Assembly: GCA_963614045.1 (NCBI GenBank)
Contig: CAVEBU010000004.1
Coordinates: 1 to 59,700 of the forward strand
Direction of reading: 5' to 3'
Origin: Alistipes finegoldii
GTDB taxonomy: Bacteria > Bacillota > Clostridia > Christensenellales > UBA1242
Length of the DNA: 59,700 bases
How positions within the stretch are numbered: the stretch's first letter is position 1; every line of letters starts with the position of its first letter. The notes under the pieces were generated by a model, which did not search any database, was not told the origin of the DNA, and was given only the letters and a program-made list of their open reading frames with translations. The translations under genes were made by a program, and so were the position numbers. This document shows positions 1 through 59,700 of the stretch, one piece after another.

Positions 1-786
<786 letters not shown>

Positions 787-962
787 AATTATGACTCAAA
801 ACCAAACTACTTGCGTAATTTGAGATTTTGATTAATTGTTAATTATGTTGTACTTTCGTACAGAAATTGACAAGAACTCAAAAAACCTTAACTAAATCTT
901 GTATAAAAAACTATTCAATTTTCAAAGTGCTTGTCACACGTTCTCACGTGATGACGGTGTCC

Positions 963-991
963 ATTATATCAGTTAATTATGAGATTGTCAA
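963..991 (-). promoter_or_regulatory. sigma-A type promoter of the rRNA operon
   Basis: On the minus strand: TTGACA (986-991), 17-nt spacer, TATAAT (963-968). Lies about 170 nt upstream of the 16S 5' end. Confidence 0.65.
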
Positions 992-1279
992 CAACTTTTT
1001 TCAAAGTTTTTTTAGAAAATATCAAAAAAGTGGTGTTTTTTGCTCTTTTTTGGTGTATACTCAGTCAACCCATCCGGGTGTTTGCGGTTTTTATGGTGAT
1101 TTGCAAGCAATTTTTGATTACTAAGACGAATTTTACGGTTGCAGTTTCTTTAAAATTCACCCTCCAGAAACTCCACCCCGTTCCTTATATATATTATATA
1201 TATTATATATAGCAAAAACGATTGACAATTGCGCCCAAAAAGTGATATTTTATAAAAAACGCAAAAGGAAAAAACGATT

Positions 1280-1954
1280 ATGAAAATTTCAAAATCTTGG
1301 TATGAACTACTTAAACCCGAATTTGAGAAGCCTTATTACAAAGAATTGCAAGCTTTTCTTGATGCCGAATATCGTGACTACACAATTTACCCTACGCCTG
1401 ACAACGTATTTAATGCGCTGAATCTCGTTCCATACAAGCAAGTAAAAGTGGTTATCATCGGACAAGACCCCTATCACGAGCCAAGACAAGCACACGGACT
1501 GTCTTTTTCGGTGCAGAAAGGCGTGGATATTCCGCCGAGTTTACTAAACATCTACAAGGAAATTCGCAACGACTTGGGCTACCCTATTCCAAAATCTGGC
1601 GATTTAACTCAATGGGCAAGGCAAGGCGTTCTGCTCCTAAACTCCGTCCTAACCGTTCGTCGAGGACTAGCGAATTCGCACAAAAACAAGGGCTGGGAGC
1701 AATTCACGACCGCAATTATTAGCTTACTGAACGAGCGAAACGACCCTGTCATCTTTATGCTTTGGGGCAACAACGCAAAGCAAATCGGCGAAGTGATTGA
1801 CAAAAACCGCCATTTTGTGCTGACCGCACCGCACCCAAGTCCACTGTCCGCACATTCGGGATTTTTCGGGTGCAAGCACTTCAGTAAATGTAACGAATTC
1901 TTAAAGTATATGAAAAAGCCCGAAATTGACTGGCACGTTTACGACGACAAATAA
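1280..1954 (+). CDS. ung: uracil-DNA glycosylase, family 1
   Basis: 224 aa. Has the GQDPYH water-activating motif and the HPSPLSA DNA-intercalation loop motif, typical length, and AAAGGAAAA upstream of the ATG. Confidence 0.95.
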   Translation: MKISKSWYELLKPEFEKPYYKELQAFLDAEYRDYTIYPTPDNVFNALNLVPYKQVKVVIIGQDPYHEPRQAHGLSFSVQKGVDIPPSLLNIYKEIRNDLGYPIPKSGDLTQWARQGVLLLNSVLTVRRGLANSHKNKGWEQFTTAIISLLNERNDPVIFMLWGNNAKQIGEVIDKNRHFVLTAPHPSPLSAHSGFFGCKHFSKCNEFLKYMKKPEIDWHVYDDK

Positions 1955-1984
1955 AAAAGTTATGCAAAAAGCATAACTTTTTTT
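1955..1984. terminator. bidirectional rho-independent terminator between ung and the convergent membrane-protein gene
   Basis: Stem AAAAGTTATGC/GCATAACTTTT with AAAAA loop, flanked by an A-run and a T-run. Confidence 0.6.
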
Positions 1985-3224
1985 AAAGTGTAATATCAGC
2001 ATCGTCTTGCTGTTCTTGTGACTTTAGACGCTTCTCAACCGCACAAGTGAGATAAACGCCGACACCGATACACAAGACGCTTGCACCAACTATTGTTAGT
2101 AACGCATACGCAATAGGCAAGTTTGCGACGGCGCACGTGATAATGACTGAAGCCACCAAAATTCCGACCGAATTAAATAGGGACACGAGCCAAAACAGTC
2201 TTAAATGCATTTCCTTAGGGTAAATCCTATGAATAATGTCATAAACAAACAAATTGTATATGTCGTGCATACAATACAAGATAATGACTCCCAAACTAAC
2301 AAGAATTAGTTTTAGGGTAAAATCGTGTATTAAAATCAACGGCAAAGACATCAAACTCAGCGAAATCGCAAGCAAACATGGTAAAATTATACCCAACTTC
2401 GCCCCCGCTTTTTTAATAATCTTGCTGACAAAACAGTTTGCAACTACACGCATACCACGACCGACGAAAATTACGATTGAAATCGCCGACACAATCAGCC
2501 CCACTTCTTCAAGCGAAACCTTTGTGTACTGACTTCCCACGAACCAGCACCCCTTGAACAGCACTGTAAAAAGAATGAACATAACTGTAAACAGCAGAAG
2601 CGATTTGTCCATTTTGTGATTTTGCCTTGACAAAACCTTTGTCGCCTCATACCTCCCGCCTGTTTCATCACGCACAAAAAGTGATGTTACAAAAGCAATT
2701 ACAGTGACCGTAATGCACAAATACATCGGCAAGTAGTTATTTATATCAAAGAGCGTACCAGCTACCAAAGCAACGACCAGCGATATAATTGAATAGAGAA
2801 GTCTGCCACGTGCGTTAATTCCAATAAAATCGTCCTTTCTACCATATTTTTCAAGGTTGTTTTCCAAAATCAGCGGAGAAACCACCAAAAATTGACTTTT
2901 TTTGAAGTACAAAACGTTAGCTATTATAAAAAGAATAAAATTATTGCCAAATGTAAAAAGCACCGCCGAACACATTAAAAGAAATGTCGCCACACGCAAA
3001 GAAGCGTTATTGCCGATTCGTGCGATTAAATAAAGACACGGGATAGTTGTAAGCAAATCTACACCCGCTGCGATTATGTCGAGCATAAAGAATTGCTCAC
3101 TGCTAAGCCCTTTTACATCTGTCAAAAAGGCGAAATTAATCACCCAAAAGAAAAATATATCACAGCCGATTGCATATAAAATCGGCCACAACCGAATATT
3201 GCGTGAAGTATTTATGTTACCCAT
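1983..3224 (-). CDS. polytopic membrane protein, transporter-like (possibly MFS)
   Basis: Many hydrophobic helices along the whole length. Start moved to ATG 3224 (GGAG 9 nt upstream), because the track start 3254 lies inside a TTGACT-18-TATACT promoter. Family not recognisable by eye. Confidence 0.45.
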   Translation of the reverse strand: MGNINTSRNIRLWPILYAIGCDIFFFWVINFAFLTDVKGLSSEQFFMLDIIAAGVDLLTTIPCLYLIARIGNNASLRVATFLLMCSAVLFTFGNNFILFIIANVLYFKKSQFLVVSPLILENNLEKYGRKDDFIGINARGRLLYSIISLVVALVAGTLFDINNYLPMYLCITVTVIAFVTSLFVRDETGGRYEATKVLSRQNHKMDKSLLLFTVMFILFTVLFKGCWFVGSQYTKVSLEEVGLIVSAISIVIFVGRGMRVVANCFVSKIIKKAGAKLGIILPCLLAISLSLMSLPLILIHDFTLKLILVSLGVIILYCMHDIYNLFVYDIIHRIYPKEMHLRLFWLVSLFNSVGILVASVIITCAVANLPIAYALLTIVGASVLCIGVGVYLTCAVEKRLKSQEQQDDADITL

Positions 3225-3277
3225 CCTATTTTCTCCATATAACATAGTATACAAAAATTCGACAAGTTAAGTCAAGC

Positions 3278-3315
3278 AAAAAAGAAAAAACTTTGATAAA
3301 TTCACAAAGTTTTTT
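3278..3315 (-). terminator. rho-independent terminator after the U32 gene
   Basis: Stem AAAACTTTG/CAAAGTTTT with a 9-nt loop. Followed on the minus strand by TTTTTTCTTTTTT. Confidence 0.55.
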
Positions 3316-3331
3316 GATAATTTAAAAAATT

Positions 3332-4573
3332 TTAAAGTTTTTTCTGCTTTTTCTTGCGTAAAATATCGCCCGCACGCAATTCAAACGGACACTTTAATTT
3401 AAGTTGCTGTTGCACAAGCATTGCGTCAGTTACGACTTCGCCGTCCGAATTGTACATTTCGCCAACCGCAAAAGTCTTATTAAATGTATCTCGTGGCGAC
3501 AAAATTTCCAACTCGTCACCAACTGCGAAACGATTCCGCTGTTCCACAACCGCAAAACCGTCCACGCTATCACCAATTACTTGCGCCACAAAATCGTATG
3601 TTGACACAGGCTGGCTAGATTCGAGGAATTCCTTATCGCCCTCGTGCAAGAAAAATCCTGTCGTAAATCTACGATGGCTACACTTTTCTAACTCACAAAC
3701 ACGGTTTGGGTCAATTTTGTACGAAGCAGGGTTCTGCTCCAACAAATCAACCGCACGCCTATAGGTGTTTACAACATTTGCGACGTAGTAAGGGGACTTC
3801 ATACGACCTTCAATCTTAAAACTCGTAACACCCGCATCAGCTAATTTGTCGAGGTAGTTTACCATACACAAATCTTTACTATTAAGGATATAGGTACTAC
3901 GTTCATCTTGTTGAATCTCGTACTCCTCACCTTGTCCCGACTCTTTGCGACATTTTTCCGTAATGTAGTATTCCCAACGGCACGCTTGCACGCAAGCACC
4001 ACGATTGCTATCACGCCCCGTAAAATAGTTGCTTAGCAAACATCTTCCACTGTAACTTATACACATCGCACCATGCACAAACGCTTCTAGTTCAATTTGA
4101 GGTGGCAGGTAATCACGAATTTCCTTTATTTCTTCAATACTCAACTCACGTGCCAAAATTATCCTAGTTGCGCCCGCATCAGCCCAGAATTTCGCCGAAT
4201 ATTTATTTGTCGCACATGCTTGCGTGGATAAGTGAATTGGTAAATTCGGAGCAACTTCTTTGCACAAACTCATAATTCCCGCATCGGACACAATCACCGC
4301 ATCAGCGCCGATTTCTTGCAAATACACAAGGTAATCTGACAGCCCAACAAAGTCGCTATTGTGCGCTTGAATATTTACCGTAATGTACGCTTTCTTGCCC
4401 AAACTATGCGCAAAATCAATATATTCACGCAATTCGTCTTCCTCAAAATTCTCACTAAAGGCACGCAAACCCCACTTTTTGCCCGCAAAATAGCAGGCAT
4501 CAGCACCGAAATAGTAAGCTGTCTTTAATTTTTCTATGTCGCCAGCGGGCGCTAAAATTTCTAATTTACTCAT
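3332..4573 (-). CDS. peptidase U32 family protein (YrrO/YegQ-like; candidate RNA hydroxylation factor)
   Basis: 413 aa. N-terminal LEILAPAGD...AGADA, Cys-containing CISYSGRCLLSNY and GACVQACRW blocks typical of U32. Overlaps the upstream methyltransferase gene by 8 nt. Confidence 0.85.
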   Translation of the reverse strand: MSKLEILAPAGDIEKLKTAYYFGADACYFAGKKWGLRAFSENFEEDELREYIDFAHSLGKKAYITVNIQAHNSDFVGLSDYLVYLQEIGADAVIVSDAGIMSLCKEVAPNLPIHLSTQACATNKYSAKFWADAGATRIILARELSIEEIKEIRDYLPPQIELEAFVHGAMCISYSGRCLLSNYFTGRDSNRGACVQACRWEYYITEKCRKESGQGEEYEIQQDERSTYILNSKDLCMVNYLDKLADAGVTSFKIEGRMKSPYYVANVVNTYRRAVDLLEQNPASYKIDPNRVCELEKCSHRRFTTGFFLHEGDKEFLESSQPVSTYDFVAQVIGDSVDGFAVVEQRNRFAVGDELEILSPRDTFNKTFAVGEMYNSDGEVVTDAMLVQQQLKLKCPFELRAGDILRKKKQKKL

Positions 4574-5171
4574 TTTCTTCCCCTCTAAATTTTACGACAC
4601 TCAAACCATCGCCAATGTGCAAAATTTGCGTGTCAAGTTTTTCATTTTGCTGTAATTTCGTTAAAAATTCATCCAAAATCTTCGCAGTCCTCTCAAATCT
4701 ATGCTCGGTAATTTCCACCCCATCTCGCACCATACCACGAAAAAGCACGTTATCGGACACCCAAACACCTTTTTTGCTTAAAAGTGGCAAAATTAAGTCA
4801 ATCATATCGGAATAAAACGTCTTGGGCCCATCGAGAAAAATCAAGTCAAACTTCTGCCCCAAAAGTGTCGGCAAAGTCTTCATACAGTCACCCTCAATAA
4901 TTTGCACACGAGCAGTCAGCCCCTGATTCTCGAAATTTTCCACCGCTTCTTCAATATTCGGCTTACTCACTTCGCAACAAACCAACGTTGTGCCGTCATA
5001 ACTTTTGAGCATATTTGACCCCGAAAAACCAATTGCCATACCGATTTCAAGAATTCGATTCGGCTTGCGTTCACGCACAAGCTTGCACAAAAATTCTCGA
5101 GTATCAGGCAAAACGACGGGAATTTTGTTTTTTCTGGCGTATTTTTCTAATCTTATCAAATATTCGTCCAA
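4566..5171 (-). CDS. class I SAM-dependent O-methyltransferase (YrrM/TrmR-like)
   Basis: 201 aa. SAM motif I ILEIGMAIGFSG, acidic loop CCEVS, FLDGPK block. Immediately upstream of a U32 gene, as in the Bacillus yrrM-yrrN-yrrO arrangement. Confidence 0.8.
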   Translation of the reverse strand: MDEYLIRLEKYARKNKIPVVLPDTREFLCKLVRERKPNRILEIGMAIGFSGSNMLKSYDGTTLVCCEVSKPNIEEAVENFENQGLTARVQIIEGDCMKTLPTLLGQKFDLIFLDGPKTFYSDMIDLILPLLSKKGVWVSDNVLFRGMVRDGVEITEHRFERTAKILDEFLTKLQQNEKLDTQILHIGDGLSVVKFRGEENE

Positions 5172-5172
5172 C

Positions 5173-7086
5173 TTACAGCTCCATAATTGTAGGAATAATC
5201 AAAGGTTTACGCTTGGTGCGTTTAAAAAACAGATTTGTCAAAGTTCTGCGGATAATTAGCTTCATCTCGTTCCAATCAATTTTGTCCGCACCCGTACTTT
5301 TTAATGCGTCCAAAGTCACTTGCTTTGCTTCCCTCAAAATGTCGTTCATCTCTTGCGGATAAATAAACCCACGAGGAATTATTTCAGGACCCGAAAGAAC
5401 CTGCCCTGTGCGAGAATTCACTGTCAACGCAACCACGCAAATTCCGTCTTCGGCAAGCTGAAGCCTGTCTTTTACAACAGAATTTTCAAGTTCGCAAATT
5501 GTCTTGCCATCAACCAACTTTTCGCCCGAGCGAACATCAGCTAGTTCAATCATTGAATTTGGAGTAAGCTCCACCACCGAACCAACGTGCGGTACGATGA
5601 TATTTTGTGGCTTTGTACCCATTTTGATTGCAAATTGCTCATGATATTTAAGGTGCTTTATCTCACCATGCATCGGCAAAAAGAAACGAGGCTTTAGAAG
5701 TTTGTGCATAATCATAAACTCTGTTTGACAAGCGTGACCCGACGCATGCACGTCGCTTAAATCGTCGTAAATTACGTTTGCACCCTTGCCAATAAGTTCG
5801 TTAATCATATTTGTAACCGATTTTTCGTTACCAGGAACAGGTGACGACGAGAAAATAACTGTGTCATTTGTGCCGATTTTGATGCCAGGAATTTCGCCGT
5901 TAATCATACGGTCGATAGCGGTATGCTCTTGACCTTGACTACCCGTCCCCAAAATCATAATTTCGTGGTCCTTAAATCTCCCAGCCTTTTCGATATCCAC
6001 AATTAATTTGTGGTCAAAGTGGATTTCGCCGATTTTCATAGCGAGTTCCATATTGTTAATCATACTGCGCCCCGCAAAAGCGACTTTTCTGTTGTATTTG
6101 CGTGCCAAATCCATAATTTGCTGTACACGATGAACGTTTGAAGCGAACGACGTGACAATAATTCGCCTAGTTTTCGCTTGCTCAAAAATTTCCGCCAAAG
6201 TCGCCCCAACGACGCTTTCGCTCATACTCATACCAGGTCGCTCGATGTTGGTGCTTTCGCACATCATAAGAAGCACACCTTTCCTACCCAATTCACCGAT
6301 GCGGGATAAATCTGTCGTTTCGCCTGCAATTGGCGTAAAATCGATTTTGAAGTCACCCGAAACGAACACAAGTCCAATCGGAGTAGTAACCGCTAGCGCA
6401 AAAGCGCCTGGAATTGAGTGGTTTACGTGAATAAATTCCACTGTAAAACAGCCGATTTTTACGACGTTGCCAGGGTTTACTGCGTGCGATTTCATTTTAA
6501 CACGTGGGAATTCACGCAATTTGTTTTCAATAAAAGCGATACTCAGCTTACTTGCGTAAACGGGCGCTTTTACATCATCGAGAAAGTATGGCAAACTACC
6601 AATGTGGTCCTCGTGTGCGTGAGTAATACAAATACCCTTAATCATATCTTTGTGCGTTTTTAGCCACGACATATCAGGGATAACCAAGTCCACACCTGGC
6701 ATATCAGGTTCAGCAAATCCGACACCGCAGTCGATTACCAAAATATCGTCACCGAAACGCAGAGCGGTTATATTGTCGCCGACTTTACCAACACCGCCGA
6801 AAAACATTACTTCAAGTCCTTTCCCGCTTCTTTGTCTGCGGTTAACTTTTGGTTTAGATTCTGTAGCAGGCTTCTTGCTCGCTGGTTTGCGTTGCTTAAA
6901 TGTGCGGATATTCGGGTTGGAATTCTCCTCGCTCTCGTTTGTAAGTTCAATCACCGCTTTCGCAAAAGACCTACGTGATTTTTTTGTAATATATTTTTTT
7001 GTTACGACAGGTGTAGAAGTACTTGTTGCGGAATTTCCTGCCGTAATATTATTTTCTGCCCCGCCCTGTTGTGTATTTTCGTTCAA
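5173..7086 (-). CDS. rnj: ribonuclease J (metallo-beta-lactamase/beta-CASP)
   Basis: HAHEDHIG motif and a GGVGKVGDN N-terminal block. 637 aa if started at TTG 7086 (GGAG 9 nt upstream). An alternative ATG at 6807 (GGAAAGGA 9 nt upstream) would remove a ~93-aa basic low-complexity extension. Confidence 0.9.
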   Translation of the reverse strand: MNENTQQGGAENNITAGNSATSTSTPVVTKKYITKKSRRSFAKAVIELTNESEENSNPNIRTFKQRKPASKKPATESKPKVNRRQRSGKGLEVMFFGGVGKVGDNITALRFGDDILVIDCGVGFAEPDMPGVDLVIPDMSWLKTHKDMIKGICITHAHEDHIGSLPYFLDDVKAPVYASKLSIAFIENKLREFPRVKMKSHAVNPGNVVKIGCFTVEFIHVNHSIPGAFALAVTTPIGLVFVSGDFKIDFTPIAGETTDLSRIGELGRKGVLLMMCESTNIERPGMSMSESVVGATLAEIFEQAKTRRIIVTSFASNVHRVQQIMDLARKYNRKVAFAGRSMINNMELAMKIGEIHFDHKLIVDIEKAGRFKDHEIMILGTGSQGQEHTAIDRMINGEIPGIKIGTNDTVIFSSSPVPGNEKSVTNMINELIGKGANVIYDDLSDVHASGHACQTEFMIMHKLLKPRFFLPMHGEIKHLKYHEQFAIKMGTKPQNIIVPHVGSVVELTPNSMIELADVRSGEKLVDGKTICELENSVVKDRLQLAEDGICVVALTVNSRTGQVLSGPEIIPRGFIYPQEMNDILREAKQVTLDALKSTGADKIDWNEMKLIIRRTLTNLFFKRTKRKPLIIPTIMEL

Positions 7087-7109
7087 TTTAAATTTCTCCT
7101 TTTAATCTA

Positions 7110-8066
7110 TTAAATTATATCTTTCAAAGAATTGATATTCTCTAAAGTTTCTTTCTTTTTTGATGCGACGATAACATCGTCATCTACGTAAAATTTCAGC
7201 CCGTTTAGGTAGAAGTAAATTACCATATTCAAAAGGTTGCAAAAGACTATTCCTGCGGGAATTATCAGCACAAGTCCCACCGAAGCGGTCAAAATTATAG
7301 CAGCAATCGTCACAGCAATAATAATTAACGTAAGAATAAATTGTCTGCCGTAAATTTTGCCGAAATTCTTGAAAACATCAGGCAAACAATAACCCAACGA
7401 CTCCCAAGTTTCTGTATTCTGCACAATAATACAAGGCGCCCACGCACAAACTAACGTCCTCTTGAGAGCGATTAGCACAGTAGCCACCAAAATCACTACA
7501 AACGGCGCAATCGTCAGCACCCAAACACTGCTTGCTGTGTACATCATTAAGCACCCATAAAGCGCAATCACAATCACAAAGTTAATCGGCAAAACTACCA
7601 AAAGTTTGGATAATTGCAATTTCACTGAGCGCACAATGTTACGAATAAAGCAACTTGTAAAGCCCATTTTGGTGCTGCTACCCATATAACTATACAAGCA
7701 GTCCGCAATAGCAAGTTCGCCAAGCCCGTAAAGGAAGCTTCCCAATACGCCCCAAATTAAGAAAATCGCAATCGCAAACGGCAACATTGTGCCAATATTT
7801 GCAGAAATTATGTTGATTATGTCTATTATCAAGTCCGAAACCGAACCCAAGACCGCCCCTAACTGAATATTTGCGACGTTGCCCGTGAAAATGTCAAAAA
7901 TTCTGTCAAAGCACCCCGCTTCAGACAATCTTTGAATAAACGGCATACAAATCGCAAGTGAAAGCCCGCCAAGTAGCAACGTACAAATTATAACATACAC
8001 CATTACTTGCCAAACCAAACCGCCGTTGCGTAAAAATAACTTCATTGAATCAGTTGTTATCATCAT
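7110..8066 (-). CDS. polytopic membrane protein, unknown function
   Basis: 318-aa ORF with multiple long hydrophobic segments, AAGGGG RBS, 23 nt upstream of rnj. Confidence 0.55.
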   Translation of the reverse strand: MMITTDSMKLFLRNGGLVWQVMVYVIICTLLLGGLSLAICMPFIQRLSEAGCFDRIFDIFTGNVANIQLGAVLGSVSDLIIDIINIISANIGTMLPFAIAIFLIWGVLGSFLYGLGELAIADCLYSYMGSSTKMGFTSCFIRNIVRSVKLQLSKLLVVLPINFVIVIALYGCLMMYTASSVWVLTIAPFVVILVATVLIALKRTLVCAWAPCIIVQNTETWESLGYCLPDVFKNFGKIYGRQFILTLIIIAVTIAAIILTASVGLVLIIPAGIVFCNLLNMVIYFYLNGLKFYVDDDVIVASKKKETLENINSLKDII

Positions 8067-8074
8067 TATTCCCC

Positions 8075-8878
8075 TTAACGCATTTCGTAATACTTGAGAG
8101 TGTCTTTTCTTGCCAAGTCGTTTCGCTCAAAAAACATCGTCATACTATTCACGCACACCAACGGCATAAATAGTAAAATTGATATTATACTACCGACGCA
8201 AGCAAGGTTTATAAATGCAAAAACTTGCATAATCGCAAAGCAAATCAACAACCCCACAACTTCTATAAACCACGCCTTACTACTTCCGAGTGGCACCGCC
8301 CTACTTGCATTTGATAGCCCCACCAAAAGCGGTGCATTATTAATCAGCATATCAATCGTAGCATAACCGAAGAGGTTGAACATCCTCCCCAACAGCACGC
8401 ATAAACCTATCGCAATTACATAGTTAAAGACAATCGCTACTGCATTACCGCCACACAAAAAATGCACAAACAACATTAGTAAAGACAGCAAAAATTCAAG
8501 CACAAAAGCAAACACAAACAACGCAAAAGTAGCTTTCGCCACACCAATTACATTGTTGTTTAAACTAAAAGTACTCGTAAACGACGGCTTGCCCATTCTA
8601 AAGTGGCTTTCGATAAACCCTAATGTTAAACTGGTAAAAATTATCACCAAAATCAGTCCGATAGCCAAATAAAACAGACTCCACCAGCTACCGAAAAACA
8701 AATTCACAAAGAAATCGCCATAATTATTTAATGTGAGGTTATGATATTCAAAAGCAAACTCAAATATCCCGAAAGGCTTCAGCAACATTCCCACGAACAC
8801 AGCAGGAATAATGGCGAAAACAACGAGATACGGAAAGTTCTTGAAATAATAGCCTAACACATTTTTCACATATTCCAT
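8075..8878 (-). CDS. polytopic membrane protein, unknown function
   Basis: 267-aa ORF with multiple hydrophobic segments and an AAGGGG RBS 5-6 nt before the ATG. First gene downstream of the 9053-9081 promoter. Confidence 0.55.
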   Translation of the reverse strand: MEYVKNVLGYYFKNFPYLVVFAIIPAVFVGMLLKPFGIFEFAFEYHNLTLNNYGDFFVNLFFGSWWSLFYLAIGLILVIIFTSLTLGFIESHFRMGKPSFTSTFSLNNNVIGVAKATFALFVFAFVLEFLLSLLMLFVHFLCGGNAVAIVFNYVIAIGLCVLLGRMFNLFGYATIDMLINNAPLLVGLSNASRAVPLGSSKAWFIEVVGLLICFAIMQVFAFINLACVGSIISILLFMPLVCVNSMTMFFERNDLARKDTLKYYEMR

Positions 8879-9052
8879 ATTTACCCCTTATGTTAATAAT
8901 TTACTCATTTTGCCGAGCAAAGCATACACATCTCATAGCAAGCAACTCCCAAGCGTTTCCGTCGAAATTTCTCCGCCGTAGAATTACCGCTCGCCACAAT
9001 TTCAATACAAAATCACATAAAAATGTGCATTACAACCACTATTCTGTTTTTT

Positions 9053-9081
9053 ATTATAGCACACTTTTTATTAAATTTCAA
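9053..9081 (-). promoter_or_regulatory. sigma-A type promoter with ~170-nt leader for the membrane-protein/rnj gene string
   Basis: Minus strand: TTGAAA (9076-9081), 17-nt spacer ending in TG, TATAAT (9053-9058). Confidence 0.55.
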
Positions 9082-9150
9082 GGATAAAACACAATTTTTT
9101 TTGACAAATCACAAATTTACTTAAAAGATGATGTTGTTGTTTAGATACAA

Positions 9151-9239
9151 GGGGGGCTTGGTGCGTGCGTTCGGCACGAACGCACACCGTCCCGCACAAG
9201 CGGGACGCAATACGCTTTCAGCGTATGCACCAAGCCCCC
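9151..9239. repeat. GC-rich four-way-junction repeat, copy 1
   Basis: Outer stem GGGGGGCTTGGTGC/GCACCAAGCCCCC enclosing three perfect hairpins: GTGCGTTCG-GCA-CGAACGCAC, CGTCCCGC-ACAA-GCGGGACG and ATACGCT-TTC-AGCGTAT. Confidence 0.85.
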
Positions 9240-9408
9240 GCCCCCGTTCTATTATTGAGGTGCAGGACACTGCGTATAATTATATAATGATTTTCGCTTT
9301 TGCTATTTTTTGGTTCGTTACGCTCACAACTCCCTCGAATATATGCTTATAAAAAACAATTCACTGTTACTCGTCACTTAAAAATTTGCGAAAAGTGATA
9401 TAAATTTG

Positions 9409-9437
9409 TTGCATTTAAAATTACTTTGTATTATAAT
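9409..9437 (+). promoter_or_regulatory. sigma-A type promoter placing the TSS at or next to the ATG of the 9444 gene (leaderless candidate)
   Basis: TTGCAT (9409-9414), 17-nt spacer, TATAAT (9432-9437). The ATG at 9444 is 7 nt after the -10 box, and no Shine-Dalgarno lies between. Confidence 0.5.
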
Positions 9438-9443
9438 AAAGCT

Positions 9444-9926
9444 ATGGAAAAAAGTATTAAGATTTTAGTTATTAGTAACACGAGGGGCAACACTGGTCCG
9501 ATTTGGACAGCGATTGACAAAGAACACCCCGATGTAATTTTTCACTTGGGCGATGGCATCAAAGATTTGGCTGACGTAAATTTTACCGGCAAAATCTACG
9601 TTGTTCGTGGTAGCGGAGATTTTGTCAAACACAAACGTATCCCGTTTGCCACAAGAATTAGCTTTGGTCACGAATTTATGCTGTTGACTCACGGCGACAA
9701 CTATTTCGCAAAGGACCGACAAAAGCTATGCAATTTCGCCTCAGCGCAAGGGGCGACAATGGTTCTTTTCGGCAATGATGATGAACCCGCTTATTTTGAG
9801 CTAAACGGCATAAAATTTGTATGTCCAGGTTCTCTTTGTGACCGAATGACAGCGACTTACGTCATTATTGAAATCGACGAAGATGGCAACCTTGATATTC
9901 AACACCACAGGCTGATTGACGAATAA
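9444..9926 (+). CDS. metallophosphoesterase-fold protein (YfcE/MJ0936-like) with substituted metal-ligand motifs
   Basis: Motif order matches the family but is changed: SNTRG (for SDTHG), HLGD, GSGD (for GNxD), THGD (for THGH), GNDD (for GHTH), CPGS. The track start TTG 9426 lies inside the promoter, so ATG 9444 was chosen. Confidence 0.6.
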   Translation: MEKSIKILVISNTRGNTGPIWTAIDKEHPDVIFHLGDGIKDLADVNFTGKIYVVRGSGDFVKHKRIPFATRISFGHEFMLLTHGDNYFAKDRQKLCNFASAQGATMVLFGNDDEPAYFELNGIKFVCPGSLCDRMTATYVIIEIDEDGNLDIQHHRLIDE

Positions 9927-9974
9927 TTCCCCCCTTAATTTGTGTGTGAGATTATGCAAAATCACTTAAAACAA

Positions 9975-10000
9975 AACACGCCCTTTGGGGTGTGTTTTTT
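9975..10000. terminator. bidirectional rho-independent terminator
   Basis: Stem ACACGCCC/GGGTGTGT (one G-T pair), loop TTTG, T-run on the plus strand and TTTTGTTTT on the minus strand. Abuts the stop codon of the 10002 ORF. Confidence 0.65.
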
Positions 10001-10001
10001 A

Positions 10002-10289
10002 CTACGCAATAGCGTCAAAATTTTCAGGAGCACTTGTGGATATAATGGCACTTTGATAGTAAGGTGCGTAATTTTCGAAATTCGACTTGCCACCCGTTCG
10101 CCCACTGCTACCGACGTGATAAATGAAATGAAAACAAATGAAAATTGACACGAAAGCAATCAGCATACCAATTACTATGCCCAAGATTGTTCGCACAAAG
10201 AAGCTTGTCGACTGCCTTTGATTCATATTCATTTCGCTATAATTTGCCTTTTCTTCAGGCCTCAAACGTCTTTTCTTTTTTCTACGCAT
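10002..10289 (-). CDS. small single-pass membrane protein, unknown function
   Basis: 95 aa with basic N-terminus MRRKKKRRLR and one hydrophobic helix (ILGIVIGMLIAFVSIFICFHFIY). GAAGG RBS. Lies 47 nt downstream of the Cys/Asp-rich gene and ends at a terminator. Confidence 0.5.
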   Translation of the reverse strand: MRRKKKRRLRPEEKANYSEMNMNQRQSTSFFVRTILGIVIGMLIAFVSIFICFHFIYHVGSSGRTGGKSNFENYAPYYQSAIISTSAPENFDAIA

Positions 10290-10336
10290 TTAATTCGCCT
10301 TCTTTTTACAAAATTCCGCCCCTCAACAAACAAGCA

Positions 10337-11137
10337 TTATCTAATCTTATAGAATTCCGCAACACGATTACCCAATTCCATATAGTAAAAACGAACACTT
10401 TTTACCGAATGCAAAAGGTTGTTCAAGCTGATTAACAGTGCGTTAAAAATCTTGAGATTTTGCATTTCAATCGCCTCAAACATCGCATTTATAGTGATAT
10501 TCAAGTCTGCCAAGCGGTCGGGCTTGATTTTACTATCTAGCGCAATCGTGTCCCGAATTTGCACCAAAATCGTATTCACGTCGTCAAAAAATTCATCCAC
10601 GACATCAACAGGTTCGCTCGCTCCCGTACAATCTTCACAATCACAACAATCGCACTCGTCCTCGCAATCACAATCACAATCACAATCATCTTCACAATCA
10701 GCACAGTGGCAAACGTCTGATTCGCTATCGTTATTTGCATTTACCCAATCGCACAAGTAGTGGCAAAACGGGTCAATTAACTCGTTGTTAAACCGCTCAA
10801 AACTCTCCGCTAAAGTATCAGCTTTGCAATATTGATCCACGAATTCCTGCAAATCTAACCGCCTTGCGTCAATTTCACTCAACAAACTAAACACAAAGGC
10901 GATAATTTTGCGAGGTTCGGACGGCAACAATTCCCGAGAATTACTGCGAGTAAGATTTTCAAGTTCGTTCAAAAAGTTGTAGCCGACCAGCGTTTCCCCC
11001 ACAACCTCAACTAAAATCGGGTTGGACACGATACTGCGCAAAATCGCACTAACCTTTGCGTCAGCCAAAATGATTTTTGACTCCTTTAACTCCTTGCACG
11101 CATTTACGAATTCCTCAAAAGTTTCTTTTGTAGCCAT
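10337..11137 (-). CDS. acidic protein with central Cys/Asp cluster, unknown function
   Basis: 266 aa with GGAG RBS. Residues 143-170 read CHCADCEDDCDCDCDCEDECDCCDCEDC, flanked by helical-looking segments. Confidence 0.6.
   Translation of the reverse strand: MATKETFEEFVNACKELKESKIILADAKVSAILRSIVSNPILVEVVGETLVGYNFLNELENLTRSNSRELLPSEPRKIIAFVFSLLSEIDARRLDLQEFVDQYCKADTLAESFERFNNELIDPFCHYLCDWVNANNDSESDVCHCADCEDDCDCDCDCEDECDCCDCEDCTGASEPVDVVDEFFDDVNTILVQIRDTIALDSKIKPDRLADLNITINAMFEAIEMQNLKIFNALLISLNNLLHSVKSVRFYYMELGNRVAEFYKIR
10665..10688. repeat. in-frame hexanucleotide microsatellite (CAATCA)x4 inside the Cys/Asp-cluster gene
   Basis: Four perfect tandem copies on the plus strand, encoding the (DC)n run on the minus strand. 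Confidence 0.9.
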
Positions 11138-11247
11138 TACTTAAACTCCTATTTTTAGACTATACTATAACTATATCACAATTTAACCAAAAACAAAAAC
11201 GTTTTGCAAGAATTTTAAGAAATTTTTTGAAATTAAATGTATTTTGG

Positions 11248-11277
11248 TTGCGTAATGCCGTATTCGTGTGTTATAAT
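11248..11277 (+). promoter_or_regulatory. sigma-A type promoter of the DUF4364-like gene
   Basis: TTGCGT (11248-11253), 18-nt spacer with TG, TATAAT (11272-11277). Lies downstream of the track ATG 11237, which supports the GTG 11303 start. Confidence 0.55.
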
Positions 11278-11302
11278 TGAAGTATTGATTAGGAGGCTTA
11301 TC

Positions 11303-11845
11303 GTGAAACTAGAATTTAGCAACGATGATTTTCAAACAAAGCTTATGCTACTTTATATGCTTGAGCAAATTGAAATCCCACTAAGCGAGCAATTTATACT
11401 CGATATTTGTACCACTCGCAACGATTGGATTAATTATATGGAATGCGTGAGCGTTTTTCACGACTTGTTGCGTGACGGGTTTATTTACACCCCCGATTCT
11501 CTAGATAACAAGCGTTGCAGATACACCCTCACAGCAAAGGGTCGTAGCGGTCTCAGTATTTATTATGAGGAAGTTCCTGAAGATTTACGCAAATCAATCA
11601 GTGAATTTTGCAAGACAAATCGTATGTATTTCAAGCGCTTGCAAGAGTATGTCGCTGATTTTAGCAAAAATAGTGACGGCTCTTATCTCGTCGTATTGCA
11701 AATTATTGAAACGACCAACAGCGAGCCGATGTTTGAGATAAAAATCAATATGCAAACCCGAGCCGATGCGGTCAAGGCGGTGGAAATTTGGACAACCAAA
11801 GCGCCGAATTTTTACGAATTCGTGTACACGAATCTCTTAAGTTAG
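11303..11845 (+). CDS. DUF4364-like (PadR-like winged-helix) protein
   Basis: GTG start 6 nt after AGGAGG. N-terminal KLMLLYMLEQIEIPLSEQFILDI pattern and ~180 aa length resemble clostridial DUF4364 proteins. Confidence 0.5.
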   Translation: MKLEFSNDDFQTKLMLLYMLEQIEIPLSEQFILDICTTRNDWINYMECVSVFHDLLRDGFIYTPDSLDNKRCRYTLTAKGRSGLSIYYEEVPEDLRKSISEFCKTNRMYFKRLQEYVADFSKNSDGSYLVVLQIIETTNSEPMFEIKINMQTRADAVKAVEIWTTKAPNFYEFVYTNLLS

Positions 11846-11860
11846 CCTCCCGCCCGATTT

Positions 11861-11887
11861 AAAAGGATATAGTCCTTTTATTTTTTT
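11861..11887 (+). terminator. rho-independent terminator
   Basis: Stem AAAAGGA/TCCTTTT, loop TATAG, followed by ATTTTTTT. Confidence 0.6.
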
Positions 11888-11948
11888 ATCCCAATTTTAA
11901 GTAAACACCCAAATTTGATAAAGTATAGAAGTCAATCTCTACAAAAAC

Positions 11949-12035
11949 GGGGGGGCTTGGTGCGTGCGTTCGTGCCGAACGCACCCCGCCCCGCAAAAGC
12001 GGGGCAAATACGCTGAAAGCGTATGCACCAAGCCC
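11949..12035. repeat. GC-rich four-way-junction repeat, copy 2
   Basis: Same architecture as copy 1. H1 loop is TGC, H2 is GCCCCGC-AAAA-GCGGGGC, H3 loop is GAA. On the minus strand it is followed by GTTTTT. Confidence 0.85.
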
Positions 12036-12152
12036 TCTAGTTCTATAAATCAAAGACACACCGCAGTATCCAACTCACACAAACTGATTTGGCAATATAA
12101 AACTAACCCCACTCCAAACGGGTGAGATTTTTGGATACGATTTATGCTATTC

Positions 12153-12263
12153 TTATGGGAAAACAGTTACAACTGCAACGAGAACGGCACAAAAACTTGC
12201 CATAATTGTTGCGAATTTACTCCAAAAAGCCTTGTTCTTGGGACAAATAATGTGAAATTTCAT
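12153..12263 (-). CDS. candidate small membrane peptide (36 aa): MKFHIICPKNKAFWSKFATIMASFCAVLVAVVTVFP
   Basis: Not in the ORF track (below the size cutoff). AGGAGG lies 8 nt before the ATG, with its own promoter at 12291-12318. The C-terminal half is hydrophobic. Confidence 0.4.
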   Translation of the reverse strand: MKFHIICPKNKAFWSKFATIMASFCAVLVAVVTVFP

Positions 12264-12290
12264 AATAACGCCCTCCTAAATATCGACTTA

Positions 12291-12318
12291 ATTTTATCAC
12301 AAACTTCCGCAAATTCAA
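12291..12318 (-). promoter_or_regulatory. sigma-A type promoter of the 36-aa ORF
   Basis: Minus strand: TTGAAT (12313-12318), 16-nt spacer, extended -10 TGaTAAAAT (-10 box at 12291-12296). Confidence 0.5.
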
Positions 12319-12372
12319 AACAATTTAGCCCGCTTTTTTAAAATTTCTATTTTTTTGTCACCCTCGCAACCA

Positions 12373-12404
12373 AACAAAAAAGAGCGAGGTCAAAACCTCG
12401 CTCT
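12373..12404 (-). terminator. rho-independent terminator of the lipoprotein gene
   Basis: Stem AGAGCGAGGT/ACCTCGCTCT, loop CAAA. Followed on the minus strand by TTTTTTGTTTG. Confidence 0.75.
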
Positions 12405-12454
12405 TTCCCCAACGAAAAATCTATTCGTACGAATTTTGTCATATAATAACTCTA

Positions 12455-13981
12455 CTAGGCAGAAGGAGTCACTACTTTATTAGGTTCCATCTTAGTACCA
12501 CCTACAGTTACAGTACCGAGTGTAGCATTGTTGTAGTTAACATACAAAATGTTCAAGTTAACCTTTGACTCCTCACTCTCAGCCTCAACCTTTTCGTACT
12601 TAACATCACCAGAAACTGTCACATTAGGAACATCTTCGGCACCCAACCAGTCACAAGCTTCTATAACGATTACGTCACCAGTAGAGCAACAACCATTGTC
12701 ATAATGCTTAAATTCTGAACCCGTCCACCAAGCCTTAAACGTACCACCATTGATTGTAGTGTTACCACTCTTAATGTAAAGAGCTGTCGCACCATAAAGC
12801 GTAGCACCGGTAATATTTACAGTGTCGTTATTTGCAACATACAACGCAACTGTAGCTTTTGAAGTAATATCAGCATCGCTATTGATTGCCAATGTTACAC
12901 CACCTTCGTCTTTATAAGGGCTAGTACTTACACCATTTGAGTAAGAATAAATCTTACCGTTAATTACCACATTTGATTGCTTGAAAGCAAACACACCTTG
13001 AGCGTTAGAATAGATTGAAGCACCTTTCTCCATATTAAATGTTGAGTGGTCAACAATAACTGCTGTTGCCAATCCATTTCTAAGGTCACCAATATAATCA
13101 GCCTTTGAACCAGATGCCATTGTCATTTTTGCACCGTCAAACAGGCCTACTGCCGCATTAAGAACGTTAGTCTCTACTACAGCACACTTGTTAATAACTT
13201 GTGTTCCATTTCCCAGCACAACTTGTGGGTGATACAACTCTTTATCATTTACATCACCAGCAACAAAGACAGTCAAAGGATAATCTGTTGTTGTAGCAAC
13301 AACTTTGTCTAGTGTCAAGATACCGTTGTGGTCTTTTACCCACGCAACCCAATACTTTGACTCGATTGCACCATTTGTAATAGTAAACTTTGGAGCAGTG
13401 TTGCTCTCGCTTGCACAAACATCAAAGAACTTATCACCCTTTAATGTGAATCCACCAAGATCCATCACACAATCAAAGTCAATTGTAAAGTATGGGCAAT
13501 CATCATAACCAGCAGTTGATTCTGTAAGAGTTATATCATTTTTAAGCACGATTTTGCTTGTCTTTGATTCAATTGCAGTCTTAAATTCTGCTTCAGTTGA
13601 AACTTCCACAGCAACATCCCAGTGAGCGTAAACAGTTGCTTCTTTTTGTGAACCCAAAGCGTCGCTAACTTTAGTAACTTCCTTGCCACCCTCTTTCTCT
13701 GTATACCAACCAGCAAAAGTATATGCAGTTGTAGTAGTATCTGCTCTATTTACAGACTTCTTGGCATCCTTAAGGATATCTGCTAACTTAGAGTCCTTGG
13801 TTGCATCATTTTTAACAAAAGTTGTCTCAGTAGCAGTAGTACCAAAATATCCGCCGTTTGCGTCAAAGGTAACTTTGTAAGTTTCTGCGCCACAACCAGC
13901 AAGACCAAAAAGACATGCAGTAATCAAAATGCTGCAAATCATTAAAGGCAATGCCCATAATTTCTTTCCAAAAGAATTCAT
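12455..13981 (-). CDS. surface lipoprotein with Listeria-Bacteroides type repeat and a probable beta-helix region
   Basis: Signal peptide with lipobox LAGC. YKVTFDANGG...YTFAGWYTEKEGGKEV...VYAHW matches the Listeria-Bacteroides (Flg_new) repeat. The rest is rich in G/N/T/V short beta-strand repeats. Confidence 0.65.
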   Translation of the reverse strand: MNSFGKKLWALPLMICSILITACLFGLAGCGAETYKVTFDANGGYFGTTATETTFVKNDATKDSKLADILKDAKKSVNRADTTTTAYTFAGWYTEKEGGKEVTKVSDALGSQKEATVYAHWDVAVEVSTEAEFKTAIESKTSKIVLKNDITLTESTAGYDDCPYFTIDFDCVMDLGGFTLKGDKFFDVCASESNTAPKFTITNGAIESKYWVAWVKDHNGILTLDKVVATTTDYPLTVFVAGDVNDKELYHPQVVLGNGTQVINKCAVVETNVLNAAVGLFDGAKMTMASGSKADYIGDLRNGLATAVIVDHSTFNMEKGASIYSNAQGVFAFKQSNVVINGKIYSYSNGVSTSPYKDEGGVTLAINSDADITSKATVALYVANNDTVNITGATLYGATALYIKSGNTTINGGTFKAWWTGSEFKHYDNGCCSTGDVIVIEACDWLGAEDVPNVTVSGDVKYEKVEAESEESKVNLNILYVNYNNATLGTVTVGGTKMEPNKVVTPSA

Positions 13982-14066
13982 TTTAAACTTCTCCCTTTAC
14001 TTGAATTATCGTATTTTAAGAAATCTGACAACTCGACTTTTCGGGCTATCATATCTTATGTTCATT

Positions 14067-14095
14067 ATTATAACATGCAAAAATTTTTAAGTCAA
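14067..14095 (-). promoter_or_regulatory. sigma-A type promoter of the lipoprotein gene
   Basis: Minus strand: TTGACT (14090-14095), 17-nt spacer, TATAAT (14067-14072). Confidence 0.6.
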
Positions 14096-14371
14096 CTCTT
14101 TTCACATCATTTTTAATATATTTTTTTATACTTTAATTATTTTTAAAACATTGTTTGTAAAAAACTTTGTATTTACTTATCAAAAAACGCAAGATTTAAG
14201 CCAAATAGCACGAATTTTGAGGATAAAACTACCCGCAAAATTCTCTTCTTTTCGACCTTTAACACGCATAATTTACAAGTTTAGCCACACAAAAATATCA
14301 TTTGCCCGCAACAAATTTATAAAAAACCAAAAGAAATATATGCTTATTGCTTTGATTTTGTGACAAAATTT

Positions 14372-15502
14372 TTAAACAAACTCAAAAAGTTTACTGATAA
14401 TTGTGTTTGTCATATAAAAATTTGTGGCGACAGCGAAGCCATTTTTGATTTCGAGTAATTTTGCGGTATTTACTAGATAATCGATAGATTTGCGGTGTTC
14501 AGCAAGAAAATCTGCATTAAAAATAGTGTTGTATTCCTCTATATTTAGCCCTTTGGCAGTGCGAAGTGCTAGCATAATAAACTCTTCCTTTGCGGTCGTA
14601 AGATTTTCTTTTTCGATATTGATTGCGGACTGTGTGGGATTTGACAGATATGCATTAAAATCTGCAGTATTTTCCCAATGCGTGCCGTCCATAAAGGAAA
14701 ACGCACCTAGCCCCACCCCCAAATACTCTTTTCTATGCCAGTAATTTAGATTGTGTTTTGACTCATACCCAAGCTTTGAAAAATTGCTAATTTCATACCG
14801 CAAAAACCCAAATTTTGCCAAATAGTCCACCACGAAATCATACATATTAACGACGTCAAGCGGGTCGGGTTCGCTTAACTTACCCGCAAGAATTTTTTGC
14901 GTCAGCGGAGTATTAGGCTCGTTAATTAGGCTGTATGCCGAAATATGCGTAATCGGTAATTCTAGCACGTTGTCCACCAAATTTTTGACGTCAAAAATCG
15001 TTTGCGTAGGAATTCCAATCATTATATCAATATTGATGTCGTTTATGCCCACATTTTTTGCCAACCGAACAGCACGAACGCAATCAAGAAAATCGTGCTT
15101 TCTATTGAGCAACGCCAAGTGTTTCGGGTTAATCGCTTGCAAGCCCAAACTCAATCTATCACAGCCAGCACTCGCAAATTCACTCGCTTTGCTTTCGTCG
15201 AAACTATTTGGGTTTGCCTCAATCGTGATACTTTCGCAAGCGGACAAGTCGTAATTTGTACGCACGCAGTCAAGAATTTGCGTAATTGAATTTTCAGGCA
15301 AAACACTTGGAGTACCACCACCTATATACACAGTATAGACTTGTCTGTCCGCATATTTTTTGCTTTTATCGGCGATTTCCTTACAGAGAGCGTCAACATA
15401 AATTTGTTTTTTCTCTTTGTCTGCTACGAAAGAACAAAAATCGCAATAGCTACATTTTGACACGCAAAAAGGGATATGGATATATAGAGAAAATTTGCTC
15501 AT
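14372..15502 (-). CDS. hemW: radical SAM heme chaperone HemW (HemN-like, oxygen-independent coproporphyrinogen oxidase family)
   Basis: 376 aa. CVSKCSYCDFC radical-SAM CxxxCxxC near the N-terminus and GGGTPS motif. Sits directly downstream of lepA, as is conserved in Bacillota. Confidence 0.85.
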   Translation of the reverse strand: MSKFSLYIHIPFCVSKCSYCDFCSFVADKEKKQIYVDALCKEIADKSKKYADRQVYTVYIGGGTPSVLPENSITQILDCVRTNYDLSACESITIEANPNSFDESKASEFASAGCDRLSLGLQAINPKHLALLNRKHDFLDCVRAVRLAKNVGINDINIDIMIGIPTQTIFDVKNLVDNVLELPITHISAYSLINEPNTPLTQKILAGKLSEPDPLDVVNMYDFVVDYLAKFGFLRYEISNFSKLGYESKHNLNYWHRKEYLGVGLGAFSFMDGTHWENTADFNAYLSNPTQSAINIEKENLTTAKEEFIMLALRTAKGLNIEEYNTIFNADFLAEHRKSIDYLVNTAKLLEIKNGFAVATNFYMTNTIISKLFEFV

Positions 15503-15513
15503 ATTCCACCCCT

Positions 15514-17313
15514 TTAATCGATTTTTAGAATAGATATAAAGGCATCACTCGGCACTTCAACTGAACCGATATTCCGCATTTTCTTTTTGCCTTCTTTCTG
15601 TTTCTCGAGCAGTTTGCGTTTTCTTGTTACGTCACCGCCGTAACACTTCGCCAGAACGTCCTTGCGGTACGCTTTAACCGTTTCACGAGCGATAATTTTA
15701 CCCCCGATTGCAGCCTGAATCGGCACTTCAAATTGCTGTCTAGGAATAACGTCCTTTAACTTCTCCGCCATTGCTTTGCCCCGCTCGTACGCTTTGTCCG
15801 TATGCACAATCATACTCAACGCATCACAGACTTCGCCTTTTAGCAAAATATCAAGCTTAACTAACTTGCTAGGGCGATAATCACTTATTTCGTAATCAAG
15901 ACTTGCGTAGCCACGAGTTTTGCTTTTTAAGTTGTCGAAGAAGTCGTAAATTATCTCATTTAGCGGAATTGAGTAGTCTAGTCTTACCCGCTTTTCGTCC
16001 AAATACTCCATACCAGTATTTTCGCCACGACGTTCCACACACAAATCCATAATTGCCCCCATATATTCGGGCGGAGTAAACACACGCATATTTACATAAG
16101 GTTCTTCCATACGGCTAATCAGCGAAACATCAGGGAGATTACTTGGGTTACTAACTTCCAGCATTTCGCCGTCCGTTTTGTAAACGTGATAATTCACACC
16201 TGGCGCAGTTGTGATTATATCAAGGTTGAATTCCCGCTCAAGTCGTTCTTGAATAATTTCCATATGCAAAAGTCCCAAAAATCCACAACGGAACCCGAAC
16301 CCTAGCGCAATAGATGTTTCGGGCTGATATTCTAGCGAACTGTCGTTGAGCTTGAGTTTTTCCAAAGCATCCTTTAATTCGCCGTATTTACTGCCGTCCA
16401 CTGGGAAAATTCCGCTAAACACAACGGGCTGAACTTGTTTGTATCCCGCCAAAGACTCACTTGTGGGATTTTCCGCATTGGTAATTGTGTCGCCAACCCT
16501 CGCCTCACTAACTTTCTTGATGCTTGCCGAAATGTAACCAACTTCGCCCGCCAACAGCTCTTCGCAGGGCTTTGCTTTTGGCGTAAAATAACCGACTTCA
16601 GTTACTTCAAAAGTATTGTTCGAATGCATAAATTTGATTTTGTCGCCAGGACGAACCGAACCATCAAATACACGCACTAGACAAATTGCGCCCTTGAAAT
16701 TGTCGTAATAACTATCAAACACAAGACATTTTAACGGCGCATCTTCCTTGCCTTTTGGCGCAGGAAATTCCTCCACAATCGCTTCTAGCACCTTGTCAAT
16801 GTTTATACCCTCTTTCGCCGAAATGCAAGGAGCGTGCATAGCGGGAATTGAAATTACGTCCTCAATTTCCTTTTTAACTTTTTCAGGCTCGGCACTCGGC
16901 AAGTCGATTTTGTTTATAACAGGCAAAATTTCTAGACGGTTGTCTAGCGCAAGATGAACATTTGCCAAAGTTTGCGCTTCCACCCCTTGCCCTGCGTCAA
17001 CGATTAAAATCGCCCCCTCGCAAGCGGCGAGCGAACGGCTTACCTCATATGTAAAATCGACATGACCTGGCGTGTCTATAAGATTTAGGATATACTCCTG
17101 ACCTTTATAATTATATTTCATACGAGTCGGAGTAAGCTTGATAGTTATACCCCGTTCACGCTCCAAATCCATACTGTCAAGCAACTGTTCTTGCAAATCT
17201 CTAGTAGCGACTGTGCCTGTAAATTCTAGCAGTCTGTCCGCCAAAGTACTCTTGCCGTGGTCGATGTGCGCAACTATACAAAAGTTGCGAATATATTTTT
17301 GTCTGTCTTGCAT
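15514..17313 (-). CDS. lepA: translation elongation factor 4 (LepA)
   Basis: 599 aa. [23 protein letters not shown]1 motif, DTPGHVDF G3, NKID G4, characteristic C-terminal domain. Confidence 0.97.
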
Positions 17314-17465
17314 AAATGCCCCTTATTCTTAAAATTTATCAAATTATACATAAAATATCACAAAAAATCAATAGAAATTACCCTAAATTGCTAAAAAATA
17401 TGTGATTTTACTAGCAAAATGCAAAATTTTTTGATATAATAGAAAAAATTGAATAAGGGATGTTT

Positions 17466-18206
17466 ATGGAAAAAAGTTTAGATTGGTTATTTAATAAGTT
17501 TATTGCGCACAAGGGATTTTGGAATGAGAGCGCACCCGAAAATTCACTTGGCGCAATGGAAAACGCTATCAAAAAGCAATACGCAATCGAAATGGATGTG
17601 CGTATGCTTGCTGACGGCGAATTGGCAGTTTTTCACGACAAAGAATTGTCAAGGCTCACAGGTCAAGACGGGTATTTGTCAAATGTTAAAAGTGACGAAC
17701 TCAAGAATTACTTTCTTAACGGTACAAAATTCACTATCCCTACCCTAAAAGATGCGCTTGAGTTTATTAACGGCAGAACACCCGTTATCCTCGATTTAAA
17801 AAATGAAGCAACAAATTCGGGCGCTTTTGAAAGTAAGATTTTGGAAACGATTGCATCTTATTCGGGCGATATCGCAGTAATGTCTTTTAACCCGCTCACT
17901 TTGGAGTGGTTTAACAAAAATGCGCCAAATATCCCTCGTGGACTACTCAGCACACGTTGGACAAAAGATTTGGCGGACAGACCCGACTCTTTTATAAAAA
18001 GATTTGTAACATCGCACAATATTTTGCGCAAACGTGCGAACCCCGACTTTTTGGCATATAACATAAAGCAGTTGCCCACAATTAGAACTCGCATATTCAA
18101 GAAAATTCTACTGATTGGCTGGACTGTAGAAACGCAAGAAGAATATCTTGAAAAGATAAAATATGTGGACAATATCATATTCGAGGGTTTTGAGCCTAAA
18201 ATTTAA
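17466..18206 (+). CDS. glycerophosphodiester phosphodiesterase (GDPD) family protein
   Basis: HKG...ENSLGAMENAI...IEMDVRMLADGELAVFHD matches the GDPD catalytic H/E/D pattern. ATG 17466 preferred over 17460 on RBS spacing. Confidence 0.8.
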   Translation: MEKSLDWLFNKFIAHKGFWNESAPENSLGAMENAIKKQYAIEMDVRMLADGELAVFHDKELSRLTGQDGYLSNVKSDELKNYFLNGTKFTIPTLKDALEFINGRTPVILDLKNEATNSGAFESKILETIASYSGDIAVMSFNPLTLEWFNKNAPNIPRGLLSTRWTKDLADRPDSFIKRFVTSHNILRKRANPDFLAYNIKQLPTIRTRIFKKILLIGWTVETQEEYLEKIKYVDNIIFEGFEPKI

Positions 18207-18242
18207 TTAGCCTAAAATGGCTTTTTATTTTTACAAAAGGGG

Positions 18243-18270
18243 TTGACAAAAAATTTTTTTATGGTAGAAT
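18243..18270 (+). promoter_or_regulatory. sigma-A type promoter
   Basis: TTGACA (18243-18248), 16-nt spacer, extended -10 TGgTAGAAT (-10 box at 18265-18270). Confidence 0.6.
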
Positions 18271-18300
18271 AGTGTTACTAAATTTAAAAGAGGTAAAATT

Positions 18301-19305
18301 ATGGAACAAGACAAAAAATTAATGCACCCACAAGCGAAGCACTTCACCGAACAGTCGCTATCATTTTTGACAGAACAAGTAACCACAAAGAAGCGTGAGC
18401 TAAATGAATTGGGCGAAATCGTAATCAGAAATGCAAAAATGGAATTGTATATCGCACAAACGGAAGGCGTCCCTGTTGAAGATATGTCAGATGTTGCTCA
18501 AGCATTATACAACAATCCTGACTTGCGTATTGAAAGTGCTTTCACAGGCAAGGTTGTTTATATCGAGAACGGCAAAAAAACAGAATTTTTGGACACAAGC
18601 AAAGGTGAGGAAACTCTTGTAGTAAGGGTTAATGAATCTACTACAAACGCAGGCGAATCTAAAGAAGTTTCGGAAGAGTTCTTTGACGGCACGCAAGACG
18701 GCAATACCGCAGAACAAGACGAATCTACAGGCGATTCTGTAGAAGTTTATCCACTTGCAGTCGTAGAGCCTATTGTCAAGCATTTTGACAAATTAAAGCC
18801 TGCTTACACTGGCGACATTGCAACAAAAATTTACAAAACTTCCGTTTTGAAGCCTGCAAGAGAATTGGTTAAAGCTTTGATTGATGAGCAGGTTCAAATC
18901 GCTCTCAATAATTTGACAACCAACGCACACGCAAAGCCACCTGTTCGCACGGTTACATACAAGAATTCTTTGGGTACTTTTAAGAATTACTCTCAAATTT
19001 CCTCCGTTTATGAGGCTGTAATTAGAGGCTCGAAATTTGCTCAATTTAAGTTTGACGACCTTGAGGATGTCGCTCACAAAGTTGCAACACTCGACTCACT
19101 CGCCTACACTATTATTAGTAATGCCGAGCAGTTCAAGGAGGACAATGCCCAAATTTTGAGTAGCAAGAACCTGACCGCCGAAAACATAAGGCAATATTAC
19201 ACCGCTTTGGGTAAATTTGAGTCAACCAAAGGAAGCAAGACTTCTGGTCAAGCAGTTATTAAAGCGGAAATTTCAGACGATGTTGCAAATATTATGGCAA
19301 AATAA
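18301..19305 (+). CDS. hypothetical protein, acidic, no recognisable domain
   Basis: 334-aa ORF with a strong promoter, AAGAGGT RBS and a terminator downstream. Confidence 0.6.
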   Translation: MEQDKKLMHPQAKHFTEQSLSFLTEQVTTKKRELNELGEIVIRNAKMELYIAQTEGVPVEDMSDVAQALYNNPDLRIESAFTGKVVYIENGKKTEFLDTSKGEETLVVRVNESTTNAGESKEVSEEFFDGTQDGNTAEQDESTGDSVEVYPLAVVEPIVKHFDKLKPAYTGDIATKIYKTSVLKPARELVKALIDEQVQIALNNLTTNAHAKPPVRTVTYKNSLGTFKNYSQISSVYEAVIRGSKFAQFKFDDLEDVAHKVATLDSLAYTIISNAEQFKEDNAQILSSKNLTAENIRQYYTALGKFESTKGSKTSGQAVIKAEISDDVANIMAK

Positions 19306-19331
19306 TATTTTATTAAATCTATAAACTTATA

Positions 19332-19369
19332 AACCCCGAAAGTCATCTAACTCTCGGGGTTTAATTTTT
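19332..19369. terminator. rho-independent terminator (between convergent genes)
   Basis: Stem AACCCCGAAAG/CTCTCGGGGTT (one mismatch), 8-nt loop, then TAATTTTT. Confidence 0.6.
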
Positions 19370-19422
19370 AACTTCCTATTTAATCTTGCAAGAGAATTTC
19401 TAGCTTTTTTGTATTTTTGCAG

Positions 19423-20580
19423 TTAATTCGTAATCATATTATCTATGTAAATGCCGAAGCCTTTTGTCGGGTCGTTTACAAATACATGCGTGATTGCACC
19501 TATCAATTTGCCGTTTTGGACAATTGGGCTTCCGCTCATTCCTTGAATTATCCCGCCAGTGATTTTCAATAAAATTTCGTCCGTCACCTTGAAAACGAGA
19601 TTTTTTTGCTTGCCCGCACCCGTAAAATTCGTCTTGATAATTTCAATTTCATAAGGGCGGATATTTTTCCCGTCAATACAAGAGTAAATCGTCGCTTTAC
19701 CAGGTTTCACAGTCAAACGCCCGCCCAAATCCACCTTAAGCCGATTTTCGCTATCGAAATTTTGTAGGTCGATGTTGCCGTAAACACCTGTTTCGCAATT
19801 TTTGTCAACAGAACCGATTTCACTTTTGCTGCGGGGCAAAATCGCTTTAATTTCACCCGGCAAACCCCTTTCCGCCTTTTTGACGCCAAGCACAACGCAT
19901 TTTTGCGCCTTACCCGAATCCACCTCAAAAATCGCTTGCGAATTCGGTTCAACTATAGGATGACCTAGCGCCCCAAATCGCCCCGTTTGTGTGTCAATAT
20001 ATGTAACAGTCCCGACGCCATTAAGCCCCAGACGAACCCAAACACCCAGTTTATACTGCTTTGTTAGTTCATCAAATTTCGGCTTTATAACCCGCTCAAT
20101 TTTTGTCGCATCACGCACGAGTTTTACGCATACTTCTTTGCCCTTTTTCTCGCCGTTTAAAGTGGAAGCAATATCACTAACACCGCAAATTTCCTTGTCG
20201 TCAATCGCATAAATCACGTCACCCGCCTGCAAATCAGCATTTTCCTCGCCCAATCCCTTGTTTGACACCACAAGCACACCCTTGCCGTCGTATTCGAAGC
20301 CCCACACGTCACCCCCAATATAGACTTGCCTGTTCTCAATTGCGTTGACGCTGTGAATTTTGACAGTATTCATCAAAAGAAAATCGACAGTTTTATCCTC
20401 TTTGTTATACTTCGATTGAACAAGACTATTCACGTTTTGGCTGTAGTTTTGGTCACTTACAACCAAATTTTGTGGCATTAGAAAAACCTCGTCGAACGGA
20501 CGAGTCCAACCGCCAATAGCAAAGGCAATCGCCAAGCAAAAAGCAATACTCAAGCATATTTTACTTAATTTCATATCCAC
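19423..20580 (-). CDS. spoIVB: SpoIVB peptidase (S55 family, sporulation signalling protease)
   Basis: 385 aa with N-terminal membrane anchor, a PDZ-like middle region (LQAGDVIYAIDDKEI), and C-terminal GMSGSPIVQNGKLIGAITHVF serine-protease block. GTG 20580 or ATG 20574 start. Confidence 0.9.
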   Translation of the reverse strand: MDMKLSKICLSIAFCLAIAFAIGGWTRPFDEVFLMPQNLVVSDQNYSQNVNSLVQSKYNKEDKTVDFLLMNTVKIHSVNAIENRQVYIGGDVWGFEYDGKGVLVVSNKGLGEENADLQAGDVIYAIDDKEICGVSDIASTLNGEKKGKEVCVKLVRDATKIERVIKPKFDELTKQYKLGVWVRLGLNGVGTVTYIDTQTGRFGALGHPIVEPNSQAIFEVDSGKAQKCVVLGVKKAERGLPGEIKAILPRSKSEIGSVDKNCETGVYGNIDLQNFDSENRLKVDLGGRLTVKPGKATIYSCIDGKNIRPYEIEIIKTNFTGAGKQKNLVFKVTDEILLKITGGIIQGMSGSPIVQNGKLIGAITHVFVNDPTKGFGIYIDNMITN

Positions 20581-20739
20581 TTATCCTCTTGGGCTAGTTT
20601 GCGTTTTTACTGCCATTTTTATGCTGAAAAATTAAGTAAAATTATGTTATTTTTTGACAACTGATTTTGTATGCACGCAAGTTTTTTAAACAAAAAAAGA
20701 CGCCCTCTCCCTCGAGAAATTGCGCCTAATTTTGCATAA

Positions 20740-21198
20740 TTATAAAGTAGTCATAAACTCCTTTACACGCTCAAGAACCAATTCGGCACTTTTTGCGTCC
20801 GCCGTAATCAAAAGCACTGTGTCATCGCCGTAGACAATCCCCATTACGCCCGAAATTGTTTGCTTGTCAATTACCGACGCAATAATGTTTGCCACGCCAC
20901 GCAAAGTTCTAATCACGATTTGGTTACATACTGCAGCAACGCTCAACACTGATTCCTTAAAAATCGTGTTAATCTTGCCCGCATAACCATGACTATCGCC
21001 TTCCACGATAGCATACTTGTATTTCTTTTGTTCCCCAGCAACTTTAAAGAGACCCAAATCTTTTATATCTCTACTTATAGTCGCCTGAGTAACTTTGAAG
21101 CCAGCAGATTTCAATGCGCTGACTAATTCGTCTTGAGTATCAATTTCAAACTTATTGATAATCTCAATAATTTTCGCTTGACGAGATGTCCTTGCCAT
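20740..21198 (-). CDS. argR: arginine repressor ArgR/AhrC
   Basis: RQAKIIEIINKFEIDTQDELVSALKSAGFKVTQATISRDIKDLGL winged-helix N-domain, plus a C-terminal oligomerisation domain with GDDTVLL. Start moved to ATG 21198 (AAGGGTGG RBS). Confidence 0.92.
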   Translation of the reverse strand: MARTSRQAKIIEIINKFEIDTQDELVSALKSAGFKVTQATISRDIKDLGLFKVAGEQKKYKYAIVEGDSHGYAGKINTIFKESVLSVAAVCNQIVIRTLRGVANIIASVIDKQTISGVMGIVYGDDTVLLITADAKSAELVLERVKEFMTTL

Positions 21199-21214
21199 AA
21201 TTATTACCACCCTT

Positions 21215-21230
21215 TTGTATATTTATACAA
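21215..21230. promoter_or_regulatory. ARG-box-like palindrome just upstream of argR
   Basis: TTGTATA-TT-TATACAA is a 16-bp AT-rich palindrome located between a TATAAT box (21235-21240, minus strand) and the argR RBS. Confidence 0.45.
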
Positions 21231-21340
21231 TCCTATTATATAACAAAATTTATAATTATGCAATACCTTTTTGCATTTTTATGCATTTTTTTGCAAATTT
21301 TTTAGAAAAAAGGGTGTTTTTGGGGTAAAAATGGATAATT

Positions 21341-21958
21341 TTAGGAGTTTTTTGTCCTAGTTTTATGCTTTTTTGATACAAAAATTAGCTTTCGGGCAAC
21401 AAAAATCACGATTTGTGTCGAGTGATTTAATGCATAACTTTTGCCAATTGCCTTCGCTGAAATCGTAATAGACGCAATCAACGAGTTAAGTAGCAAGGAA
21501 ATTATCAGCGAATTCGCTCCAGGGAAGCAACTTAGCAAAATCGCCGAAATTGTTACACCTCCCGCACCGCACAAAATTCCGCAAATGTCCCCCACAACAT
21601 CGCCACAAATACACGAAACCTTGTCCGCATTTTTGACCATTTTTATTGCGACGTCAGCGCCTTTTTGGTTGCGTTTGCTCAGTTCTAATAACGGTTTTAT
21701 ACTGCACGCCGTAACCGCCATTGCGATTATGTCAAAAAACACGTTCGCCAGCATCAACAAAATTATCAATATCAGCGCTAGCCCCAAACTGCTGTGCGCA
21801 AGCATTAATTCGGAAACAAGCGCAAACAAAATAGATAACCCCAAAGAAATCAAAAAAACCTCAATTAGCCACCTCAAATTCCTTTTAGGCTTATCCTTTT
21901 TGTTGCTCAAAACCCGAATCATTTGCTTCTCTACTAAATTCGCTCGTTCCTTTTTCAC
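21341..21958 (-). CDS. membrane protein, DUF21 (CNNM-type transmembrane domain)-like, without CBS domains
   Basis: 205 aa with four hydrophobic segments. The pattern LANVFFDIIAMAVTA...LSKRNQKGADVAIKMVKN resembles DUF21. GTG start without a clear RBS, so the start is uncertain. Confidence 0.35.
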   Translation of the reverse strand: MKKERANLVEKQMIRVLSNKKDKPKRNLRWLIEVFLISLGLSILFALVSELMLAHSSLGLALILIILLMLANVFFDIIAMAVTACSIKPLLELSKRNQKGADVAIKMVKNADKVSCICGDVVGDICGILCGAGGVTISAILLSCFPGANSLIISLLLNSLIASITISAKAIGKSYALNHSTQIVIFVARKLIFVSKKHKTRTKNS

Positions 21959-22045
21959 ATATTAATAATATGCCCCCACCCTCACAAAAATGTATATTTA
22001 TTCTTTTTCGCTCCCGCAAAAATAAAATAGTAAAAGCCACATCCT

Positions 22046-22122
22046 CTTCGTCATCCTGACCCACCATCGCAGTATATCTCTTGAAAGATCTGTGAGCGAA
22101 GCGAACCCAGATAACAAGCAAG
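22046..22122. repeat. second intergenic repeat family, copy A
   Basis: Shares CTTCGTCATCCTGA (22046-22059) and AACAAGCAAG.CGA (22113-22125) with 59630-59677. Contains GAGCGAAGCGAA. Confidence 0.5.
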
Positions 22123-22198
22123 TCGAAAACTTGCAAAGGTAAAATAATTTTATCCTCTTATATTTAAAGAAAATTTTATCCTTTAATTATATTTATTA

Positions 22199-22225
22199 GG
22201 GGTTCAGCGGTTTACCGCTGAACCC
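22199..22225. repeat. GC-rich perfect hairpin (REP-like)
   Basis: GGGGTTCAGCGG-TTTA-CCGCTGAACCC, an 11-bp perfect stem with no flanking T-run, so not an obvious terminator. Confidence 0.6.
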
Positions 22226-22267
22226 AAATTTAAATAAAGGATGAAATATTTTATCCTCTTAAAAAAC

Positions 22268-22357
22268 GGGGGGGCTTGGTGCGTGCGTTCGTGCCGAACG
22301 CACACCGCTCCGCAACAGCGGAGCAAAATACGCTGAAAGCGTATTCACCAAGCCCCC
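22268..22357. repeat. GC-rich four-way-junction repeat, copy 3
   Basis: Same architecture as copies 1 and 2. H1 loop is TGC, H2 is GCTCCGC-AACA-GCGGAGC, H3 loop is GAA, with one mismatch in the outer stem (T at 22345). On the minus strand it is followed by GTTTTTT. Confidence 0.85.
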
Positions 22358-22524
22358 ACCCCTTTGTCTAAAGTTACCAGGGTTGAAACACTTGCATATA
22401 ATTATATCTAGCCTTTCATGTTTTAGTGTGCGACTTGTAAAGTTTGTGTTGAAACTTAAAAACCGCACAACTCAAAACAAAACAAATTTTTTAAAAAATT
22501 TTTTTAAAAATCGTGAACATATGT

Positions 22525-22553
22525 TTGACAACAAAAATTTTTTGTGATATACT
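22525..22553 (+). promoter_or_regulatory. sigma-A type promoter of the HTH gene
   Basis: TTGACA (22525-22530), 17-nt spacer ending TGtga, TATACT (22548-22553). Confidence 0.6.
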
Positions 22554-22576
22554 AATCAAAAATTAGGAGGAAAATT

Positions 22577-22966
22577 ATGAATGTATATTTAATGTTTAGT
22601 CTATTACTTGATTTAATGCGACACGAAAAAATTACAGCAAAATTTGTAGCCGAAAAGCTCGAACTTAGCACCCGCACGATTTATCGTTATGTGGACAGTT
22701 TGAGCGCAAATGGTGTGCCAGTTTCCACGTCAACAGGGCGAAATGGCGGGATTTTCTTGACTCAAAAGTATGATTTGAATTCAATTTATTTCACTGATGA
22801 CGACTTAAAATTGATGTGCGGCTTGCTGAAGAATTCTACCGACCCAAACGCCTCTTTTGTAATGCAAAAACTACTCTTAATCGGTGATTATAGAAAAAAT
22901 CTCCAAAAAACAACAATGAGTAGCGAAACAAAGCAAGTCGTAGATTTTTCTCAAAAATTTTTTTGA
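22577..22966 (+). CDS. HTH-domain transcriptional regulator (HTH_11/YafY N-terminal type, short)
   Basis: 129 aa. ITAKFVAEKLELSTRTIYRYVDSLSANGVPV is a typical DeoR/HTH_11 helix-turn-helix. AGGAGG RBS. Confidence 0.65.
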   Translation: MNVYLMFSLLLDLMRHEKITAKFVAEKLELSTRTIYRYVDSLSANGVPVSTSTGRNGGIFLTQKYDLNSIYFTDDDLKLMCGLLKNSTDPNASFVMQKLLLIGDYRKNLQKTTMSSETKQVVDFSQKFF

Positions 22967-23096
22967 CAAATTGCGCTAAAAACAAATAAGGACGGTGAAT
23001 TGAGCCGTCTTTTCTTCTATTTTTCTCCCCCATTTTTAGCCTTAAAAACACACACACGCTATAAAAATCAGCTTGATTCGCACCAAATAACGTCCG

Positions 23097-24200
23097 TTAT
23101 TTTTCTACGATTGCTCTAATTTTATCCAAATCTTGCAACACTTCGCTATCAAATCGGACAGGGTTTTTGTTTACAGAATTTTCGTTTGAAATAGCATTTT
23201 TTATAGCAATATTTAGCAATTGCGCAAACGAAACGCCTTCATTTTTCCACAAATAAAAAGCAAAACTTCCAGGAATTGTGTTCACCTCATTTAGATAAAC
23301 AACGTCATTGGACACCAAAAAATCGAATCGCACCACGCCACTCATATCAAGATTTTCATAGACTAAAGCTGAATTTTTGAGAATTTTATCAAGAATTTTC
23401 ACCGAAATATTCGCTGGAACAGTGCGACGGGCAGTACTTTTGCGAGTATACTTGTCGTCAAAAGTGTAAAAATTATGCTCATTTTCAACTTCTTCAACGC
23501 TAGAAAACTTTACTTCGTCCTTACTTCGCACGAGCGAAATATTCAGCTCACGAAAATCGCAAAGAGCTTCTTCAATTATGATTTTTGAATCAAATAATAC
23601 AGAAAAACTCAGCGCTTCCCCCAAATCTTCCACCCGTTCCACACAACGAATTCCAACACTACTTCCACAGCGAGCAGGTTTTACCATAAGCGGAAAGCGT
23701 AGTTTTTTAATCGCCGATTCTTGTAATTTGCTAAGATTGTTTGCAGTTCCCCACACGAATTTTGGAGTGTTAATATTGAGGCTTTTGAGTAGCATTTTTG
23801 TTACAACTTTATCCATACAAACAGCACTCGCCAGGACATTGGGCGACGTAAACGGCACACCAGCTAATTTTAGCACACCTTGAACAGCACCGCCCTCGTA
23901 TTCTCCGCCATGCAAACACAATAGCGCACAATCAATCGTCGTTTTGCTATAACCCCATAAGTTTTTGACAAACAAATCCTTGCAATTTGGCTTGAAAAAA
24001 CACTCTTTCCCGCTCGGTTCAGTCTTAAAACTACCCGAATTCAGCAAATGGCTTCCACTCAACCACTGTCCTTTTGTGTTTATGTAAATCGGAATCGGAT
24101 TATAGTTTAAACTGAGATTTTTAATCGCCCCAATTGCTGTAATAATTGATATACTATGTTCGTAAGTTGCGCCACCGAAAATAACCGCAATATTGTACAT
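23097..24200 (-). CDS. ddl: D-alanine--D-alanine ligase
   Basis: 367 aa. N-terminal IAVIFGGATYEHSISIITA, ATP-grasp core (MVKPARCGSSVGI) and C-terminal EVNTIPG motif. GGAGG RBS. Confidence 0.92.
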   Translation of the reverse strand: MYNIAVIFGGATYEHSISIITAIGAIKNLSLNYNPIPIYINTKGQWLSGSHLLNSGSFKTEPSGKECFFKPNCKDLFVKNLWGYSKTTIDCALLCLHGGEYEGGAVQGVLKLAGVPFTSPNVLASAVCMDKVVTKMLLKSLNINTPKFVWGTANNLSKLQESAIKKLRFPLMVKPARCGSSVGIRCVERVEDLGEALSFSVLFDSKIIIEEALCDFRELNISLVRSKDEVKFSSVEEVENEHNFYTFDDKYTRKSTARRTVPANISVKILDKILKNSALVYENLDMSGVVRFDFLVSNDVVYLNEVNTIPGSFAFYLWKNEGVSFAQLLNIAIKNAISNENSVNKNPVRFDSEVLQDLDKIRAIVEK

Positions 24201-24253
24201 TTTTCCTCCAAGAATTTTTATTAATTATATGCGCACAATTTGATTTTGGTGAC

Positions 24254-24279
24254 AAAAAAGGCAGTCGCTTCCGACCGCC
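24254..24279 (-). terminator. rho-independent terminator
   Basis: Stem GGCAGTCG/CGACCGCC (one mismatch), loop CTTC. Followed on the minus strand by TTTTTT. Confidence 0.45.
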
Positions 24280-24323
24280 CCCAAAAATTCTTTAAGCCAT
24301 AAATCTTGCAAAAATACTCATTT

Positions 24324-25118
24324 TTATAGCGAATTTTCACTTTTTTCGCATTTTTTCGTGTCTTTTTCGCTATTTTCATCATCATTTGAAAACTGCGAAC
24401 GCAAATCATCAATTTCAAAAGAACGACCAACAAACTTCGTCGCAACATAAAAAATCGAAAAAGCAAGCAAAAATTCGGCAAAATAATAAGTAGCTATGCT
24501 CAGTATATCGAACACGAGAATTTTCCCCGCAAAAAGATAAATCATTAGCATAAAATCTGACACAAAAAACAAGCTTGCGCCAATCATTATCAGCAAATGA
24601 ACTTTACGGTTATCCGTCAAGAACACATTTCCGATCGCTTTGCCCAGCATAAATGAAATCACAAAAGCATACGCAATTATGAGAATTTTCTTATCACCAA
24701 AATCAAAAATCGGGCAAAACAGCGCCAAGCACAGAACTACCGCAAAAATTCCCAAGCCGATTAAAAAATCACGCAATTTAAACCCAGTCAGGCAAAGGAA
24801 CGACACAAAAAAGAACACATGCCCAATCGCAAACAGCCCCGCACCAATTACAAAATGGTCAATAAGCAAAATGGCGCCCAAGCACGCACAAACCAAACCC
24901 GACATAATTGACGCCACAAATGGAATATTTCGCCTAATTTTCAGTACGCAATAGACATAAATTAGATTAAACACCCCGCACAATACGAACAGCGAACTTG
25001 CTATAGGCTTAAAAACATATTGCGAGCAATCAACTGTCATATAGAGAATCGCTGACACGATTATGAGAAACGCAAAAACGCAATTGCCCAGCATCGCAAA
25101 TTTGATTTTTTCTTCCAT
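24324..25118 (-). CDS. polytopic membrane protein, YhhN (lysoplasmalogenase)-like
   Basis: 264 aa with about 8 hydrophobic helices and a FFVSDFMLM motif near the C-terminal helices, as in the YhhN family. Charged C-terminal tail. Confidence 0.4.
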   Translation of the reverse strand: MEEKIKFAMLGNCVFAFLIIVSAILYMTVDCSQYVFKPIASSLFVLCGVFNLIYVYCVLKIRRNIPFVASIMSGLVCACLGAILLIDHFVIGAGLFAIGHVFFFVSFLCLTGFKLRDFLIGLGIFAVVLCLALFCPIFDFGDKKILIIAYAFVISFMLGKAIGNVFLTDNRKVHLLIMIGASLFFVSDFMLMIYLFAGKILVFDILSIATYYFAEFLLAFSIFYVATKFVGRSFEIDDLRSQFSNDDENSEKDTKKCEKSENSL

Positions 25119-25254
25119 TTTTCACTCCTTTTTTTTTATTATTATAGCAAATTCACCCCTACTTTGCAAATAAATACAATAAAAAGAGCATATTGATGAC
25201 AAAATTCAGTATGCTCTTCTTTATAAACATTTTTTCAACGATTTCTTGCAGTTT

Positions 25255-25791
25255 TTACTCGTAATCAGGGTCGATTAACCCATAATCACCCTCAGTACGC
25301 CTATAAATAATGTTGACTTTATTGGTGTTAGCATTCAAAAACACGTAGAAGCTGTGGTCAGAATTCTCAAGTTCCATAATCGCTTCCGCTTCAGTCAAAG
25401 GGTAAATAATAAAACTCTTTGACTTGCTAACTTTACATTCTTCAGGCTTGAAGTCAAATTCGTCATCGTTAAATAATAATCCCTTAACGCTACTAGCTTT
25501 GTGCAATTTGTCCGTTTTTTTCTTGGAATACTTAACAATCTGACGCTCAACTTTTGGCAAAGCCAAGTCGATATTTTGATACATATTATCGCTCGCAACT
25601 TCACTGCGGAATAACAACCCTTTATCGACAATCGTCAACTCAAGCTTGTAAGTATCCTTAATTTTACTGCAAACGACTTTTGCACTAGCGGTTTCCTCAA
25701 AATAACGATCAAGTTTAGCGACTTTTTCAGAGATAATCTTCTCCAATTTTTCACTCACTTGATAATTTTTTGACATAATTTTAATTTCCAT
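25255..25791 (-). CDS. hpf: ribosome hibernation promoting factor, long form
   Basis: 178 aa. The N-terminal S30AE/RaiA domain (IKIMSKNYQVSEKLEKIISEKVAKLDRYF) plus a C-terminal dimerisation domain (IYRRTEGDYGLIDP) is typical of Bacillota. Confidence 0.9.
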   Translation of the reverse strand: MEIKIMSKNYQVSEKLEKIISEKVAKLDRYFEETASAKVVCSKIKDTYKLELTIVDKGLLFRSEVASDNMYQNIDLALPKVERQIVKYSKKKTDKLHKASSVKGLLFNDDEFDFKPEECKVSKSKSFIIYPLTEAEAIMELENSDHSFYVFLNANTNKVNIIYRRTEGDYGLIDPDYE

Positions 25792-25941
25792 AAATTCAGT
25801 CCTCCTGTCAATATATTATATATTATATCAAAACTTATGCATTTTGGCAATCAAACTAGCGCAAATTTATTTTTATTTTCGCGAAACTGTTTTTTTGTTA
25901 AAAGAAAACGCACCTAAAATTAGTGCGTCCTTTTGCCGAAT

Positions 25942-26544
25942 TTACTTAGTCGTTGCGGAAGTTGTTTCAGTTAAAGTATAGTTTGCTGGGTCAATAATGA
26001 ATTTATAAACTGCTTCATGCTCCTTTGTTCCGTCAAAACTAATATTCATTGTCAACGTTCTAACAGTGTCATCAACTTGCTGATAAAAGAAGTATGTAGT
26101 TTTCGCAACTTCGCCATCGGCACTAGAAAATGATGCGTGCTTTTCCTTCTCATTTTCCGTCCCCTTATTTAAAATATTGTAAAAACCTTTACCCGTTTCC
26201 TTATCATAAGAAACTTTCGTGACTGTGTTCGATGTGAATTTTATCAGCACAACATTTTTAGCAAGCCCGCCATAAATTTGGTCATTTACAAATTTGTTAG
26301 CAGGAACAGTACCCGTCAGCTTGTAAACAGCATCAAAACCTTCTTCATTTTCACATTTCTCCCAAGTTGCCTTGTCTACCATTCCTTTGTTGCCGTTGTA
26401 AGTAATTTCACCACCATTAAAATCAATGTTGTACATCGAAGTTTGACCACAGGCACTGAACAAAAATAACGCAACAACCACAAAAGCGATAGCAAACACT
26501 GACCGCGCTACACTTTTGAACAAATTTTGTTTTGCAAATTCCAT
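25942..26544 (-). CDS. lipoprotein, unknown function
   Basis: Start moved to ATG 26544 (AGGAGG 7 nt upstream). Signal peptide ends in lipobox LFSAC. Confidence 0.6.
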   Translation of the reverse strand: MEFAKQNLFKSVARSVFAIAFVVVALFLFSACGQTSMYNIDFNGGEITYNGNKGMVDKATWEKCENEEGFDAVYKLTGTVPANKFVNDQIYGGLAKNVVLIKFTSNTVTKVSYDKETGKGFYNILNKGTENEKEKHASFSSADGEVAKTTYFFYQQVDDTVRTLTMNISFDGTKEHEAVYKFIIDPANYTLTETTSATTK

Positions 26545-26784
26545 AATATTCCTCCTCATAATATTAAAAGGCAAATCACCTTTTCATACTCTTTTAATCA
26601 AAAAAGTGTGTTTTTCCCTACTTTTGTATCAAAAAAGAGTGTTTTTTGTGGTTTTTTTGCTAAAATTTCGACTTTTTTCGGTTTTTGAAGTGCTTCTTAA
26701 CTTGATATTCCAACCCTAATCGTCCTATTATCTGCAGTTAGATTAGATAATCGACCAACAAATAACTCAAAATCTTTTTAATAA

Positions 26785-26842
26785 CAAAAAAACGCACATA
26801 GTTAGCATAACCTAAATAACAAAAATTATGCTTTTTTGTGCA
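26785..26842 (-). terminator. rho-independent terminator after the GNAT-like gene
   Basis: Nested stems GCACA/TGTGC and AGCATAA/TTATGCT. Followed on the minus strand by TTTTTTTG. Confidence 0.5.
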
Positions 26843-26930
26843 TTTTTTAATAAAAATCGTGTTTTTTTGCGTTTTTTTGCGTTTTTTAGTTAAAAATCAA
26901 GCTATTTGAGATATTCAATATCCTAATCAG

Positions 26931-28112
26931 CTATTCATCTTCGGAAAAACATTTCTTGATATGAACAGGCTTATCAGTCAAACTCTTGCAATAACAACGA
27001 CGACGACGCATTTGCTTCGTTTCAAAGGATTTCGTGAAAAGTTGCTGAACTTTATAATTATCTTCCAACTGCAAATTAGTTTCGCAAAAATCTATATCGT
27101 TATAATGTTTAGCAATTCTATCCAAAATATGATGGAAAATGATTGATGTAATTCCCTTGTCTTTATACTCCTTTTTCACACCGATGAGTAGCATTTCAAG
27201 AGCTTTCGGGTTGTTTAATTCGTGCAAAACCTTAACCCAACCGAACGGAAGCAATTTCCCGCCACACTCCTTGACAGACTGTGCAATGCTCGGCATCAAA
27301 ATTCCGACGCCAACGACATGTTCATTTTCGTCTACCAAAATCGAAATCAGGTCTTTTTTGAGAACCAACTTAAACTGCCCAACCAGGCTTTCACGAATGT
27401 CCTGCGTAATCGGAACAGTCCCGTAAAGCGAACTGTACGCCTCGTCCAGAACATCAAAAATTTCATCATAGTAATTTTTTATAAGCCAAGGAATACTTTT
27501 TATATTCAATTCGTGAACGCCAGCACGTTTTTCAATAGCGTCACTAAGCCTACCCGTACGATCATCGCAGTCTTTTGTTCGCCAAAAACGATATTCAATC
27601 CAATCAACCTCTTTTTGATACCCGTTGTCAACAAACATTTTCTCAAAATAAGGATAATAATACTGACTATTCAGCGTGGAAATCGTATCAAACCCCTCAA
27701 TAAGCAACCCCTCACGCTCCATATCAGCAAATCCTAGCGGGCCATGAATCTCCTCCATACCCAAATCTCTTCCCCAATTCTCGACAGTCTCAATTAATAG
27801 CTTTGCAACCTCAGCGTTATCAATACAGTCAAACCGACTAATGCGGACACGCTTTTCATTATTCTTTTCATTATAAAGATAACTCACAATTCCGCAAACT
27901 CGCCCGACAATCTTGCCGTTTTCGTCTTTGCAAAGGAAACATTGCGCAGTCGCACCCGACCTTTGATAAGGGCTTTTCTTGGGATCCAAATACAACATTT
28001 CATCACTAAAAAATGGTGGCACAAAATATTCACATCCCTTATACAAATCCAACTGAAAATTTACAAATTGCTTCAACTGTTTTTTTGTTGTTACTGGTTC
28101 TATCGTGTACAT
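26931..28112 (-). CDS. GNAT-like acyltransferase family protein (putative)
   Basis: 393 aa. The N-terminal half resembles the large uncharacterised GNAT-fold family (FVNFQLDLYKG...YFVPP), and the C-terminal half has LLIGVKKEYKDKGITSIIF, which resembles an acetyl-CoA binding beta4-alpha3 segment. Confidence 0.45.
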   Translation of the reverse strand: MYTIEPVTTKKQLKQFVNFQLDLYKGCEYFVPPFFSDEMLYLDPKKSPYQRSGATAQCFLCKDENGKIVGRVCGIVSYLYNEKNNEKRVRISRFDCIDNAEVAKLLIETVENWGRDLGMEEIHGPLGFADMEREGLLIEGFDTISTLNSQYYYPYFEKMFVDNGYQKEVDWIEYRFWRTKDCDDRTGRLSDAIEKRAGVHELNIKSIPWLIKNYYDEIFDVLDEAYSSLYGTVPITQDIRESLVGQFKLVLKKDLISILVDENEHVVGVGILMPSIAQSVKECGGKLLPFGWVKVLHELNNPKALEMLLIGVKKEYKDKGITSIIFHHILDRIAKHYNDIDFCETNLQLEDNYKVQQLFTKSFETKQMRRRRCYCKSLTDKPVHIKKCFSEDE

Positions 28113-28285
28113 TCTATTCTTCCTTAAATTTGTTATACTATATTATAACAAATTATAGAAAAAAAATCATCTATTTTGGGTCATTTTTTACAAAATAAAT
28201 CTGATTTTTTAATCTTGTTTTGCTTGAATAATATACATAATTTTTTATGAATATAACACGAATTTGACAACGTAAATAAAGCGAA

Positions 28286-28672
28286 TTAGAACACGTTATG
28301 CCAATCAAAACCCACCATTTCGCCAAAAGTAGTAACCACATGTAACAGCGTATTACACTCGACTCTAGCCAATTCAAAATCTTCATTTTGCAGGTGCGAA
28401 CTAACCAAATCCGCTTGTTTTCCAATAGCTTCAATATCACGATAATCCACAAATAAACATATTATCGTTTCTCTTTCTTTCCAAAAATCAATGATATTTT
28501 GCGTTTTTTCACTACTTTTTTGCAAATTTTGGTCACTAATTAACGTATCAAGCGCAACAATCTCCGTTTTTAGCGATGATATTGTTTGGTCGGTGTAGAC
28601 TTGTTCAAAGGTCGCAAGACCACTAACAATCAGCACCAACACAAGAATAGCCCAGAACTTTTTTGTTACCAT
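28286..28672 (-). CDS. DUF4363-like small membrane-anchored protein
   Basis: 128 aa with an N-terminal TM helix. Directly downstream of and abutting a DUF421 gene, the usual DUF421-DUF4363 pairing in Clostridia. Confidence 0.5.
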   Translation of the reverse strand: MVTKKFWAILVLVLIVSGLATFEQVYTDQTISSLKTEIVALDTLISDQNLQKSSEKTQNIIDFWKERETIICLFVDYRDIEAIGKQADLVSSHLQNEDFELARVECNTLLHVVTTFGEMVGFDWHNVF

Positions 28673-29404
28673 TTACCATTCTCCTTTGTAGTCAATTTTT
28701 TTGCTACTAGATTGTCCGTCTTTCGTTTCAATAAAGCACTCACCCTCCGAATCAATCGTGCATAATAATACATTTTTTACGTCGTTAATTTCAAATAATT
28801 TTAGTATGTCAATCACACGATTTTTGCTTAACTTGGCAATTTTTAAATTAGGCGAAACAATCTTTCCGCTCGAAACCAAAATTAGTGGAAGTGTATTTTC
28901 AGGAAGTGTTAATCCGATGTCTTGTGTAGTCACGTTACTAGCAGACTTTTTGGGAATGACCGACATTTTGCCGTTTGTTTCGATAATTGCATAAAGCACA
29001 TCATCTACTGAAAAATAGTTGCATCCTCTTATCCCCTCCATTAAATCATCGAGCGACATATTAAGTTGCTTCAGCGAATCAAATTGAATACCATCTGGCG
29101 AAATCACTATTATAGGTTTGCCGTTTACTATTTTACGCACAAAGATACTTTTTCTTGCACAAACACTTACAATAAAATGGATAATCACCAAGGTTGTCAA
29201 CGGGATGAAACTAAATGCCATCGGCATACTCGTTTGTGTCATAGGTAGCGCCGCAATATCTGCTATCAAAAGTGTTATCACTAATTCGAAGGGTTGCATT
29301 TCTCCTAACTGCCTCTTTCCCATAATTCGCAAATAAATTAGCACTACGAAATAAATTATCAAAACTCTACATAACAATACCAACATATTAGTAGAATTCA
29401 TCAT
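28673..29404 (-). CDS. DUF421 (YetF-like) membrane protein
   Basis: 243 aa. LRIMGKRQLGEMQPFELVITLLIADIA is the signature of the YetF_N/DUF421 family. Confidence 0.75.
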   Translation of the reverse strand: MMNSTNMLVLLCRVLIIYFVVLIYLRIMGKRQLGEMQPFELVITLLIADIAALPMTQTSMPMAFSFIPLTTLVIIHFIVSVCARKSIFVRKIVNGKPIIVISPDGIQFDSLKQLNMSLDDLMEGIRGCNYFSVDDVLYAIIETNGKMSVIPKKSASNVTTQDIGLTLPENTLPLILVSSGKIVSPNLKIAKLSKNRVIDILKLFEINDVKNVLLCTIDSEGECFIETKDGQSSSKKIDYKGEW

Positions 29405-29415
29405 TTTTATCGTTT

Positions 29416-30942
29416 TTATGCAATTTTTTCCAATTTTTTACGCTTTTTTAAGTTAATTTTAATCAAAACACCAGAAATATCCACCAATTTAAATATCCAG
29501 CACAGTATACAAAAGCAACCACAACCCGCACATGCGCCTAAAATTAAAGCGACAACATTAGGCATACAAAATAGCATAACTTCGTAAGTCCATTTTGCGA
29601 GTAAACTTGCAGGAATTATAAACAAAATCATTAAAAATAGCGGTTTTAATAGCAAAAAATTAAGTTTTGTGTACTTTTTTAGCATTATTAGATTAAGCAT
29701 TGTAGTCACAGACATACATGCACCGAACCCCCAAATCAGAGAATCTACCCCCATTATTCCGCTCAGTGCAATTACTATTATCAAAAGCAACGCCCCACCC
29801 ACAATATTATTGACAAAACTTTTAACTTCCAAATTAAAAGCATTGAGTATACTGCTTGTAATATTGCTTAACCCTAAAGGAATCATAACCCACGCACTTC
29901 TGCTCAAATAAATTCCACTGCTAATATTGTCATACAAAAACACCCCTATCGCTTCACCGCAACCAATATAAAATGGAATTATTACAGCAGATACAAATAA
30001 CGCAAACGAAAGACTCGTAGTTATGCGACTGCTAACTAATTTATCATTTTTTTGTGCAATTGCGGTAGATAAATCGGGGATTAACGCAAAACTCAACGCC
30101 CCCACAATAGTCGACGGCAAAAACAACAGCGGAAAAGTCATTCCCATAGCCATACCATATGATTCCATCGCTTGCTCGCTTGTGTATCCCGCCAAAACCA
30201 GCATTGCAGGAAACAGTACCGCAATTATTGGCTGAATCAAACTACTTGCCACCCGAACCCCCGTTACTGGAGTGGAGCTTTTGATTAGTGGTTTATAACA
30301 AAATTTGGGCGAAACAAGTCTATTTCCCTTGCAAAAATACACAATTACTACGAAAATCGCACTCAAAACGCACGCAATTGACATCGAAATACCCGCAACA
30401 AGCCCGCCATCTAGCGATGAAAAAATCCATTTTGCCATTAGCCAGAAAACCAAAATTCTAAAAACTTGCTCCAAAAGTTCCGCCAAGCTCACATTAAAAT
30501 AGTCCTGAGCACCCCACAGCGCACCACGAAAAGCCGAATAAACCGCACTACAAATTACTGCTGGCAACAAACTTATCAAAATGTATATGCAGCGCTCGTC
30601 CGCAAACATATTTCCCACATAATTGTGAAAAAGTAGCAATAAACCGCACAAAATGATCGCAATAGTTACCCCAACAATCAAGGCACTTGCAACCATCGAC
30701 CCACAACGTTTAGTGTCACCTTCAACCTTATACCTTGCAATAGATTTCGACACAGCAAGAGGAATTCCACTGCTGACAATCACAATTAGCACCATAAAAA
30801 CGCTAAAAGCAACCTGATATACGCCTAAAAGTTCCGCCCCAAGCTCACGAGACAAGTAAATTCTAAACAAAAAGCCCAAAAAACGAGTCAAAACGGAGAA
30901 GCCAGCAATTATCAACACTGATTGAAATAATGTTTTTGACAC
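29416..30942 (-). CDS. MOP-superfamily flippase, SpoVB/MurJ-like
   Basis: 508 aa with about 14 TM helices. The N-terminal block IIAGFSVLTRFLGFLFRIYLSRELGAELLGVYQVAF is typical of SpoVB/polysaccharide biosynthesis proteins. Confidence 0.8.
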   Translation of the reverse strand: MSKTLFQSVLIIAGFSVLTRFLGFLFRIYLSRELGAELLGVYQVAFSVFMVLIVIVSSGIPLAVSKSIARYKVEGDTKRCGSMVASALIVGVTIAIILCGLLLLFHNYVGNMFADERCIYILISLLPAVICSAVYSAFRGALWGAQDYFNVSLAELLEQVFRILVFWLMAKWIFSSLDGGLVAGISMSIACVLSAIFVVIVYFCKGNRLVSPKFCYKPLIKSSTPVTGVRVASSLIQPIIAVLFPAMLVLAGYTSEQAMESYGMAMGMTFPLLFLPSTIVGALSFALIPDLSTAIAQKNDKLVSSRITTSLSFALFVSAVIIPFYIGCGEAIGVFLYDNISSGIYLSRSAWVMIPLGLSNITSSILNAFNLEVKSFVNNIVGGALLLIIVIALSGIMGVDSLIWGFGACMSVTTMLNLIMLKKYTKLNFLLLKPLFLMILFIIPASLLAKWTYEVMLFCMPNVVALILGACAGCGCFCILCWIFKLVDISGVLIKINLKKRKKLEKIA

Positions 30943-30951
30943 AATACTCTC

Positions 30952-31275
30952 CTATTTGTCTTCAATAAACAACTGCATTCCTACAAAAATTTTCTCGCTT
31001 TTAAGCCCATTTAACTGCTTTAACCTATCAACAGTCATGTTGTTTCGCTCAGCAATCATCGATAAAGTCTGTAAAGGCTCAACAATTACCCGCTTTTTGC
31101 CAAAATCTTTAAGCAAAATCATACAACCGTTATAAACATTAGTAAGCATAGGGTTATTTTGCCGAATTTCTTGTACGCTTGTCCCGAATTTATGCGCAAT
31201 ACTTTCCAAACTTTCACCATCACCGCAAGTATACAAAATCTCATTACGCTTTTCTTGTTCTAATATTTTAATCAT
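30952..31275 (-). CDS. small protein with two LysM domains, no signal peptide
   Basis: 107 aa with two segments fitting the LysM pattern: YTCGDGESLESIAHKFGTSVQEIRQNN...GCMILL and EPLQTLSMIAERNNMTVDRLKQLNGL...GMQLFI. Confidence 0.75.
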   Translation of the reverse strand: MIKILEQEKRNEILYTCGDGESLESIAHKFGTSVQEIRQNNPMLTNVYNGCMILLKDFGKKRVIVEPLQTLSMIAERNNMTVDRLKQLNGLKSEKIFVGMQLFIEDK

Positions 31276-31323
31276 ACCTTATTTTATTAAAAAAGCGTGC
31301 CGAATATGACAAAAACTCCCTCG

Positions 31324-31881
31324 TTAGAGAGAGTTTTTGTTCTCAATTTTCTGCATATTATACATTGCCATTGGTTGAAATTTCCTTGTCTTTACCCAGA
31401 ATTTGCCTACACGAGTAGTCAATTTTTCATTATACGTCTTAACCATAGAATTGTAAAATTGACGACTTTTGTTGATAAATTCTTGATTTTTATATAAAAT
31501 ATCGCAAATTTCTTGGTTTTTTGGCGAAATTTCTTGTTTTTTCTCTTGATAAACAAGCAAAGCCCGTTCAATTGCCATTTCAAGTTTTGCTTCGTTTTTT
31601 AATTGTTCGGGAATCGAAGCACTCGCCATAGCCAAATTTCTTGCCGACAACATTTGCTCCTTAATTTCTTCATCACAAGCCCCGCCGACAGCCTCTACAA
31701 AAGCAGAAACGTCCTCATACCTACCTTTTAATAAGCTATTAAGTTCGCCAAACGAATCTTCCGCATTGTTGCGCTTGTTAATAATAGACTGATACACAGC
31801 CCAAAACCACCAAGCAACAAAAATCACAACAACCAAAACCAAACATCCTAAAACGATTCCGAGAATTGCGCCTATTGTCAT
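31324..31881 (-). CDS. LemA family protein
   Basis: 185 aa with an N-terminal TM helix. The C-terminal SRQFYNSMVKTYNEKLTT...FQPM matches the LemA conserved end. Confidence 0.75.
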   Translation of the reverse strand: MTIGAILGIVLGCLVLVVVIFVAWWFWAVYQSIINKRNNAEDSFGELNSLLKGRYEDVSAFVEAVGGACDEEIKEQMLSARNLAMASASIPEQLKNEAKLEMAIERALLVYQEKKQEISPKNQEICDILYKNQEFINKSRQFYNSMVKTYNEKLTTRVGKFWVKTRKFQPMAMYNMQKIENKNSL

Positions 31882-32006
31882 AACATATACCTCACAAAAT
31901 GTTTATCTTATTATAAACTAAAAATTAAAATTTGACAAATGATTGAGTAAAATTTTATAAAAACTACAAAAAAAGTCACTTTTTCGTGACTTTTTTACAT
32001 ATTTTA

Positions 32007-34631
32007 CTACCTTTCAAGAGATTTTGATACTACAGGCTTGTTCGCTTGATAGTCAGCAATAATCTTGACAAGCTCGGCAGCGGACTTGTTCATTTTGTTA
32101 ATTTCCGACTTGCTAGCGCCACGCTCTTTTGCTTCAACCGCTTCTTGCTTGAGTTTCGCTATCAAATTTTTAATCTTTTTGATATTACGTGTGCGTTCTG
32201 CTTTGCTTGCATTGGTAGCTTTCTCCATAGTCTTAAGAGTTTCGTCAATTTGAGCTCTCAATTCCTCTTGTTGTTTCTTCAAACGCTCGTTTTCGGCATT
32301 GATTTGCTTTTGCAAAGCCTCCAATTCCTCATTTGCTGTCGCCTTTTTCTCTTCTGCAATCGCTTTTTCTTCCGCTTTTGACTTATTAATCTCTTCGATT
32401 TCCTTCTTTAAAGCATCTACGGTAGATTTAACGTCCTCGATTGCTTCTTTATTCTCTTTATGCACTGCCTTTAATTTCTTATCAATTTCTTTTACTTCTT
32501 CTTTTGAAGCTTCTTTATCGACGTCTTTTTCTTCTTTTTTTGCGTCTTCTTTAGCTTTTTCCTCTTTTTCTTGCGTAACATCGATATTTTTTGCAGGTTT
32601 TATATTCTTTTTGTTCTTGAGTTGAGCATTATCGCTTTTCTTTTTAACAGGCTTTTGCTCCTCAGTAACAACAGGAATTTCCTCTTGTGGTTGTGTCGGA
32701 ACAAAATTCTCAACAGGTTGAGGCTGAGCATAATCAACTTGAGGTTGCTCAACAAATTCCGTTTCAATAGGTTGAGCATTTTCTTCATAAGTAAATTCAG
32801 TAGGCGCTTGCGGGTATTCTACATGTGATTCGTATTGCGGTTGTTCAACGAACATATCAGGCTGTTGCTCAACATACGGCTGTTCAATATACGCTTGTTC
32901 GGTCGGCATAACAGGTTGCTGTTCAAACTGCTGAGTAGGTTCGCTAAAACCACCATTTGCAAAATTTTCCTCCGCAACAAACTGGTCAGCGCTTACATTT
33001 GCAGGTGCATTTTCTTCAACAAATTGGTCTTGCGGAGCTGACGGAACTGCTGTAAACTCGTCCACTTTTGCCTCATTTACAGCATTTTCATCTACAGCAA
33101 CCATGTCAGGATCGTAATGCTCAGGCTCTTTGATAATCGCCTCAATATTTACCGCATTTTTACCCCGCTTTTTGTTCATATCCTTGATAATCGTCTTGGC
33201 TTTGCGTAATTCGTGACGCAAATTTTCCACCTCGATTGAGCGAGCTTCCACCAAATTATCACGTTTTTCAATGTCTTTATTGTACTCTTGAACCTTCGCT
33301 TTCAGCCTTGCGATAACCATTTCAAGATCACGCATCTGCTCAGAATTGTCACGAGTAATCTTGTCCGTAAGCTCTTGATAAACTTTTGTCGCAAAAGTAT
33401 CATATTCAGATTTAAGTGCAGTTTCCACTTCTTCTTTGTTTGTTTCCACAATTTCCTTGCGTTTTTGAATCTCGACCTTAAGCGCATCGATTTGAACTTG
33501 CTCTTTGTTTAGCATTGTCTCAAGGTCTTTTTCAAGTTTCGCTTTTTTATTCATTTCATCAGTTGCCTGTCGCCTGTTGTAGTTGATTTCCACACGGTTG
33601 GTCGTTTCCGCCATAGCTTTATCAAGTCGCTCCAAATTCTCTTTAATCGCCTGCAATTTCCTATTCGCTTCACGCTCAATATCTTCTTTGTTGGCTTCAG
33701 ATTTTTGCAACTGCTTCTCCAAATCAGTGATTTCTTGCTGAATTTGAATTTTGCTCATCAAGAATTTTTCGCTTTCCGTTACAGCACGCTCAATTAATTG
33801 CGCACCGTTTACACCCAAATCGGCAAAATTATATGGGCTGTGATTTGCGTCCTCTTGCTTCGCCTTTTCCAAAAGTCTTTGCTCTTCCAAAGCACGTTTC
33901 TCCAAATATTCACGCAAAACAGGGATTCCTGCATTGATTTCTTTCGGAGTGAATAGCAATTCGTAGTCCACATAATCAGGCATTGCGTTAGTACACTTGT
34001 CAATATTTCTCATAAAATCAGTGAATTCGTCATAAAAACTATTCGTCACATTGTTATAACGCAACTGCACAATCATACAAAACACGCACCCAAAAAGCCC
34101 GACAATAAGCGGGATTGAAAACAATTGTAAAAGCACCGAAATGCTCAAATACTTGTCACCACTGCCGATAGCCATATAGGACACCGCACCGATACAAGAC
34201 AAGATTGCTAACACAATCGTCGTGTAAGTAATTTGCTTGCGAACAGACTTATAGGCGCTGTTGTACAACGGTCTTTTTACACAATATTCCACCGTCATAT
34301 AGCGACTCGGACTGCCCTCACGCTCCAACATAAACAACTGCCACCTATCCCTAAAGCGACGAGGCAATTTCCTCATACGATTATGGAATTCCACAAGATT
34401 TGCATCGTTTACCTTGGGATTTTCCTTTAAATATTTATTAATTCTATGCATTTGCCGAATTGCTCGACTTTCGTAACACCACACGAGGCGAACAATCGCT
34501 GCGACAAAAATTACCGCCAGTAACCCTACCGATACAAATAGGATAACGTCCAAGTTCATACTTGAAACGATGCTCTTGAAGAAATCAACAATAGCATCCA
34601 AAGCGGTTTCTGCACCTAATAATGAAATCAT
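32007..34631 (-). CDS. membrane-anchored long coiled-coil protein with Q/P/E-rich linker, unknown function
   Basis: 874 aa with three hydrophobic helices in the first ~190 aa. Then come heptad-like K/E/Q/L-rich sequence, degenerate (F/Y)VEQP(Q) repeats at about aa 540-650, and a K/E-rich C-terminal coiled coil. Confidence 0.6.
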   Translation of the reverse strand: MISLLGAETALDAIVDFFKSIVSSMNLDVILFVSVGLLAVIFVAAIVRLVWCYESRAIRQMHRINKYLKENPKVNDANLVEFHNRMRKLPRRFRDRWQLFMLEREGSPSRYMTVEYCVKRPLYNSAYKSVRKQITYTTIVLAILSCIGAVSYMAIGSGDKYLSISVLLQLFSIPLIVGLFGCVFCMIVQLRYNNVTNSFYDEFTDFMRNIDKCTNAMPDYVDYELLFTPKEINAGIPVLREYLEKRALEEQRLLEKAKQEDANHSPYNFADLGVNGAQLIERAVTESEKFLMSKIQIQQEITDLEKQLQKSEANKEDIEREANRKLQAIKENLERLDKAMAETTNRVEINYNRRQATDEMNKKAKLEKDLETMLNKEQVQIDALKVEIQKRKEIVETNKEEVETALKSEYDTFATKVYQELTDKITRDNSEQMRDLEMVIARLKAKVQEYNKDIEKRDNLVEARSIEVENLRHELRKAKTIIKDMNKKRGKNAVNIEAIIKEPEHYDPDMVAVDENAVNEAKVDEFTAVPSAPQDQFVEENAPANVSADQFVAEENFANGGFSEPTQQFEQQPVMPTEQAYIEQPYVEQQPDMFVEQPQYESHVEYPQAPTEFTYEENAQPIETEFVEQPQVDYAQPQPVENFVPTQPQEEIPVVTEEQKPVKKKSDNAQLKNKKNIKPAKNIDVTQEKEEKAKEDAKKEEKDVDKEASKEEVKEIDKKLKAVHKENKEAIEDVKSTVDALKKEIEEINKSKAEEKAIAEEKKATANEELEALQKQINAENERLKKQQEELRAQIDETLKTMEKATNASKAERTRNIKKIKNLIAKLKQEAVEAKERGASKSEINKMNKSAAELVKIIADYQANKPVVSKSLER

Positions 34632-34693
34632 ATAAAACTCCTATTTTTTCACAAAGCTTGTCTATCTTTGCACTACTATTATACAAAAAATTC

Positions 34694-37600
34694 TTAATAA
34701 TTGTCAATTAATATTAAGCGTTCTTGCAAAAAAAAGTAAAGAAATTTGCTTTTTACTGGTTTTTTGTAAACATTTTCAACCGCTTTTTGATAACAACGCA
34801 GTTGTGTGCTATATTTTTGAGCAGTTTTTTCCAAATCACGAGTGTTACTCGTCTTATAATCAAGCAAGATAATTTGGTCGTCTTTGAGTATAATTAAGTC
34901 AATAATTCCTTGCACCAAAATCTCATCGGCAACGTCGGTTTTGATTAATTCGTTAAGCGGAATTTGCATCATAAACTCTTGCTCACGCAACAATTTTGCA
35001 CCACAAACAATCGGTCGCAAATTGCGGACTGCCTGCAGTATTTTGCCACAATCAATCAAATTCAATTCATCTTCAGTCAATTTTTTGCCCAAAAATTCAC
35101 GGATTTCAGGCTCGCTATCCAACCCGAAATCAATCAACTGCATCGCCTTGTGGAACGCAATCCCGACTTCAGTATCCACATGTTCGTGCGCCTTATCTTC
35201 AGTCAAATCAAACTTTTTCGGCTCGTCACAAACACTCTCCCCCATATCAAACGCAAAGCGATTTAGCATAGTTACGGAATTATTCAGTGCCACTTTTGTA
35301 CTACTTTGATATGGATAACTGAAATTCATATTTTTTGCGACTATGTTGCAGTATTTTGCGGGAATACTCTCAAAATATGTAGGGAAAGTGACATTTTCGG
35401 CACTTTCTTCAGTTTGCGGAACATCAACCAAAGTATATGTAACATCATTGCCAGCAACCTTTTGCGTAAAACTTTTTACGCTTTTTAACGACTCAACTGC
35501 GTCAGTACTCAAGGAAGATAGTATCAAGCTCAAGTCATTTTGCGTGCTTTTTAGCATATAGGCGGACTGATACGGCTGAAAAGTATCTATTTTTATAGCG
35601 CCCGAAATGAACAAGTGATTCTTTGCACGAGTCATTGCGACATACAAAAGACGCTGTCTTTCCGCCAAATCTTTATCTTTGCCCGCAAGTTTTACGGCAC
35701 TATGCAAAATTGTTTTACGCTTTATTCGATTTTTGGAATCATAAGCATACATACCAATTCCAAGTTCCGAACTAAGTAGAAAATCTCCCTTTTTGTCATC
35801 TATATTATACTGATGACCGCAATCTACCATAAAAACAATAGGATATTCCAACCCCTTACTTTCATGCATAGTTGCAACACCAATCACGCTTGCTTCCGTA
35901 TTCGGCTCACGAGAAATATCTGGTTTGTCCATATTTTCTTCCATATTCGCCAAATAATCACGCAAATCAAAGTTAAATTTTTTGTCAATAAAACTATTCA
36001 CAAACCCCATCACGTTTCGCACTCTACCTTCCCCATCTTGCATTGCGCCAACAATATTGAGGTAATTCGTTTCTTGACAAAAATCCATTAAAACTTGATA
36101 AATCGTGCCATTTATGAGTGCATAACGGCTTTTTTCTATCAAATCGAGCGCAAATTTGATTTTTTGTCCAATTTCATCATCGAAATCATACCCCAAAACA
36201 CACTGATAAAAATATTCTGCGGACGGGTTGCTTTGACGAATTTTACACAAATCTTCTTCATCAAGACTGATAACGGGCGAAACCAAAAATTCCGTAATAA
36301 AAATATCGTCCGTTCGGTTATTAACCAAATTCAAGTAATCGAATAGCAAACGCACTTCATATTCTTTTAAAACACTTTCCTTGCTAAGCGGAGCAACGGG
36401 TAGGCCTAATTCAGTCAGCGTGTTCAAAATTTCAACTAGTGCATCGCTACGTGTACGAGCCAAAATTGTGATATCGTTAAATTGAATTTCTCGGTCAATT
36501 TTCTTCTTTGCATCGTAAATCGTCTTTTGCGTCCCCAAAAGATACATTATCTTATTATATATAGCATACGCTTCCGCTTTTGCGTAACTCTTTTCCACAT
36601 CTTCAACAAGCGGAGCAGTGCTTACTTGATAAACTCTACTTGCATCAAGTTTTTCTGCAGTCTCTTTTGTTTTATTTACAATCATAAATTCCACAGTCGG
36701 TAACGCTTTTGGGTTGTTGTGTTGATAACCTGAGGCGGAATTCATCGCATTCCCGTTATTATAATCGATACCAGCGAACTCTTTTGTCATTAAAATGCCA
36801 AAAACCCAGTTTACATAGTCCAAAACACGCTGGTCACTACGATAATTGTTATTTAAATTTATTGTAATTGAATTGCCAAAATCCTTGTCTTCTGCGCCAA
36901 ATTTCTCCAATTTATCAAGAAAAATCTGCGGATTCGTGTTTCTAAAGCCGTAGATACTCTGCTTTACATCGCCGACAAGGAAAATATCACGAATATCATG
37001 CACACGATTCAAAATTCCTTCCTGAATATCGTTGACATCTTGATATTCGTCCACATAAATTTGTCGATAACGACTGCGAACTTCCTCATTAACTTGCGGA
37101 TTTGACAAAATTTGGTACGCAAAATGCTCCAAATCGGAGAAATCTAGCAAATTTTTGTCTTTTTTTAACTGCAAATAGCGTTCTCTAAACTTTTGAACCA
37201 AATCAAGCATCGCATTTACAATTTTTTGACTAGACAAAATATCGCTCTTAATCAACTCAACATCATCAGTAATGTAATCTTCTAGAATCTTTGTAAGCCC
37301 ATCAGAAAACTTTTTCTTTACAGCGCTAACCCGTCTTCGCAAATCTTCTTCCTCAACCGACTTAGCTTTTGTACCTGGCAATGCCGAGAATTTAAGATTA
37401 AATGCTAAGTGCAAATTTTGCTCAAAAGTGTTGGTTTTTTTAATTTTTCCTAGCAAAACAACATATTCAGTCAATAAAACCGACATTTTTGGCAACGCAA
37501 CTCTAATTGCCTCCAGTCTAAATTCGTCAAAAACCTGATAATAATGCTCACAGAACTCCGCAGTGTTTTTGTTTAAGACTTTGGCAAACTTGTTTTTATT

Positions 37601-38260
37601 CAAATCCGCATCAAAAGCACTATTAACTTTCGCTCTAAAAACCTCAATATCGGGCTGATTATTCAAAAATTCATAGATTTTAAGGACATAATCGCTGATT
37701 TTCCCTAAACCACGCTTATCGTCAAACGTGTTTGAAAGCAACGCAAAATCTGAATCATTTTTGGCAATTAACTCATCAAAAATCTCTCTCATTGCACGAT
37801 TTCGCAACACATTTGCCTCACCATCATCGCAAATCGCAAAAGACGAATCCAAATCTAACACATAAAAATACTTTTGTATTATATTTTGACAAAATTTATG
37901 CAAAGTACAAATATCACTTTGCCCAATCAAATCCGCCTGCACACGAAGATAGTTTTTGTCCTCCTCGCTATACTGCGGGTCAGCAAGCAAATCATTGATT
38001 TTGTTCGCCAATTTAACTCGCATTTCGCTCGCCGCTGCGTTTGTATAGGTCACTACAAGAAGTTGGTCAACACTTGCGACTTTTTGAATTATATTATCAG
38101 CAATTCGTTCAATCATTACAAAAGTCTTACCACAACCCGCCCCCGCTGCGACCAAAATATCCTTGTCCCGAGTTTTTATCGCAAGCCGTTGTTCCTCGTT
38201 GTATGTAGGTGTTTTACTCATAATTTGCGTAAAATTTGCGTTTTTTTCATCATTTTTCAT
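34694..38260 (-). CDS. addA: ATP-dependent helicase/nuclease subunit A (AddA)
   Basis: UvrD-type helicase motifs (AGAGCGKTFVM Walker A, VDEYQD, TMHESKGLE, YVAMTRAK) and a C-terminal RecB-type nuclease (GIIDLI...DYKT). Start set to ATG 38260, one nt after the addB stop (AAGGAG RBS). The longer track ORF overlaps addB. Confidence 0.93.
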   Translation of the reverse strand: MKNDEKNANFTQIMSKTPTYNEEQRLAIKTRDKDILVAAGAGCGKTFVMIERIADNIIQKVASVDQLLVVTYTNAAASEMRVKLANKINDLLADPQYSEEDKNYLRVQADLIGQSDICTLHKFCQNIIQKYFYVLDLDSSFAICDDGEANVLRNRAMREIFDELIAKNDSDFALLSNTFDDKRGLGKISDYVLKIYEFLNNQPDIEVFRAKVNSAFDADLNKNKFAKVLNKNTAEFCEHYYQVFDEFRLEAIRVALPKMSVLLTEYVVLLGKIKKTNTFEQNLHLAFNLKFSALPGTKAKSVEEEDLRRRVSAVKKKFSDGLTKILEDYITDDVELIKSDILSSQKIVNAMLDLVQKFRERYLQLKKDKNLLDFSDLEHFAYQILSNPQVNEEVRSRYRQIYVDEYQDVNDIQEGILNRVHDIRDIFLVGDVKQSIYGFRNTNPQIFLDKLEKFGAEDKDFGNSITINLNNNYRSDQRVLDYVNWVFGILMTKEFAGIDYNNGNAMNSASGYQHNNPKALPTVEFMIVNKTKETAEKLDASRVYQVSTAPLVEDVEKSYAKAEAYAIYNKIMYLLGTQKTIYDAKKKIDREIQFNDITILARTRSDALVEILNTLTELGLPVAPLSKESVLKEYEVRLLFDYLNLVNNRTDDIFITEFLVSPVISLDEEDLCKIRQSNPSAEYFYQCVLGYDFDDEIGQKIKFALDLIEKSRYALINGTIYQVLMDFCQETNYLNIVGAMQDGEGRVRNVMGFVNSFIDKKFNFDLRDYLANMEENMDKPDISREPNTEASVIGVATMHESKGLEYPIVFMVDCGHQYNIDDKKGDFLLSSELGIGMYAYDSKNRIKRKTILHSAVKLAGKDKDLAERQRLLYVAMTRAKNHLFISGAIKIDTFQPYQSAYMLKSTQNDLSLILSSLSTDAVESLKSVKSFTQKVAGNDVTYTLVDVPQTEESAENVTFPTYFESIPAKYCNIVAKNMNFSYPYQSSTKVALNNSVTMLNRFAFDMGESVCDEPKKFDLTEDKAHEHVDTEVGIAFHKAMQLIDFGLDSEPEIREFLGKKLTEDELNLIDCGKILQAVRNLRPIVCGAKLLREQEFMMQIPLNELIKTDVADEILVQGIIDLIILKDDQIILLDYKTSNTRDLEKTAQKYSTQLRCYQKAVENVYKKPVKSKFLYFFLQERLILIDNY

Positions 38261-38261
38261 A

Positions 38262-41200
38262 TTAATCAAGCTCCTTTTTGGTTTTTGAAGCAAAAATTGC
38301 AGTATTTTCCACATCAAATTTGTCCGTACGAATTTTATCCTCGACCAAAACGCCCGCACGACAAATATTTTTGAATTTACAATATTCGCACGAAGTTTTA
38401 AAATGCGACGGCTCAATATAACCGCTATAAATATCTTGAACAGCTCCCGAAAGCACTTCTTCTGCATACTTAAGCATTAACGCAAATTGCATTTCGGTAG
38501 CTCCTTTAGATTTTAGAGCGATTTCACCCCGCTTTACAATTTCCTTTTTCATGGAAATTGTGACGCCCGTTATATCACTTTTGTGATGCTCATAGCTCAA
38601 TTGGTCATCTTGGCACAACAAGTCCGCCGAATCGTCTAGCGGTAGCCCTTGCATACAAAAACCTGAATACTGCGAAATCACTTCGCCCTCCGAATATTCC
38701 TTATGGACAGGCAAATAATACGCACCGCTTGGCTGATATTTTAGCGTTTTTAACATAACGGCCATATAATAGAACAACTGAATTTTTTTGCCCAAATAGA
38801 AGTTCAAAAGCTTAAATTCGGCACTATTTTTGCTTGTTTTGTAGTCAATTATCCTTAATTTCATATCGCAAACGTCTGCTCTGTCGATTTTTCCGCTGAT
38901 CTTAACCCGCTTGTTTGTATTCAAAATGACGACTTCAGGGACAGGCACAAATCCTTCCGTTCCAAATTTCGATTCGATGAATTTTATGCGATAGCGAGAA
39001 TGTTGCATTTGATAGTTAATCGCCTCGCACGCCCGCACTGATTCAGCCCGCAAAGCAGAAAGTTGCGCTAAATTACCTTCGTTTAATGCAAAATTCTCAA
39101 ATTCGGGTCTACAAAGCAATTTATCAAAAACAGCACAAACAAACTTCGGAATATCACCAATATTTTGCACCCCATCGCTCGCCAATTTCCTGCCAAACGC
39201 CTCCAAAACTGCGTGCAACAACGTTCCAATATCCGTCGCTTGCATAGTAGCAGTTTTACGCTCCTTGACTTTCACACCATAAGTCAAAAAATGTGCATAC
39301 GGGCAATCGAAGTACTTCTCAATTTGCGTAACCCCAGCCTTATCCCCAGTAAAGAAAACTTCGCTAGTATTATGCAGATTTGGGATTTTTTTAGGTTTTT
39401 GACGCCATTTTTCCACATTTTTTAGCATTTTCGGGTCGAATTTTGCCAAAATCTCATACAACGAGTTTTGTAACGCCTTACGCTCGTTACTCATATCAAC
39501 ACAATTTAGCCCCGCTATGTAATCTCTCAAAACTTGATTTTTCGTAGCGTATTTTTGGTCAACAATATATTCGCATACTGCTGGGTTTAGATCAATATCC
39601 CAAAAGAAATTGAGGTTAATTGGGGTAAGTTTCCTACTATTATAAGTAAACATACTTGTAATCGATGTCACTAGACTTGCAACACTACACCCTTCTTTGC
39701 CAATACTTATCGGATACGTGATGCAAACTCGCTCCTTAGCGTAACTCAAGTTATCAATGACACCCTGCCTACGAAGTGAGTTTATCTCTCGCACAGACGG
39801 AGTAATATTCAAGCCGATTTTTTTCAAGCAATCAATATCGTAATCGGTTATCAACCCAACATCGCTAGAAAATGACGGCAATTTCCCCTCAATTGCACAC
39901 ATTATATAGTAGAATTTCACTTCTTCGAAAACACTTGCACCGCTTTGTCCGATTCGCACGCAATCTAAACTTATGGGCTGTGGGTTAATCGTGACAGTCG
40001 CAACTGCTCGGCGTAAAATTTTGTTAAATTCCGCAAAGCCACACTCAAATTCCCCCAAAGGTGACCCCATCGTATCCAAAATACTCTCGAATTTCTTGTA
40101 ATTTTGCCTTGCAATACCGCTTTGTTGCGTGCAACCATCCTCCAAAAGCGCTTGACTAAGCCCGCTTAAATTTTGAGCAACATCATATTTTTCTAGTAGC
40201 TTCTTGAGTGCTGTAGAGAAATTAACGACCGTTGAAGTTGTGGACACAACCCCGCAAAATTCATAAAGCGGTGCTAATTTTTGATTAATTTGCAAGTATT
40301 TTTCGTAATTTGCATCAATATTTTTAAGTTTTGGTGGATTTATCAAGTTTTCGCCAGTAATTCCATAGCAAGTCGTAACCGATTCAAAAAGTTCTCTTTC
40401 GCTCTGAGTAAAATTACTCAATCCGTTACTAATAAAGCGATACAAATCCTTTGCTTGAAGCCCGTCATAAGCGAAATCCAACACCGCAAAAATTAATTTG
40501 CCCATCTCGGTCGCCTCAAAAGGCGTCGGCGAATCTATCCAAAAAGGAATTTTCATCGCACTAAAAGTATTGCGTAAAATCGGCTCATAAGCACGCAAAT
40601 CAGCACAATTCACCTCGAAATCACGAAATCTCGCCCCCTTGCGAACTCGTTGCAATATATCCAACGCAACAAACTCCACCTCTAAACGTGGGTTGCTCGC
40701 CTCATAAATCTCCGCCCGCTCACCCGCAAGCTCCATTTTTACAGGAACAACCGCCAGCGCATTACACAACATATGTTGAGTAAATTCAGCCCGCTCGGAT
40801 TTCACGCTAAAAATGTTAGGTTTTACCCCAAAATTCACGCAAAATTCATCAATTTTGCACCAAATATCACTCTTTATAAGGTCTTCGTTTGGCTGTCCTT
40901 CTTCGCTCACAACAACCCCAACGCTAACGCTATTCGCAGTTTTGATTACACTTTCTAGCACTCCAAACTCCACCAAAGACATACTTTCAAAATTGCAAAA
41001 ATGGAAGTCTTTTTGTGAAAGTTTGCCACCCAAAATAGCCTCACTCAAATCACTCAATCTGTCATACGTGTCGTAATATTTGTCCGATTTGTAATGCTCG
41101 TATTCCTCATAAACAAGTAAAATATCTTGCACCTTTTTGCGCAAAGAATCGCTATCCATTTTATCCAAAATCGCACGCAAATTTTTAGGAGAAATGCCAC

Positions 41201-41582
41201 AAGATTTCAGTCGCATTATCGCTGTATAAACGCTCTCAGCAAAGGACACCGTTACAAGCGTTTTATTAAAACAAACAAGCCTGTCTTGGTTCTTTATAAT
41301 AAGCATTTCGACGACCATAGTAGCGCCAAATTTTGTCAATCTTTTACGGTCATTTTCCTCACCTAAAACCATATCCGCTAGCGATGAAATACTCATAACT
41401 TTTACATTAAAAGTAGCACCCCAATTAAGCCTGTCCATTATTCTTTTTTTCTGACACAAAACGTATTTGTCAGGAACAATCACTACCTGCTCTCTACCCT
41501 CAGTCAGCAACTTACCAATCAAGTCAATTTGCCCGCTATTTGTATCTAAAAAATTGTTACATTTAATCACGTTAAGCTTCAT
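38262..41582 (-). CDS. addB: ATP-dependent helicase/nuclease subunit B (AddB)
   Basis: 1106 aa, upstream of and adjoining addA. C-terminal nuclease/Fe-S region with Cys in FDCPYAHF and SCEYCKFKNIC (CxxCxxxxxC) and the RIIDYKTS motif. No intact N-terminal GxGK[ST] seen. Confidence 0.88.
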   Translation of the reverse strand: MKLNVIKCNNFLDTNSGQIDLIGKLLTEGREQVVIVPDKYVLCQKKRIMDRLNWGATFNVKVMSISSLADMVLGEENDRKRLTKFGATMVVEMLIIKNQDRLVCFNKTLVTVSFAESVYTAIMRLKSCGISPKNLRAILDKMDSDSLRKKVQDILLVYEEYEHYKSDKYYDTYDRLSDLSEAILGGKLSQKDFHFCNFESMSLVEFGVLESVIKTANSVSVGVVVSEEGQPNEDLIKSDIWCKIDEFCVNFGVKPNIFSVKSERAEFTQHMLCNALAVVPVKMELAGERAEIYEASNPRLEVEFVALDILQRVRKGARFRDFEVNCADLRAYEPILRNTFSAMKIPFWIDSPTPFEATEMGKLIFAVLDFAYDGLQAKDLYRFISNGLSNFTQSERELFESVTTCYGITGENLINPPKLKNIDANYEKYLQINQKLAPLYEFCGVVSTTSTVVNFSTALKKLLEKYDVAQNLSGLSQALLEDGCTQQSGIARQNYKKFESILDTMGSPLGEFECGFAEFNKILRRAVATVTINPQPISLDCVRIGQSGASVFEEVKFYYIMCAIEGKLPSFSSDVGLITDYDIDCLKKIGLNITPSVREINSLRRQGVIDNLSYAKERVCITYPISIGKEGCSVASLVTSITSMFTYNSRKLTPINLNFFWDIDLNPAVCEYIVDQKYATKNQVLRDYIAGLNCVDMSNERKALQNSLYEILAKFDPKMLKNVEKWRQKPKKIPNLHNTSEVFFTGDKAGVTQIEKYFDCPYAHFLTYGVKVKERKTATMQATDIGTLLHAVLEAFGRKLASDGVQNIGDIPKFVCAVFDKLLCRPEFENFALNEGNLAQLSALRAESVRACEAINYQMQHSRYRIKFIESKFGTEGFVPVPEVVILNTNKRVKISGKIDRADVCDMKLRIIDYKTSKNSAEFKLLNFYLGKKIQLFYYMAVMLKTLKYQPSGAYYLPVHKEYSEGEVISQYSGFCMQGLPLDDSADLLCQDDQLSYEHHKSDITGVTISMKKEIVKRGEIALKSKGATEMQFALMLKYAEEVLSGAVQDIYSGYIEPSHFKTSCEYCKFKNICRAGVLVEDKIRTDKFDVENTAIFASKTKKELD

Positions 41583-41732
41583 CTTTTCACCTCAAAAATT
41601 CTATTATAATTGTATCACAAAAATAAAAATTTTGATAGTTTTTTTAACTAAATTTTTATAAATTTTTATTTAATTTTTAACACAAAAAATAGTCTTTTTT
41701 ACTCGCTTTTTGCAATCAATTTTAACCCTGTT

Positions 41733-41749
41733 TTAGACACCGTGTCTAA
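41733..41749. promoter_or_regulatory. 17-bp perfect palindrome, candidate operator upstream of addB
   Basis: TTAGACAC-C-GTGTCTAA. No flanking T-run, and a 1-nt centre is incompatible with a simple terminator hairpin. Confidence 0.4.
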
Positions 41750-41807
41750 CAAAAAATTCATGCTTAAATTAGGGGGAATTTACAGGCAATTTCATACCCC
41801 AAAAAGT

Positions 41808-41851
41808 TGCATAGTACCTGCATAGTACTTGCATAGTACCTGCATAGTACC
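41808..41851. repeat. 4 x 11-bp tandem direct repeat (TGCATAGTACC)
   Basis: Units at 41808, 41819 (one C-to-T change), 41830 and 41841. Ends 6 nt before the stop codon of the 41858 gene. Confidence 0.9.
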
Positions 41852-41857
41852 TCAAAA

Positions 41858-42706
41858 TTACCGCTTTTTGCTCGTTTTTTGCTTAAAATCACTCAATTTC
41901 GATACAAACTCACGCAATTTCTCCATTTTGTTCTCGTGTAGTAATTCACTAATTTTTTGATATTCAAACTCACTTTCTTGTTGCTTTTTAATTGCTAAGT
42001 CCAACCTACTTTGAAGTATTTTGTTTTGCGCTTTTAACTCGTTGATTAAAACCGATTTTTTTCTATTATCTATAGCCACATCCATAAGCCTCGAATTGTC
42101 CAATTTTAATTGATAGTTTTGCTTATCCTCAAGCTCTTGTTCCGCCGACCTTTTTACCAGTCTAACCAGCCCCAAAAACAGCGATTGAATCTCTTTCTCA
42201 GATAGATAATTTCTATCCGTTTTTTGACTCGGAATTGTTAAAATTTTGCCACCCAAATTTAGTCTACTTTTCTGCCCTGAAGCAGTAATTTCTGCTGTTA
42301 ATTTTTTAACAAAATCGGGCTTGTTTTTAAGCGTGTTGCGATACTTGTTTTGATACCTAATCGCCGTTGTTTTATCCCCACCCGCAAGCATAAAACAAGT
42401 CGCCCTCACGCTCTTGCCGTTTTCTAACAAAATCGACTTCAAAAGAGCAGTCTCTTCCCTCTCACAAAAGTGACTCGTGTACCCAAGTTTTATGTCGTAT
42501 TTTGTTAAAATTTCACGCACTGAATTGTTACATTTTGCTTCACGAATCAGTCTGTAATAAAAGTTGCGCACGCTATAAATATTTCGCTTGTGATGACTAG
42601 CAAAATTACCAAAAATAGATAGCAAATTCGTTTCCCTTTTACTATTTATAGCATCGACAAGTTCTGCCACTTCATTAATACTCCAACCCAAAATTTTCTC
42701 TTGCAT
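41858..42706 (-). CDS. hypothetical protein with Myb/SANT-like N-terminal repeats and a C-terminal coiled coil
   Basis: Start moved to ATG 42706 (GAGGT RBS). The two segments WSINEVAELV...NIYSVRNFYYRLIRE and EETALLKSIL...TAIRYQNKYRNTLK look like Myb-like HTH repeats. The family assignment is tentative. Confidence 0.35.
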   Translation of the reverse strand: MQEKILGWSINEVAELVDAINSKRETNLLSIFGNFASHHKRNIYSVRNFYYRLIREAKCNNSVREILTKYDIKLGYTSHFCEREETALLKSILLENGKSVRATCFMLAGGDKTTAIRYQNKYRNTLKNKPDFVKKLTAEITASGQKSRLNLGGKILTIPSQKTDRNYLSEKEIQSLFLGLVRLVKRSAEQELEDKQNYQLKLDNSRLMDVAIDNRKKSVLINELKAQNKILQSRLDLAIKKQQESEFEYQKISELLHENKMEKLREFVSKLSDFKQKTSKKR

Positions 42707-42806
42707 TTTTACCTCGCTGACAAAATTTTTAACAAAATTTATATTTTTAATCAAAAAAGTAATAAATTTAGCATAAAAAATAATAAAATACTACGAGGTC
42801 AAATTT

Positions 42807-43775
42807 ATGTCAAATATCCACTTACATTTATGCAGTACAATGCCTGCAGTATTTTGTATCAATAACGAACAAGTCGGCTACTGTGAAAATTTGTGTCAGT
42901 ACCTAGATGTTTTGGTTTGTCAAGAAAAATTCGTGCTGTACGTTCATCCGATTGACCAAATAGCAAACACACACTGTTCACTATCCTATTCAACGCAAAT
43001 CAACTGTAATTCCCCAAAACCAGTTGCAAATACAAATCTAATCACAATAACCGATTATGGACACAATCACTATGTAATTTGCGCAACCCCGCTTCTAGTT
43101 CCAAGGATAACAAATATTCCGCCCTGCTATGACACTTGTGACACTTGCACAATGTCTATCATTAATCAAAATCTCAACATAACTAATGCACAGCATAATT
43201 TTAATTTTAACTTGCAAACACCACTAAAAACCGCAAAAATGCAAAAAATTGATGATTTTTACGCAATTTTAGGCAAAAATTATGATAATTCGTCCTATAT
43301 TATGCTATTGAACAAAAAATTGCAACTGCTTTTTGATTGCTATGCGGACAAAATTGAAGTTGGCAATTCGCAAATTATTGCTTTAGAATATGCGCACAAT
43401 ATAGCCCAGCATGGCAAAGTTACGGAATACTCTTTTGCAAGCGGAAACGTAAAAAAAGAAAAAACTTACACTGTTTACACGCAAAATATACCGACCGCTC
43501 CCGCAAATTCATACGCTATTCCTTATGCGTTTTTGCAAGCCGTAAACCTGCTCGACTTCTCTCTTGCTCGAAGTTATCTTCACCCAACACTAAACCAAAC
43601 GCTTCAAAACGACAATATTCGCAACTTTTTTGGCGATTTTATTGATATTACACCGACTTTTACGCAAAATCACGATTGTTTGGCACTCGTCTACTCGGGC
43701 AATCCGCAATTCGTAAAAAATTATCGCTTCACACTTAGCCAAAACTTAATAAAAAATATTGAATCGTTTGATTGA
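42807..43775 (+). CDS. hypothetical protein, Cys-rich N-terminal third
   Basis: 322-aa ORF with a GAGGT RBS 8 nt upstream. No motif recognised. Confidence 0.5.
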   Translation: MSNIHLHLCSTMPAVFCINNEQVGYCENLCQYLDVLVCQEKFVLYVHPIDQIANTHCSLSYSTQINCNSPKPVANTNLITITDYGHNHYVICATPLLVPRITNIPPCYDTCDTCTMSIINQNLNITNAQHNFNFNLQTPLKTAKMQKIDDFYAILGKNYDNSSYIMLLNKKLQLLFDCYADKIEVGNSQIIALEYAHNIAQHGKVTEYSFASGNVKKEKTYTVYTQNIPTAPANSYAIPYAFLQAVNLLDFSLARSYLHPTLNQTLQNDNIRNFFGDFIDITPTFTQNHDCLALVYSGNPQFVKNYRFTLSQNLIKNIESFD

Positions 43776-43783
43776 CAAATCTC

Positions 43784-43812
43784 TTGCAATTTTTATCATT
43801 TTGTGATATAAT
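43784..43812 (+). promoter_or_regulatory. sigma-A type promoter of the Zn-peptidase gene
   Basis: TTGCAA (43784-43789), 17-nt spacer ending TGtga, TATAAT (43807-43812). Lies inside the 5' part of the track ORF, which argues for the downstream TTG start. Confidence 0.6.
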
Positions 43813-43840
43813 CACAACATATCAATTAAAGGAGAAAATT

Positions 43841-44569
43841 TTGGACGCATATATATTATATTGGGTACTCGGAATTATCTTGATTCCTGGAATCATTTTT
43901 GCTGTATACACACAAGCAAAAATTTCATCAGTCTATAAGGAGCTGAAACATCAGCCCGCTTCAACTGACAAAACAGCCGACCAAATCGCTCGTGAAATTC
44001 TTGACAAAAACGGACTCGAGGAAATCACAATAGAGCGAGTTGAAGGCGAAATGACGGACTATTATCACCCCAAAAAGCAAAAAATCGCACTCAGTCAAGG
44101 TGTGTATGGGAGCAATTCCGTCGCTTCAATCGGTATCGCCGCTCACGAAGTCGGCCACGCAATTCAAACAAAAGAGGGCTATTACGCATCAAAAATTCGT
44201 ACTTTTATGGTACCATTTGTCAATTTTTCGTCAGCGATTCTTTGGCCTCTCGTAATTATCGGTTTGCTATTCAACATCTTCGGTAGCGCAGATTCAATCG
44301 TCGGAACAATATTTATTTGGAGCGGTATCGGGTTTTTCGGTCTATCAATGCTGTTCAGCCTAGTCACCCTGCCAACCGAATTGGACGCATCAAGACGAGC
44401 AATTCAGCAACTAACCGAAGGCGGATATCTAACTGGCGAAGAGGAAATCGAACAAACAAAATCTGTCCTAAAAGCCGCTGCAATGACCTATGTTGCATCG
44501 CTCGTAATGTCAATCCTTAACTTCTTGCGCTTCCTCTTAACAGTGCTGATTTTAAGAGATCACGACTAA
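43841..44569 (+). CDS. membrane zinc metallopeptidase (Zn_peptidase_2 / YpuE-type family)
   Basis: TTG start 6 nt after GGAG. HEVGHAIQ zinc-binding motif, an N-terminal TM helix and two C-terminal TM helices, about 240 aa as in that family. Confidence 0.75.
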   Translation: MDAYILYWVLGIILIPGIIFAVYTQAKISSVYKELKHQPASTDKTADQIAREILDKNGLEEITIERVEGEMTDYYHPKKQKIALSQGVYGSNSVASIGIAAHEVGHAIQTKEGYYASKIRTFMVPFVNFSSAILWPLVIIGLLFNIFGSADSIVGTIFIWSGIGFFGLSMLFSLVTLPTELDASRRAIQQLTEGGYLTGEEEIEQTKSVLKAAAMTYVASLVMSILNFLRFLLTVLILRDHD

Positions 44570-44719
44570 CCTACCCACACCAAATTTACCGAATTTTCGT
44601 GTGAATAAAATTTACAAAAACTAATATTATACAAAACAAAAATCAAGCGAAAAAGGCTGGTTTTAAATTCGCTAACACAAATTATATTTGTGCCATAGCA
44701 AAATAAAATCAGTCTTTTC

Positions 44720-45517
44720 TCATTGTGGTTTAAGCGTAATTGCGTCATTTGATAGTACAATTTTCGCTTTTAGCGTATTTTTTAACTCTTCTAAGTATGA
44801 AAACGGCAAGTATGCCAATTTCTTTTGCAAGCTTTCGTTGTATTTCGTATCACCAAAAATCTTCTTTAAGCAGTATTCATTATCCTCGCCCGTCAACTTA
44901 TTGATTGTATAATTATACATTTTTACAGGCTCGAGAAGACTTAGGTCAATAGTCGATTTTGCGACGAGAAAGACGTAATCGGGAACAGTTTTTATGCGCA
45001 CGAAATTTGATATATCTTTGCCTTTGAATTGATAAACAATCGTGTACTCAATCTTCTGATTTGTGATTTCCCATTCAAGACGATTAATCGTAGCATAGCT
45101 CATAACAATCTCAAGATTATCGTCTGATAACACTGAATTTGCGTTTCTTTGCGAGCAGTAAATTGCAAAATCGTACCACTTCAAAGCCCAATCTTTCACC
45201 AGCCGACTTTCCGAACTATTTAAGACAGCAAAATTTACTTCCCCCGCCTCACTGCAAACAGCTTCGCTACCTGTCGCATCACGGATTTTACTCGCAAATT
45301 CAGGCTTGAGTTTACTCACGTTGTCAGAAAAAGCAGTACTATCGAATTTTTGATTGACGAGCCTTTGAAATTCCGAATCCACACCGTTGCGACCGTTCAA
45401 ATATGCCATCAAAATCGCCATCGCTCCCGCCAGCAACAGCAAAAGAACGCATACCAGACCATACCACCAACACCCCTTTTTGCCCTTTTCTCCGTTTTTT
45501 TTCTTCATCAAACCCAT
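44720..45517 (-). CDS. membrane-anchored hypothetical protein
   Basis: 265 aa with a basic N-terminus followed by one TM helix (WWYGLVCVLLLLLAGAMAILMAY). The alternative ATG 45508 has better RBS spacing. Confidence 0.5.
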   Translation of the reverse strand: MGLMKKKNGEKGKKGCWWYGLVCVLLLLLAGAMAILMAYLNGRNGVDSEFQRLVNQKFDSTAFSDNVSKLKPEFASKIRDATGSEAVCSEAGEVNFAVLNSSESRLVKDWALKWYDFAIYCSQRNANSVLSDDNLEIVMSYATINRLEWEITNQKIEYTIVYQFKGKDISNFVRIKTVPDYVFLVAKSTIDLSLLEPVKMYNYTINKLTGEDNEYCLKKIFGDTKYNESLQKKLAYLPFSYLEELKNTLKAKIVLSNDAITLKPQ

Positions 45518-45566
45518 CCTTTAATTAAATTGAAAAAGTTTTGCATATCGAAACCGAATTATTACT

Positions 45567-45595
45567 ATAATAACACAAAATCAGGCCTTTGTCAA
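45567..45595 (-). promoter_or_regulatory. sigma-A type promoter
   Basis: Minus strand: TTGACA (45590-45595), 17-nt spacer ending TGtgt, TATTAT (45567-45572). Confidence 0.6.
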
Positions 45596-45688
45596 GTTTT
45601 GATAAGCACGCAAAAACTATGAACTGTATAAATTATATAATAATTTACTCTACAAGTTTTGACATCACCTTTTGGGTAAAAAAGGGTA

Positions 45689-45720
45689 AAAAAAGAAAAC
45701 GATTTTTATCGTTTTTATTT
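45689..45720. terminator. AT-rich bidirectional terminator closing the tRNA/repeat locus
   Basis: Stem AAAACGAT/ATCGTTTT with TTTT loop, and A/T runs on both sides. Confidence 0.45.
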
Positions 45721-45747
45721 AAAAACCCTTTATTTACGGGCTTTTTG

Positions 45748-45788
45748 TGGTGCGCTAAAGAAAACTCGAACTCCTAACCTTTGGTTCC
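45748..45788 (-). pseudogene. tRNA-Arg 3'-half fragment (anticodon position 36 to CCA), diverged
   Basis: 41 nt align with tRNA positions from GGAACCAAAGG... to ...GCGCACCA with 6 mismatches, all in the T-loop/T-stem 3' strand and the acceptor 3' strand. No matching 5' half. Confidence 0.75.
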
Positions 45789-45949
45789 TGTTTTGCCAAA
45801 GCAAAGTGCCGTCGCAAGCCTTGACACCACTTGCAAGCAATTGTGTCAATCTCCTTGCTAGGCATACCCCAACGCACACACTTCGCGACGCTTCAGCCGA
45901 ACGTAATGCAATTTCGTTTGCGGTCTACGAAACCAAAGGGGTTATATAA

Positions 45950-45976
45950 ACAAAAAACGCTGTCCATATAGACAGC
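45950..45976 (-). terminator. short hairpin plus T-run inside unit 1
   Basis: GCTGTC-TATATG-GACAGC followed by GTTTTTTG on the minus strand. Confidence 0.45.
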
Positions 45977-45980
45977 ATTT

Positions 45981-46021
45981 TGGTGCGCTAAAGAAAACTC
46001 GAACTCCTAACCTTTGGTTCC
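45981..46021 (-). pseudogene. tRNA-Arg 3'-half fragment, second copy
   Basis: Same as 45748-45788. Confidence 0.75.
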
Positions 46022-46182
46022 TGTTTTGCCAAAGCAAAGTGCCGTCGCAAGCCTTGACACCACTTGCAAGCAATTGTGTCAATCTCCTTGCTAGGCATAC
46101 CCCAACGCACACACTTCGCGACGCTTCAGCCGAACGTAATGCAATTTCGTTTGCGGTCTACGAAACCAAAGGGGTTATATAA

Positions 46183-46209
46183 ACAAAAAACGCTGTCCAT
46201 ATAGACAGC
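46183..46209 (-). terminator. short hairpin plus T-run 4 nt after the tRNA-Arg CCA end
   Basis: GCTGTC-TATATG-GACAGC followed by GTTTTTTG on the minus strand. Confidence 0.5.
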
Positions 46210-46213
46210 ATTT

Positions 46214-46290
46214 TGGTGCGCCATAAGAGGCTCGAACTCCTAACCTTTGGTTCCGTAGACCAACGCTCTATCCAATTGAGCTAATGGCGC
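46214..46290 (-). tRNA. tRNA-Arg (anticodon ACG), CCA encoded
   Basis: Minus-strand sequence GCGCCAT-TA-GCTC-AATTGGATA-GAGC-G-TTGGT-CTACGGA-ACCAA-AGGTT-AGGAG-TTCGAGC-CTCTT-ATGGCGC-ACCA folds as a canonical 77-nt cloverleaf. Confidence 0.95.
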
Positions 46291-46334
46291 AAGAGTATTC
46301 GGGAAGTTGTGGATTACCTCCCAAATACTTATTC

Positions 46335-46363
46335 ATTATACTACAAATTGACTCATAAGTCAA
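46335..46363 (-). promoter_or_regulatory. sigma-A type promoter of tRNA-Arg
   Basis: Minus strand: TTGACT (46358-46363), 17-nt spacer, TATAAT (46335-46340). The ~40-nt leader contains a hairpin AGTATTTGGGA.../...TCCCGAATACT. Confidence 0.65.
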
Positions 46364-46730
46364 TAATTTTGCCCAAAAAATTTTTACAAATATTTTAAAT
46401 TATCAAGAAAAACCGCCGAAGTTTGAAAAACTATCCCTCGTTAAGTCGTAAAATTACTTTGCTATTACCTTGCAAGCCCCCTTTTTTACTCAATCGCCAC
46501 CAAACACGTCTAATAATTACCCTGCAAGCGCAATTATTAACTATTGCGACAAAAAAGATTAGCGAATCACTCCCCTAAACGAACAGCGAATTATTTGCCG
46601 TTTCGTCTTAAGATTGACTTGCTAATCTTTTTGCAATAAAGCATAGTTTGTGGTTTTTGCTTGACTTTTGTACGCTATTTGCGTTTAATATAACAAATTT
46701 CAAGCCGTTGCGTCATCAATTTGTCTTATC

Positions 46731-49700
46731 TCAACTTGTACTAGTATAACCTATAAATTTATCGCCAGCATAAGTGCGTTCAGTGTGCTTACTACTAAGG
46801 TCAACACTTAGTGTTTTTGTAACTTTCGGTGTCCTAAAGCATGCTTCAAAGCCCGATCGAACATACAACGTTACGTTATAATTTGCGTAGTTGGAATCGC
46901 CCGCCAGCGTAATCGAAGTCGCCGTACTTATGCTTGAGGTACTATCCGAACTGGTAAATACTTTCTTGGTACATGTGGTTTCGCTCGAATTCTTTTTCCA
47001 TCCGTATTTCCAATTAGCGTTGAGCAAATATCCGTCAGCATTTGTAAATGTAGCACTAAGGTTAGTAACATATACATATTTTGCGGTGTAATATGTTTTT
47101 GCATACACCCTAGTACCTTTAGTATAAGTCTCGCCTGCTTTCAAAACACCGCCTTCAGTCTCGGAATCGGAAGACAAGCTAATCGTCGGCGCATACGAAC
47201 TTGGCACGATGAATTTCGCTTTAGTTTCAACATATGTGCCTGGCGCTAAGAGGTTGTATCCCGAACCGATAGATTCTTGCACTGGATAAATGTAGAACGT
47301 ATTGTATCCCGCTTGGATATACCCTTTGTTGTTCGAAGTTACGCAACCTAGCGTGGTTAGTTGAGTAACTTTTCCGTCGATAGCGTCACCCGCAGAACCC
47401 GTAAGGAAGCAGTCCGCATAACTCTTGTTGAAATTCCAATTGTAGTTAAACACGTAATTCGACCCGCTCGAAGATTGAGTCATAGATTGACGAGATGACA
47501 ACGTGGATGTTGAAGTATTTTCCACCAATCTTTGCGCCAAAGCCACATTCATCTTGGAAATAGTCAAATTGTTACCGATTGAGGCCTTAATTGTCAAATA
47601 CGAATTGCTTTGAGACGATTGTGTTGCCGAAGCGGTAATATCCGTAGCGCCAATTTGCTTGTAGTACTCAAATACAAAGCCGTCTCTTACGCTCGAAGCT
47701 TCAGCATTTTCAAGGTCGTTTAATAAACGAACGCTATAAGTATATTTTCCGCCGATTACCGAACTATTAATAAACACAGTATTAATAAAGTCGTAAATCA
47801 CGTCAGGGTAACAGGTTTTACCTTCGTTTTGTTTTACGTTGAATGTTTTTGTGACGTTCCCTTTACCCAGATTATATGTAAATTCCGCCGAACTTACTGC
47901 AGAGTTGTAATCAGTAGGTGCTTGAGAGGTTATAGCAATATTACTTTTCTTGAAAGCACCAACTGTGCGGGCGGTTTTGTCAACATCCATATTGATTTTT
48001 ATCGCTGAAATATCGTTAAAGATCTTCAATTTTGGACTGTATGTCCTTGTAAAACTATTGAAACCACGAGTAACTTTGGATTCTAGCAAAGTTTCGTCCG
48101 CATTTGCGTAAATGGAAATATTCCAAACGCTTCCCAACAGCCATTGATTCAAGTCTGAATTACTCAAATTCGTCCCGTACTGGTCATTTTTCAAAATTTC
48201 CGCAAGGTTGACGATGTGCCACCCCGCTGCGCTAGGATTTTGCGCACAAACAGAGCCGACTGTATCATAAGAATACACGAAATTCCCTGTGGAATTCTCG
48301 TTTTTCCTAGTCAAAACTACACGATATTCCACAGTCTTGCTAATCGTGTTGAACCTAAATGGAATATAGTTTTGATAGTAGTAATAATATCCGCAATCAG
48401 CGTATAATCTTGCAAAGTATTGCGAATTTTCCTCTAGCGTTGCCTCGCTTGCATTAAACGATGTTTCCACCGTTTCAAGCCTTACATAGAATGCTAAATC
48501 AGTTTCCGCACCATAGTCACTACTTACCCAATAACCCGCCGAATCGGTGTCTACAGGTGCTACAACTTTGACTTTCGCCGAAACAACTCCGCCATGATAA
48601 TCGCTACTTGTTCCGTTAACTAACTTGTACAAAGTTTGATACAAGCAAGCAACTTCGTACGGATAAACATCTCCGCCTTTATCGTAATCGTATCTAGTCG
48701 CATTAGAATTAACTGCTTTTGCAAATTCACGCATAATTGTATTAATGTCTTTTGTCGCAAATTCGCAAGATACTGTTGTGCCGTTGTAGGTAAATTCCAC
48801 AACATAATTCGTGTCTTGTCTATTAGTTAGCCCAACATACTCAAAGCCGAAGTTTGCATCTCCGCTTCCTTGTGCGTTGATTTCTCTATAAGTGCTTCCG
48901 CTAACGTACAAGTAAGGGTTAAGCGCCATACCAGAGTAATTGCCACTGCCTAATACGTTTGTAATCGTGTTGTTGGAAGTTCTTTGAGTACTATCCGCAC
49001 TAATCAACTGATCAGATTCAGCATTGTCAAACATAAATGTAACTTTGGGCGCAGAATATTGTTTCCTTATGCCCAAACTTACTTGTTCACTTGCTTCACT
49101 TGTGGCAAAATTGTATGAAGGGTTGCTATAGTCAAGCTCGCCCGTTGTCGTTTCGCTCGCAGTTGCCTCGTCCATAACAGCGGTAACAGTGAAATATACC
49201 TTATTTGGAAGTTGGCTATCAAGCCAATTATACAACGCAACCGCATTAGTAGCAGTGCAGTATTTATTCAAAATTACATAACTCTTGTCGCCGTCATTTT
49301 GAATTGGCAAAATCACGCTTTGCTCTTGCGAAAGTTTGCTCAAATCAGTGTAATCAATTATGCCGTTAGCGAAGTTGCTGTATTCAAAAGTTGATACACC
49401 GAGCCTAATATACTTGTTTTTACAAATCGCCTCGTTCGTGCTAGAGACGCTGTTTAAATAGAACTTGTATGTATACTCGCCGTTAGAATTTGCAGTAATG
49501 TAGCCCGAAATTACTCCGCTATTAGAATTTGTGTAGTCAATCACGCAATTCCCGTTTTCGCTATACAAATCACTTGCGCCGTCGTTGTTGTAAATTTCGA
49601 TTTTTTCAATACTAGGTTGCTTAAAGCGAACTGTGTGCTTAAACGTAAAGTAATAACTTGGGTTTAAGCAGTTAAAGTCTGCTAGCGCAATATTCTGCAC

Positions 49701-52700
49701 AACACCTTGCTCTTTAAGAGCCTCGACATACGCCTCCACTTCGGCATTATCTTGTGTAAGGTATGTTCTCACCCATTTTTCGCCATATAATTCAACATCT
49801 TCTAGCAAGCCATCAGCCGACACAAACGCATTTGCGTTCAAATCGTTGTTGTTTATCCACGATTTAATCTTGCAATAATATGTGACAGGAATGTTTGCGT
49901 TGTAGTTTAGCAATTCGGATAGCGTAAACCCGTAAATTCTAATTGAAGAATTTTCTAGTTCGCCGATTTGCCGTAAAGTTCCGTCAGCGTTACGCAAATA
50001 TTCCAAAGGTTGATTCTTGCCTACGGTGTATTGCGAGTTATCTACCACATATAGCGGTAATTTCTTCCCTTTTGCTGAAGCGTTATCAAGCGTGGTAATG
50101 ATATAGTGTGCAAGGTAAGTTCCGTTCTCCTCCTGCTCCACAGTCCACATATTATTTGAACCTGCGTTTGCGTCTAACGTGTTGTAGACAAACAATTCAA
50201 AACCGTTATTGTAGTTGTTTGTATCTTGCAAACTTGTGATTTCGTAAACTTGCTTGTTCTCAAAATCTTCTTCATCTTCAGTCACATAGTCACAACCATT
50301 TAATAGGTGCACTTCCGTCCCGTAATGTTGCGCAGAAATTGTCTTGTATAGATATTCTTGCGGAATACTCGTTTCGGAACTTAAGTAGTAACTAATATTC
50401 GGGTCGTTTTCCGTCAAAGATTGCGGTGTAAGGTATATAAAGAATTTATACTTGCCGTTAACGTCAAGCCCAAAACTTCCGTTTTCGTCAATATAGCAAG
50501 CCCTACCGTCTAGCGAATTAACTTCGCCGTTCCTAAGCAAATTCCCCATTACAAAGCCATAACTAGATGTTTGATTACGGAGTGCTGTTTCGTTTTGCAA
50601 GAAGAATTGCTTGTCACTTGCACTAGCATAAGCGTTATCACAACTATATGTGCCACTTGCATTTTGCTTGAACGCAAAAATGTTGATTTTATAAGCAAGT
50701 TCGGTGTCCACAATATGCGTGTATTGATTTGGAGTAAGCGCCCAATTTAGCACAAAAGCATATCCCGAATCAACTTGCGTTATTCCCAAGCGATAATCAA
50801 GAATAGGCGTTGGAAGTGCTACATAGTGGCAAATGTCGCTATTTAGGTATAGTGTATCACTCGAAGCCCCGTTTTCGTCCTCACAAATCATATACTCAAG
50901 TGCGTACACACCAGCATAATTCAAGCCGTCAAAGAAGTCGTGAATATCAATGCGAACGTTATAGTAGTCCTCCACTCCGTCAAGACGATAAATCCAACAG
51001 TTTCCGTCCTCGCTTTGAATGTAATTCTTACTGCTTGTTAGCAAATCAGCAAGACTCGGCAAACTATATGTGAATTCGTAAATTCTATCCGTCACATAAC
51101 TCGTGCCGTCCCTTAATTTTACACTAACCATAACTTTCTTTGGCATATGCAAAGTGCCGTTAAAGTCCCTAATTGCGTACACGTTAAAACTCAAAATCGC
51201 TTCTTTGTGCTTTGCGTTAGCCCAATTTCTATCGTCCTGCCCATTTACTGTCACAGTCGTGGTGTCTTGTGACTTGGTGGTTAAATACTCGCCGTAAAGC
51301 GAGGTTTTTGCCTCATCAACGACTTCCCAAACGTTCTTAACTTCGTGCGTAACGTACGCAACTGAAGGCTTGAAGTATTGGTGCGCCGTTGCGCTGAATT
51401 CCACCTTGACAAAGTACTCGCCCGCAATAAAGTTTTCCCCGCTTAGCCACTCGCTAGATTTACCCAAACTCTTGATAGCACTAATTAAATCGTAACTAAA
51501 TTTCAGCGAGTCTAAATTATTCAGGTCAACCTCAATTCCACTCAAAACTATGCTAACCGAATCGATATCGCTACCCAAAATCGTATCAAAATTAGCGTTT
51601 TCGTCCAAAGTTATAGCAGTATCCTTGCTAACACGCAACAAACTAATAGTGAATTTCGCATTTGAGTCGTTCGCTAGCAATTCGGTTGCCACTTTTCCCA
51701 AAATATCCTCGTTTGCCGTAATGCTATAGTCAAGCTCGCTCTTCGCTGTCCACGAAGCAGAGATTTCTGGCATTTGCTTGAATTTGTCAAACCCGACAAA
51801 CTCCGCAAGTGCAGGCTCGCTGTCAAGATAGTATTCGCTTTTCAAAACCCTACTAACGCTAACTTCGTTTCTGTCCTCGCCACCCGCAACCAAATATTTT
51901 GTAAGGTCAATTTGGCGGGCTGTGGTTGGGTCAAGAGTTATAACATTTAATAGCGATTTGTCGGACGCTTTGTAAGTTTTTATCACTACCCTAAAAGTAG
52001 GTTGAGTCGTTTGAGTGGTGTACTTGTATCCCAAGGCGTCGTCGTATTGCCACGAAAGTATGCCGTTTGTATTAATTTTTGCATCATAAGGCGCAACAGG
52101 GAATTTTATATCCTTGTAAATAAACTTGTTGCCATAATTTTTGTTTGCTGGGTCAAAAATTCTATCCTTAGCCACATTTCCGTCTTTATCAAGAGCAGTT
52201 GCGGTGATTTGATAGTAATATTCGCCCGCAAGGTAATAACTCTCACTCGCTCTTGTTGTGGTGTCAAAGAAGAATTTTGTCATATCAAAGTACATACAGC
52301 CGTCACTTGTCACAAGCATAAACAAATTATCGTCGTTTTGAGTCAACGAGTAAACAGTTTTCCCGTCCACAATTTCAAGCTTGAGTCGAACGGTTTTGGT
52401 AACTTCCTTGCCTTGTGTATCTTTTAGCAAAACGGAATATTGCGCCGTCATATCGTACGCATTTGTAGGCAAAGTCCACATAAGTGAGCCATTAATCTTG
52501 TAGGCGGTGTTTTTATCCATATTTGCGCTGGTGATTTCAGTCACAACGCAAGTTCCAGCCCCGCCACTGCTAGCGAATTCTGGCATTGCGGTCGTGAACA
52601 CAAAGGACGCCGTTTCGACGCTGTTACTACTTAAGTAATAATCCGTGTTGTCCGCTCCGTCCGAAGCAGTTTGGCGAATCACAAACCAAACTTCGTGCGG

Positions 52701-55700
52701 TCCAATTGTGCTAATTAAATCGTACATGGCAATGCCCAAGTTCGCTTCAGTTTCGTCCGTACTTAAATTCGCAAACGTGCCGAATTTCGTGGCTGTTTTG
52801 GTAGTTGCTGTTTCGTAGTAGTCGTAGTACATAACGTCAACTGAATACTTCTTGTCACTACTTGCGTTGCCAAAAGTTACGTTAATTTTGTTGATATTGT
52901 GGTTTGCTTTGTCGCTGTAACCCAATTCCACACGAGGATCGCTAGGTGTTGCGAATTTCTGATAAAGTTCAAGGTCAAAGGTTACCGTAAGTGCTGATTG
53001 AGCCGTCAAGTTATCAAGCCTATAGTAATCGCCATTTTCCGCCACATAGTAGTAGTAATCCAACATTTCATCGTTTGTGTACGGCATAAGCGAAATCGTA
53101 TTTGCTCCCGCCGTCACGAACCTACTAATGTTGAATTGCGTTGCGTTTTTAATGTTCTCAAAATCGACACTTGCAATTCCGTTAGTTTTGCTTATAACCC
53201 CGAAATCCTGCCCGTTGATTTTTACCATAAAACTTGTCGCTCTGTTTTGTTGCGCACCCGCCTCAGTAATGATTAATTGCTTTCTGTTAAAGTCGTACAA
53301 CTGCTCATAAGCTTGTAGATATTGCGCTTTATCCTGTTCGTTTTCACCAAACACGATTTCGCCGTCTTTAATGTTATTGGATCCAAAGAAGCACTCTGGC
53401 GCAACGACAAAAGCGCTAGCCGTTACCTTAATCACGCCAAACATATTTTTGTACGTGCTACCAAATTCTACCACGTCGGAAGCGGAATAATGTTCTTCAT
53501 CTACACCCAAAATCTGAATCGTAACCTTGTATTCGCCCGCCGATAATTCTCTTGTCGGGTCGTAGCCCAGACTTGTTCCGCTTATCAAATCAAGTCCCGC
53601 AAAGGTCAAACTGTATGCGTAATACGTGCTAAGTAGTGTCTGCTTTTCGGTTGCTGTAAATTGATTTTCGCCAACTTTCCCCATATCAACAAGCACACTT
53701 TTCCCCGTCGCTATGCTTACAAAATTGATAGCAAAACGGTTTTTTGCGAGATTTTGCGCATAGTTCCAAGTAAGAGTTGTCGCAAAGTCACCTGTTTTAT
53801 TCCCCGTCGTGCTGATTTTGGTGGTGTTGACCGCAATCGAATCCATTTTAACCGTATGCACGAAGTCTAGCTTGCACTCGCTTGCCCCGTCAGCGTAAAT
53901 TTTCTTAGTCGAATTTGTCGAAGCCTTTACAAAAATCGTGTACTCACCCGCCGAAAGCGAACTAAAGTTAACTGTAAAATTCGTGCTGACCGCCTCAGTG
54001 TTGATACTGTCAGCTGTTCCCTCTAATACGCTTTCCGAACCGCCTTTTTTAACGATTCGCCACTCGTAATCAGTCACGTATGGGATATTTGTGACGGTTG
54101 CTTGGTTGTTTGTTTCATCAATTGTGACAGCCGTTGGTGAAGAAGTAATCACAAGCGGTAAAGTCACATTGCCGTTGCTCGTAAGCCCTTTGTAAGCCAC
54201 AAGCGTCTTGCCGTCAATCGTGCAGACTGCATCGGAAATCGCAATTGTATATTTAGCGTTCTGTCCCTTGTTTGCGACAATCAGCCTTTTAATGTCGTCA
54301 GCATCTATTGTAAATTGCGGATTTGAGCTTGCACTTGCAACAACACTGCCCGCAATACTTACCTCGTAAGTTTGCCCGCCAAACAAGTTGCTGTTGTTGT
54401 TCTGGTGAGTGATTTTGCCGATATATTTGCCGTCTTCGTAGTCAACTACCAAAGTTGCGCCCGTCGTGTTAAGTGAATAGATATAGTAGTCGCCAGCTCT
54501 TCCCGTAAAGGACGCTTGCTCCGTTCCGTTTAAGGTTACTTTTACGCCCGTAATCTCGAAATGCACCAAGTACGCCTGCTTGTCGTAATCATCGGGCAGA
54601 GTAATTGTTGCGTTTGCGTTTTTTGTCGTGCCGTCCGTAGTTTGTGAACTCGTGCTGTCTGCATTTTGTATAGTCACTGTGTAGCTATAAGTCGTTTCGT
54701 AATCGCTTGAGTCGTAAGTACTGTCGCCCGTCCACTTCACGTTAACTTGATTGCCTGTCGATTTCTCAAAAATGAAGTTTTGCGGTGAAGCCACTTGCCC
54801 GATTGTATATACGTAGGTCGTTTCGCTCGCCAAACACAAGTTTGTTGCGTCTTGCGGTTGTGCAGTGATAACAAATGTTAGCACCAAGTTAGACTGAGGA
54901 GATTCGCCCAAAACCGCTTGCAAAATTCCCTTATTTTCGGTCACGCTTGCGTAATTTAGCGTGCATATTTGCCTACTAGCAGACGTCGTGGACGCACCCT
55001 CCATATTGAATTTGTAAGTCGTGCCGTTATACTCGAAACTCAACACTGCGGAGTATTTAATCACGCTTGCATTTTCGTCACTAATTGGGTCGAAAGCGAC
55101 GCTAATGCTCTTTTGCGCTTCGCTATAAACTCTGCTGTATTGGATATTCTTGACATTGTCAACTGAAGTAGCGCAAGTAATTGTCGCCGAATCGTCACTC
55201 CAAAGGCTTGCAACGTAAGTTCCGTTATTTGACGCACGAATTCTAACCTCATACGTGCCACGAACGTTCTTGAGCATATCAGCAGTTATTTTCGCCTCGC
55301 CATCGCTAACAGTCACCGCATCGGCTTGTCTAATTAAACTCCCGTTTTGGTAGAAACCAATATCAATTCGCTTTGCGTTCTCGCCAAGATTGGTGTTGGT
55401 AACTTTAAGTGTAACGCTAGTTTTTGCCGAAACAACCGTTCCGCCCGAAATCTTAAATGATGGCTTAGCAAGTTGCTTTTGATAAGGTAGGCTCGCAGAA
55501 GTTTCACTACTTGCCACAATCAGTTCCCCGTCAGCGTAAATCGATGACTCGCTATATGCTTTTGTGCGGAAGTAGACACGATAAACACTATCCGTCTGCT
55601 CTCTCATCCACGACTTAACCTCTTCACTTAATTGCGTGCTAAGTGTCGTACCGTCCCCCGCTAACTCAAACCAAGCCACACTGCCGTCCACTGAGTAAAA

Positions 55701-58700
55701 TTCGCCACGCAAATTGCTAATGCTCGCCTCGACACTCAATTTCACGTCGCTTTCGTTCCTGCCATTTTGAATAGTCGCAGTCACAGAGTCGCAAGTTAGC
55801 GTAATGGTGTCGGTTTCCAAATCTTGTTTTGCGGAAACGTTCGCAGGTTTGTCAGCAGTGACGATATTAATGTATTCACAAATCGCTTCACCGCTTTCGC
55901 TTACAACCACATTATCATTTAGTCGCACCGCTTTTAAGGTCACCACGAATTTGCCCGCTTGGGTGATATCTAGCGCAACATATTGAAAAATGTCACTGTT
56001 GGAAGTTTTGAGAATTTCCTCTGCTTTCCCGCCGTTCAGTGTCAAAATATACTTATCGGCAAGGCTGTTTTTGAGGATTTTTGCGACAACTTTATTCACA
56101 AGTGTTGTGTCCGTTCCGCCATACTTGACGACCTCAAAAGTCGGGGTCGCTAGCGTCAATACCCATGTATGCGTAACTGCGTTTGCGTCCGTAATATGAG
56201 AGTCGCTGTTGGTTGCTTGCACGCTAAATTTGTACGTCCCCAAACCATACTTGCTAAACAAATTAATCGTGTTCAGCCGAATTACCGCCGTACTGCCGTC
56301 CACGTATTCGTCAAAATTCAAACTAACATCTTGCACCGCTACACCGTTAAAAGTAACTGCAATCGTGTAGCCGTCCGCACCAAACACCGAATTCCACTGC
56401 AAATAAGTTTCGTCGTCCGCATGCCTAAAACTTTCCACGTCCACATCATCTAAATCGATAATGAACTGATAATCGATTTGCGAATTTGCTTCCGCTCCAG
56501 AAATTGCGTAAATTTTCGCCCAAATCGTGTATTCGCCCGCATCAAGAGTTGTTGATTCGTCGCCGTTTATTAGTTTAGTAAGCGAATAAACCAGCTTGCC
56601 GTCCGTCAAGTCACTTTCGCCCGTTTCGTCGTCATAAAGTTCGCTATGAGTGATAGTTCCGCTCTTTAAAGTACGCCCAGCCTTGCTGATTTTGTACTCA
56701 ACTTTTTGCGTAAACTTCAGCGATTTCGAGTCGAATTCGAACGTCAAAACGTCACCTTTCGCCGTAATGGTCGGCGCAGTTATGCAAAAGTCGTTCGTAA
56801 TCTCGTCCGTAACGGCCTTGTATTGCGTGATAAATTCTTGCGTCACTAACTTTTCATCAACGACACTTGCACCCGCATAAATCGTTATGTTCGTCGTCGA
56901 GTATAACGGCAAATCGTCCGTCATATTCGCTAGATAGTACACAACACCGTCGGAAACGGTCATATTTTGAGGGGTTTTGTCGCCAAACTGAATTGCAAAA
57001 TCGGTAACTCTTGAATCGAATTGCGGAATGCTTACCTTGATTTTGTTCGTTTCCCCGCTTATGAGTTCATAAGAAATCTCGACGTCGTCCGCACTTGTTA
57101 TCGTGTAAGTGTACTCATAAGTCGTTGCAACAAACTCGCTCGCTTCGTATTCGTCCGTCATCGCAAGACAGTTAATCTTGAAAGTGTTCTTCCCCAACGT
57201 GAGCGAATTCGTGATATTCAATTTGTTTTCGTTTGCCGTCCAGCTCGTCCCGTTTACCCAAATCCCATATGCTCGAGCGGTAGGAACGGCTGTCCAACGT
57301 GCTTCAACTGAATTGCCGTCGTCAAGTTTAACAAACTCAATCGAATTCACATCCACCGCCGAATGCTTCAAAATATCAATGTATTTATACTCGACTGCGT
57401 TACTGTCGATTACTTGCACATTTTCGCCCGTCGGCGCAAGTGCGATAAGTTTGAAATTGTAGGCTTTCGGCTGAGTCACTTTGCCTAATAACGCTTGGAT
57501 TTGCGTTGTGTCCTCGATTAATTGCCCCGCTTGATACAGGTTAGGCTGAGAGAAATTTAGAGTCGTTGCGTCCAAATCCTCGCCCGTAATCGTAAGGCGG
57601 TAGCCCGTCGCTCCCACTGTGCCATAGAACGAAAATTTAATCGTGCTTGTGCCGTCGTTCAAATTCGCACGCACGCACTTTAACCCCGTTGGCGAATCGA
57701 TTCTTTCCTTGTACAAGAAGAACACTGACTCCGTCTTTTCGGACGAATTGAAGAATTTGCTGTAATTAGTTTTTGGAATCGTCACTACAGAAATCGCATA
57801 CCAGCCTGTCGCCTTATTGTTACGCTTCAGCGCCTCAGTTAAGTTGACGCTAGTACTATTCGCACCCGAAACAGTCACGCCAAAGGCAAAAGCGCTTTCT
57901 TTTCCCTCCGCCGTTGCTTGATAAATCACGCACGAATACCCGTCAATGTAATCATCTAGCCCAACATTTATGCCGTCAAGCACCCAATTCGCCGTAAGGT
58001 TCTCCTCGTCCGAATTTACACTCAAATTTGCGACGCTTTCAAGGGTTGTTTTGACACTGCCCTCCTCGCTCCACTCGGAAAAATCACCATCCGTCACAAA
58101 TTCATGTTCCGCTCTCGCACACGCTTTTATTTGCACCCGAACGAAATCATACGCAAAATCGTTATCTAGCGCCCTGGTGTAGCGGTTGCCGACGTTATTG
58201 TCAATCGTGGCAAAGGTCACGAATTGCCCCGTCGTCCCCTCTCGCCCTTGCAAAACAATTAAGTAATCGCTAGCAAGCGGAATTTCCGCCCAATCCACGT
58301 TTAGCATCGTGCCGACCATAGAAACTTTTATCGAGTCGGCGGAAATCGTGCTTAATTTTTGGGTGATTGAATACGAAATAACGTTGCTTGCAAACTTATT
58401 CGAATCCATTCCCTCCATAGCAATCGCAACACCAACAACATAGACAGTATGCCCGCCCAAGACATTTCGGCTTGCGATATCGTTTAGCGTAAACGTGAAA
58501 TTTTGTTGCCCGCCAATTTCCGTTTTGGAAATCGTCCGCACCGCACTGCCGTCCAAGTAAATCACGTATTCATTTATATACTGGTCAACGTTCCAAGTGA
58601 TTTGCCGAACGTCCGAAAGCAGAGTTTTTGGATTTTCTGCAAAATTCGCACTCAACGTAGGCGCAACAATCTCGCTCGCTTTGGAGTAAGTCTTGCACTC

Positions 58701-59384
58701 GCTAAAATCACTGTTGGTAATGTATTCGTTAATCTCTTGCTTGTTAGGGTCGTATGCCGTCGCACAAACTTTCACCTTAAACATAGTCACGTCAGGGTGG
58801 CTTGCGACGTAATTAGACAAGTCAAATTCAGTCGAAGTCGAATAAACCGTTTCTGTAGGCGTGTTTGTCGCCTCGATTAACAGCATATAACTTTTTGCCT
58901 CAGTAACCTGCTTCCAACTAAACACCTTTTCGCTAATCATAACATCGCTTGGCGTGTCAAGTTTAAGCGTTTTCGCCTTGTAGACAGGCTTAGATTCTAG
59001 CGAGTGAAACACTGGCAAACTGTGTATAGCACGAACAGTAAAGGAGTGCTTCCCGACCGTCGCATACTTATGTAAATCGATATAATTCGTCTGCGTGGAC
59101 TCAGTACTTTTGCCGTCAATAATGACGTTATAGCTTATTGCACCGCTCACCGAATCCCACCTTAGAACCCAGTCATCACTTATTGCCAAATTATTCGGCG
59201 CACTCAACCGCTCAGTACGGTTAATTTCGTCCAAACCGCCACTGTTTTTGTTATTTACAATTGCCAAAACGCCACCAACGGCGACCCCGACAAATACCAA
59301 AACTGCGACTATTATTCCTGCAATCTTTTTTGCATTTAACATACTTTTACCCCAATTTTTAAGTGACAATAAATCTTTCCTCAA
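46731..59384 (-). CDS. giant (4217 aa) N-terminally anchored surface protein of tandem FN3/Ig-like modules
   Basis: Single uninterrupted 12,654-nt ORF. TM/signal-anchor IAGIIVAVLVFVGVAVGGVLAIV lies near the N-terminus. Recurrent ~100-130-aa modules carry the W..V..A..Y.(I/V) signature (e.g. LRWDSVSGAISYNVIIDG, FSWKQVTEAKSYMLLIE, ARWTAVPTARAYGIWVNG, LQWNSVFGADGYTIAVTF). No LPXTG or other C-terminal anchor. The start is TTG 59384 or, better on RBS spacing, ATG 59342. Confidence 0.8.
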   Translation of the reverse strand: MRKDLLSLKNWGKSMLNAKKIAGIIVAVLVFVGVAVGGVLAIVNNKNSGGLDEINRTERLSAPNNLAISDDWVLRWDSVSGAISYNVIIDGKSTESTQTNYIDLHKYATVGKHSFTVRAIHSLPVFHSLESKPVYKAKTLKLDTPSDVMISEKVFSWKQVTEAKSYMLLIEATNTPTETVYSTSTEFDLSNYVASHPDVTMFKVKVCATAYDPNKQEINEYITNSDFSECKTYSKASEIVAPTLSANFAENPKTLLSDVRQITWNVDQYINEYVIYLDGSAVRTISKTEIGGQQNFTFTLNDIASRNVLGGHTVYVVGVAIAMEGMDSNKFASNVISYSITQKLSTISADSIKVSMVGTMLNVDWAEIPLASDYLIVLQGREGTTGQFVTFATIDNNVGNRYTRALDNDFAYDFVRVQIKACARAEHEFVTDGDFSEWSEEGSVKTTLESVANLSVNSDEENLTANWVLDGINVGLDDYIDGYSCVIYQATAEGKESAFAFGVTVSGANSTSVNLTEALKRNNKATGWYAISVVTIPKTNYSKFFNSSEKTESVFFLYKERIDSPTGLKCVRANLNDGTSTIKFSFYGTVGATGYRLTITGEDLDATTLNFSQPNLYQAGQLIEDTTQIQALLGKVTQPKAYNFKLIALAPTGENVQVIDSNAVEYKYIDILKHSAVDVNSIEFVKLDDGNSVEARWTAVPTARAYGIWVNGTSWTANENKLNITNSLTLGKNTFKINCLAMTDEYEASEFVATTYEYTYTITSADDVEISYELISGETNKIKVSIPQFDSRVTDFAIQFGDKTPQNMTVSDGVVYYLANMTDDLPLYSTTNITIYAGASVVDEKLVTQEFITQYKAVTDEITNDFCITAPTITAKGDVLTFEFDSKSLKFTQKVEYKISKAGRTLKSGTITHSELYDDETGESDLTDGKLVYSLTKLINGDESTTLDAGEYTIWAKIYAISGAEANSQIDYQFIIDLDDVDVESFRHADDETYLQWNSVFGADGYTIAVTFNGVAVQDVSLNFDEYVDGSTAVIRLNTINLFSKYGLGTYKFSVQATNSDSHITDANAVTHTWVLTLATPTFEVVKYGGTDTTLVNKVVAKILKNSLADKYILTLNGGKAEEILKTSNSDIFQYVALDITQAGKFVVTLKAVRLNDNVVVSESGEAICEYINIVTADKPANVSAKQDLETDTITLTCDSVTATIQNGRNESDVKLSVEASISNLRGEFYSVDGSVAWFELAGDGTTLSTQLSEEVKSWMREQTDSVYRVYFRTKAYSESSIYADGELIVASSETSASLPYQKQLAKPSFKISGGTVVSAKTSVTLKVTNTNLGENAKRIDIGFYQNGSLIRQADAVTVSDGEAKITADMLKNVRGTYEVRIRASNNGTYVASLWSDDSATITCATSVDNVKNIQYSRVYSEAQKSISVAFDPISDENASVIKYSAVLSFEYNGTTYKFNMEGASTTSASRQICTLNYASVTENKGILQAVLGESPQSNLVLTFVITAQPQDATNLCLASETTYVYTIGQVASPQNFIFEKSTGNQVNVKWTGDSTYDSSDYETTYSYTVTIQNADSTSSQTTDGTTKNANATITLPDDYDKQAYLVHFEITGVKVTLNGTEQASFTGRAGDYYIYSLNTTGATLVVDYEDGKYIGKITHQNNNSNLFGGQTYEVSIAGSVVASASSNPQFTIDADDIKRLIVANKGQNAKYTIAISDAVCTIDGKTLVAYKGLTSNGNVTLPLVITSSPTAVTIDETNNQATVTNIPYVTDYEWRIVKKGGSESVLEGTADSINTEAVSTNFTVNFSSLSAGEYTIFVKASTNSTKKIYADGASECKLDFVHTVKMDSIAVNTTKISTTGNKTGDFATTLTWNYAQNLAKNRFAINFVSIATGKSVLVDMGKVGENQFTATEKQTLLSTYYAYSLTFAGLDLISGTSLGYDPTRELSAGEYKVTIQILGVDEEHYSASDVVEFGSTYKNMFGVIKVTASAFVVAPECFFGSNNIKDGEIVFGENEQDKAQYLQAYEQLYDFNRKQLIITEAGAQQNRATSFMVKINGQDFGVISKTNGIASVDFENIKNATQFNISRFVTAGANTISLMPYTNDEMLDYYYYVAENGDYYRLDNLTAQSALTVTFDLELYQKFATPSDPRVELGYSDKANHNINKINVTFGNASSDKKYSVDVMYYDYYETATTKTATKFGTFANLSTDETEANLGIAMYDLISTIGPHEVWFVIRQTASDGADNTDYYLSSNSVETASFVFTTAMPEFASSGGAGTCVVTEITSANMDKNTAYKINGSLMWTLPTNAYDMTAQYSVLLKDTQGKEVTKTVRLKLEIVDGKTVYSLTQNDDNLFMLVTSDGCMYFDMTKFFFDTTTRASESYYLAGEYYYQITATALDKDGNVAKDRIFDPANKNYGNKFIYKDIKFPVAPYDAKINTNGILSWQYDDALGYKYTTQTTQPTFRVVIKTYKASDKSLLNVITLDPTTARQIDLTKYLVAGGEDRNEVSVSRVLKSEYYLDSEPALAEFVGFDKFKQMPEISASWTAKSELDYSITANEDILGKVATELLANDSNAKFTISLLRVSKDTAITLDENANFDTILGSDIDSVSIVLSGIEVDLNNLDSLKFSYDLISAIKSLGKSSEWLSGENFIAGEYFVKVEFSATAHQYFKPSVAYVTHEVKNVWEVVDEAKTSLYGEYLTTKSQDTTTVTVNGQDDRNWANAKHKEAILSFNVYAIRDFNGTLHMPKKVMVSVKLRDGTSYVTDRIYEFTYSLPSLADLLTSSKNYIQSEDGNCWIYRLDGVEDYYNVRIDIHDFFDGLNYAGVYALEYMICEDENGASSDTLYLNSDICHYVALPTPILDYRLGITQVDSGYAFVLNWALTPNQYTHIVDTELAYKINIFAFKQNASGTYSCDNAYASASDKQFFLQNETALRNQTSSYGFVMGNLLRNGEVNSLDGRACYIDENGSFGLDVNGKYKFFIYLTPQSLTENDPNISYYLSSETSIPQEYLYKTISAQHYGTEVHLLNGCDYVTEDEEDFENKQVYEITSLQDTNNYNNGFELFVYNTLDANAGSNNMWTVEQEENGTYLAHYIITTLDNASAKGKKLPLYVVDNSQYTVGKNQPLEYLRNADGTLRQIGELENSSIRIYGFTLSELLNYNANIPVTYYCKIKSWINNNDLNANAFVSADGLLEDVELYGEKWVRTYLTQDNAEVEAYVEALKEQGVVQNIALADFNCLNPSYYFTFKHTVRFKQPSIEKIEIYNNDGASDLYSENGNCVIDYTNSNSGVISGYITANSNGEYTYKFYLNSVSSTNEAICKNKYIRLGVSTFEYSNFANGIIDYTDLSKLSQEQSVILPIQNDGDKSYVILNKYCTATNAVALYNWLDSQLPNKVYFTVTAVMDEATASETTTGELDYSNPSYNFATSEASEQVSLGIRKQYSAPKVTFMFDNAESDQLISADSTQRTSNNTITNVLGSGNYSGMALNPYLYVSGSTYREINAQGSGDANFGFEYVGLTNRQDTNYVVEFTYNGTTVSCEFATKDINTIMREFAKAVNSNATRYDYDKGGDVYPYEVACLYQTLYKLVNGTSSDYHGGVVSAKVKVVAPVDTDSAGYWVSSDYGAETDLAFYVRLETVETSFNASEATLEENSQYFARLYADCGYYYYYQNYIPFRFNTISKTVEYRVVLTRKNENSTGNFVYSYDTVGSVCAQNPSAAGWHIVNLAEILKNDQYGTNLSNSDLNQWLLGSVWNISIYANADETLLESKVTRGFNSFTRTYSPKLKIFNDISAIKINMDVDKTARTVGAFKKSNIAITSQAPTDYNSAVSSAEFTYNLGKGNVTKTFNVKQNEGKTCYPDVIYDFINTVFINSSVIGGKYTYSVRLLNDLENAEASSVRDGFVFEYYKQIGATDITASATQSSQSNSYLTIKASIGNNLTISKMNVALAQRLVENTSTSTLSSRQSMTQSSSGSNYVFNYNWNFNKSYADCFLTGSAGDAIDGKVTQLTTLGCVTSNNKGYIQAGYNTFYIYPVQESIGSGYNLLAPGTYVETKAKFIVPSSYAPTISLSSDSETEGGVLKAGETYTKGTRVYAKTYYTAKYVYVTNLSATFTNADGYLLNANWKYGWKKNSSETTCTKKVFTSSDSTSSISTATSITLAGDSNYANYNVTLYVRSGFEACFRTPKVTKTLSVDLSSKHTERTYAGDKFIGYTSTS

Positions 59385-59533
59385 ACCCCTTAAAATTCCG
59401 CAAAGTATCTTAAAGTTGCTCGCCCGAATTCAAAACCGAATCGCCCGCAACCAAAGGACTTTGGGCTGTGTTTGGGATAAGAAATCTCCGCCCGAATTAC
59501 CGCCAAATTTATCTCAATTTATTATCCACAATA

Positions 59534-59562
59534 ATTATACAAAAATACAAAAAATAGGTCAA
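59534..59562 (-). promoter_or_regulatory. sigma-A type promoter of the giant gene
   Basis: Minus strand: TTGACC (59557-59562), 17-nt spacer, TATAAT (59534-59539). Predicts a 5' UTR of roughly 140-185 nt. Confidence 0.55.
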
Positions 59563-59581
59563 ATAAATTGACCTACTTTTT
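59555..59581. terminator. bidirectional hairpin terminator overlapping the -35 of the giant-gene promoter
   Basis: TAGGTCAA-ATAAA-TTGACCTA, with CTTTTT on the plus strand and a T-rich run on the minus strand. Confidence 0.5.
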
Positions 59582-59629
59582 GAAAAAACTCTGTTTTTTG
59601 TGGAGGTGGTAAGAGGAAAATGTCATTTT

Positions 59630-59700
59630 CTTCGTCATCCTGAGCGCAGATTTTTCGGTGTAGAAACAAGCAAGACGAGGAGCATGCCGAAAATTGTTTT
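59630..59700. repeat. second intergenic repeat family, copy B (runs to the window edge)
   Basis: CTTCGTCATCCTGAGCGCAG (59630-59649) and AACAAGCAAGACGA (59665-59678) match 22046-22125. Has an internal stem ATTTTTCGG/CCGAAAAT. Confidence 0.5.

What the first reader, a model, noticed from the sequence alone, without database searches (positions are those of the whole stretch)
9151..9290. Previously unrecognised-looking GC-rich four-way-junction repeat (three copies) with compensatory base changes and individually flipped hairpin loops
Copies lie at 9151-9239, 11949-12035 and 22268-22357. They share an 11-13-bp outer stem (GGGGGCTTGGTGC ... GCACCAAGCCCCC) enclosing three perfect hairpins: H1 GTGCGTTCG-nnn-CGAACGCAC, H2 of 7-8 bp, and H3 ATACGCT-nnn-AGCGTAT. 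This is a cloverleaf-shaped junction whose stems are far too long for a tRNA. H2 differs between copies only by paired substitutions (GTCCCGC/GCGGGAC, GCCCCGC/GCGGGGC, GCTCCGC/GCGGAGC), so two positions co-vary and pairing is retained. The H1 and H3 loops of copy 1 (GCA, TTC) are the exact reverse complements of those in copies 2 and 3 (TGC, GAA). Hairpin order and the H2 loop are not inverted, so single hairpin modules have flipped, as expected from palindrome-templated strand switching or hairpin-directed recombination. The elements are strongly GC-rich islands in AT-rich intergenic DNA. A diverged tail of about 50 nt (ACAC.GC.TATAATTATAT in copies 1 and 3) suggests the unit extends to the right. 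Three copies in 60 kb implies a genome-wide family. It could be a REP/MITE-like DNA element, a structured RNA, or both.
Basis: seen in the sequence. Interest (0 to 1): 0.7.

Follow-up and report, generated by a model that had tools for sequence, protein, structure and literature searches.

The report
Four-way-junction palindromic intergenic repeat family
Three copies of a roughly 185-base repeat, whose GC-rich 88-base core folds on either strand into one stem closing three perfect hairpins, lie between housekeeping genes of one uncultured gut Clostridia species; it is a real, uncatalogued, species-restricted member of the small palindromic-repeat kind (REP/BOX/MITE-like), and neither what moves it nor what it does is known.

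Summary
Three same-strand copies (cores 9152-9239, 11953-12035, 22270-22357) fold into an 11-13-bp closing stem around three perfect hairpins. Folding z-scores are -7 to -10 as RNA or DNA, on both strands. H2 carries two compensated pair changes. The H1 and H3 loops of copy 1 are exact reverse complements of those in copies 2 and 3.

New here: the repeat unit is about 185 nt. Diverged AT-rich arms lie on both sides, not only on the right. In the core, 15 of 21 unpaired columns vary against 6 of 72 paired columns (p = 2e-8). The stems are therefore constrained while loops, linkers and arms drift or flip.

All three copies sit at the same sites in every same-species assembly I could fetch. About 110 kb from five or six congeners holds none. 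There is no Rfam, phage, plasmid or literature match. The core has no target-site duplication and no REP tag, and the window has no transposase.

Best reading (0.5): a lineage-specific nested-palindrome DNA repeat that acts and spreads as a folded single strand. Template switching accounts for the loop flips and paired changes. A structured RNA on the minus strand or a host DNA site remain possible.

The parts
9110..9151 (+). Copy 1, left arm (AT-rich, CACAAATTTACTTAAAAGATGA...)
   Evidence: Local alignment to the left arm of copy 3 scores 14 against a null of 8.1 +/- 1.5, p = 0.0035; alignment A3.
9152..9239 (+). Copy 1, four-way-junction core: 13-bp closing stem, H1 9 bp (loop GCA), H2 8 bp (loop ACAA), H3 7 bp (loop TTC)
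   Evidence: cmsearch 108.7 bits on +, 63.3 bits on -.
9240..9287 (+). Copy 1, right arm, ending in the box ACACTGCGTATAATTATAT (9267-9285), which contains the palindrome TATAATTATA
   Evidence: p = 0.0015 against copy 3. No homology beyond it. Not conserved with the closest relative L192, whose homology starts only at about 9342, at the promoter of the downstream gene.
11906..11952 (+). Copy 2, left arm (ACCCAAATTTGATAAAG...CTCTACAAAAAC) plus G run
   Evidence: Alignment to the left arm of copy 3 scores 16 against a null of 8.1 +/- 1.4, p = 0.0005.
11953..12035 (+). Copy 2, core: 11-bp closing stem, H1 9 bp (loop TGC), H2 7 bp (loop AAAA), H3 7 bp (loop GAA)
   Evidence: cmsearch 105.6 bits.
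12036..12060 (+). Copy 2, remnant of the right arm (GTTCTATAAATCAAAG, shared with copy 1); the rest has decayed and is polymorphic between strains
   Evidence: Five SNPs and a 4-nt indel at 12043-12075 between strains.
22221..22269 (+). Copy 3, left arm (ACCCAAATTTAAATAAAGGATGAAAT...CTCTTAAAAAAC) plus G run
22270..22357 (+). Copy 3, core: 12-bp closing stem with one C/T mismatch next to the junction, H1 9 bp (loop TGC), H2 7 bp (loop AACA), H3 8 bp (loop GAA)
   Evidence: cmsearch 109.8 bits.
22358..22409 (+). Copy 3, right arm, ending in ACACTTGCATATAATTATAT (22388-22407)

Best explanation
The three loci are members of a lineage-specific family of interspersed, non-coding DNA repeats. Each unit is about 185 nt: an AT-rich left arm, an 83-88-nt GC-rich nested palindrome, and an AT-rich right arm ending in TATAATTATAT.

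Shown:
- The core folds identically on both strands as a closed four-way junction.
- The stems are conserved, while loops, linkers and arms diverge.
- The family is fixed at the same sites within the species and absent from the sampled DNA of congeners.

Inferred:
- The element acts and is copied as a folded single strand of DNA, for example on the lagging-strand template. A trans-acting enzyme encoded elsewhere would recognise the junction, so only copies with intact stems give rise to new copies.
- Intrastrand template switching at the hairpins explains the exact inversion of the H1 and H3 loops, the one-step paired changes in H2, and the absence of mismatches.
- When transcribed from the minus strand, the closing stem followed by GTTTTT(T) in copies 2 and 3 probably also blocks or ends transcripts. 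I treat this as a side effect and not as the reason the family exists.
For: (1) Both-strand perfection. 99% standard pairs, only one G-T, and near-equal stability as RNA or DNA on + and -.

(2) Constraint on stems only. 6 of 72 paired columns vary, and 4 of those are the two compensated pairs. 15 of 21 unpaired columns vary (Fisher p = 2e-8). Arms are 43-64% identical against 83-94% for the core.

(3) Two 3-nt loops replaced by their exact reverse complements, with hairpin order kept. This is the signature of template switching between inverted-repeat arms (PMC8794818; PMC8604942 abstract). It also shows that loop sequence is not what is read.

(4) Positions do not fit a dedicated RNA. Copies 1 and 3 lie upstream of both flanking genes in divergent spacers. 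Copy 2 lies between convergent genes, and at least the 508-aa one (12409-12376) has a terminator of its own. The flanking genes have their own promoters, conserved with relatives: 9081-9053, about 9409-9437, and 22525-22553.

(5) Distribution typical of parasitic small repeats. All three copies are at identical sites in every same-species assembly that covers those sites (two NCBI MAGs and four Logan runs in all). There is no copy and no comparably stable fold in about 110 kb from five or six congeners with LepA 91-97% identical. About 5.5 copies would be expected at the window's density. In L192, the closest relative (84% on the neighbouring protein), 304 nt downstream of DUF4364 and about 400 nt upstream of the phosphoesterase gene hold no element.

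(6) Short-read contigs end inside the core, as expected for a multi-copy repeat.

(7) Housekeeping context, and no hit in phage, plasmid or viral collections.
Against: - No mobilising enzyme was found.
- There is no target-site duplication at the core. No terminal inverted repeats were recognised for the 185-nt unit, and no empty site at sequence resolution was obtained, because the spacers of relatives are not alignable.
- Stem sequences, not only pairing, are nearly invariant across copies whose unpaired positions are heavily diverged.
- No strain polymorphism hit a paired position, apart from the unstable G run at the base of the closing stem.
- The last two points could equally mean host-level purifying selection, that is, a function, or gene conversion between copies.
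- Only three copies were available, so the shared orientation (p = 0.25) and the covariation (63 of 500 shuffles) carry little weight.
Confidence: 0.5

Rival explanations
1. A structured RNA made from the minus strand. It would be either a multi-copy small RNA gene (TATAAT in the palindromic box TATAATTATA, then about 30 nt, then the junction, then a U run) or a cis-acting RNA module that ends or insulates transcripts and blocks exonucleases.
For: On the minus strand the closing stem is followed by GTTTTTG (copy 2), GTTTTTTA (copy 3) and, more weakly, TTGTAT (copy 1). The right arm carries a perfect TATAAT readable on both strands at a similar distance from the junction in copies 1 and 3. Very stable RNA folds. 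Stems are conserved between copies and, in the strains seen, unchanged except for the G run at the base of the closing stem. All copies face the direction in which most genes of the window run.
Against: I found no acceptable -35 hexamer upstream of the minus-strand TATAAT in copy 1 or 3 by eye, and the consensus scan lists no minus-strand promoter there. Copy 2 lacks the box altogether. Loops invert freely and there is no conserved unpaired nucleotide (15 of 21 unpaired columns vary), which is unlike known functional RNAs. Only one G-U in 108 cells. Two of three copies are not at gene 3' ends, and next to copy 2 at least the 508-aa gene has a terminator of its own. No Rfam family matches. A 62-nt branched 'loop' is atypical for intrinsic terminators (own knowledge).
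Confidence: 0.2
2. A host DNA-level site. Negative supercoiling between divergent promoters would extrude the nested palindrome as a cruciform-like structure. Alternatively, its four different perfect inverted repeats would be bound as double-stranded operators by dimeric proteins, for chromosome organisation or promoter insulation.
For: Each hairpin is a perfect inverted repeat with a 3-4-bp spacer. For such sites spacer orientation is irrelevant, which is consistent with the flips. Stem sequences, not only complementarity, are conserved across copies. Two copies lie between divergent promoters, one of them 70 nt upstream of a strong conserved promoter. DNA folding is very favourable.
Against: A 13-bp closing repeat 62 nt apart has no obvious role for double-stranded binding. 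H2 changes are compensated rather than avoided. The family is absent from congeners that have the same flanking genes and promoters, so it is not needed for their expression. No candidate binding protein was identified.
Confidence: 0.15
3. Inert relics: leftovers of one past burst of a repeat, now evolving neutrally. The perfect stems would be maintained only mechanically by hairpin-templated correction.
For: Template switching alone can keep arms complementary and can invert loops. The arms are decaying and the right arm of copy 2 is polymorphic.
Against: Self-templated correction keeps complementarity but not sequence identity between copies. Yet 66 of 72 paired columns are identical in three copies whose unpaired columns are 71% variable. 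A 65% GC core persists in a 39% GC genome.
Confidence: 0.1

Closest known systems
REP / BIME / REPIN elements with RAYT transposases (Proteobacteria; PMC3733652)
   Same: Short GC-rich extragenic palindromes. Multi-copy and lineage-specific. Stems kept and loops free. Thought to act as folded single strands and to affect transcripts.
   Different: REPs are single 20-40-bp hairpins with an unpaired GTAG or CGTC tag, usually in inverted pairs and mostly downstream of genes. This element is an 88-nt closed four-way junction without either tag. Copies are singletons in one orientation, inside a 185-nt unit, two of three upstream of genes, in Clostridia. No RAYT was seen in the window, and the genome could not be tested.
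Pneumococcal BOX, RUP and SPRITE repeats (PMC3049150)
   Same: Firmicutes. About 100-200-nt non-coding interspersed repeats with extensive secondary structure. Present in one species, reduced or absent in relatives. Insertion sites stable between strains. Read as parasitic elements that affect co-transcribed genes.
   Different: No sequence similarity. BOX is modular (boxA-B-C) and RUP is an IS630-related MITE with terminal repeats and a TA duplication (own knowledge). None has a strict closing stem plus three perfect hairpins.
MITEs and related structured repeats (Correia, ERIC, bcr1 of the Bacillus cereus group; review PMC3184786)
   Same: Non-autonomous, intergenic, foldable and of similar size. 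The 13-bp closing stem could be read as terminal inverted repeats.
   Different: Homology continues outside the closing stem on both sides. There is no target-site duplication. No related IS is known.
IS200/IS605-type ends and their miniature derivatives (own knowledge)
   Same: Mobilised as single strands by recognition of hairpins. No terminal inverted repeats and no target duplication. Orientation tied to the replication fork.
   Different: Those have imperfect subterminal hairpins at each end. Here one central perfect four-way junction is flanked by arms. No TnpA or TnpB gene is nearby.
Template-switch (quasipalindrome) mutation at hairpins (PMC8794818; PMC8604942)
   Same: Explains exact loop inversion, simultaneous change of both partners of a pair, and perfection of stems.
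   Different: It is a mutational process, not an element family. It does not explain why the stem sequences stay the same between copies, or how copies spread.

Membership tests
REP/REPIN | Single 20-40-bp imperfect palindrome with an unpaired GTAG or CGTC tag at one end | tested here: not met
   The core is 83-88 nt with four helices. Its ends read GGGGGCTTGG / CCAAGCCCCC, with no GTAG or CGTC tag. Definition from PMC3733652.
REP/REPIN | Units commonly in close inverted pairs (REPIN doublets / BIME clusters) | tested here: not met
   Three isolated copies, all on the + strand, 2.8 and 10.3 kb apart.
REP/REPIN | A RAYT (Y1 transposase) gene in the genome, flanked by the repeats | not testable with these tools
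MITE | Terminal inverted repeats at the ends of the mobile unit | tested here: inconclusive
   The 11-13-bp closing stem is a perfect inverted repeat. However, homology between copies continues 45-50 nt outside it, and I saw no inverted repeat at the outer ends.
MITE | Target-site duplication flanking each copy | tested here: not met
   No direct repeat of 3 nt or more within 8 nt of either core end in any copy.
MITE | Presence/absence polymorphism with recognisable empty sites; a parent IS with the same ends | tested here: inconclusive
   All same-species assemblies have the copies. Relatives lack them, but their spacers are not alignable. No parent IS was found in the window, phages, plasmids or viral contigs.
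Rfam structured RNA families | Match to a curated covariance model | tested here: not met
   No hit at gathering score in the window. The best hits at E <= 10 are noise at 14-17 bits.
Intrinsic terminator | GC-rich hairpin followed at once by a U run, placed after a gene | tested here: inconclusive
   On the minus strand, G plus a U run of 5-6 follows the closing stem in copies 2 and 3, and a weak one in copy 1. The 'loop' is a 62-nt three-hairpin branch. Two copies are not behind genes. The convergent gene next to copy 2 has its own terminator at 12409-12376.
Integron attC | Imperfect palindrome with extrahelical bases and R/L boxes (RYYYAAC/GTTRRRY), in cassette arrays near an integrase | tested here: not met
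   Stems are perfect, no such boxes appear at the ends, and there is no integrase or cassette array in the window. Definition from own knowledge.

The most novel reading that the evidence does not exclude
The closed four-way junction itself is the recognised object of a still unknown structure-specific system of gut Clostridia. One version is a new kind of single-strand DNA mobile element whose enzyme reads a Holliday-junction-like fold rather than a simple hairpin. The other is a host protein or RNA system that uses these junctions as punctuation between transcription units. This family would be one sequence lineage of a much wider architecture class. Unchecked notes of this scan report the same 'closing stem plus exactly three hairpins' design, with unrelated sequences, in at least 63 other genomes.
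Probability: 0.15. Interest if true: 0.8.

Novelty: new variant of a known kind. Interest (0 to 1): 0.5.

Why it matters
Small palindromic repeats are well studied in Proteobacteria (REP/RAYT) and streptococci (BOX/RUP/SPRITE). For the uncultured Clostridia that dominate the gut, nothing comparable is catalogued.

This family shows an unusually strict design: one closing stem and exactly three perfect hairpins. Its evolutionary pattern is also clear, because stems are frozen while every unpaired base drifts or inverts.

Practical consequences:
- It is a clean natural example of template-switch loop inversion.
- It warns that compensatory changes in perfect palindromes do not prove an RNA function.
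- These repeats break short-read assemblies of the species.

If a dedicated enzyme or binding protein reads the junction, it would define a new structure-specific system.

Tried and rejected
Searches that did not find the family:
- A genome-contig scan and a metagenome-contig scan with GGGCTTGGTG-N55-80-CACCAAGCCC returned only chance matches and two unrelated repeat families.
- Viral contig scans with the stem pattern and with the H1 pattern found nothing related.
- blastn against phages and plasmids found no match.
- A concatenated peptide query made from three reading frames of the core, meant to catch spurious ORFs called over other copies, found nothing.
- An exact look-up of the 202-aa DUF4364 ORF failed because of a different start call.

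Ideas tested and dropped:
- The right-arm TATAAT box as the promoter of the downstream genes. Their real promoters lie elsewhere and are conserved with relatives, and homology between copies stops at the box.
- A conserved ORF through the element. The frames differ between copies.
- Arm-to-arm pairing that would make one long hairpin. It is not conserved between copies 1 and 3.
- A shared transposase end with the other GGGCTTGGTG-terminated families. I judge this a coincidence of the search pattern.
- Cluster look-up for organism names. None is held.

Full report
**What is there**

Exact coordinates of every helix were recomputed. The cores are 9152-9239, 11953-12035 and 22270-22357, all on the + strand.

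Each core consists of:
- a closing stem of 11-13 bp (GGGGGCTTGGTGC / GCACCAAGCCCCC);
- H1, 9 bp, GTGCGTTCG-nnn-CGAACGCAC;
- H2, 7-8 bp;
- H3, 7-8 bp, ATACGCT-nnn-AGCGTAT.

Linkers are 0, 2-3, 2-3 and 0 nt. Two diagnostic patterns occur three times each, where shuffles expect 0.03 and 0.00. A covariance model built from the copies finds only these three in the window, even with all filters off.

**The fold**

RNAfold returns the same closed four-way junction for all copies on both strands. Energies are -64 to -70 kcal/mol, z is -7 to -9.5, and none of 200 shuffles is as stable. With DNA parameters the same structure is found at -41 to -45 kcal/mol, z -8.6 to -10.2. In a sliding fold of the whole window the three elements reach -64 to -68 kcal/mol, and the next best stretch reaches -39.

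Of 108 pair cells, 99.1% are standard pairs, with one G-T and one mismatch. H2 carries two fully compensated changes. With three sequences the covariation measures are reached by 63 of 500 shuffles, so they are suggestive only.

**Loop flips**

The H1 loop is GCA in copy 1 and TGC in copies 2 and 3. The H3 loop is TTC against GAA. Both are exact reverse complements, while the order H1-H2-H3 and the H2 loop (ACAA, AAAA, AACA) are not inverted.

Three adjacent substitutions that happen to give the reverse complement, twice, in elements that otherwise differ little in their stems, cannot reasonably be independent point mutations (inference). Template switching between the arms of an inverted repeat is documented to invert loops and to change both partners of a pair in one event (PMC8794818; PMC8604942). 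This has two consequences. The flips show that DNA-level hairpin processes act on these elements. The compensated pairs cannot be taken as proof of selection on an RNA.

**The unit is larger than the junction**

Local alignments against shuffles show homology outside the closing stem on both sides.
- Left arms of about 45 nt: copies 2 and 3, p = 0.0005; copies 1 and 3, p = 0.0035.
- Right arms of about 50 nt ending in ACACTGCRTATAATTATAT: copies 1 and 3, p = 0.0015.

Copy 2 keeps only the first 20 nt or so of the right arm, GTTCTATAAATCAAAG. There is no homology beyond the box. The arm motifs occur nowhere else in the window or in the loci of relatives.

The unit is therefore about 185 nt: 9110-9287, 11906-about 12060, and 22221-22409. 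I found no inverted repeat between its outer ends. There is no direct repeat of 3 nt or more next to the core.

**Pattern of change**

Within the core, 6 of 72 paired columns vary, and four of those are the two compensated pairs. Of 21 unpaired columns, 15 vary (Fisher p = 2e-8). Pairwise identity is 83-94% in the core and 43-64% in the arms.

Between strains of the species, differences fall on:
- the H1-H2 linker (9186);
- the G run at the base of the closing stem;
- the arms and surrounding spacer, including five SNPs and a 4-nt indel in the decayed right arm of copy 2.

No other paired position is hit. Given the numbers, this within-species contrast is only a trend (my estimate is about 4 expected and 1 seen).

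So the stems, in sequence as well as in pairing, are held constant while the rest drifts. Self-templated correction alone would keep complementarity but not identity between copies. Something more is needed: selection for being copied, host selection, or gene conversion.

**Context**

The window is ordinary chromosome of a spore-forming Firmicute. It carries 16S rRNA, UDG, peptidase U32, RNase J, LepA, HemN-like, SpoIVB, ArgR, Ddl, HPF and AddAB. None of the 38 ORFs is a transposase, integrase or HUH nuclease. GC is 39%, with negative GC skew throughout and most genes on the minus strand.

- Copy 1 lies between divergent genes. It is 70 nt upstream of the -35 of a strong promoter (9081-9053, minus) that is conserved in two other species. 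It is 170 nt upstream of the promoter of the phosphoesterase-like gene, which is conserved with relative L192.
- Copy 3 also lies between divergent genes, 168 nt upstream of the promoter of an HTH gene.
- Copy 2 lies between convergent genes. The 508-aa gene has a canonical terminator of its own at 12409-12376.

On the minus strand the closing stem is followed by GTTTTTG (copy 2), GTTTTTTA (copy 3) or TTGTAT (copy 1). The palindromic box TATAATTATA offers a -10 hexamer on either strand. I found no convincing -35 for a minus-strand promoter, and copy 2 lacks the box.

**Distribution**

Exact-protein look-ups brought in contigs of the same species from two NCBI MAGs and four Logan runs. Every contig that covers a site carries the element there. 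Several Logan contigs end inside the core, which suggests further copies sharing 31-mers (inference). The scan's index reports one more look-alike in another piece of this genome (I could not see it).

Relatives were sampled through LepA (91-97% identical) and through the 266-aa neighbour protein (71-84% identical). This gave about 110 kb from five or six congeners. That DNA contains:
- no match to the model;
- no perfect closing-stem-plus-three-hairpin structure of any sequence (run on the loci held at that point, without L195 and L198);
- no fold below -50 kcal/mol.

At the window's density about 5.5 copies would be expected. In the closest relative (L192), the 304 nt after DUF4364 and the roughly 400 nt before the phosphoesterase gene lack the element. 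The spacers are otherwise unalignable, so these are not base-resolution empty sites.

Public collection scans with the closing-stem pattern found only unrelated sequences. Phage, plasmid and viral collections gave nothing.

**Comparison with what is known**

Rfam has no match. Paper searches found no description of four-way-junction repeats in Clostridia.

- REPs are single 20-40-bp hairpins with a GTAG or CGTC tag, often paired and mostly downstream of genes. These defining features are not met.
- MITE criteria: a target duplication is not met, and terminal repeats are ambiguous.
- The best analogy is with the pneumococcal BOX, RUP and SPRITE repeats. These are structured, species-restricted and stable between strains, and are read as parasitic elements that influence neighbouring transcripts.
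- Unchecked notes of this scan report the same architecture with other sequences in at least 63 other gut Clostridia genomes. I treat this as a lead, not as evidence.

**Verdict**

This is a real, uncatalogued, lineage-restricted nested-palindrome repeat. It most likely acts and spreads as folded single-stranded DNA, with template switching shaping its loops and paired changes (confidence 0.5). A minus-strand structured RNA (0.2), a host DNA site (0.15) and inert relics (0.1) are not excluded.

Noticed in passing
L053-L172 (metagenome Ga0224511 contigs, e.g. L058:5396-5487, L065:525-600): More than 45 copies of an unrelated MITE-like hairpin repeat of about 76 nt in a low-GC organism. Its ends are TCGA-GGGCTTGGTGCAAAACTATTGTAAC ... 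GTTACAATAGTTTTGCACCAAGCCC-TCGA, and it shares by chance the 11-nt GGGCTTGGTGC terminus with the element studied here.
   Followed up: partly
L070, L071, L080, L097, L108, L126, L131, L157, L161, L164, L165 (termite-gut metagenomes; also L024/L025, a Coriobacteriia MAG): Long palindromic repeats built from tandem modules GGGACAG(G)GGGGACGGGGCTTGGTG around an AT-rich tip. The number of modules varies between copies.
   Followed up: no
window 8879-9081 (minus strand): A strong promoter (TTGAAA-17-TATAAT with TG) and the start of a leader of about 200 nt (ACAGAATAGTGGT...) upstream of an unannotated 267-aa gene are conserved in two other species (L187, L191). No Rfam match; the rest of the leader is poorly conserved.
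   Followed up: partly
window 22140-22262: Three copies of ATTTTATCCT(C)TTA, partly with inverted partners (AAGGATGAAAT), and a perfect hairpin GGGGTTCAGCGG-TTTA-CCGCTGAACCC (22200-22226) lie just left of copy 3. The last ATTTTATCCTCTTA copy lies inside the element's left arm.
   Followed up: no
window 45745-46290: Two identical 233-bp tandem units, each ending in a diverged copy of the 3' part of the adjacent tRNA-Arg(ACG) gene (repeat finder D1/D7, ARAGORN). Already reported by another agent.
   Followed up: no
window 46731-59384 (minus strand): A single 4217-aa ORF with no Pfam family at E <= 1e-5. The 874-aa ORF at 32007-34631 and several ORFs of 260-420 aa are also without any family.
   Followed up: no
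window 12455-22577 compared with L044-L051, L187, L191, L195, L198: Gene order around lepA differs between this species and its congeners. Here SpoIVB-ArgR-CNNM lie upstream of lepA; in the congeners it is ftsY-smc-plsX. Here a Flg_new surface protein and DUF4364 lie downstream. Copy 2 sits at such a synteny breakpoint, copy 1 in a variable spacer, and the site of copy 3 could not be compared.
   Followed up: partly
window 11948 and 22266-22271; L180, L182, L193: The G run at the 5' base of the closing stem varies in length and sequence between strains (+2 G, G to A, a 3-nt deletion). This is either homopolymer slippage or assembly error in a G7 run.
   Followed up: partly

Follow-up and report, generated by a model that had tools for sequence, protein, structure and literature searches.

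A tandemly repeated tRNA-Arg(ACG) fragment as a possible relic of integration at the anticodon loop

What is the origin of a tRNA gene that is followed by two identical blocks of DNA, each ending in half of the same tRNA? Such a locus lies in the stretch of DNA analysed here (the window), which is one entire public contig of 59.7 kb terminating inside a 16S gene. A preliminary description of the window had offered two answers: the blocks are miniature integrative elements accreted in tandem at the tRNA gene, or they encode a tRNA-tailed, structured small RNA. Our analysis confirmed the observation as a whole and bore out its interpretation in part; the geometry of an integration scar stood, while neither the site-specific accretion nor the small RNA did. 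The reading which we favour, tentatively and knowing that it may well be wrong, is that an integrative element, once inserted in the anticodon loop of tRNA-Arg(ACG), has decayed here to a probably inert remnant, and that the locus is not a new RNA gene.

Layout of the tRNA-Arg locus

Read on the minus strand, the locus opens with a sigma-70-type promoter, TTGACT-17-TATAAT, at 46335..46363 (11 of 12 matches in a consensus scan), followed in the interval between promoter and tRNA by a leader hairpin, GGGAGG...CTTCCC, at 46301..46322 (6 bp including one G-U, read from the sequence); both had been pointed out before. The intact tRNA-Arg(ACG) gene with its encoded CCA occupies 46214..46290. ARAGORN and Rfam (tRNA, 64.7 bits) agree on this gene, as did the preliminary description, and it is the sole tRNA-Arg(ACG) that was found. 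Next come two units of 233 bp on the same strand, unit 1 at 45981..46213 and unit 2 at 45748..45980, which are indeed identical base for base. TRF reports the array with a period of 233 bp and 2.2 copies over 45748-46254; the 3' half of the intact tRNA itself (46214-46254, minus strand) is the first copy of the repeat.

Within each unit, a terminator and a spacer come first, then the anticodon arm in inverted copy and the 133-bp core, and last the diverged tRNA 3' half. Unit 1 opens with the tRNA's own intrinsic terminator at 46177..46214 (minus strand), which has a 12-bp stem and a T-run and was called by the consensus scan; an identical one from the same scan opens unit 2 at 45944..45981. 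Delimited more narrowly, the two terminators span 46214-46187 and 45981-45954. The inverted copies correspond to tRNA positions 29-46, that is, the anticodon arm and the variable region, and lie on the plus strand at 46155..46172 and 45922..45939. The cores extend over 46022..46154 and 45789..45921 on the minus strand and have a GC content of 0.50, compared with 0.27-0.34 in the flanking spacers. At the center of each core is a palindrome, GCAAG..TTGACAC-N15-GTGTCAA..CTTGC (46047..46091 in unit 1, 45814-45858 in unit 2). The nested helices listed earlier are thus present as inverted repeats, and the 11-bp stem said to close the core also exists, except that one of its pairs is a G-U. The diverged 3' halves, covering tRNA positions 36-76, end the units at 45981..46021 (the middle copy) and 45748..45788 (the distal, attR-like copy), both on the minus strand. 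Directly after the distal copy are two terminator-like hairpins with T-runs at 45688..45746 (minus strand), which were read from the sequence and were not called by the consensus scan; they are a candidate for the original end of the tRNA gene.

The displaced 3' half and the search for its element

The three tRNA 3' halves share a 24-nt block, GGAACCAAAGGTTAGGAGTTCGAG, which occurs in three direct-orientation copies against 0 expected by chance. The diverged copy is identical to the tRNA over its first 24 nt, beginning at anticodon position 36, and differs from it at six positions within the last 17 of its 41 nt. All six mismatches fall on the T-loop or on the 3' strands of the T-stem and the acceptor, just where they had been placed. 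The chance of such clustering under random scatter is small (P about 0.005), and it is the pattern expected if both halves are of different origin and share the recombination segment only. In the window, the distal 3' half has 2 mismatches against the resident 5' acceptor strand and has lost the pairing, which counts against the integration scar. The distal 3' half of strain L002 is a variant that retains the true acceptor strand, ATGGCGCACCA, and this variant fits a displaced original in decay.

The published signature of a tRNA-gene island is an intact tRNA gene with a cognate displaced 3' fragment downstream in the same orientation (PMC4383910). The break in the anticodon loop, which had been taken as the signature of an integrase, fits the island criteria of that work, which expect the crossover subsite at the T-loop/acceptor junction or, as here with identity starting at anticodon position 36, in the anticodon loop. 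The full gene and the cognate end fragment are on the same replicon, and the fragment is downstream in the same orientation. With the islands and prophages at the anticodon-loop subsite that were described with Islander (Hudson, Lau & Williams 2015, PMC4383910), the locus has in common the intact tRNA, the displaced direct-orientation 3' fragment, the identity from the anticodon loop to the 3' end, and a regenerated gene with its own terminator. This terminator is strong and unlike the two terminator-like hairpins beyond the distal 3' half. The differences from those islands are equally clear. The locus has no integrase and no cargo, and 192 bp separate the sites (233 bp per unit), as opposed to a range of 2-200 kb with a 2-kb minimum; it also contains an internal inverted anticodon arm and a duplicated block whose joint is outside the expected crossover. 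No tyrosine integrase is encoded between gene and fragment, and the six-frame peptides of the unit gave no Pfam or PHROG match and hence no sign of a gene remnant.

The search for a possible parent element did not favour the integration scar. The units hold no integrase or cargo, as had been stated; the 59.7-kb contig as a whole is also free of integrase and phage genes, and phages, plasmids, viral contigs and JGI metagenomes yielded no related integrase-bearing element that uses this site. BLAST of the unit against the phage and plasmid collections gave no match, and the tRNA or its 3' half matched only phage tRNA-Arg genes or chance sequences in phages. The inverted-arm pattern had 45 matches in viral contigs, which were in every case either coding sequence or genuine tRNA-Arg genes that have A37; the same contigs held 0 copies of a core 33-mer, of the 24-nt block, and of the architecture of tRNA arm plus inverted arm. 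Scanning the JGI metagenomes for a tRNA end, a gap and an inverted arm returned 4 chance matches. Within the window and every compared locus, neither blastn (word size 7) nor nhmmer found a second copy of the core, whose sole homologues are in strains that are >99% identical.

If the locus is such a remnant, its history could be pictured as follows. An element with a tyrosine integrase, bearing its own copy of tRNA positions about 36-76, would have recombined with the gene. Judging from the geometry, the element's copy would now complete the working tRNA and supply its own terminator, while the original 3' half of the host would have been pushed downstream, to a place before the old terminators, and decayed there. 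A near-total deletion of the element would then have left 192 bp, namely the terminator, the inverted arm and the 133-bp GC-rich core. Finally, as the logic of the sequences shows, the 233-bp block made of these 192 bp and the displaced 3' half was duplicated once in this strain, by replication slippage or another microhomology-mediated event between the two GCGCACCA ends.

This last step differs from the site-specific accretion that had been proposed, and the middle 3' half is the key to it. An integrase crossover in the anticodon loop, or a homologous crossover in the 24-nt block, would have given the middle copy the sequence of the tRNA (CCTCTTATGG...). What stands there is the diverged type (TTTTCTTTAG...), which places the duplication joint in the terminal 8-nt microhomology GCGCACCA and not in the anticodon loop, and contradicts tandem accretion by site-specific recombination. 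The sequence at the joint speaks for replication slippage, and not for accretion driven by an integrase, as the source of the second unit. Slipped-strand mispairing between short direct repeats is a general mechanism of tandem duplication, and the locus shares with it the 8-nt microhomology at the joint, the 100% identical copies, the occurrence of one versus two copies among strains, and a further small duplication, of 12 nt, for which strains are polymorphic in the same spacer. It accounts for the second unit only, not for the origin of the first.

The likeness to cis-mobilizable elements (CIMEs) weakens for the same reason. CIMEs are integrase-less, att-flanked remnants of streptococcal ICEs which form tandem arrays via accretion. 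They are kilobases long, share their site with a known partner ICE, and accrete by site-specific recombination. Like the CIMEs reviewed in PMC5704250, the units have att-like direct repeats at their flanks, lack recombination genes and occur in tandem. Unlike them, the units are 233 bp long, no integrase-bearing partner with the same site was found in the searches above, and the middle repeat, being of the diverged type, argues against an array built by site-specific recombination at an att core. The earlier suggestion of a CIME-like status is therefore not upheld.

Core, inverted arm and sister species

The second proposal, a structured small RNA, found little in the core to build on. The predicted stability of inverted arm plus core (151 nt, -44.6 kcal/mol) is no better than that of shuffled sequences (-45.9 kcal/mol, z = +0.31), and the statistics give no backing to a structured core; the z of -2.25 for the whole unit is mostly owed to the terminator and the closing stem. 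In Rfam 15, searched with the whole window and with the locus at E up to 10, the tRNA was the sole match, also at the gathering score, and the check for a family that explains the core came back empty. A consensus scan found no sigma-70-like promoter in a unit on either strand, and a strong intrinsic terminator stands at the front of each unit. Placed behind this terminator and having no promoter of their own, the units are probably not expressed and probably without a role beyond that of the first terminator. Release by an RNase P-type cleavage, which had also been suggested, would lack the acceptor 5' strand that RNase P recognizes. Together with a sister species that has neither core nor 3' half, these results speak against a tRNA-tailed small RNA.

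Several more specific identities were considered and rejected. The core is too short for a group I intron or self-cleaving ribozyme, for which Rfam also gave no signal. A tmRNA or other tRNA-like RNA was not called by ARAGORN, and the acceptor 5' strand is missing; a T-box leader had no RF00230 match at E up to 10. The plus strand gives no match to the tRNA model, which disposes of an opposite-strand tRNA-Arg remnant. Two small ORFs, of 36 aa on the minus and 47 aa on the plus strand, are both without ribosome-binding sites, and the stop codon of the 36-aa ORF is not kept in strain L002. Guide RNAs (the homing spacer of a CRISPR-transposon, the guide RNA of TnpB/IscB, the bridge RNA of IS110) were dismissed on context only: there are no such genes, and the left flank is unfit.

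The inverted arm is a different matter. The copy, GGTCTACGAAACCAAAGG, was found near the start of each unit, as the preliminary description had noted, with one mismatch to the tRNA (position 37, A where the tRNA has G) and 0.02 matches expected by chance. An inverted self-copy of at least 16 nt within 300 nt was seen in none of the 132 other tRNA contexts tested. The sister species has the tRNA and the terminator and, equally spaced at 41-42 nt after the CCA, the inverted arm; it keeps the arm at 16 of 17 positions, while silent sites between the two species are near saturation (third-codon identity only 0.52-0.56; P about 1e-4 to 2e-3). In a predicted read-through RNA, the anticodon arm and its inverted copy form a 19-bp duplex of -55.3 kcal/mol (z = -5.7), and 0 of 200 shuffles were as stable. 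From these comparisons, the inverted arm appears to be the one part of the unit under constraint. Such conservation is not predicted by an inert scar, and the integration-scar explanation leaves the arm unaccounted for. The arm is absent from a more distant relative, whose tRNA-Arg differs in sequence.

The locus of the sister species has neither the core nor the displaced 3' half. This pattern, which is another point against the scar, suggests that the terminator and the inverted arm may be native flank and not element DNA, and that the core and the 3' half could be a later local insertion or duplication. Among the relatives, the gene content varies between the tRNA-Arg gene and a 262-aa gene, and a variable interval of this kind would be typical of an integration hotspot. 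Wider synteny searches added little. Homologues of the 262-aa protein, in a genome collection which does not include the species of the window, led only to Christensenella sp. UBA4651, with no tRNA nearby; the giant upstream protein led to one 1.3-kb contig that ends short of any tRNA; and the more distant homologues of the sister species' Macro-domain gene do not adjoin tRNA-Arg.

Copy number and competing explanations

The copy number of two has to be read with some care, since the source looks like a short-read draft and the number rests on that assembly plus one independent clue at the level of an assembly graph. Three other contigs of the same species (L002, L003 and L004) have one unit each, unit 2 being the one that is missing, and judging from these contigs one unit is the basic state. 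The orientation of the unit is identical in all four assembled contigs. A fourth same-species contig, L001, begins exactly 30 nt ahead of the point where 3' half and flank meet, a distance equal to k-1 for the Logan graphs with their k = 31 (PMC12424806). The run behind L001, an independent k = 31 assembly, carries the identical flanking protein. A break at this point is expected only when the 3' half has two continuations in the reads; it therefore indicates a real branch, and hence a real tandem, in that sample. L002, with its single unit, passes the same point unbroken. Copy number differs between strains, with one unit in three contigs and, in L001, a break at the very point where a second unit would branch off. 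These observations make it rather improbable that the second unit is an assembly artefact, i.e., a graph loop walked twice where the real locus has one unit, even though the window is a whole draft contig ending in a 16S gene, its units are 100% identical, and the other contigs have one unit.

A more serious competitor does without any mobile element: the native arrangement of the clade would comprise the tRNA, the terminator and the inverted arm, and the core and 3' half would stem from a local replication error, e.g., template switching at the hairpin of the anticodon arm and its inverted copy, with slippage later duplicating the block again in this strain. The sister species, with these three parts at the same spacing and without core or 3' half, fits this account, as do the microhomology-type slippage at the tandem joint, a 12-nt duplication polymorphism in the same spacer, and the window's lack of an integrase. 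It is at odds with a core for which the window and related loci offer no source sequence and whose GC of 0.50 is foreign to the local spacers, with a copy that spans the anticodon loop to the CCA end in the pattern of an integrase, and with six differences grouped in the distal 17 nt, which is unlike a recent local copy. We consider it unlikely, though a real contender. Less likely still is a functional RNA, in which the inverted arm, perhaps with the rest of the unit, would pair with the anticodon arm in read-through transcripts and trap or mark the mis-terminated precursor, e.g., for RNase III, or in which the unit would be released as a tRNA-tailed small RNA. The predicted 19-bp duplex, the arm's conservation between species with near-saturated silent sites, the rarity of inverted self-copies and the GC-rich core amid AT-rich spacer are all in its favour. 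It has to contend with a strong terminator ahead of the arm and no promoter inside the unit, with the Rfam result, with a core as stable as its shuffles, and with a 3' half that has no acceptor 5' partner and offers nothing to RNase P; moreover, the sister species limits what is conserved to the 18-nt arm at most, and the arm is missing in the distant relative with a different tRNA-Arg.

It would likewise be surprising if the unit were still active, as a non-autonomous miniature element or as a substrate of recombination. In this reading its inverted arm and direct 3' half, in single-stranded or cruciform DNA, would fold to imitate half of the tRNA target, and the unit would be inserted, inverted or amplified by a recombinase encoded elsewhere. 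The features that invite this idea are 11-bp inverted repeats (CCTTTGGTTTC / GGAACCAAAGG) bracketing a 132-bp segment, a near-symmetry CTTTGG-N11-CCAAAG at the junction of core and 3' half, the conserved inverted arm and the varying copy number. Against them, the type of the middle copy means that the duplication bypassed the anticodon-loop crossover, all four contigs have one orientation, no second site or other core copy was found, no recombinase is nearby, and a G-to-A change in two strains disrupts the CTTTGG symmetry. If the unit were a circularising element, its circular junction would be ...GGCAAAACAG joined to GAACC...CCTCTTATGGCGCACCA. Folded single-strand attachment sites are known from the attP hairpin of CTX phage and from integron attC. 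The units resemble these in form only: inverted repeats about 130 nt apart that could fold to mimic part of the target, no integrase of their own, and an arrangement in arrays. They differ from them in that a dif/Xer or integron-integrase context, an R''/R' box consensus and a second insertion site are all lacking; of the attC boxes (RYYYAAC...GTTRRRY), inspection by eye showed just a partial GTTAGGA, and the window has no integrase.

Should the remnant of an integrative element be the right reading, the locus would be a compact example of the decay of a tRNA-gene island, with ~190 bp left between the regenerated gene and the displaced fragment, and it would suggest that such scars can be amplified by ordinary slippage. 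Software for tRNA annotation and island finding discards intervals this short or may miscall the fragments. The wider interest of the locus is limited to the inverted arm. These 18 nt, antisense to the anticodon arm of the very tRNA they follow, lie just beyond the terminator in two species and, if functional, would represent a type of cis element new to tRNA genes. That it is a working element of an undescribed kind strikes us as a long shot; it might then be a cis-antisense trap for read-through tRNA-Arg precursors, or a recombinase half-site, by which the 233-bp unit would become a trans-mobilised, tandem-amplifiable miniature element of the hairpin type at a tRNA gene.

The tRNA-Arg gene and its tandem units

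The only tRNA gene of the window is a tRNA-Arg(ACG) at 46214-46290 on the minus strand, found by ARAGORN and in agreement with the Rfam tRNA model (64.7 bits). A consensus scan places a near-consensus promoter at 46363-46335 on the same strand. A strong intrinsic terminator, with a 12-bp stem and a T-run, begins at the CCA end of the tRNA and is repeated at the head of the second unit. Tandem Repeats Finder reports a 233-bp period with 2.2 copies at 45748-46254, and the full units, 45981-46213 and 45748-45980, do not differ in sequence, as the preliminary description had stated. Three direct copies of the 24-nt block GGAACCAAAGGTTAGGAGTTCGAG are present, where zero are expected. Distal to this block the units read GAGTTTTCTTTAGCGCACCA where the tRNA reads GAGCCTCTTATGGCGCACCA, and comparison of the two bears out the six mismatches reported earlier for the 3' half of the unit. 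The inverted copy of the anticodon arm, GGTCTACGAAACCAAAGG on the plus strand, is likewise present in both units (46155-46172 and 45922-45939), its sole mismatch to the tRNA being at position 37. As a control, 132 other tRNA contexts were scanned for an inverted copy of the tRNA itself (16 nt or longer, one mismatch allowed, at most 300 nt away), and none had one. The original observation of this locus is confirmed, and its interpretation is right in part.

The genes of the window are those of an ordinary spore-forming Firmicute chromosome (SpoIVB peptidase, ArgR, LepA, RNase J, AddAB and D-Ala-D-Ala ligase), with no integrase or phage gene in the entire 59.7 kb. On the 3' side of the tRNA are a Zn peptidase and a membrane-anchored 262-aa protein of unassigned function, over which the closest named relative found, 'Christensenella sp. 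UBA4651', shows 51% identity. Directly upstream of the tRNA is a giant ORF of 4217 aa with no Pfam domain (46731-59384, minus strand), the C-terminal 269 aa of which have one homologue only (52% identity) among 5.8 billion protein clusters. The long imperfect hairpin AAAAAGATTAGC...GCTAATCTTTTTT 3' of this ORF (~46550-46645, minus strand) is probably its terminator; it also gives weak, sub-threshold matches to the 'lactis-plasmid' RNA model (20 bits vs. the 70-bit cut-off). Elsewhere, an 11-nt tandem repeat, TTGCATAGTAC, is present in about five copies at 41807-41861, just 5' of a 298-aa ORF (41858-42754, minus strand).

Copy number and the second unit

The window is one entire public contig of 59,700 bp, and positions 1-786 are part of a 16S rRNA gene (model positions 1-808) at the contig end. 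Short-read drafts usually end inside 16S genes; this end points to a short-read draft or MAG and so affects how far the tandem copy number can be trusted. Three other contigs of the same species, two from MAGs and one from Logan, run from the tRNA through a single unit into the downstream flank, with >99% identity to the window throughout and a few point differences in the core. Because tandem repeats may be collapsed by MAG assemblers, the two MAG contigs with one unit carry little weight here. Logan contigs, in which each 31-mer is unique by construction (PMC12424806), are for that reason more informative on copy number. The Logan contig with one unit, L002, crosses the junction between the 3' half and the flank unbroken. 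Another, L001, from a run encoding the window's exact 262-aa protein, begins exactly 30 nt (k-1) before this junction, as expected of a node that continues in two ways, into the flank or into a further unit. By the same graph-node logic, L002 and two contigs of the sister species (L008 and L071) share their first 30 nt, which are tRNA sequence, and diverge afterwards. Judged from these contigs, one unit appears to be the basic state and two a strain variant, and the tandem, its exact copy number aside, is probably real and polymorphic. Whether the second unit is an assembly artefact, which we consider very unlikely, is a separate question that concerns copy number alone.

With A for the tRNA's own 3' half, B for its diverged copy and X for the 192 bp in between, the order in the window is 5'half-A-X-B-X-B-flank, and the middle 3'-half copy is of the B type. 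A middle copy with A-type distal sequence would be the outcome of unequal homologous recombination within the 24-nt identical block, of an integrase crossover at the anticodon loop, or of an excised A-X circle that reinserts at one or the other of these sites. Because the middle copy is B-type, and because the ends of A and B have only the 8-nt GCGCACCA in common, the duplication joint is placed in GCGCACCA. This pattern points to slipped-strand or microhomology-mediated duplication, and not to the site-specific tandem accretion proposed earlier. The same spacer has a second small duplication polymorphism: the 12-nt GTGATGTCAAAA is found once in the window (45657-45668) and as a tandem pair in L004 (same species), L002 and a related species (L007).

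The inverted anticodon arm

The interest of the locus rests on its conserved inverted anticodon arm. In the sister species, that of protein P0003, represented by two samples, the tRNA 3' end is identical to that of the window, and the terminator that comes next differs in sequence. At a like spacing (42 vs. 41 nt) lies CCTTTGGTTACGTAGAC, identical to the inverted arm of the window at 16 of 17 positions; the one difference again lies opposite tRNA position 37. The sequence around this 17-mer is unalignable to the window, and the next 9 kb contain neither the core nor a 3'-half copy. Third-codon-position identity between these species stands at 0.52-0.56, and a neutral 17-mer would stay this intact with a probability of ~1e-4 to 2e-3, so that either constraint on the inverted arm or its repeated correction against the tRNA seems to be at work. 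The module of tRNA, terminator and inverted arm may be native to the clade and not element-derived. The inverted arm is missing from a more distant relative, whose tRNA-Arg differs in sequence.

If transcription runs beyond the terminator, the trailer is predicted to form a 19-bp helix with the tRNA's anticodon arm and variable region (-55.3 kcal/mol, z = -5.7), in place of the cloverleaf. The prediction is compatible with the arm serving as a trap or processing signal for mis-terminated precursors. Equally compatible is a role at the DNA level, as an inverted half-site for a recombinase recognising this tRNA gene.

Origin of the single unit

Mapping of islands in tRNA genes relies on a complete gene, an end fragment displaced to the correct side in the same orientation, and an anticodon-loop crossover subsite (PMC4383910). 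The locus shares the complete gene, the same-orientation fragment and the anticodon-loop subsite, but it has no integrase, and its interval is one tenth of the accepted minimum length (PMC4383910). The integration scar envisaged in the preliminary description therefore holds in its geometry and fails on integrase and length, and the locus can only be called a remnant. Several features favour an island remnant. All six differences between A and B fall within the distal 17 of 41 nt (~0.005 by chance), and the GC content of the core is 0.50 against 0.27-0.34 in the adjoining spacers. Two additional terminator-like hairpins (45688-45746) directly follow the distal fragment and could mark where the gene once ended. 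Decay of the fragment is less advanced in L002, where it is another variant, GAGTTTTCTTATGGCGCACCA, that retains the true acceptor strand. Related species carry differing gene sets between tRNA-Arg and the 262-aa gene (L008/L013 1-1900; L011 1-3900; L007), with Macro-domain and 253-aa genes in one species and LRR, HTH and YpsA-like genes in another; the 3' side of the tRNA is thus a variable hotspot within the clade.

The most likely reading, which we hold tentatively, is that an anticodon-loop-integrating element once inserted at tRNA-Arg and that its attachment site has since decayed to a remnant. A single slippage event at the 8-nt microhomology would then have doubled the remnant block in this strain, and the locus would be functionally inert. 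Against this reading stands the sister species, with terminator and arm but without core or 3'-half copy. A purely local origin, with no mobile element involved, is rather unlikely. Phage and plasmid records, IMG/VR viral contigs and JGI metagenomes yielded no relatives of the unit, the core, the 24-nt block or the architecture, nor any related element with the same site. With the addition of a synteny search of GTDB genomes via the flanking 262-aa protein, no relative of the locus was found outside its own and the sister species, which is weak evidence because the organism is poorly sampled. That the unit is a live hairpin-type miniature element appears very improbable. Its six-frame peptides match nothing in Pfam or PHROG, so no recognisable gene remnant is visible.

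A functional RNA or antisense role is improbable. The core had been described as structured, and its central palindrome (46047-46091) is genuine, yet unremarkable for such a length. The closing stem has 11 bp, one of them G-U. Stability beyond shuffled sequences is not borne out: from the inverted arm through the core end, the 151 nt fold at -44.6 kcal/mol vs. -45.9 when shuffled (z = +0.31), and the whole unit reaches only z = -2.25, owing to the terminator hairpin and the closing stem of tRNA-derived sequence. The tRNA-tailed structured small RNA suggested as an alternative was rejected on this ordinary fold and on several other grounds. Rfam returned no family for the units even at E up to 10; in the consensus scan neither strand of the unit contains a sigma-70-like promoter, and a strong terminator stands directly in front of every unit. 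The 5' acceptor strand is absent, leaving no tRNA-like substrate for RNase P or RNase Z, and beyond the species the 18-nt arm alone is conserved.

A family of GC-rich repeats about 95 nt long, with three intergenic copies in the window (9151-9244, ~11950-12035 and 22269-22362) and no Rfam match, looks to be a more promising RNA candidate than the 233-bp units. A REP/MITE-like element is one possibility, a structured RNA not yet described another. Its predicted fold is a closed three-way junction (-67.4 kcal/mol, z = -8.5), in which one hairpin shows compensatory changes (GTCCCGC/GCGGGAC, GCCCCGC/GCGGGGC and GCTCCGC/GCGGAGC) and two hairpin loops are reverse-complemented from copy to copy.

Follow-up and report, generated by a model that had tools for sequence, protein, structure and literature searches.

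The window analysed here is a stretch of 59,700 nucleotides that makes up the whole of contig C4 in a 1.09-Mb assembly (41 contigs, 93.5% complete). Its minus strand carries one uninterrupted open reading frame, at 46731-59384, which an earlier reading made from the sequence alone (below, the sequence-only reading) took to encode a 4217-residue protein, and both the list of open reading frames and the translation bear this out. The stop codon occupies 46731-46733, and 4217 residues is the length obtained when counting begins from a TTG codon at 59384. A second TTG, at 59369, is the start given in the public database entry for the protein (4212 residues). Translation most probably starts at the ATG at 59342, since each of the 13 orthologues has its initiating ATG 5-7 residues ahead of a membrane helix, with an N-terminus of the form M-S/T-K-x-x-K-I that leads directly into this helix (n=13). 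The coding sequence then spans 46734-59342 on the minus strand and specifies 4203 residues, and all residue numbers of modules, tiles, and regions given below refer to this form. The gene stops 316 nt short of the contig edge. Thr (10.1%), Ser (9.3%), Asn (7.4%), and Tyr (6.5%) are abundant in the protein, as had already been remarked from the sequence.

Transcription signals were located on both sides of the gene. A putative promoter (TTGACC-17-TATAAT, 59562-59534, minus strand), found by a consensus scan with 11 of 12 positions matching, lies inside a 45-nt element at 59519-59563. This element shows 0 mismatches to that of the G015 orthologue and recurs with 1-5 mismatches before paralogue-type genes of genomes G000, G015, G013, and G010, although synonymous sites between these genes are saturated. 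It is present only twice in the window's own genome, one copy preceding each giant paralogue. A more distant subclade lacks it, and the giant gene there trails another long open reading frame on the same strand. A hairpin at 59582-59548, which overlaps the -35 box, looks like the terminator of an upstream gene. The conserved element is separated from the ATG by a 5' leader of about 176 nt (59343-59518, minus strand), 110-130 nt longer than the leaders of the relatives, in which the distance from promoter element to start codon is 43-82 nt. The leader has no Rfam match and folds no better than its shuffles (z -0.11), and a riboswitch or other structured leader was rejected on these grounds; a repeated mobile element was rejected as well, the leader sequence being unique in the genome. 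Of the near-consensus promoter and 140-185-nt leader proposed by the sequence-only reading, the promoter and the presence of a leader therefore stand, but the leader is neither conserved nor significantly structured. Downstream, the terminator-like inverted repeat described earlier is confirmed as a predicted intrinsic terminator (46545-46631, minus strand), a long interrupted hairpin followed by a T-run. The hairpin itself (46631-46551) has a folding energy of -34.7 kcal/mol (z -5.39), and none of 200 shuffles folds as well.

The tRNA-Arg(acg) gene at 46214-46290 and its repeat locus adjoin the giant gene, again as first described, and the order AddAB, giant gene, tRNA-Arg(acg) is common to this genome and G015. 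In G015, two giant genes stand in tandem, and between them is encoded a 565-residue protein with five DnaJ-type CxxCxGxG stretches recognised by Pfam. A CxxCxGxG gene of this type was not found in the window's own assembly, and a 46-residue open reading frame fragment at the contig edge (59559-59699), considered as a homologue of the CxxCxGxG protein, gave no BLASTP alignment and was rejected. For both reasons, the idea that contig C4 joins contig C1, which carries a second giant gene, through a CxxCxGxG gene remains a guess from synteny.

A frame of this size with no Pfam or NCBIfam match, situated at a contig end 316 nt from the edge, could be a product of faulty assembly, a pseudogene in decay, or a chance open reading frame. 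A six-frame search of 40 related genomes for relatives of the protein argues strongly otherwise. Of 16 species genomes of the genus, 13 have collinear, stop-free frames of 4,179-4,623 residues, so that the comparison of presence and length across related genomes that had been suggested gives a consistent picture. Frameshifts or stop codons in independent assemblies, the sign by which the gene was to be recognised as spurious, did not appear in these 13 assemblies, and a single in-frame TAG was seen only in one second copy, in G011. The closest orthologue pair is 94% identical (dS 0.31, dN 0.035, dN/dS 0.11), with dN/dS at or below 0.22 in every 300-codon window. Tandem Repeats Finder reports zero DNA repeats in the gene, in agreement with the earlier remark that long nucleotide repeats are not apparent, and there is thus nothing in it that could collapse during assembly; moreover, AlphaFold gives confident folds. 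With intact collinear orthologues in 13 of 16 genomes and a dN/dS of 0.11, a pseudogene or mis-assembly was ruled out, and the chance that the frame is non-functional is negligible. The giant gene is intact and under purifying selection, and the same orthologues and dN/dS support the view that its modules form an old, maintained array rather than a recent amplification. The protein is not indispensable, since no relative was matched in two near-complete congeneric genomes, G004 and G014. The second copy in the window's own genome, on contig C1 (1-12744), is 36% identical and truncated by the contig end.

The protein contains a single hydrophobic segment (residues 14-46), the sole region of its entire length in which a Kyte-Doolittle window exceeds 1.6. 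The putative signal-anchor helix (59247-59327, minus strand) comprises about 24-27 hydrophobic residues after a Lys-Lys pair. The hydrophobic helix is kept in all orthologues, as expected from the single N-terminal signal anchor first proposed, and an alignment of their N-termini reveals a conserved Ala-x-Ala cleavage motif in none of them. The helix would thus serve as an uncleaved membrane anchor and, because of the positive-inside rule, the N-terminus would lie inside the cell and the remainder of the protein outside. Other types of anchor were looked for: a motif scan found no LPXTG-like motif (LPx[TSA][GAN]) and Pfam found no SLH or choline-binding domain, as had been claimed, and there is no C-terminal hydrophobic segment. 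A search of the 93.5%-complete genome for a sortase gene (PF04203) gave no match, whereas control genomes were positive, which fits anchoring by the N-terminus. None of the three marks of the sortase-anchored LPXTG class, namely the motif, the hydrophobic tail, and a sortase gene in the genome, was accordingly found.

The membrane-near part of the protein (residues 48-2520; 51783-59201, minus strand) is a stalk of diverged FN3 modules, delimited by tile profiles, a module HMM, AlphaFold, and Foldseek. The signature W-x2-V-x2-A-x2-Y-x-[IVL] occurs in 4 copies in its strict form and 5 when relaxed, against 0.008 expected by chance, all of them within the first 1,000 residues. When the orthologue alignment was turned into profiles of 110-residue tiles and each was tested against the other tiles, cross-matches were almost confined to residues 40-2100. 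Starting from the first module, an HMM that was iterated for eight rounds on 14 giants detects 12 FN3-like modules in this protein, the last at residues 2417-2520, and 12-16 in each relative. Further beta-sandwich modules, escaping the profile, probably lie between these 12, as the structural models suggest. The sequence-only reading, which spoke of dozens of FN3/Ig-like modules recognisable by the motif, was therefore right as to the presence and the divergence of the modules, but only 4-5 copies of the motif and 12 profile-detectable modules were recovered.

The assignment of these modules to FN3 rests on remote homology and on fold. A profile of 100 modules matches fibronectin (E 8.4e-7) and tenascin-R (E 2.6e-6) in the PDB, together with bacterial Fn3 domains and many engineered FN3 scaffolds, and for this reason the stalk modules are, judged by sequence profile, true but very diverged FN3 domains. 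Their mean column identity is about 18%, and no match attains the gathering score of Pfam fn3: this model is not listed for the whole protein even at a cut-off of E <= 1, and PF00041 matches nothing in the window's own genome at E <= 0.001. AlphaFold models were computed from 14-sequence alignments for two tiles of about 1,190 residues; residues 1231-2699 and 3891-4203, or 43% of the protein, fall outside them. The first tile (residues 36-1230) is predicted as all-beta with about twelve sandwiches (mean pLDDT 80.9). Its best Foldseek match is the neck of GhpA (E 7e-23), followed by weaker matches to FN3 chains of titin, ROS1, and gp130-type receptors, and fibronectin type III domains 4-7 are matched as well. 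Profiles, AlphaFold and Foldseek, and orthologues thus support the core of the sequence-only reading, a giant signal-anchored surface protein made of diverged FN3/Ig modules.

The distal part has a different character. No internal sequence repeats were found by the tile profiles in the C-terminal 1,700 residues, and conservation is higher in the distal half (about residues 2200-3800) than in the stalk, culminating at 2800-3300. In the closest orthologue pair, dN/dS falls to its minimum, 0.01, at residues 2702-3001. A distal conserved region, better conserved than any other part, was delimited at residues 2700-3890 (47673-51245, minus strand) from conservation, dN/dS, AlphaFold, Foldseek, and VIA-align. 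It is modelled as mostly beta (mean pLDDT 71.2), and its beta-sandwich modules would be enlarged and non-repetitive, with helical insertions in a few places; the modules are described as enlarged because single sandwiches there reach about 190 residues. Foldseek relates this region to chains of Ig/FN3/macroglobulin (MG)-type sandwiches (E 8.5e-12), while VIA-align, with no more than middling Z scores of 7-8, matches the distal tile to FN3 triplets, cytokine receptors, and SiiE. A profile of the distal region retrieved 14 proteins from 1.84 billion cluster representatives, all of them giants of 4,179-4,609 residues or fragments thereof, and gave zero matches against the PDB.

The region is followed by a variable C-terminal tail, defined from the conservation profile as residues 3891-4203 (46734-47672, minus strand). 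These last 300 residues or so show the lowest conservation and the most gaps. The tails of the orthologues differ from one another: some contain CxxCxGxG motifs, of which this protein has none, and in that of the G015 orthologue a hydrophobic stretch comes after a linker rich in Pro, Ser, and Thr. For the tail, ESM Atlas offers weak Ig-like and DUF859 leads (scores <0.9), and a tail profile has zero matches in the PDB. A known adhesive domain was found neither by Pfam or NCBIfam, nor by sequence and profile searches of the PDB, nor by ESM Atlas.

At the level of the whole protein, Pfam and NCBIfam give nothing beyond a sub-threshold Y_Y_Y match. A PDB sequence search with the protein, complemented by profiles of three tiles, gave no matches, and ESM Atlas on two parts of the protein gave only weak Ig-like leads (<0.9). 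Assignment to a known giant-adhesin family, raised earlier as an outcome that would overturn the proposal, did not follow, as Pfam, NCBIfam, and PDB searches point to no specific family. A protein homologue search returned the protein itself and one 50%-identical protein; this undercounts its relatives, many of which emerged from the genome searches. No papers were found in literature searches on giant proteins in Christensenellales and on UBA4651. These searches place the protein in a new sequence family: no library model covers it, and relatives were detected only within its clade. As a kind of bacterial surface protein it is nevertheless well known, and bacterial proteins of ten times its length have been recorded (PMC13104272).

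The protein evolves far faster than housekeeping proteins. Its identity to the G015 orthologue is 48%, compared with 70% for AddA and 95% for a conserved GTPase, and the corresponding values for G007 are 28%, 50%, and 90%. Beyond the genus, G101 encodes a collinear relative that is 22-25% identical, shares the N-terminal anchor, and has 19 modules detectable by profile. A possible relative is encoded in G131. With an N-terminal profile, FN3 modules of the same type were detected in 76 of 151 sampled family genomes, many of them in frames of 3,500-5,400 codons. Giant FN3 proteins are thus common in the family, whereas this particular protein is restricted to its clade. The family genomes measure 0.6-1.4 Mb. 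The relatives stem from metagenome-assembled genomes whose records bear the names Christensenella sp. or Clostridia bacterium, and which derive from humans (including a Hadza-labelled sample), roe deer rectum, and water deer colon. At least 5 further surface proteins of great length, whose N-termini are of the signal or lipoprotein type, are encoded in the window's own 1.09-Mb genome. The giant protein and its paralogue take up about 2.3% of the DNA of this genome, and the six longest surface proteins about 6.6%.

Taken structurally, the protein is very likely a membrane-tethered FN3 fibre. For its function, the favoured reading, to which we assign a probability of roughly 0.55, is that of an N-terminally anchored attachment fibre resembling the fibrillar adhesins; attachment is the best reading of the evidence, albeit unproven. 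According to this model, a protein of about 4,200 residues would be kept on the cytoplasmic membrane by its one N-terminal transmembrane helix, and its exterior part would form a rod of roughly 35-40 beta-sandwich modules. This total is an extrapolation that takes a stalk module as about 96 residues long and the distal modules as larger. An FN3 domain contributes about 3.5-4 nm of length, so that 35-40 of them would make a fibre of about 100 nm or more, with a reach of the order of 100 nm beyond the cell. The 2,500 residues near the membrane would be the stalk of fast-diverging canonical FN3 modules, and the far 1,700 residues, with their larger, non-repeated, and better conserved sandwiches, would be the working end, binding a ligand on host mucus, on food particles, or on another cell. 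Expression would proceed from a strong, strictly conserved promoter of its own to the intrinsic terminator.

The class to which this model refers, the fibrillar adhesins of Gram-positive bacteria, was defined by Monzon and Bateman, who recognise it by four hallmarks: large length, a rod-like stalk, a surface anchor, and an adhesive region (PMC9210967). The anatomy of the giant protein fits three of the four. It is 4,203-4,217 residues long (4,179-4,623 in the orthologues), its repetitive stalk comprises 12 detected modules in beta-sandwich chains, and its N-terminal hydrophobic helix would provide a surface anchor of a non-LPXTG type. As for the fourth, no known adhesive domain was matched, but the conserved non-repetitive distal region is the obvious candidate adhesive region. 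Thr/Ser-richness and fast divergence are further points in common, the latter being published for fibrillar adhesins (PMC9210967). There are also differences. The anchor here is the N-terminal helix in place of a C-terminal LPXTG sortase signal, and the presumed tip is C-terminal, so that the protein would be a fibrillar adhesin of reversed topology; the stalk modules are, furthermore, too diverged for any Pfam model. It also differs from the 'periscope' proteins, which have near-identical tandem repeats in numbers that vary from strain to strain: Tandem Repeats Finder lists none here, and the modules are only about 18% identical.

The same data might be explained by a structural coat or spacer without a specific ligand, that is, a brush-like layer replacing an S-layer, which would hold off phages, host enzymes, or other cells, or set the spacing between cells. 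Such a layer would account well for the uniform beta-sandwich architecture over the whole modelled length and for the failure of Pfam and PDB profiles to find an adhesive domain. It would also agree with the very strong, strictly conserved promoter, suggestive of high expression, and with the several other giant surface proteins that together account for about 6.6% of the genome DNA. A pure spacer, however, would not be expected to have a distal half that is non-repetitive and more conserved than the stalk, with dN/dS as low as 0.01 at residues 2702-3001, nor does a general coat sit easily with the lack of a match in two near-complete congeneric genomes. We regard the coat or spacer as unlikely on balance.

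Among other known systems, adhesins of the SiiE and LapA type rely on type I secretion, have C-terminal RTX signals, and are retained at the outer membrane. SiiE of Salmonella (PDB 2yn3) and the LapA/RTX adhesins resemble the giant protein in their tandem Ig-like domains, which form fibres of about 100-200 nm, and VIA-align matches the distal tile to SiiE, among others, at Z 7.2. The giant protein differs from them in having an N-terminal membrane helix and no Pfam match, RTX (HemolysinCabind) repeats included. A second comparison is with GhpA of Aureispira (PDB 9flp, 9fly, and 9flw), the top Foldseek match of the N-terminal tile. Both proteins are several thousand residues long, with long chains of Ig/FN3-like domains that would, in the giant protein as modelled, form an extended surface fibre. 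The likeness, which involves the neck and base of GhpA, is that of generic domain chains only, with about 11% identity and TM-scores of 0.13-0.15. GhpA is a protein of a Bacteroidota predator and ends in hooks, whereas neither a hook nor a matching secretion signal was recognised in the giant protein.

The match to GhpA, a grappling-hook fibre, as the best structural relative of the stalk raises the question of whether the giant protein could be a partner-capture device of a dependent lifestyle, attaching the cell to other microbes or to host cells in a grappling-hook-like manner. The fibre would then act with its tandem paralogue and the neighbouring CxxCxGxG-repeat protein. The very small genome (93.5% complete) is in keeping with dependence, as are the tandem giants of G015 with the DnaJ-type zinc-finger-repeat protein between them, and the FN3-module proteins of 76 of 151 family genomes, many of 3,500-5,400 residues. 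But what is shared with GhpA is a chain of Ig-like domains, the search of the window's own assembly yielded no CxxCxGxG gene, and neither a hook domain nor a type IX secretion signal was recognised, in models that exclude the C-terminal 313 residues. Partner capture is for these reasons quite improbable. A broader and equally speculative proposal, doubtful in our estimation, is that giant FN3 fibres are a defining trait of the family, forming the attachment apparatus of an obligately attached life, with the distal 1,700 residues as a ligand-binding unit found only in this clade. This proposal would picture the family as uncultured gut Clostridia with genomes of about 1 Mb and an epibiotic or host-bound lifestyle, and would have the distal unit cooperate both with the tandem paralogue and with a CxxCxGxG zinc-finger-repeat partner outside the cell.

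The N-terminally anchored attachment fibre thus remains the preferred reading. It leaves the general knowledge of bacterial surface fibres unchanged. Because the family is invisible to Pfam and NCBIfam and has no relatives detected outside its clade, automated annotation would have no family name to assign to these proteins. The profile built here could annotate the clade, and binding studies have a defined target in the conserved distal region. Although bacterial genomes of this size are economical with DNA, about 2.3% of this one is devoted to the giant protein and its paralogue, and the six longest surface proteins account for about 6.6%; proteins of this kind are therefore probably central to the way in which these common, uncultured gut Clostridia hold their niche.

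The giant gene at 46731-59384 (minus strand) is preceded by a 45-nt promoter element (59519-59563), which consists of TTGACC, a T-rich spacer, TATAAT, and a further 16 nt downstream that include the sequence ATTAT-N5-ATAAT. This element is found in identical or nearly identical form ahead of giant genes in four species and for both paralogue types, namely in the window and upstream of loci L009, L010, L011, L012, and L013. Because the coding sequences behind it share just 32–53% protein identity, this conservation suggests that the element is either a conserved operator or a strong promoter under strict constraint.

The window's giant gene lies at the end of contig C4 (window end 59559-59700), and its paralogue in the same genome (C1:1-12744) overruns the start of contig C1. 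In the related genome G015, both giant genes are found in tandem. Given this tandem order, C1 and C4 are probably neighbours, with an unassembled stretch between them. The contig of another related genome, G013, likewise stops directly after its giant gene. At its other end, C4 starts within a 16S rRNA gene on the minus strand, of which only the 5' half is present (1-786). Four ORFs of the window, encoding proteins of 265–874 aa (32007-34631, 41858-42754, 42807-43775, and 44720-45517), gave no significant Pfam match; they are interspersed with AddAB, a gene of the LemA family, and the giant gene.

Several interrupted frames were noted among the relatives. An in-frame TAG occurs once in the second giant copy of G011 (C18:21-8348) and once in the AddA orthologue of G007 (C1:246200-249787), and in G013 the AddA coding sequence is divided over two frames. 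These breaks could reflect either sequencing errors or decay.

Downstream of the window's tRNA-Arg(acg) gene (46214-46290, minus strand) are two perfect tandem copies of a 233-nt sequence (45745-45977 and 45978-46210). Within each lies a 44-nt stretch that repeats the tRNA's 3' portion with 84% identity to the genuine gene, and both carry the same terminator hairpin. The pair looks like duplicated integration-site scars or, alternatively, like a slipped duplication of the tRNA 3' flank.

Besides the two FN3 giants, the genome encodes further giant surface proteins (C1:36367-51906, C10:26868-42005, C8:38611-47391, and C8:29317-37023). Two of them are lipoproteins of 5,180 and 5,046 aa that share 26% identity, the former having no Pfam match in its first 5,000 residues; the remaining two are 2,927 and 2,569 aa long, the shorter with a single Big_2 domain. 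The six longest, FN3 giants included, add up to roughly 72 kb (6.6% of the 1.09-Mb genome).

Finally, the two tandem giant genes of G015 are separated by a gene encoding a cysteine-rich protein of 565 aa (L041:152-1849, on contig C4 of that genome). Pfam identifies five DnaJ_CXXCXGXG stretches in this protein, and 13 copies of the CxxCxGxG motif were counted in a 482-residue part of it. Giants at loci L011, L013, L018, and L020 carry this motif as well, in their C-terminal tails. It would be unusual for a DnaJ-type zinc-finger repeat to act outside the cell.
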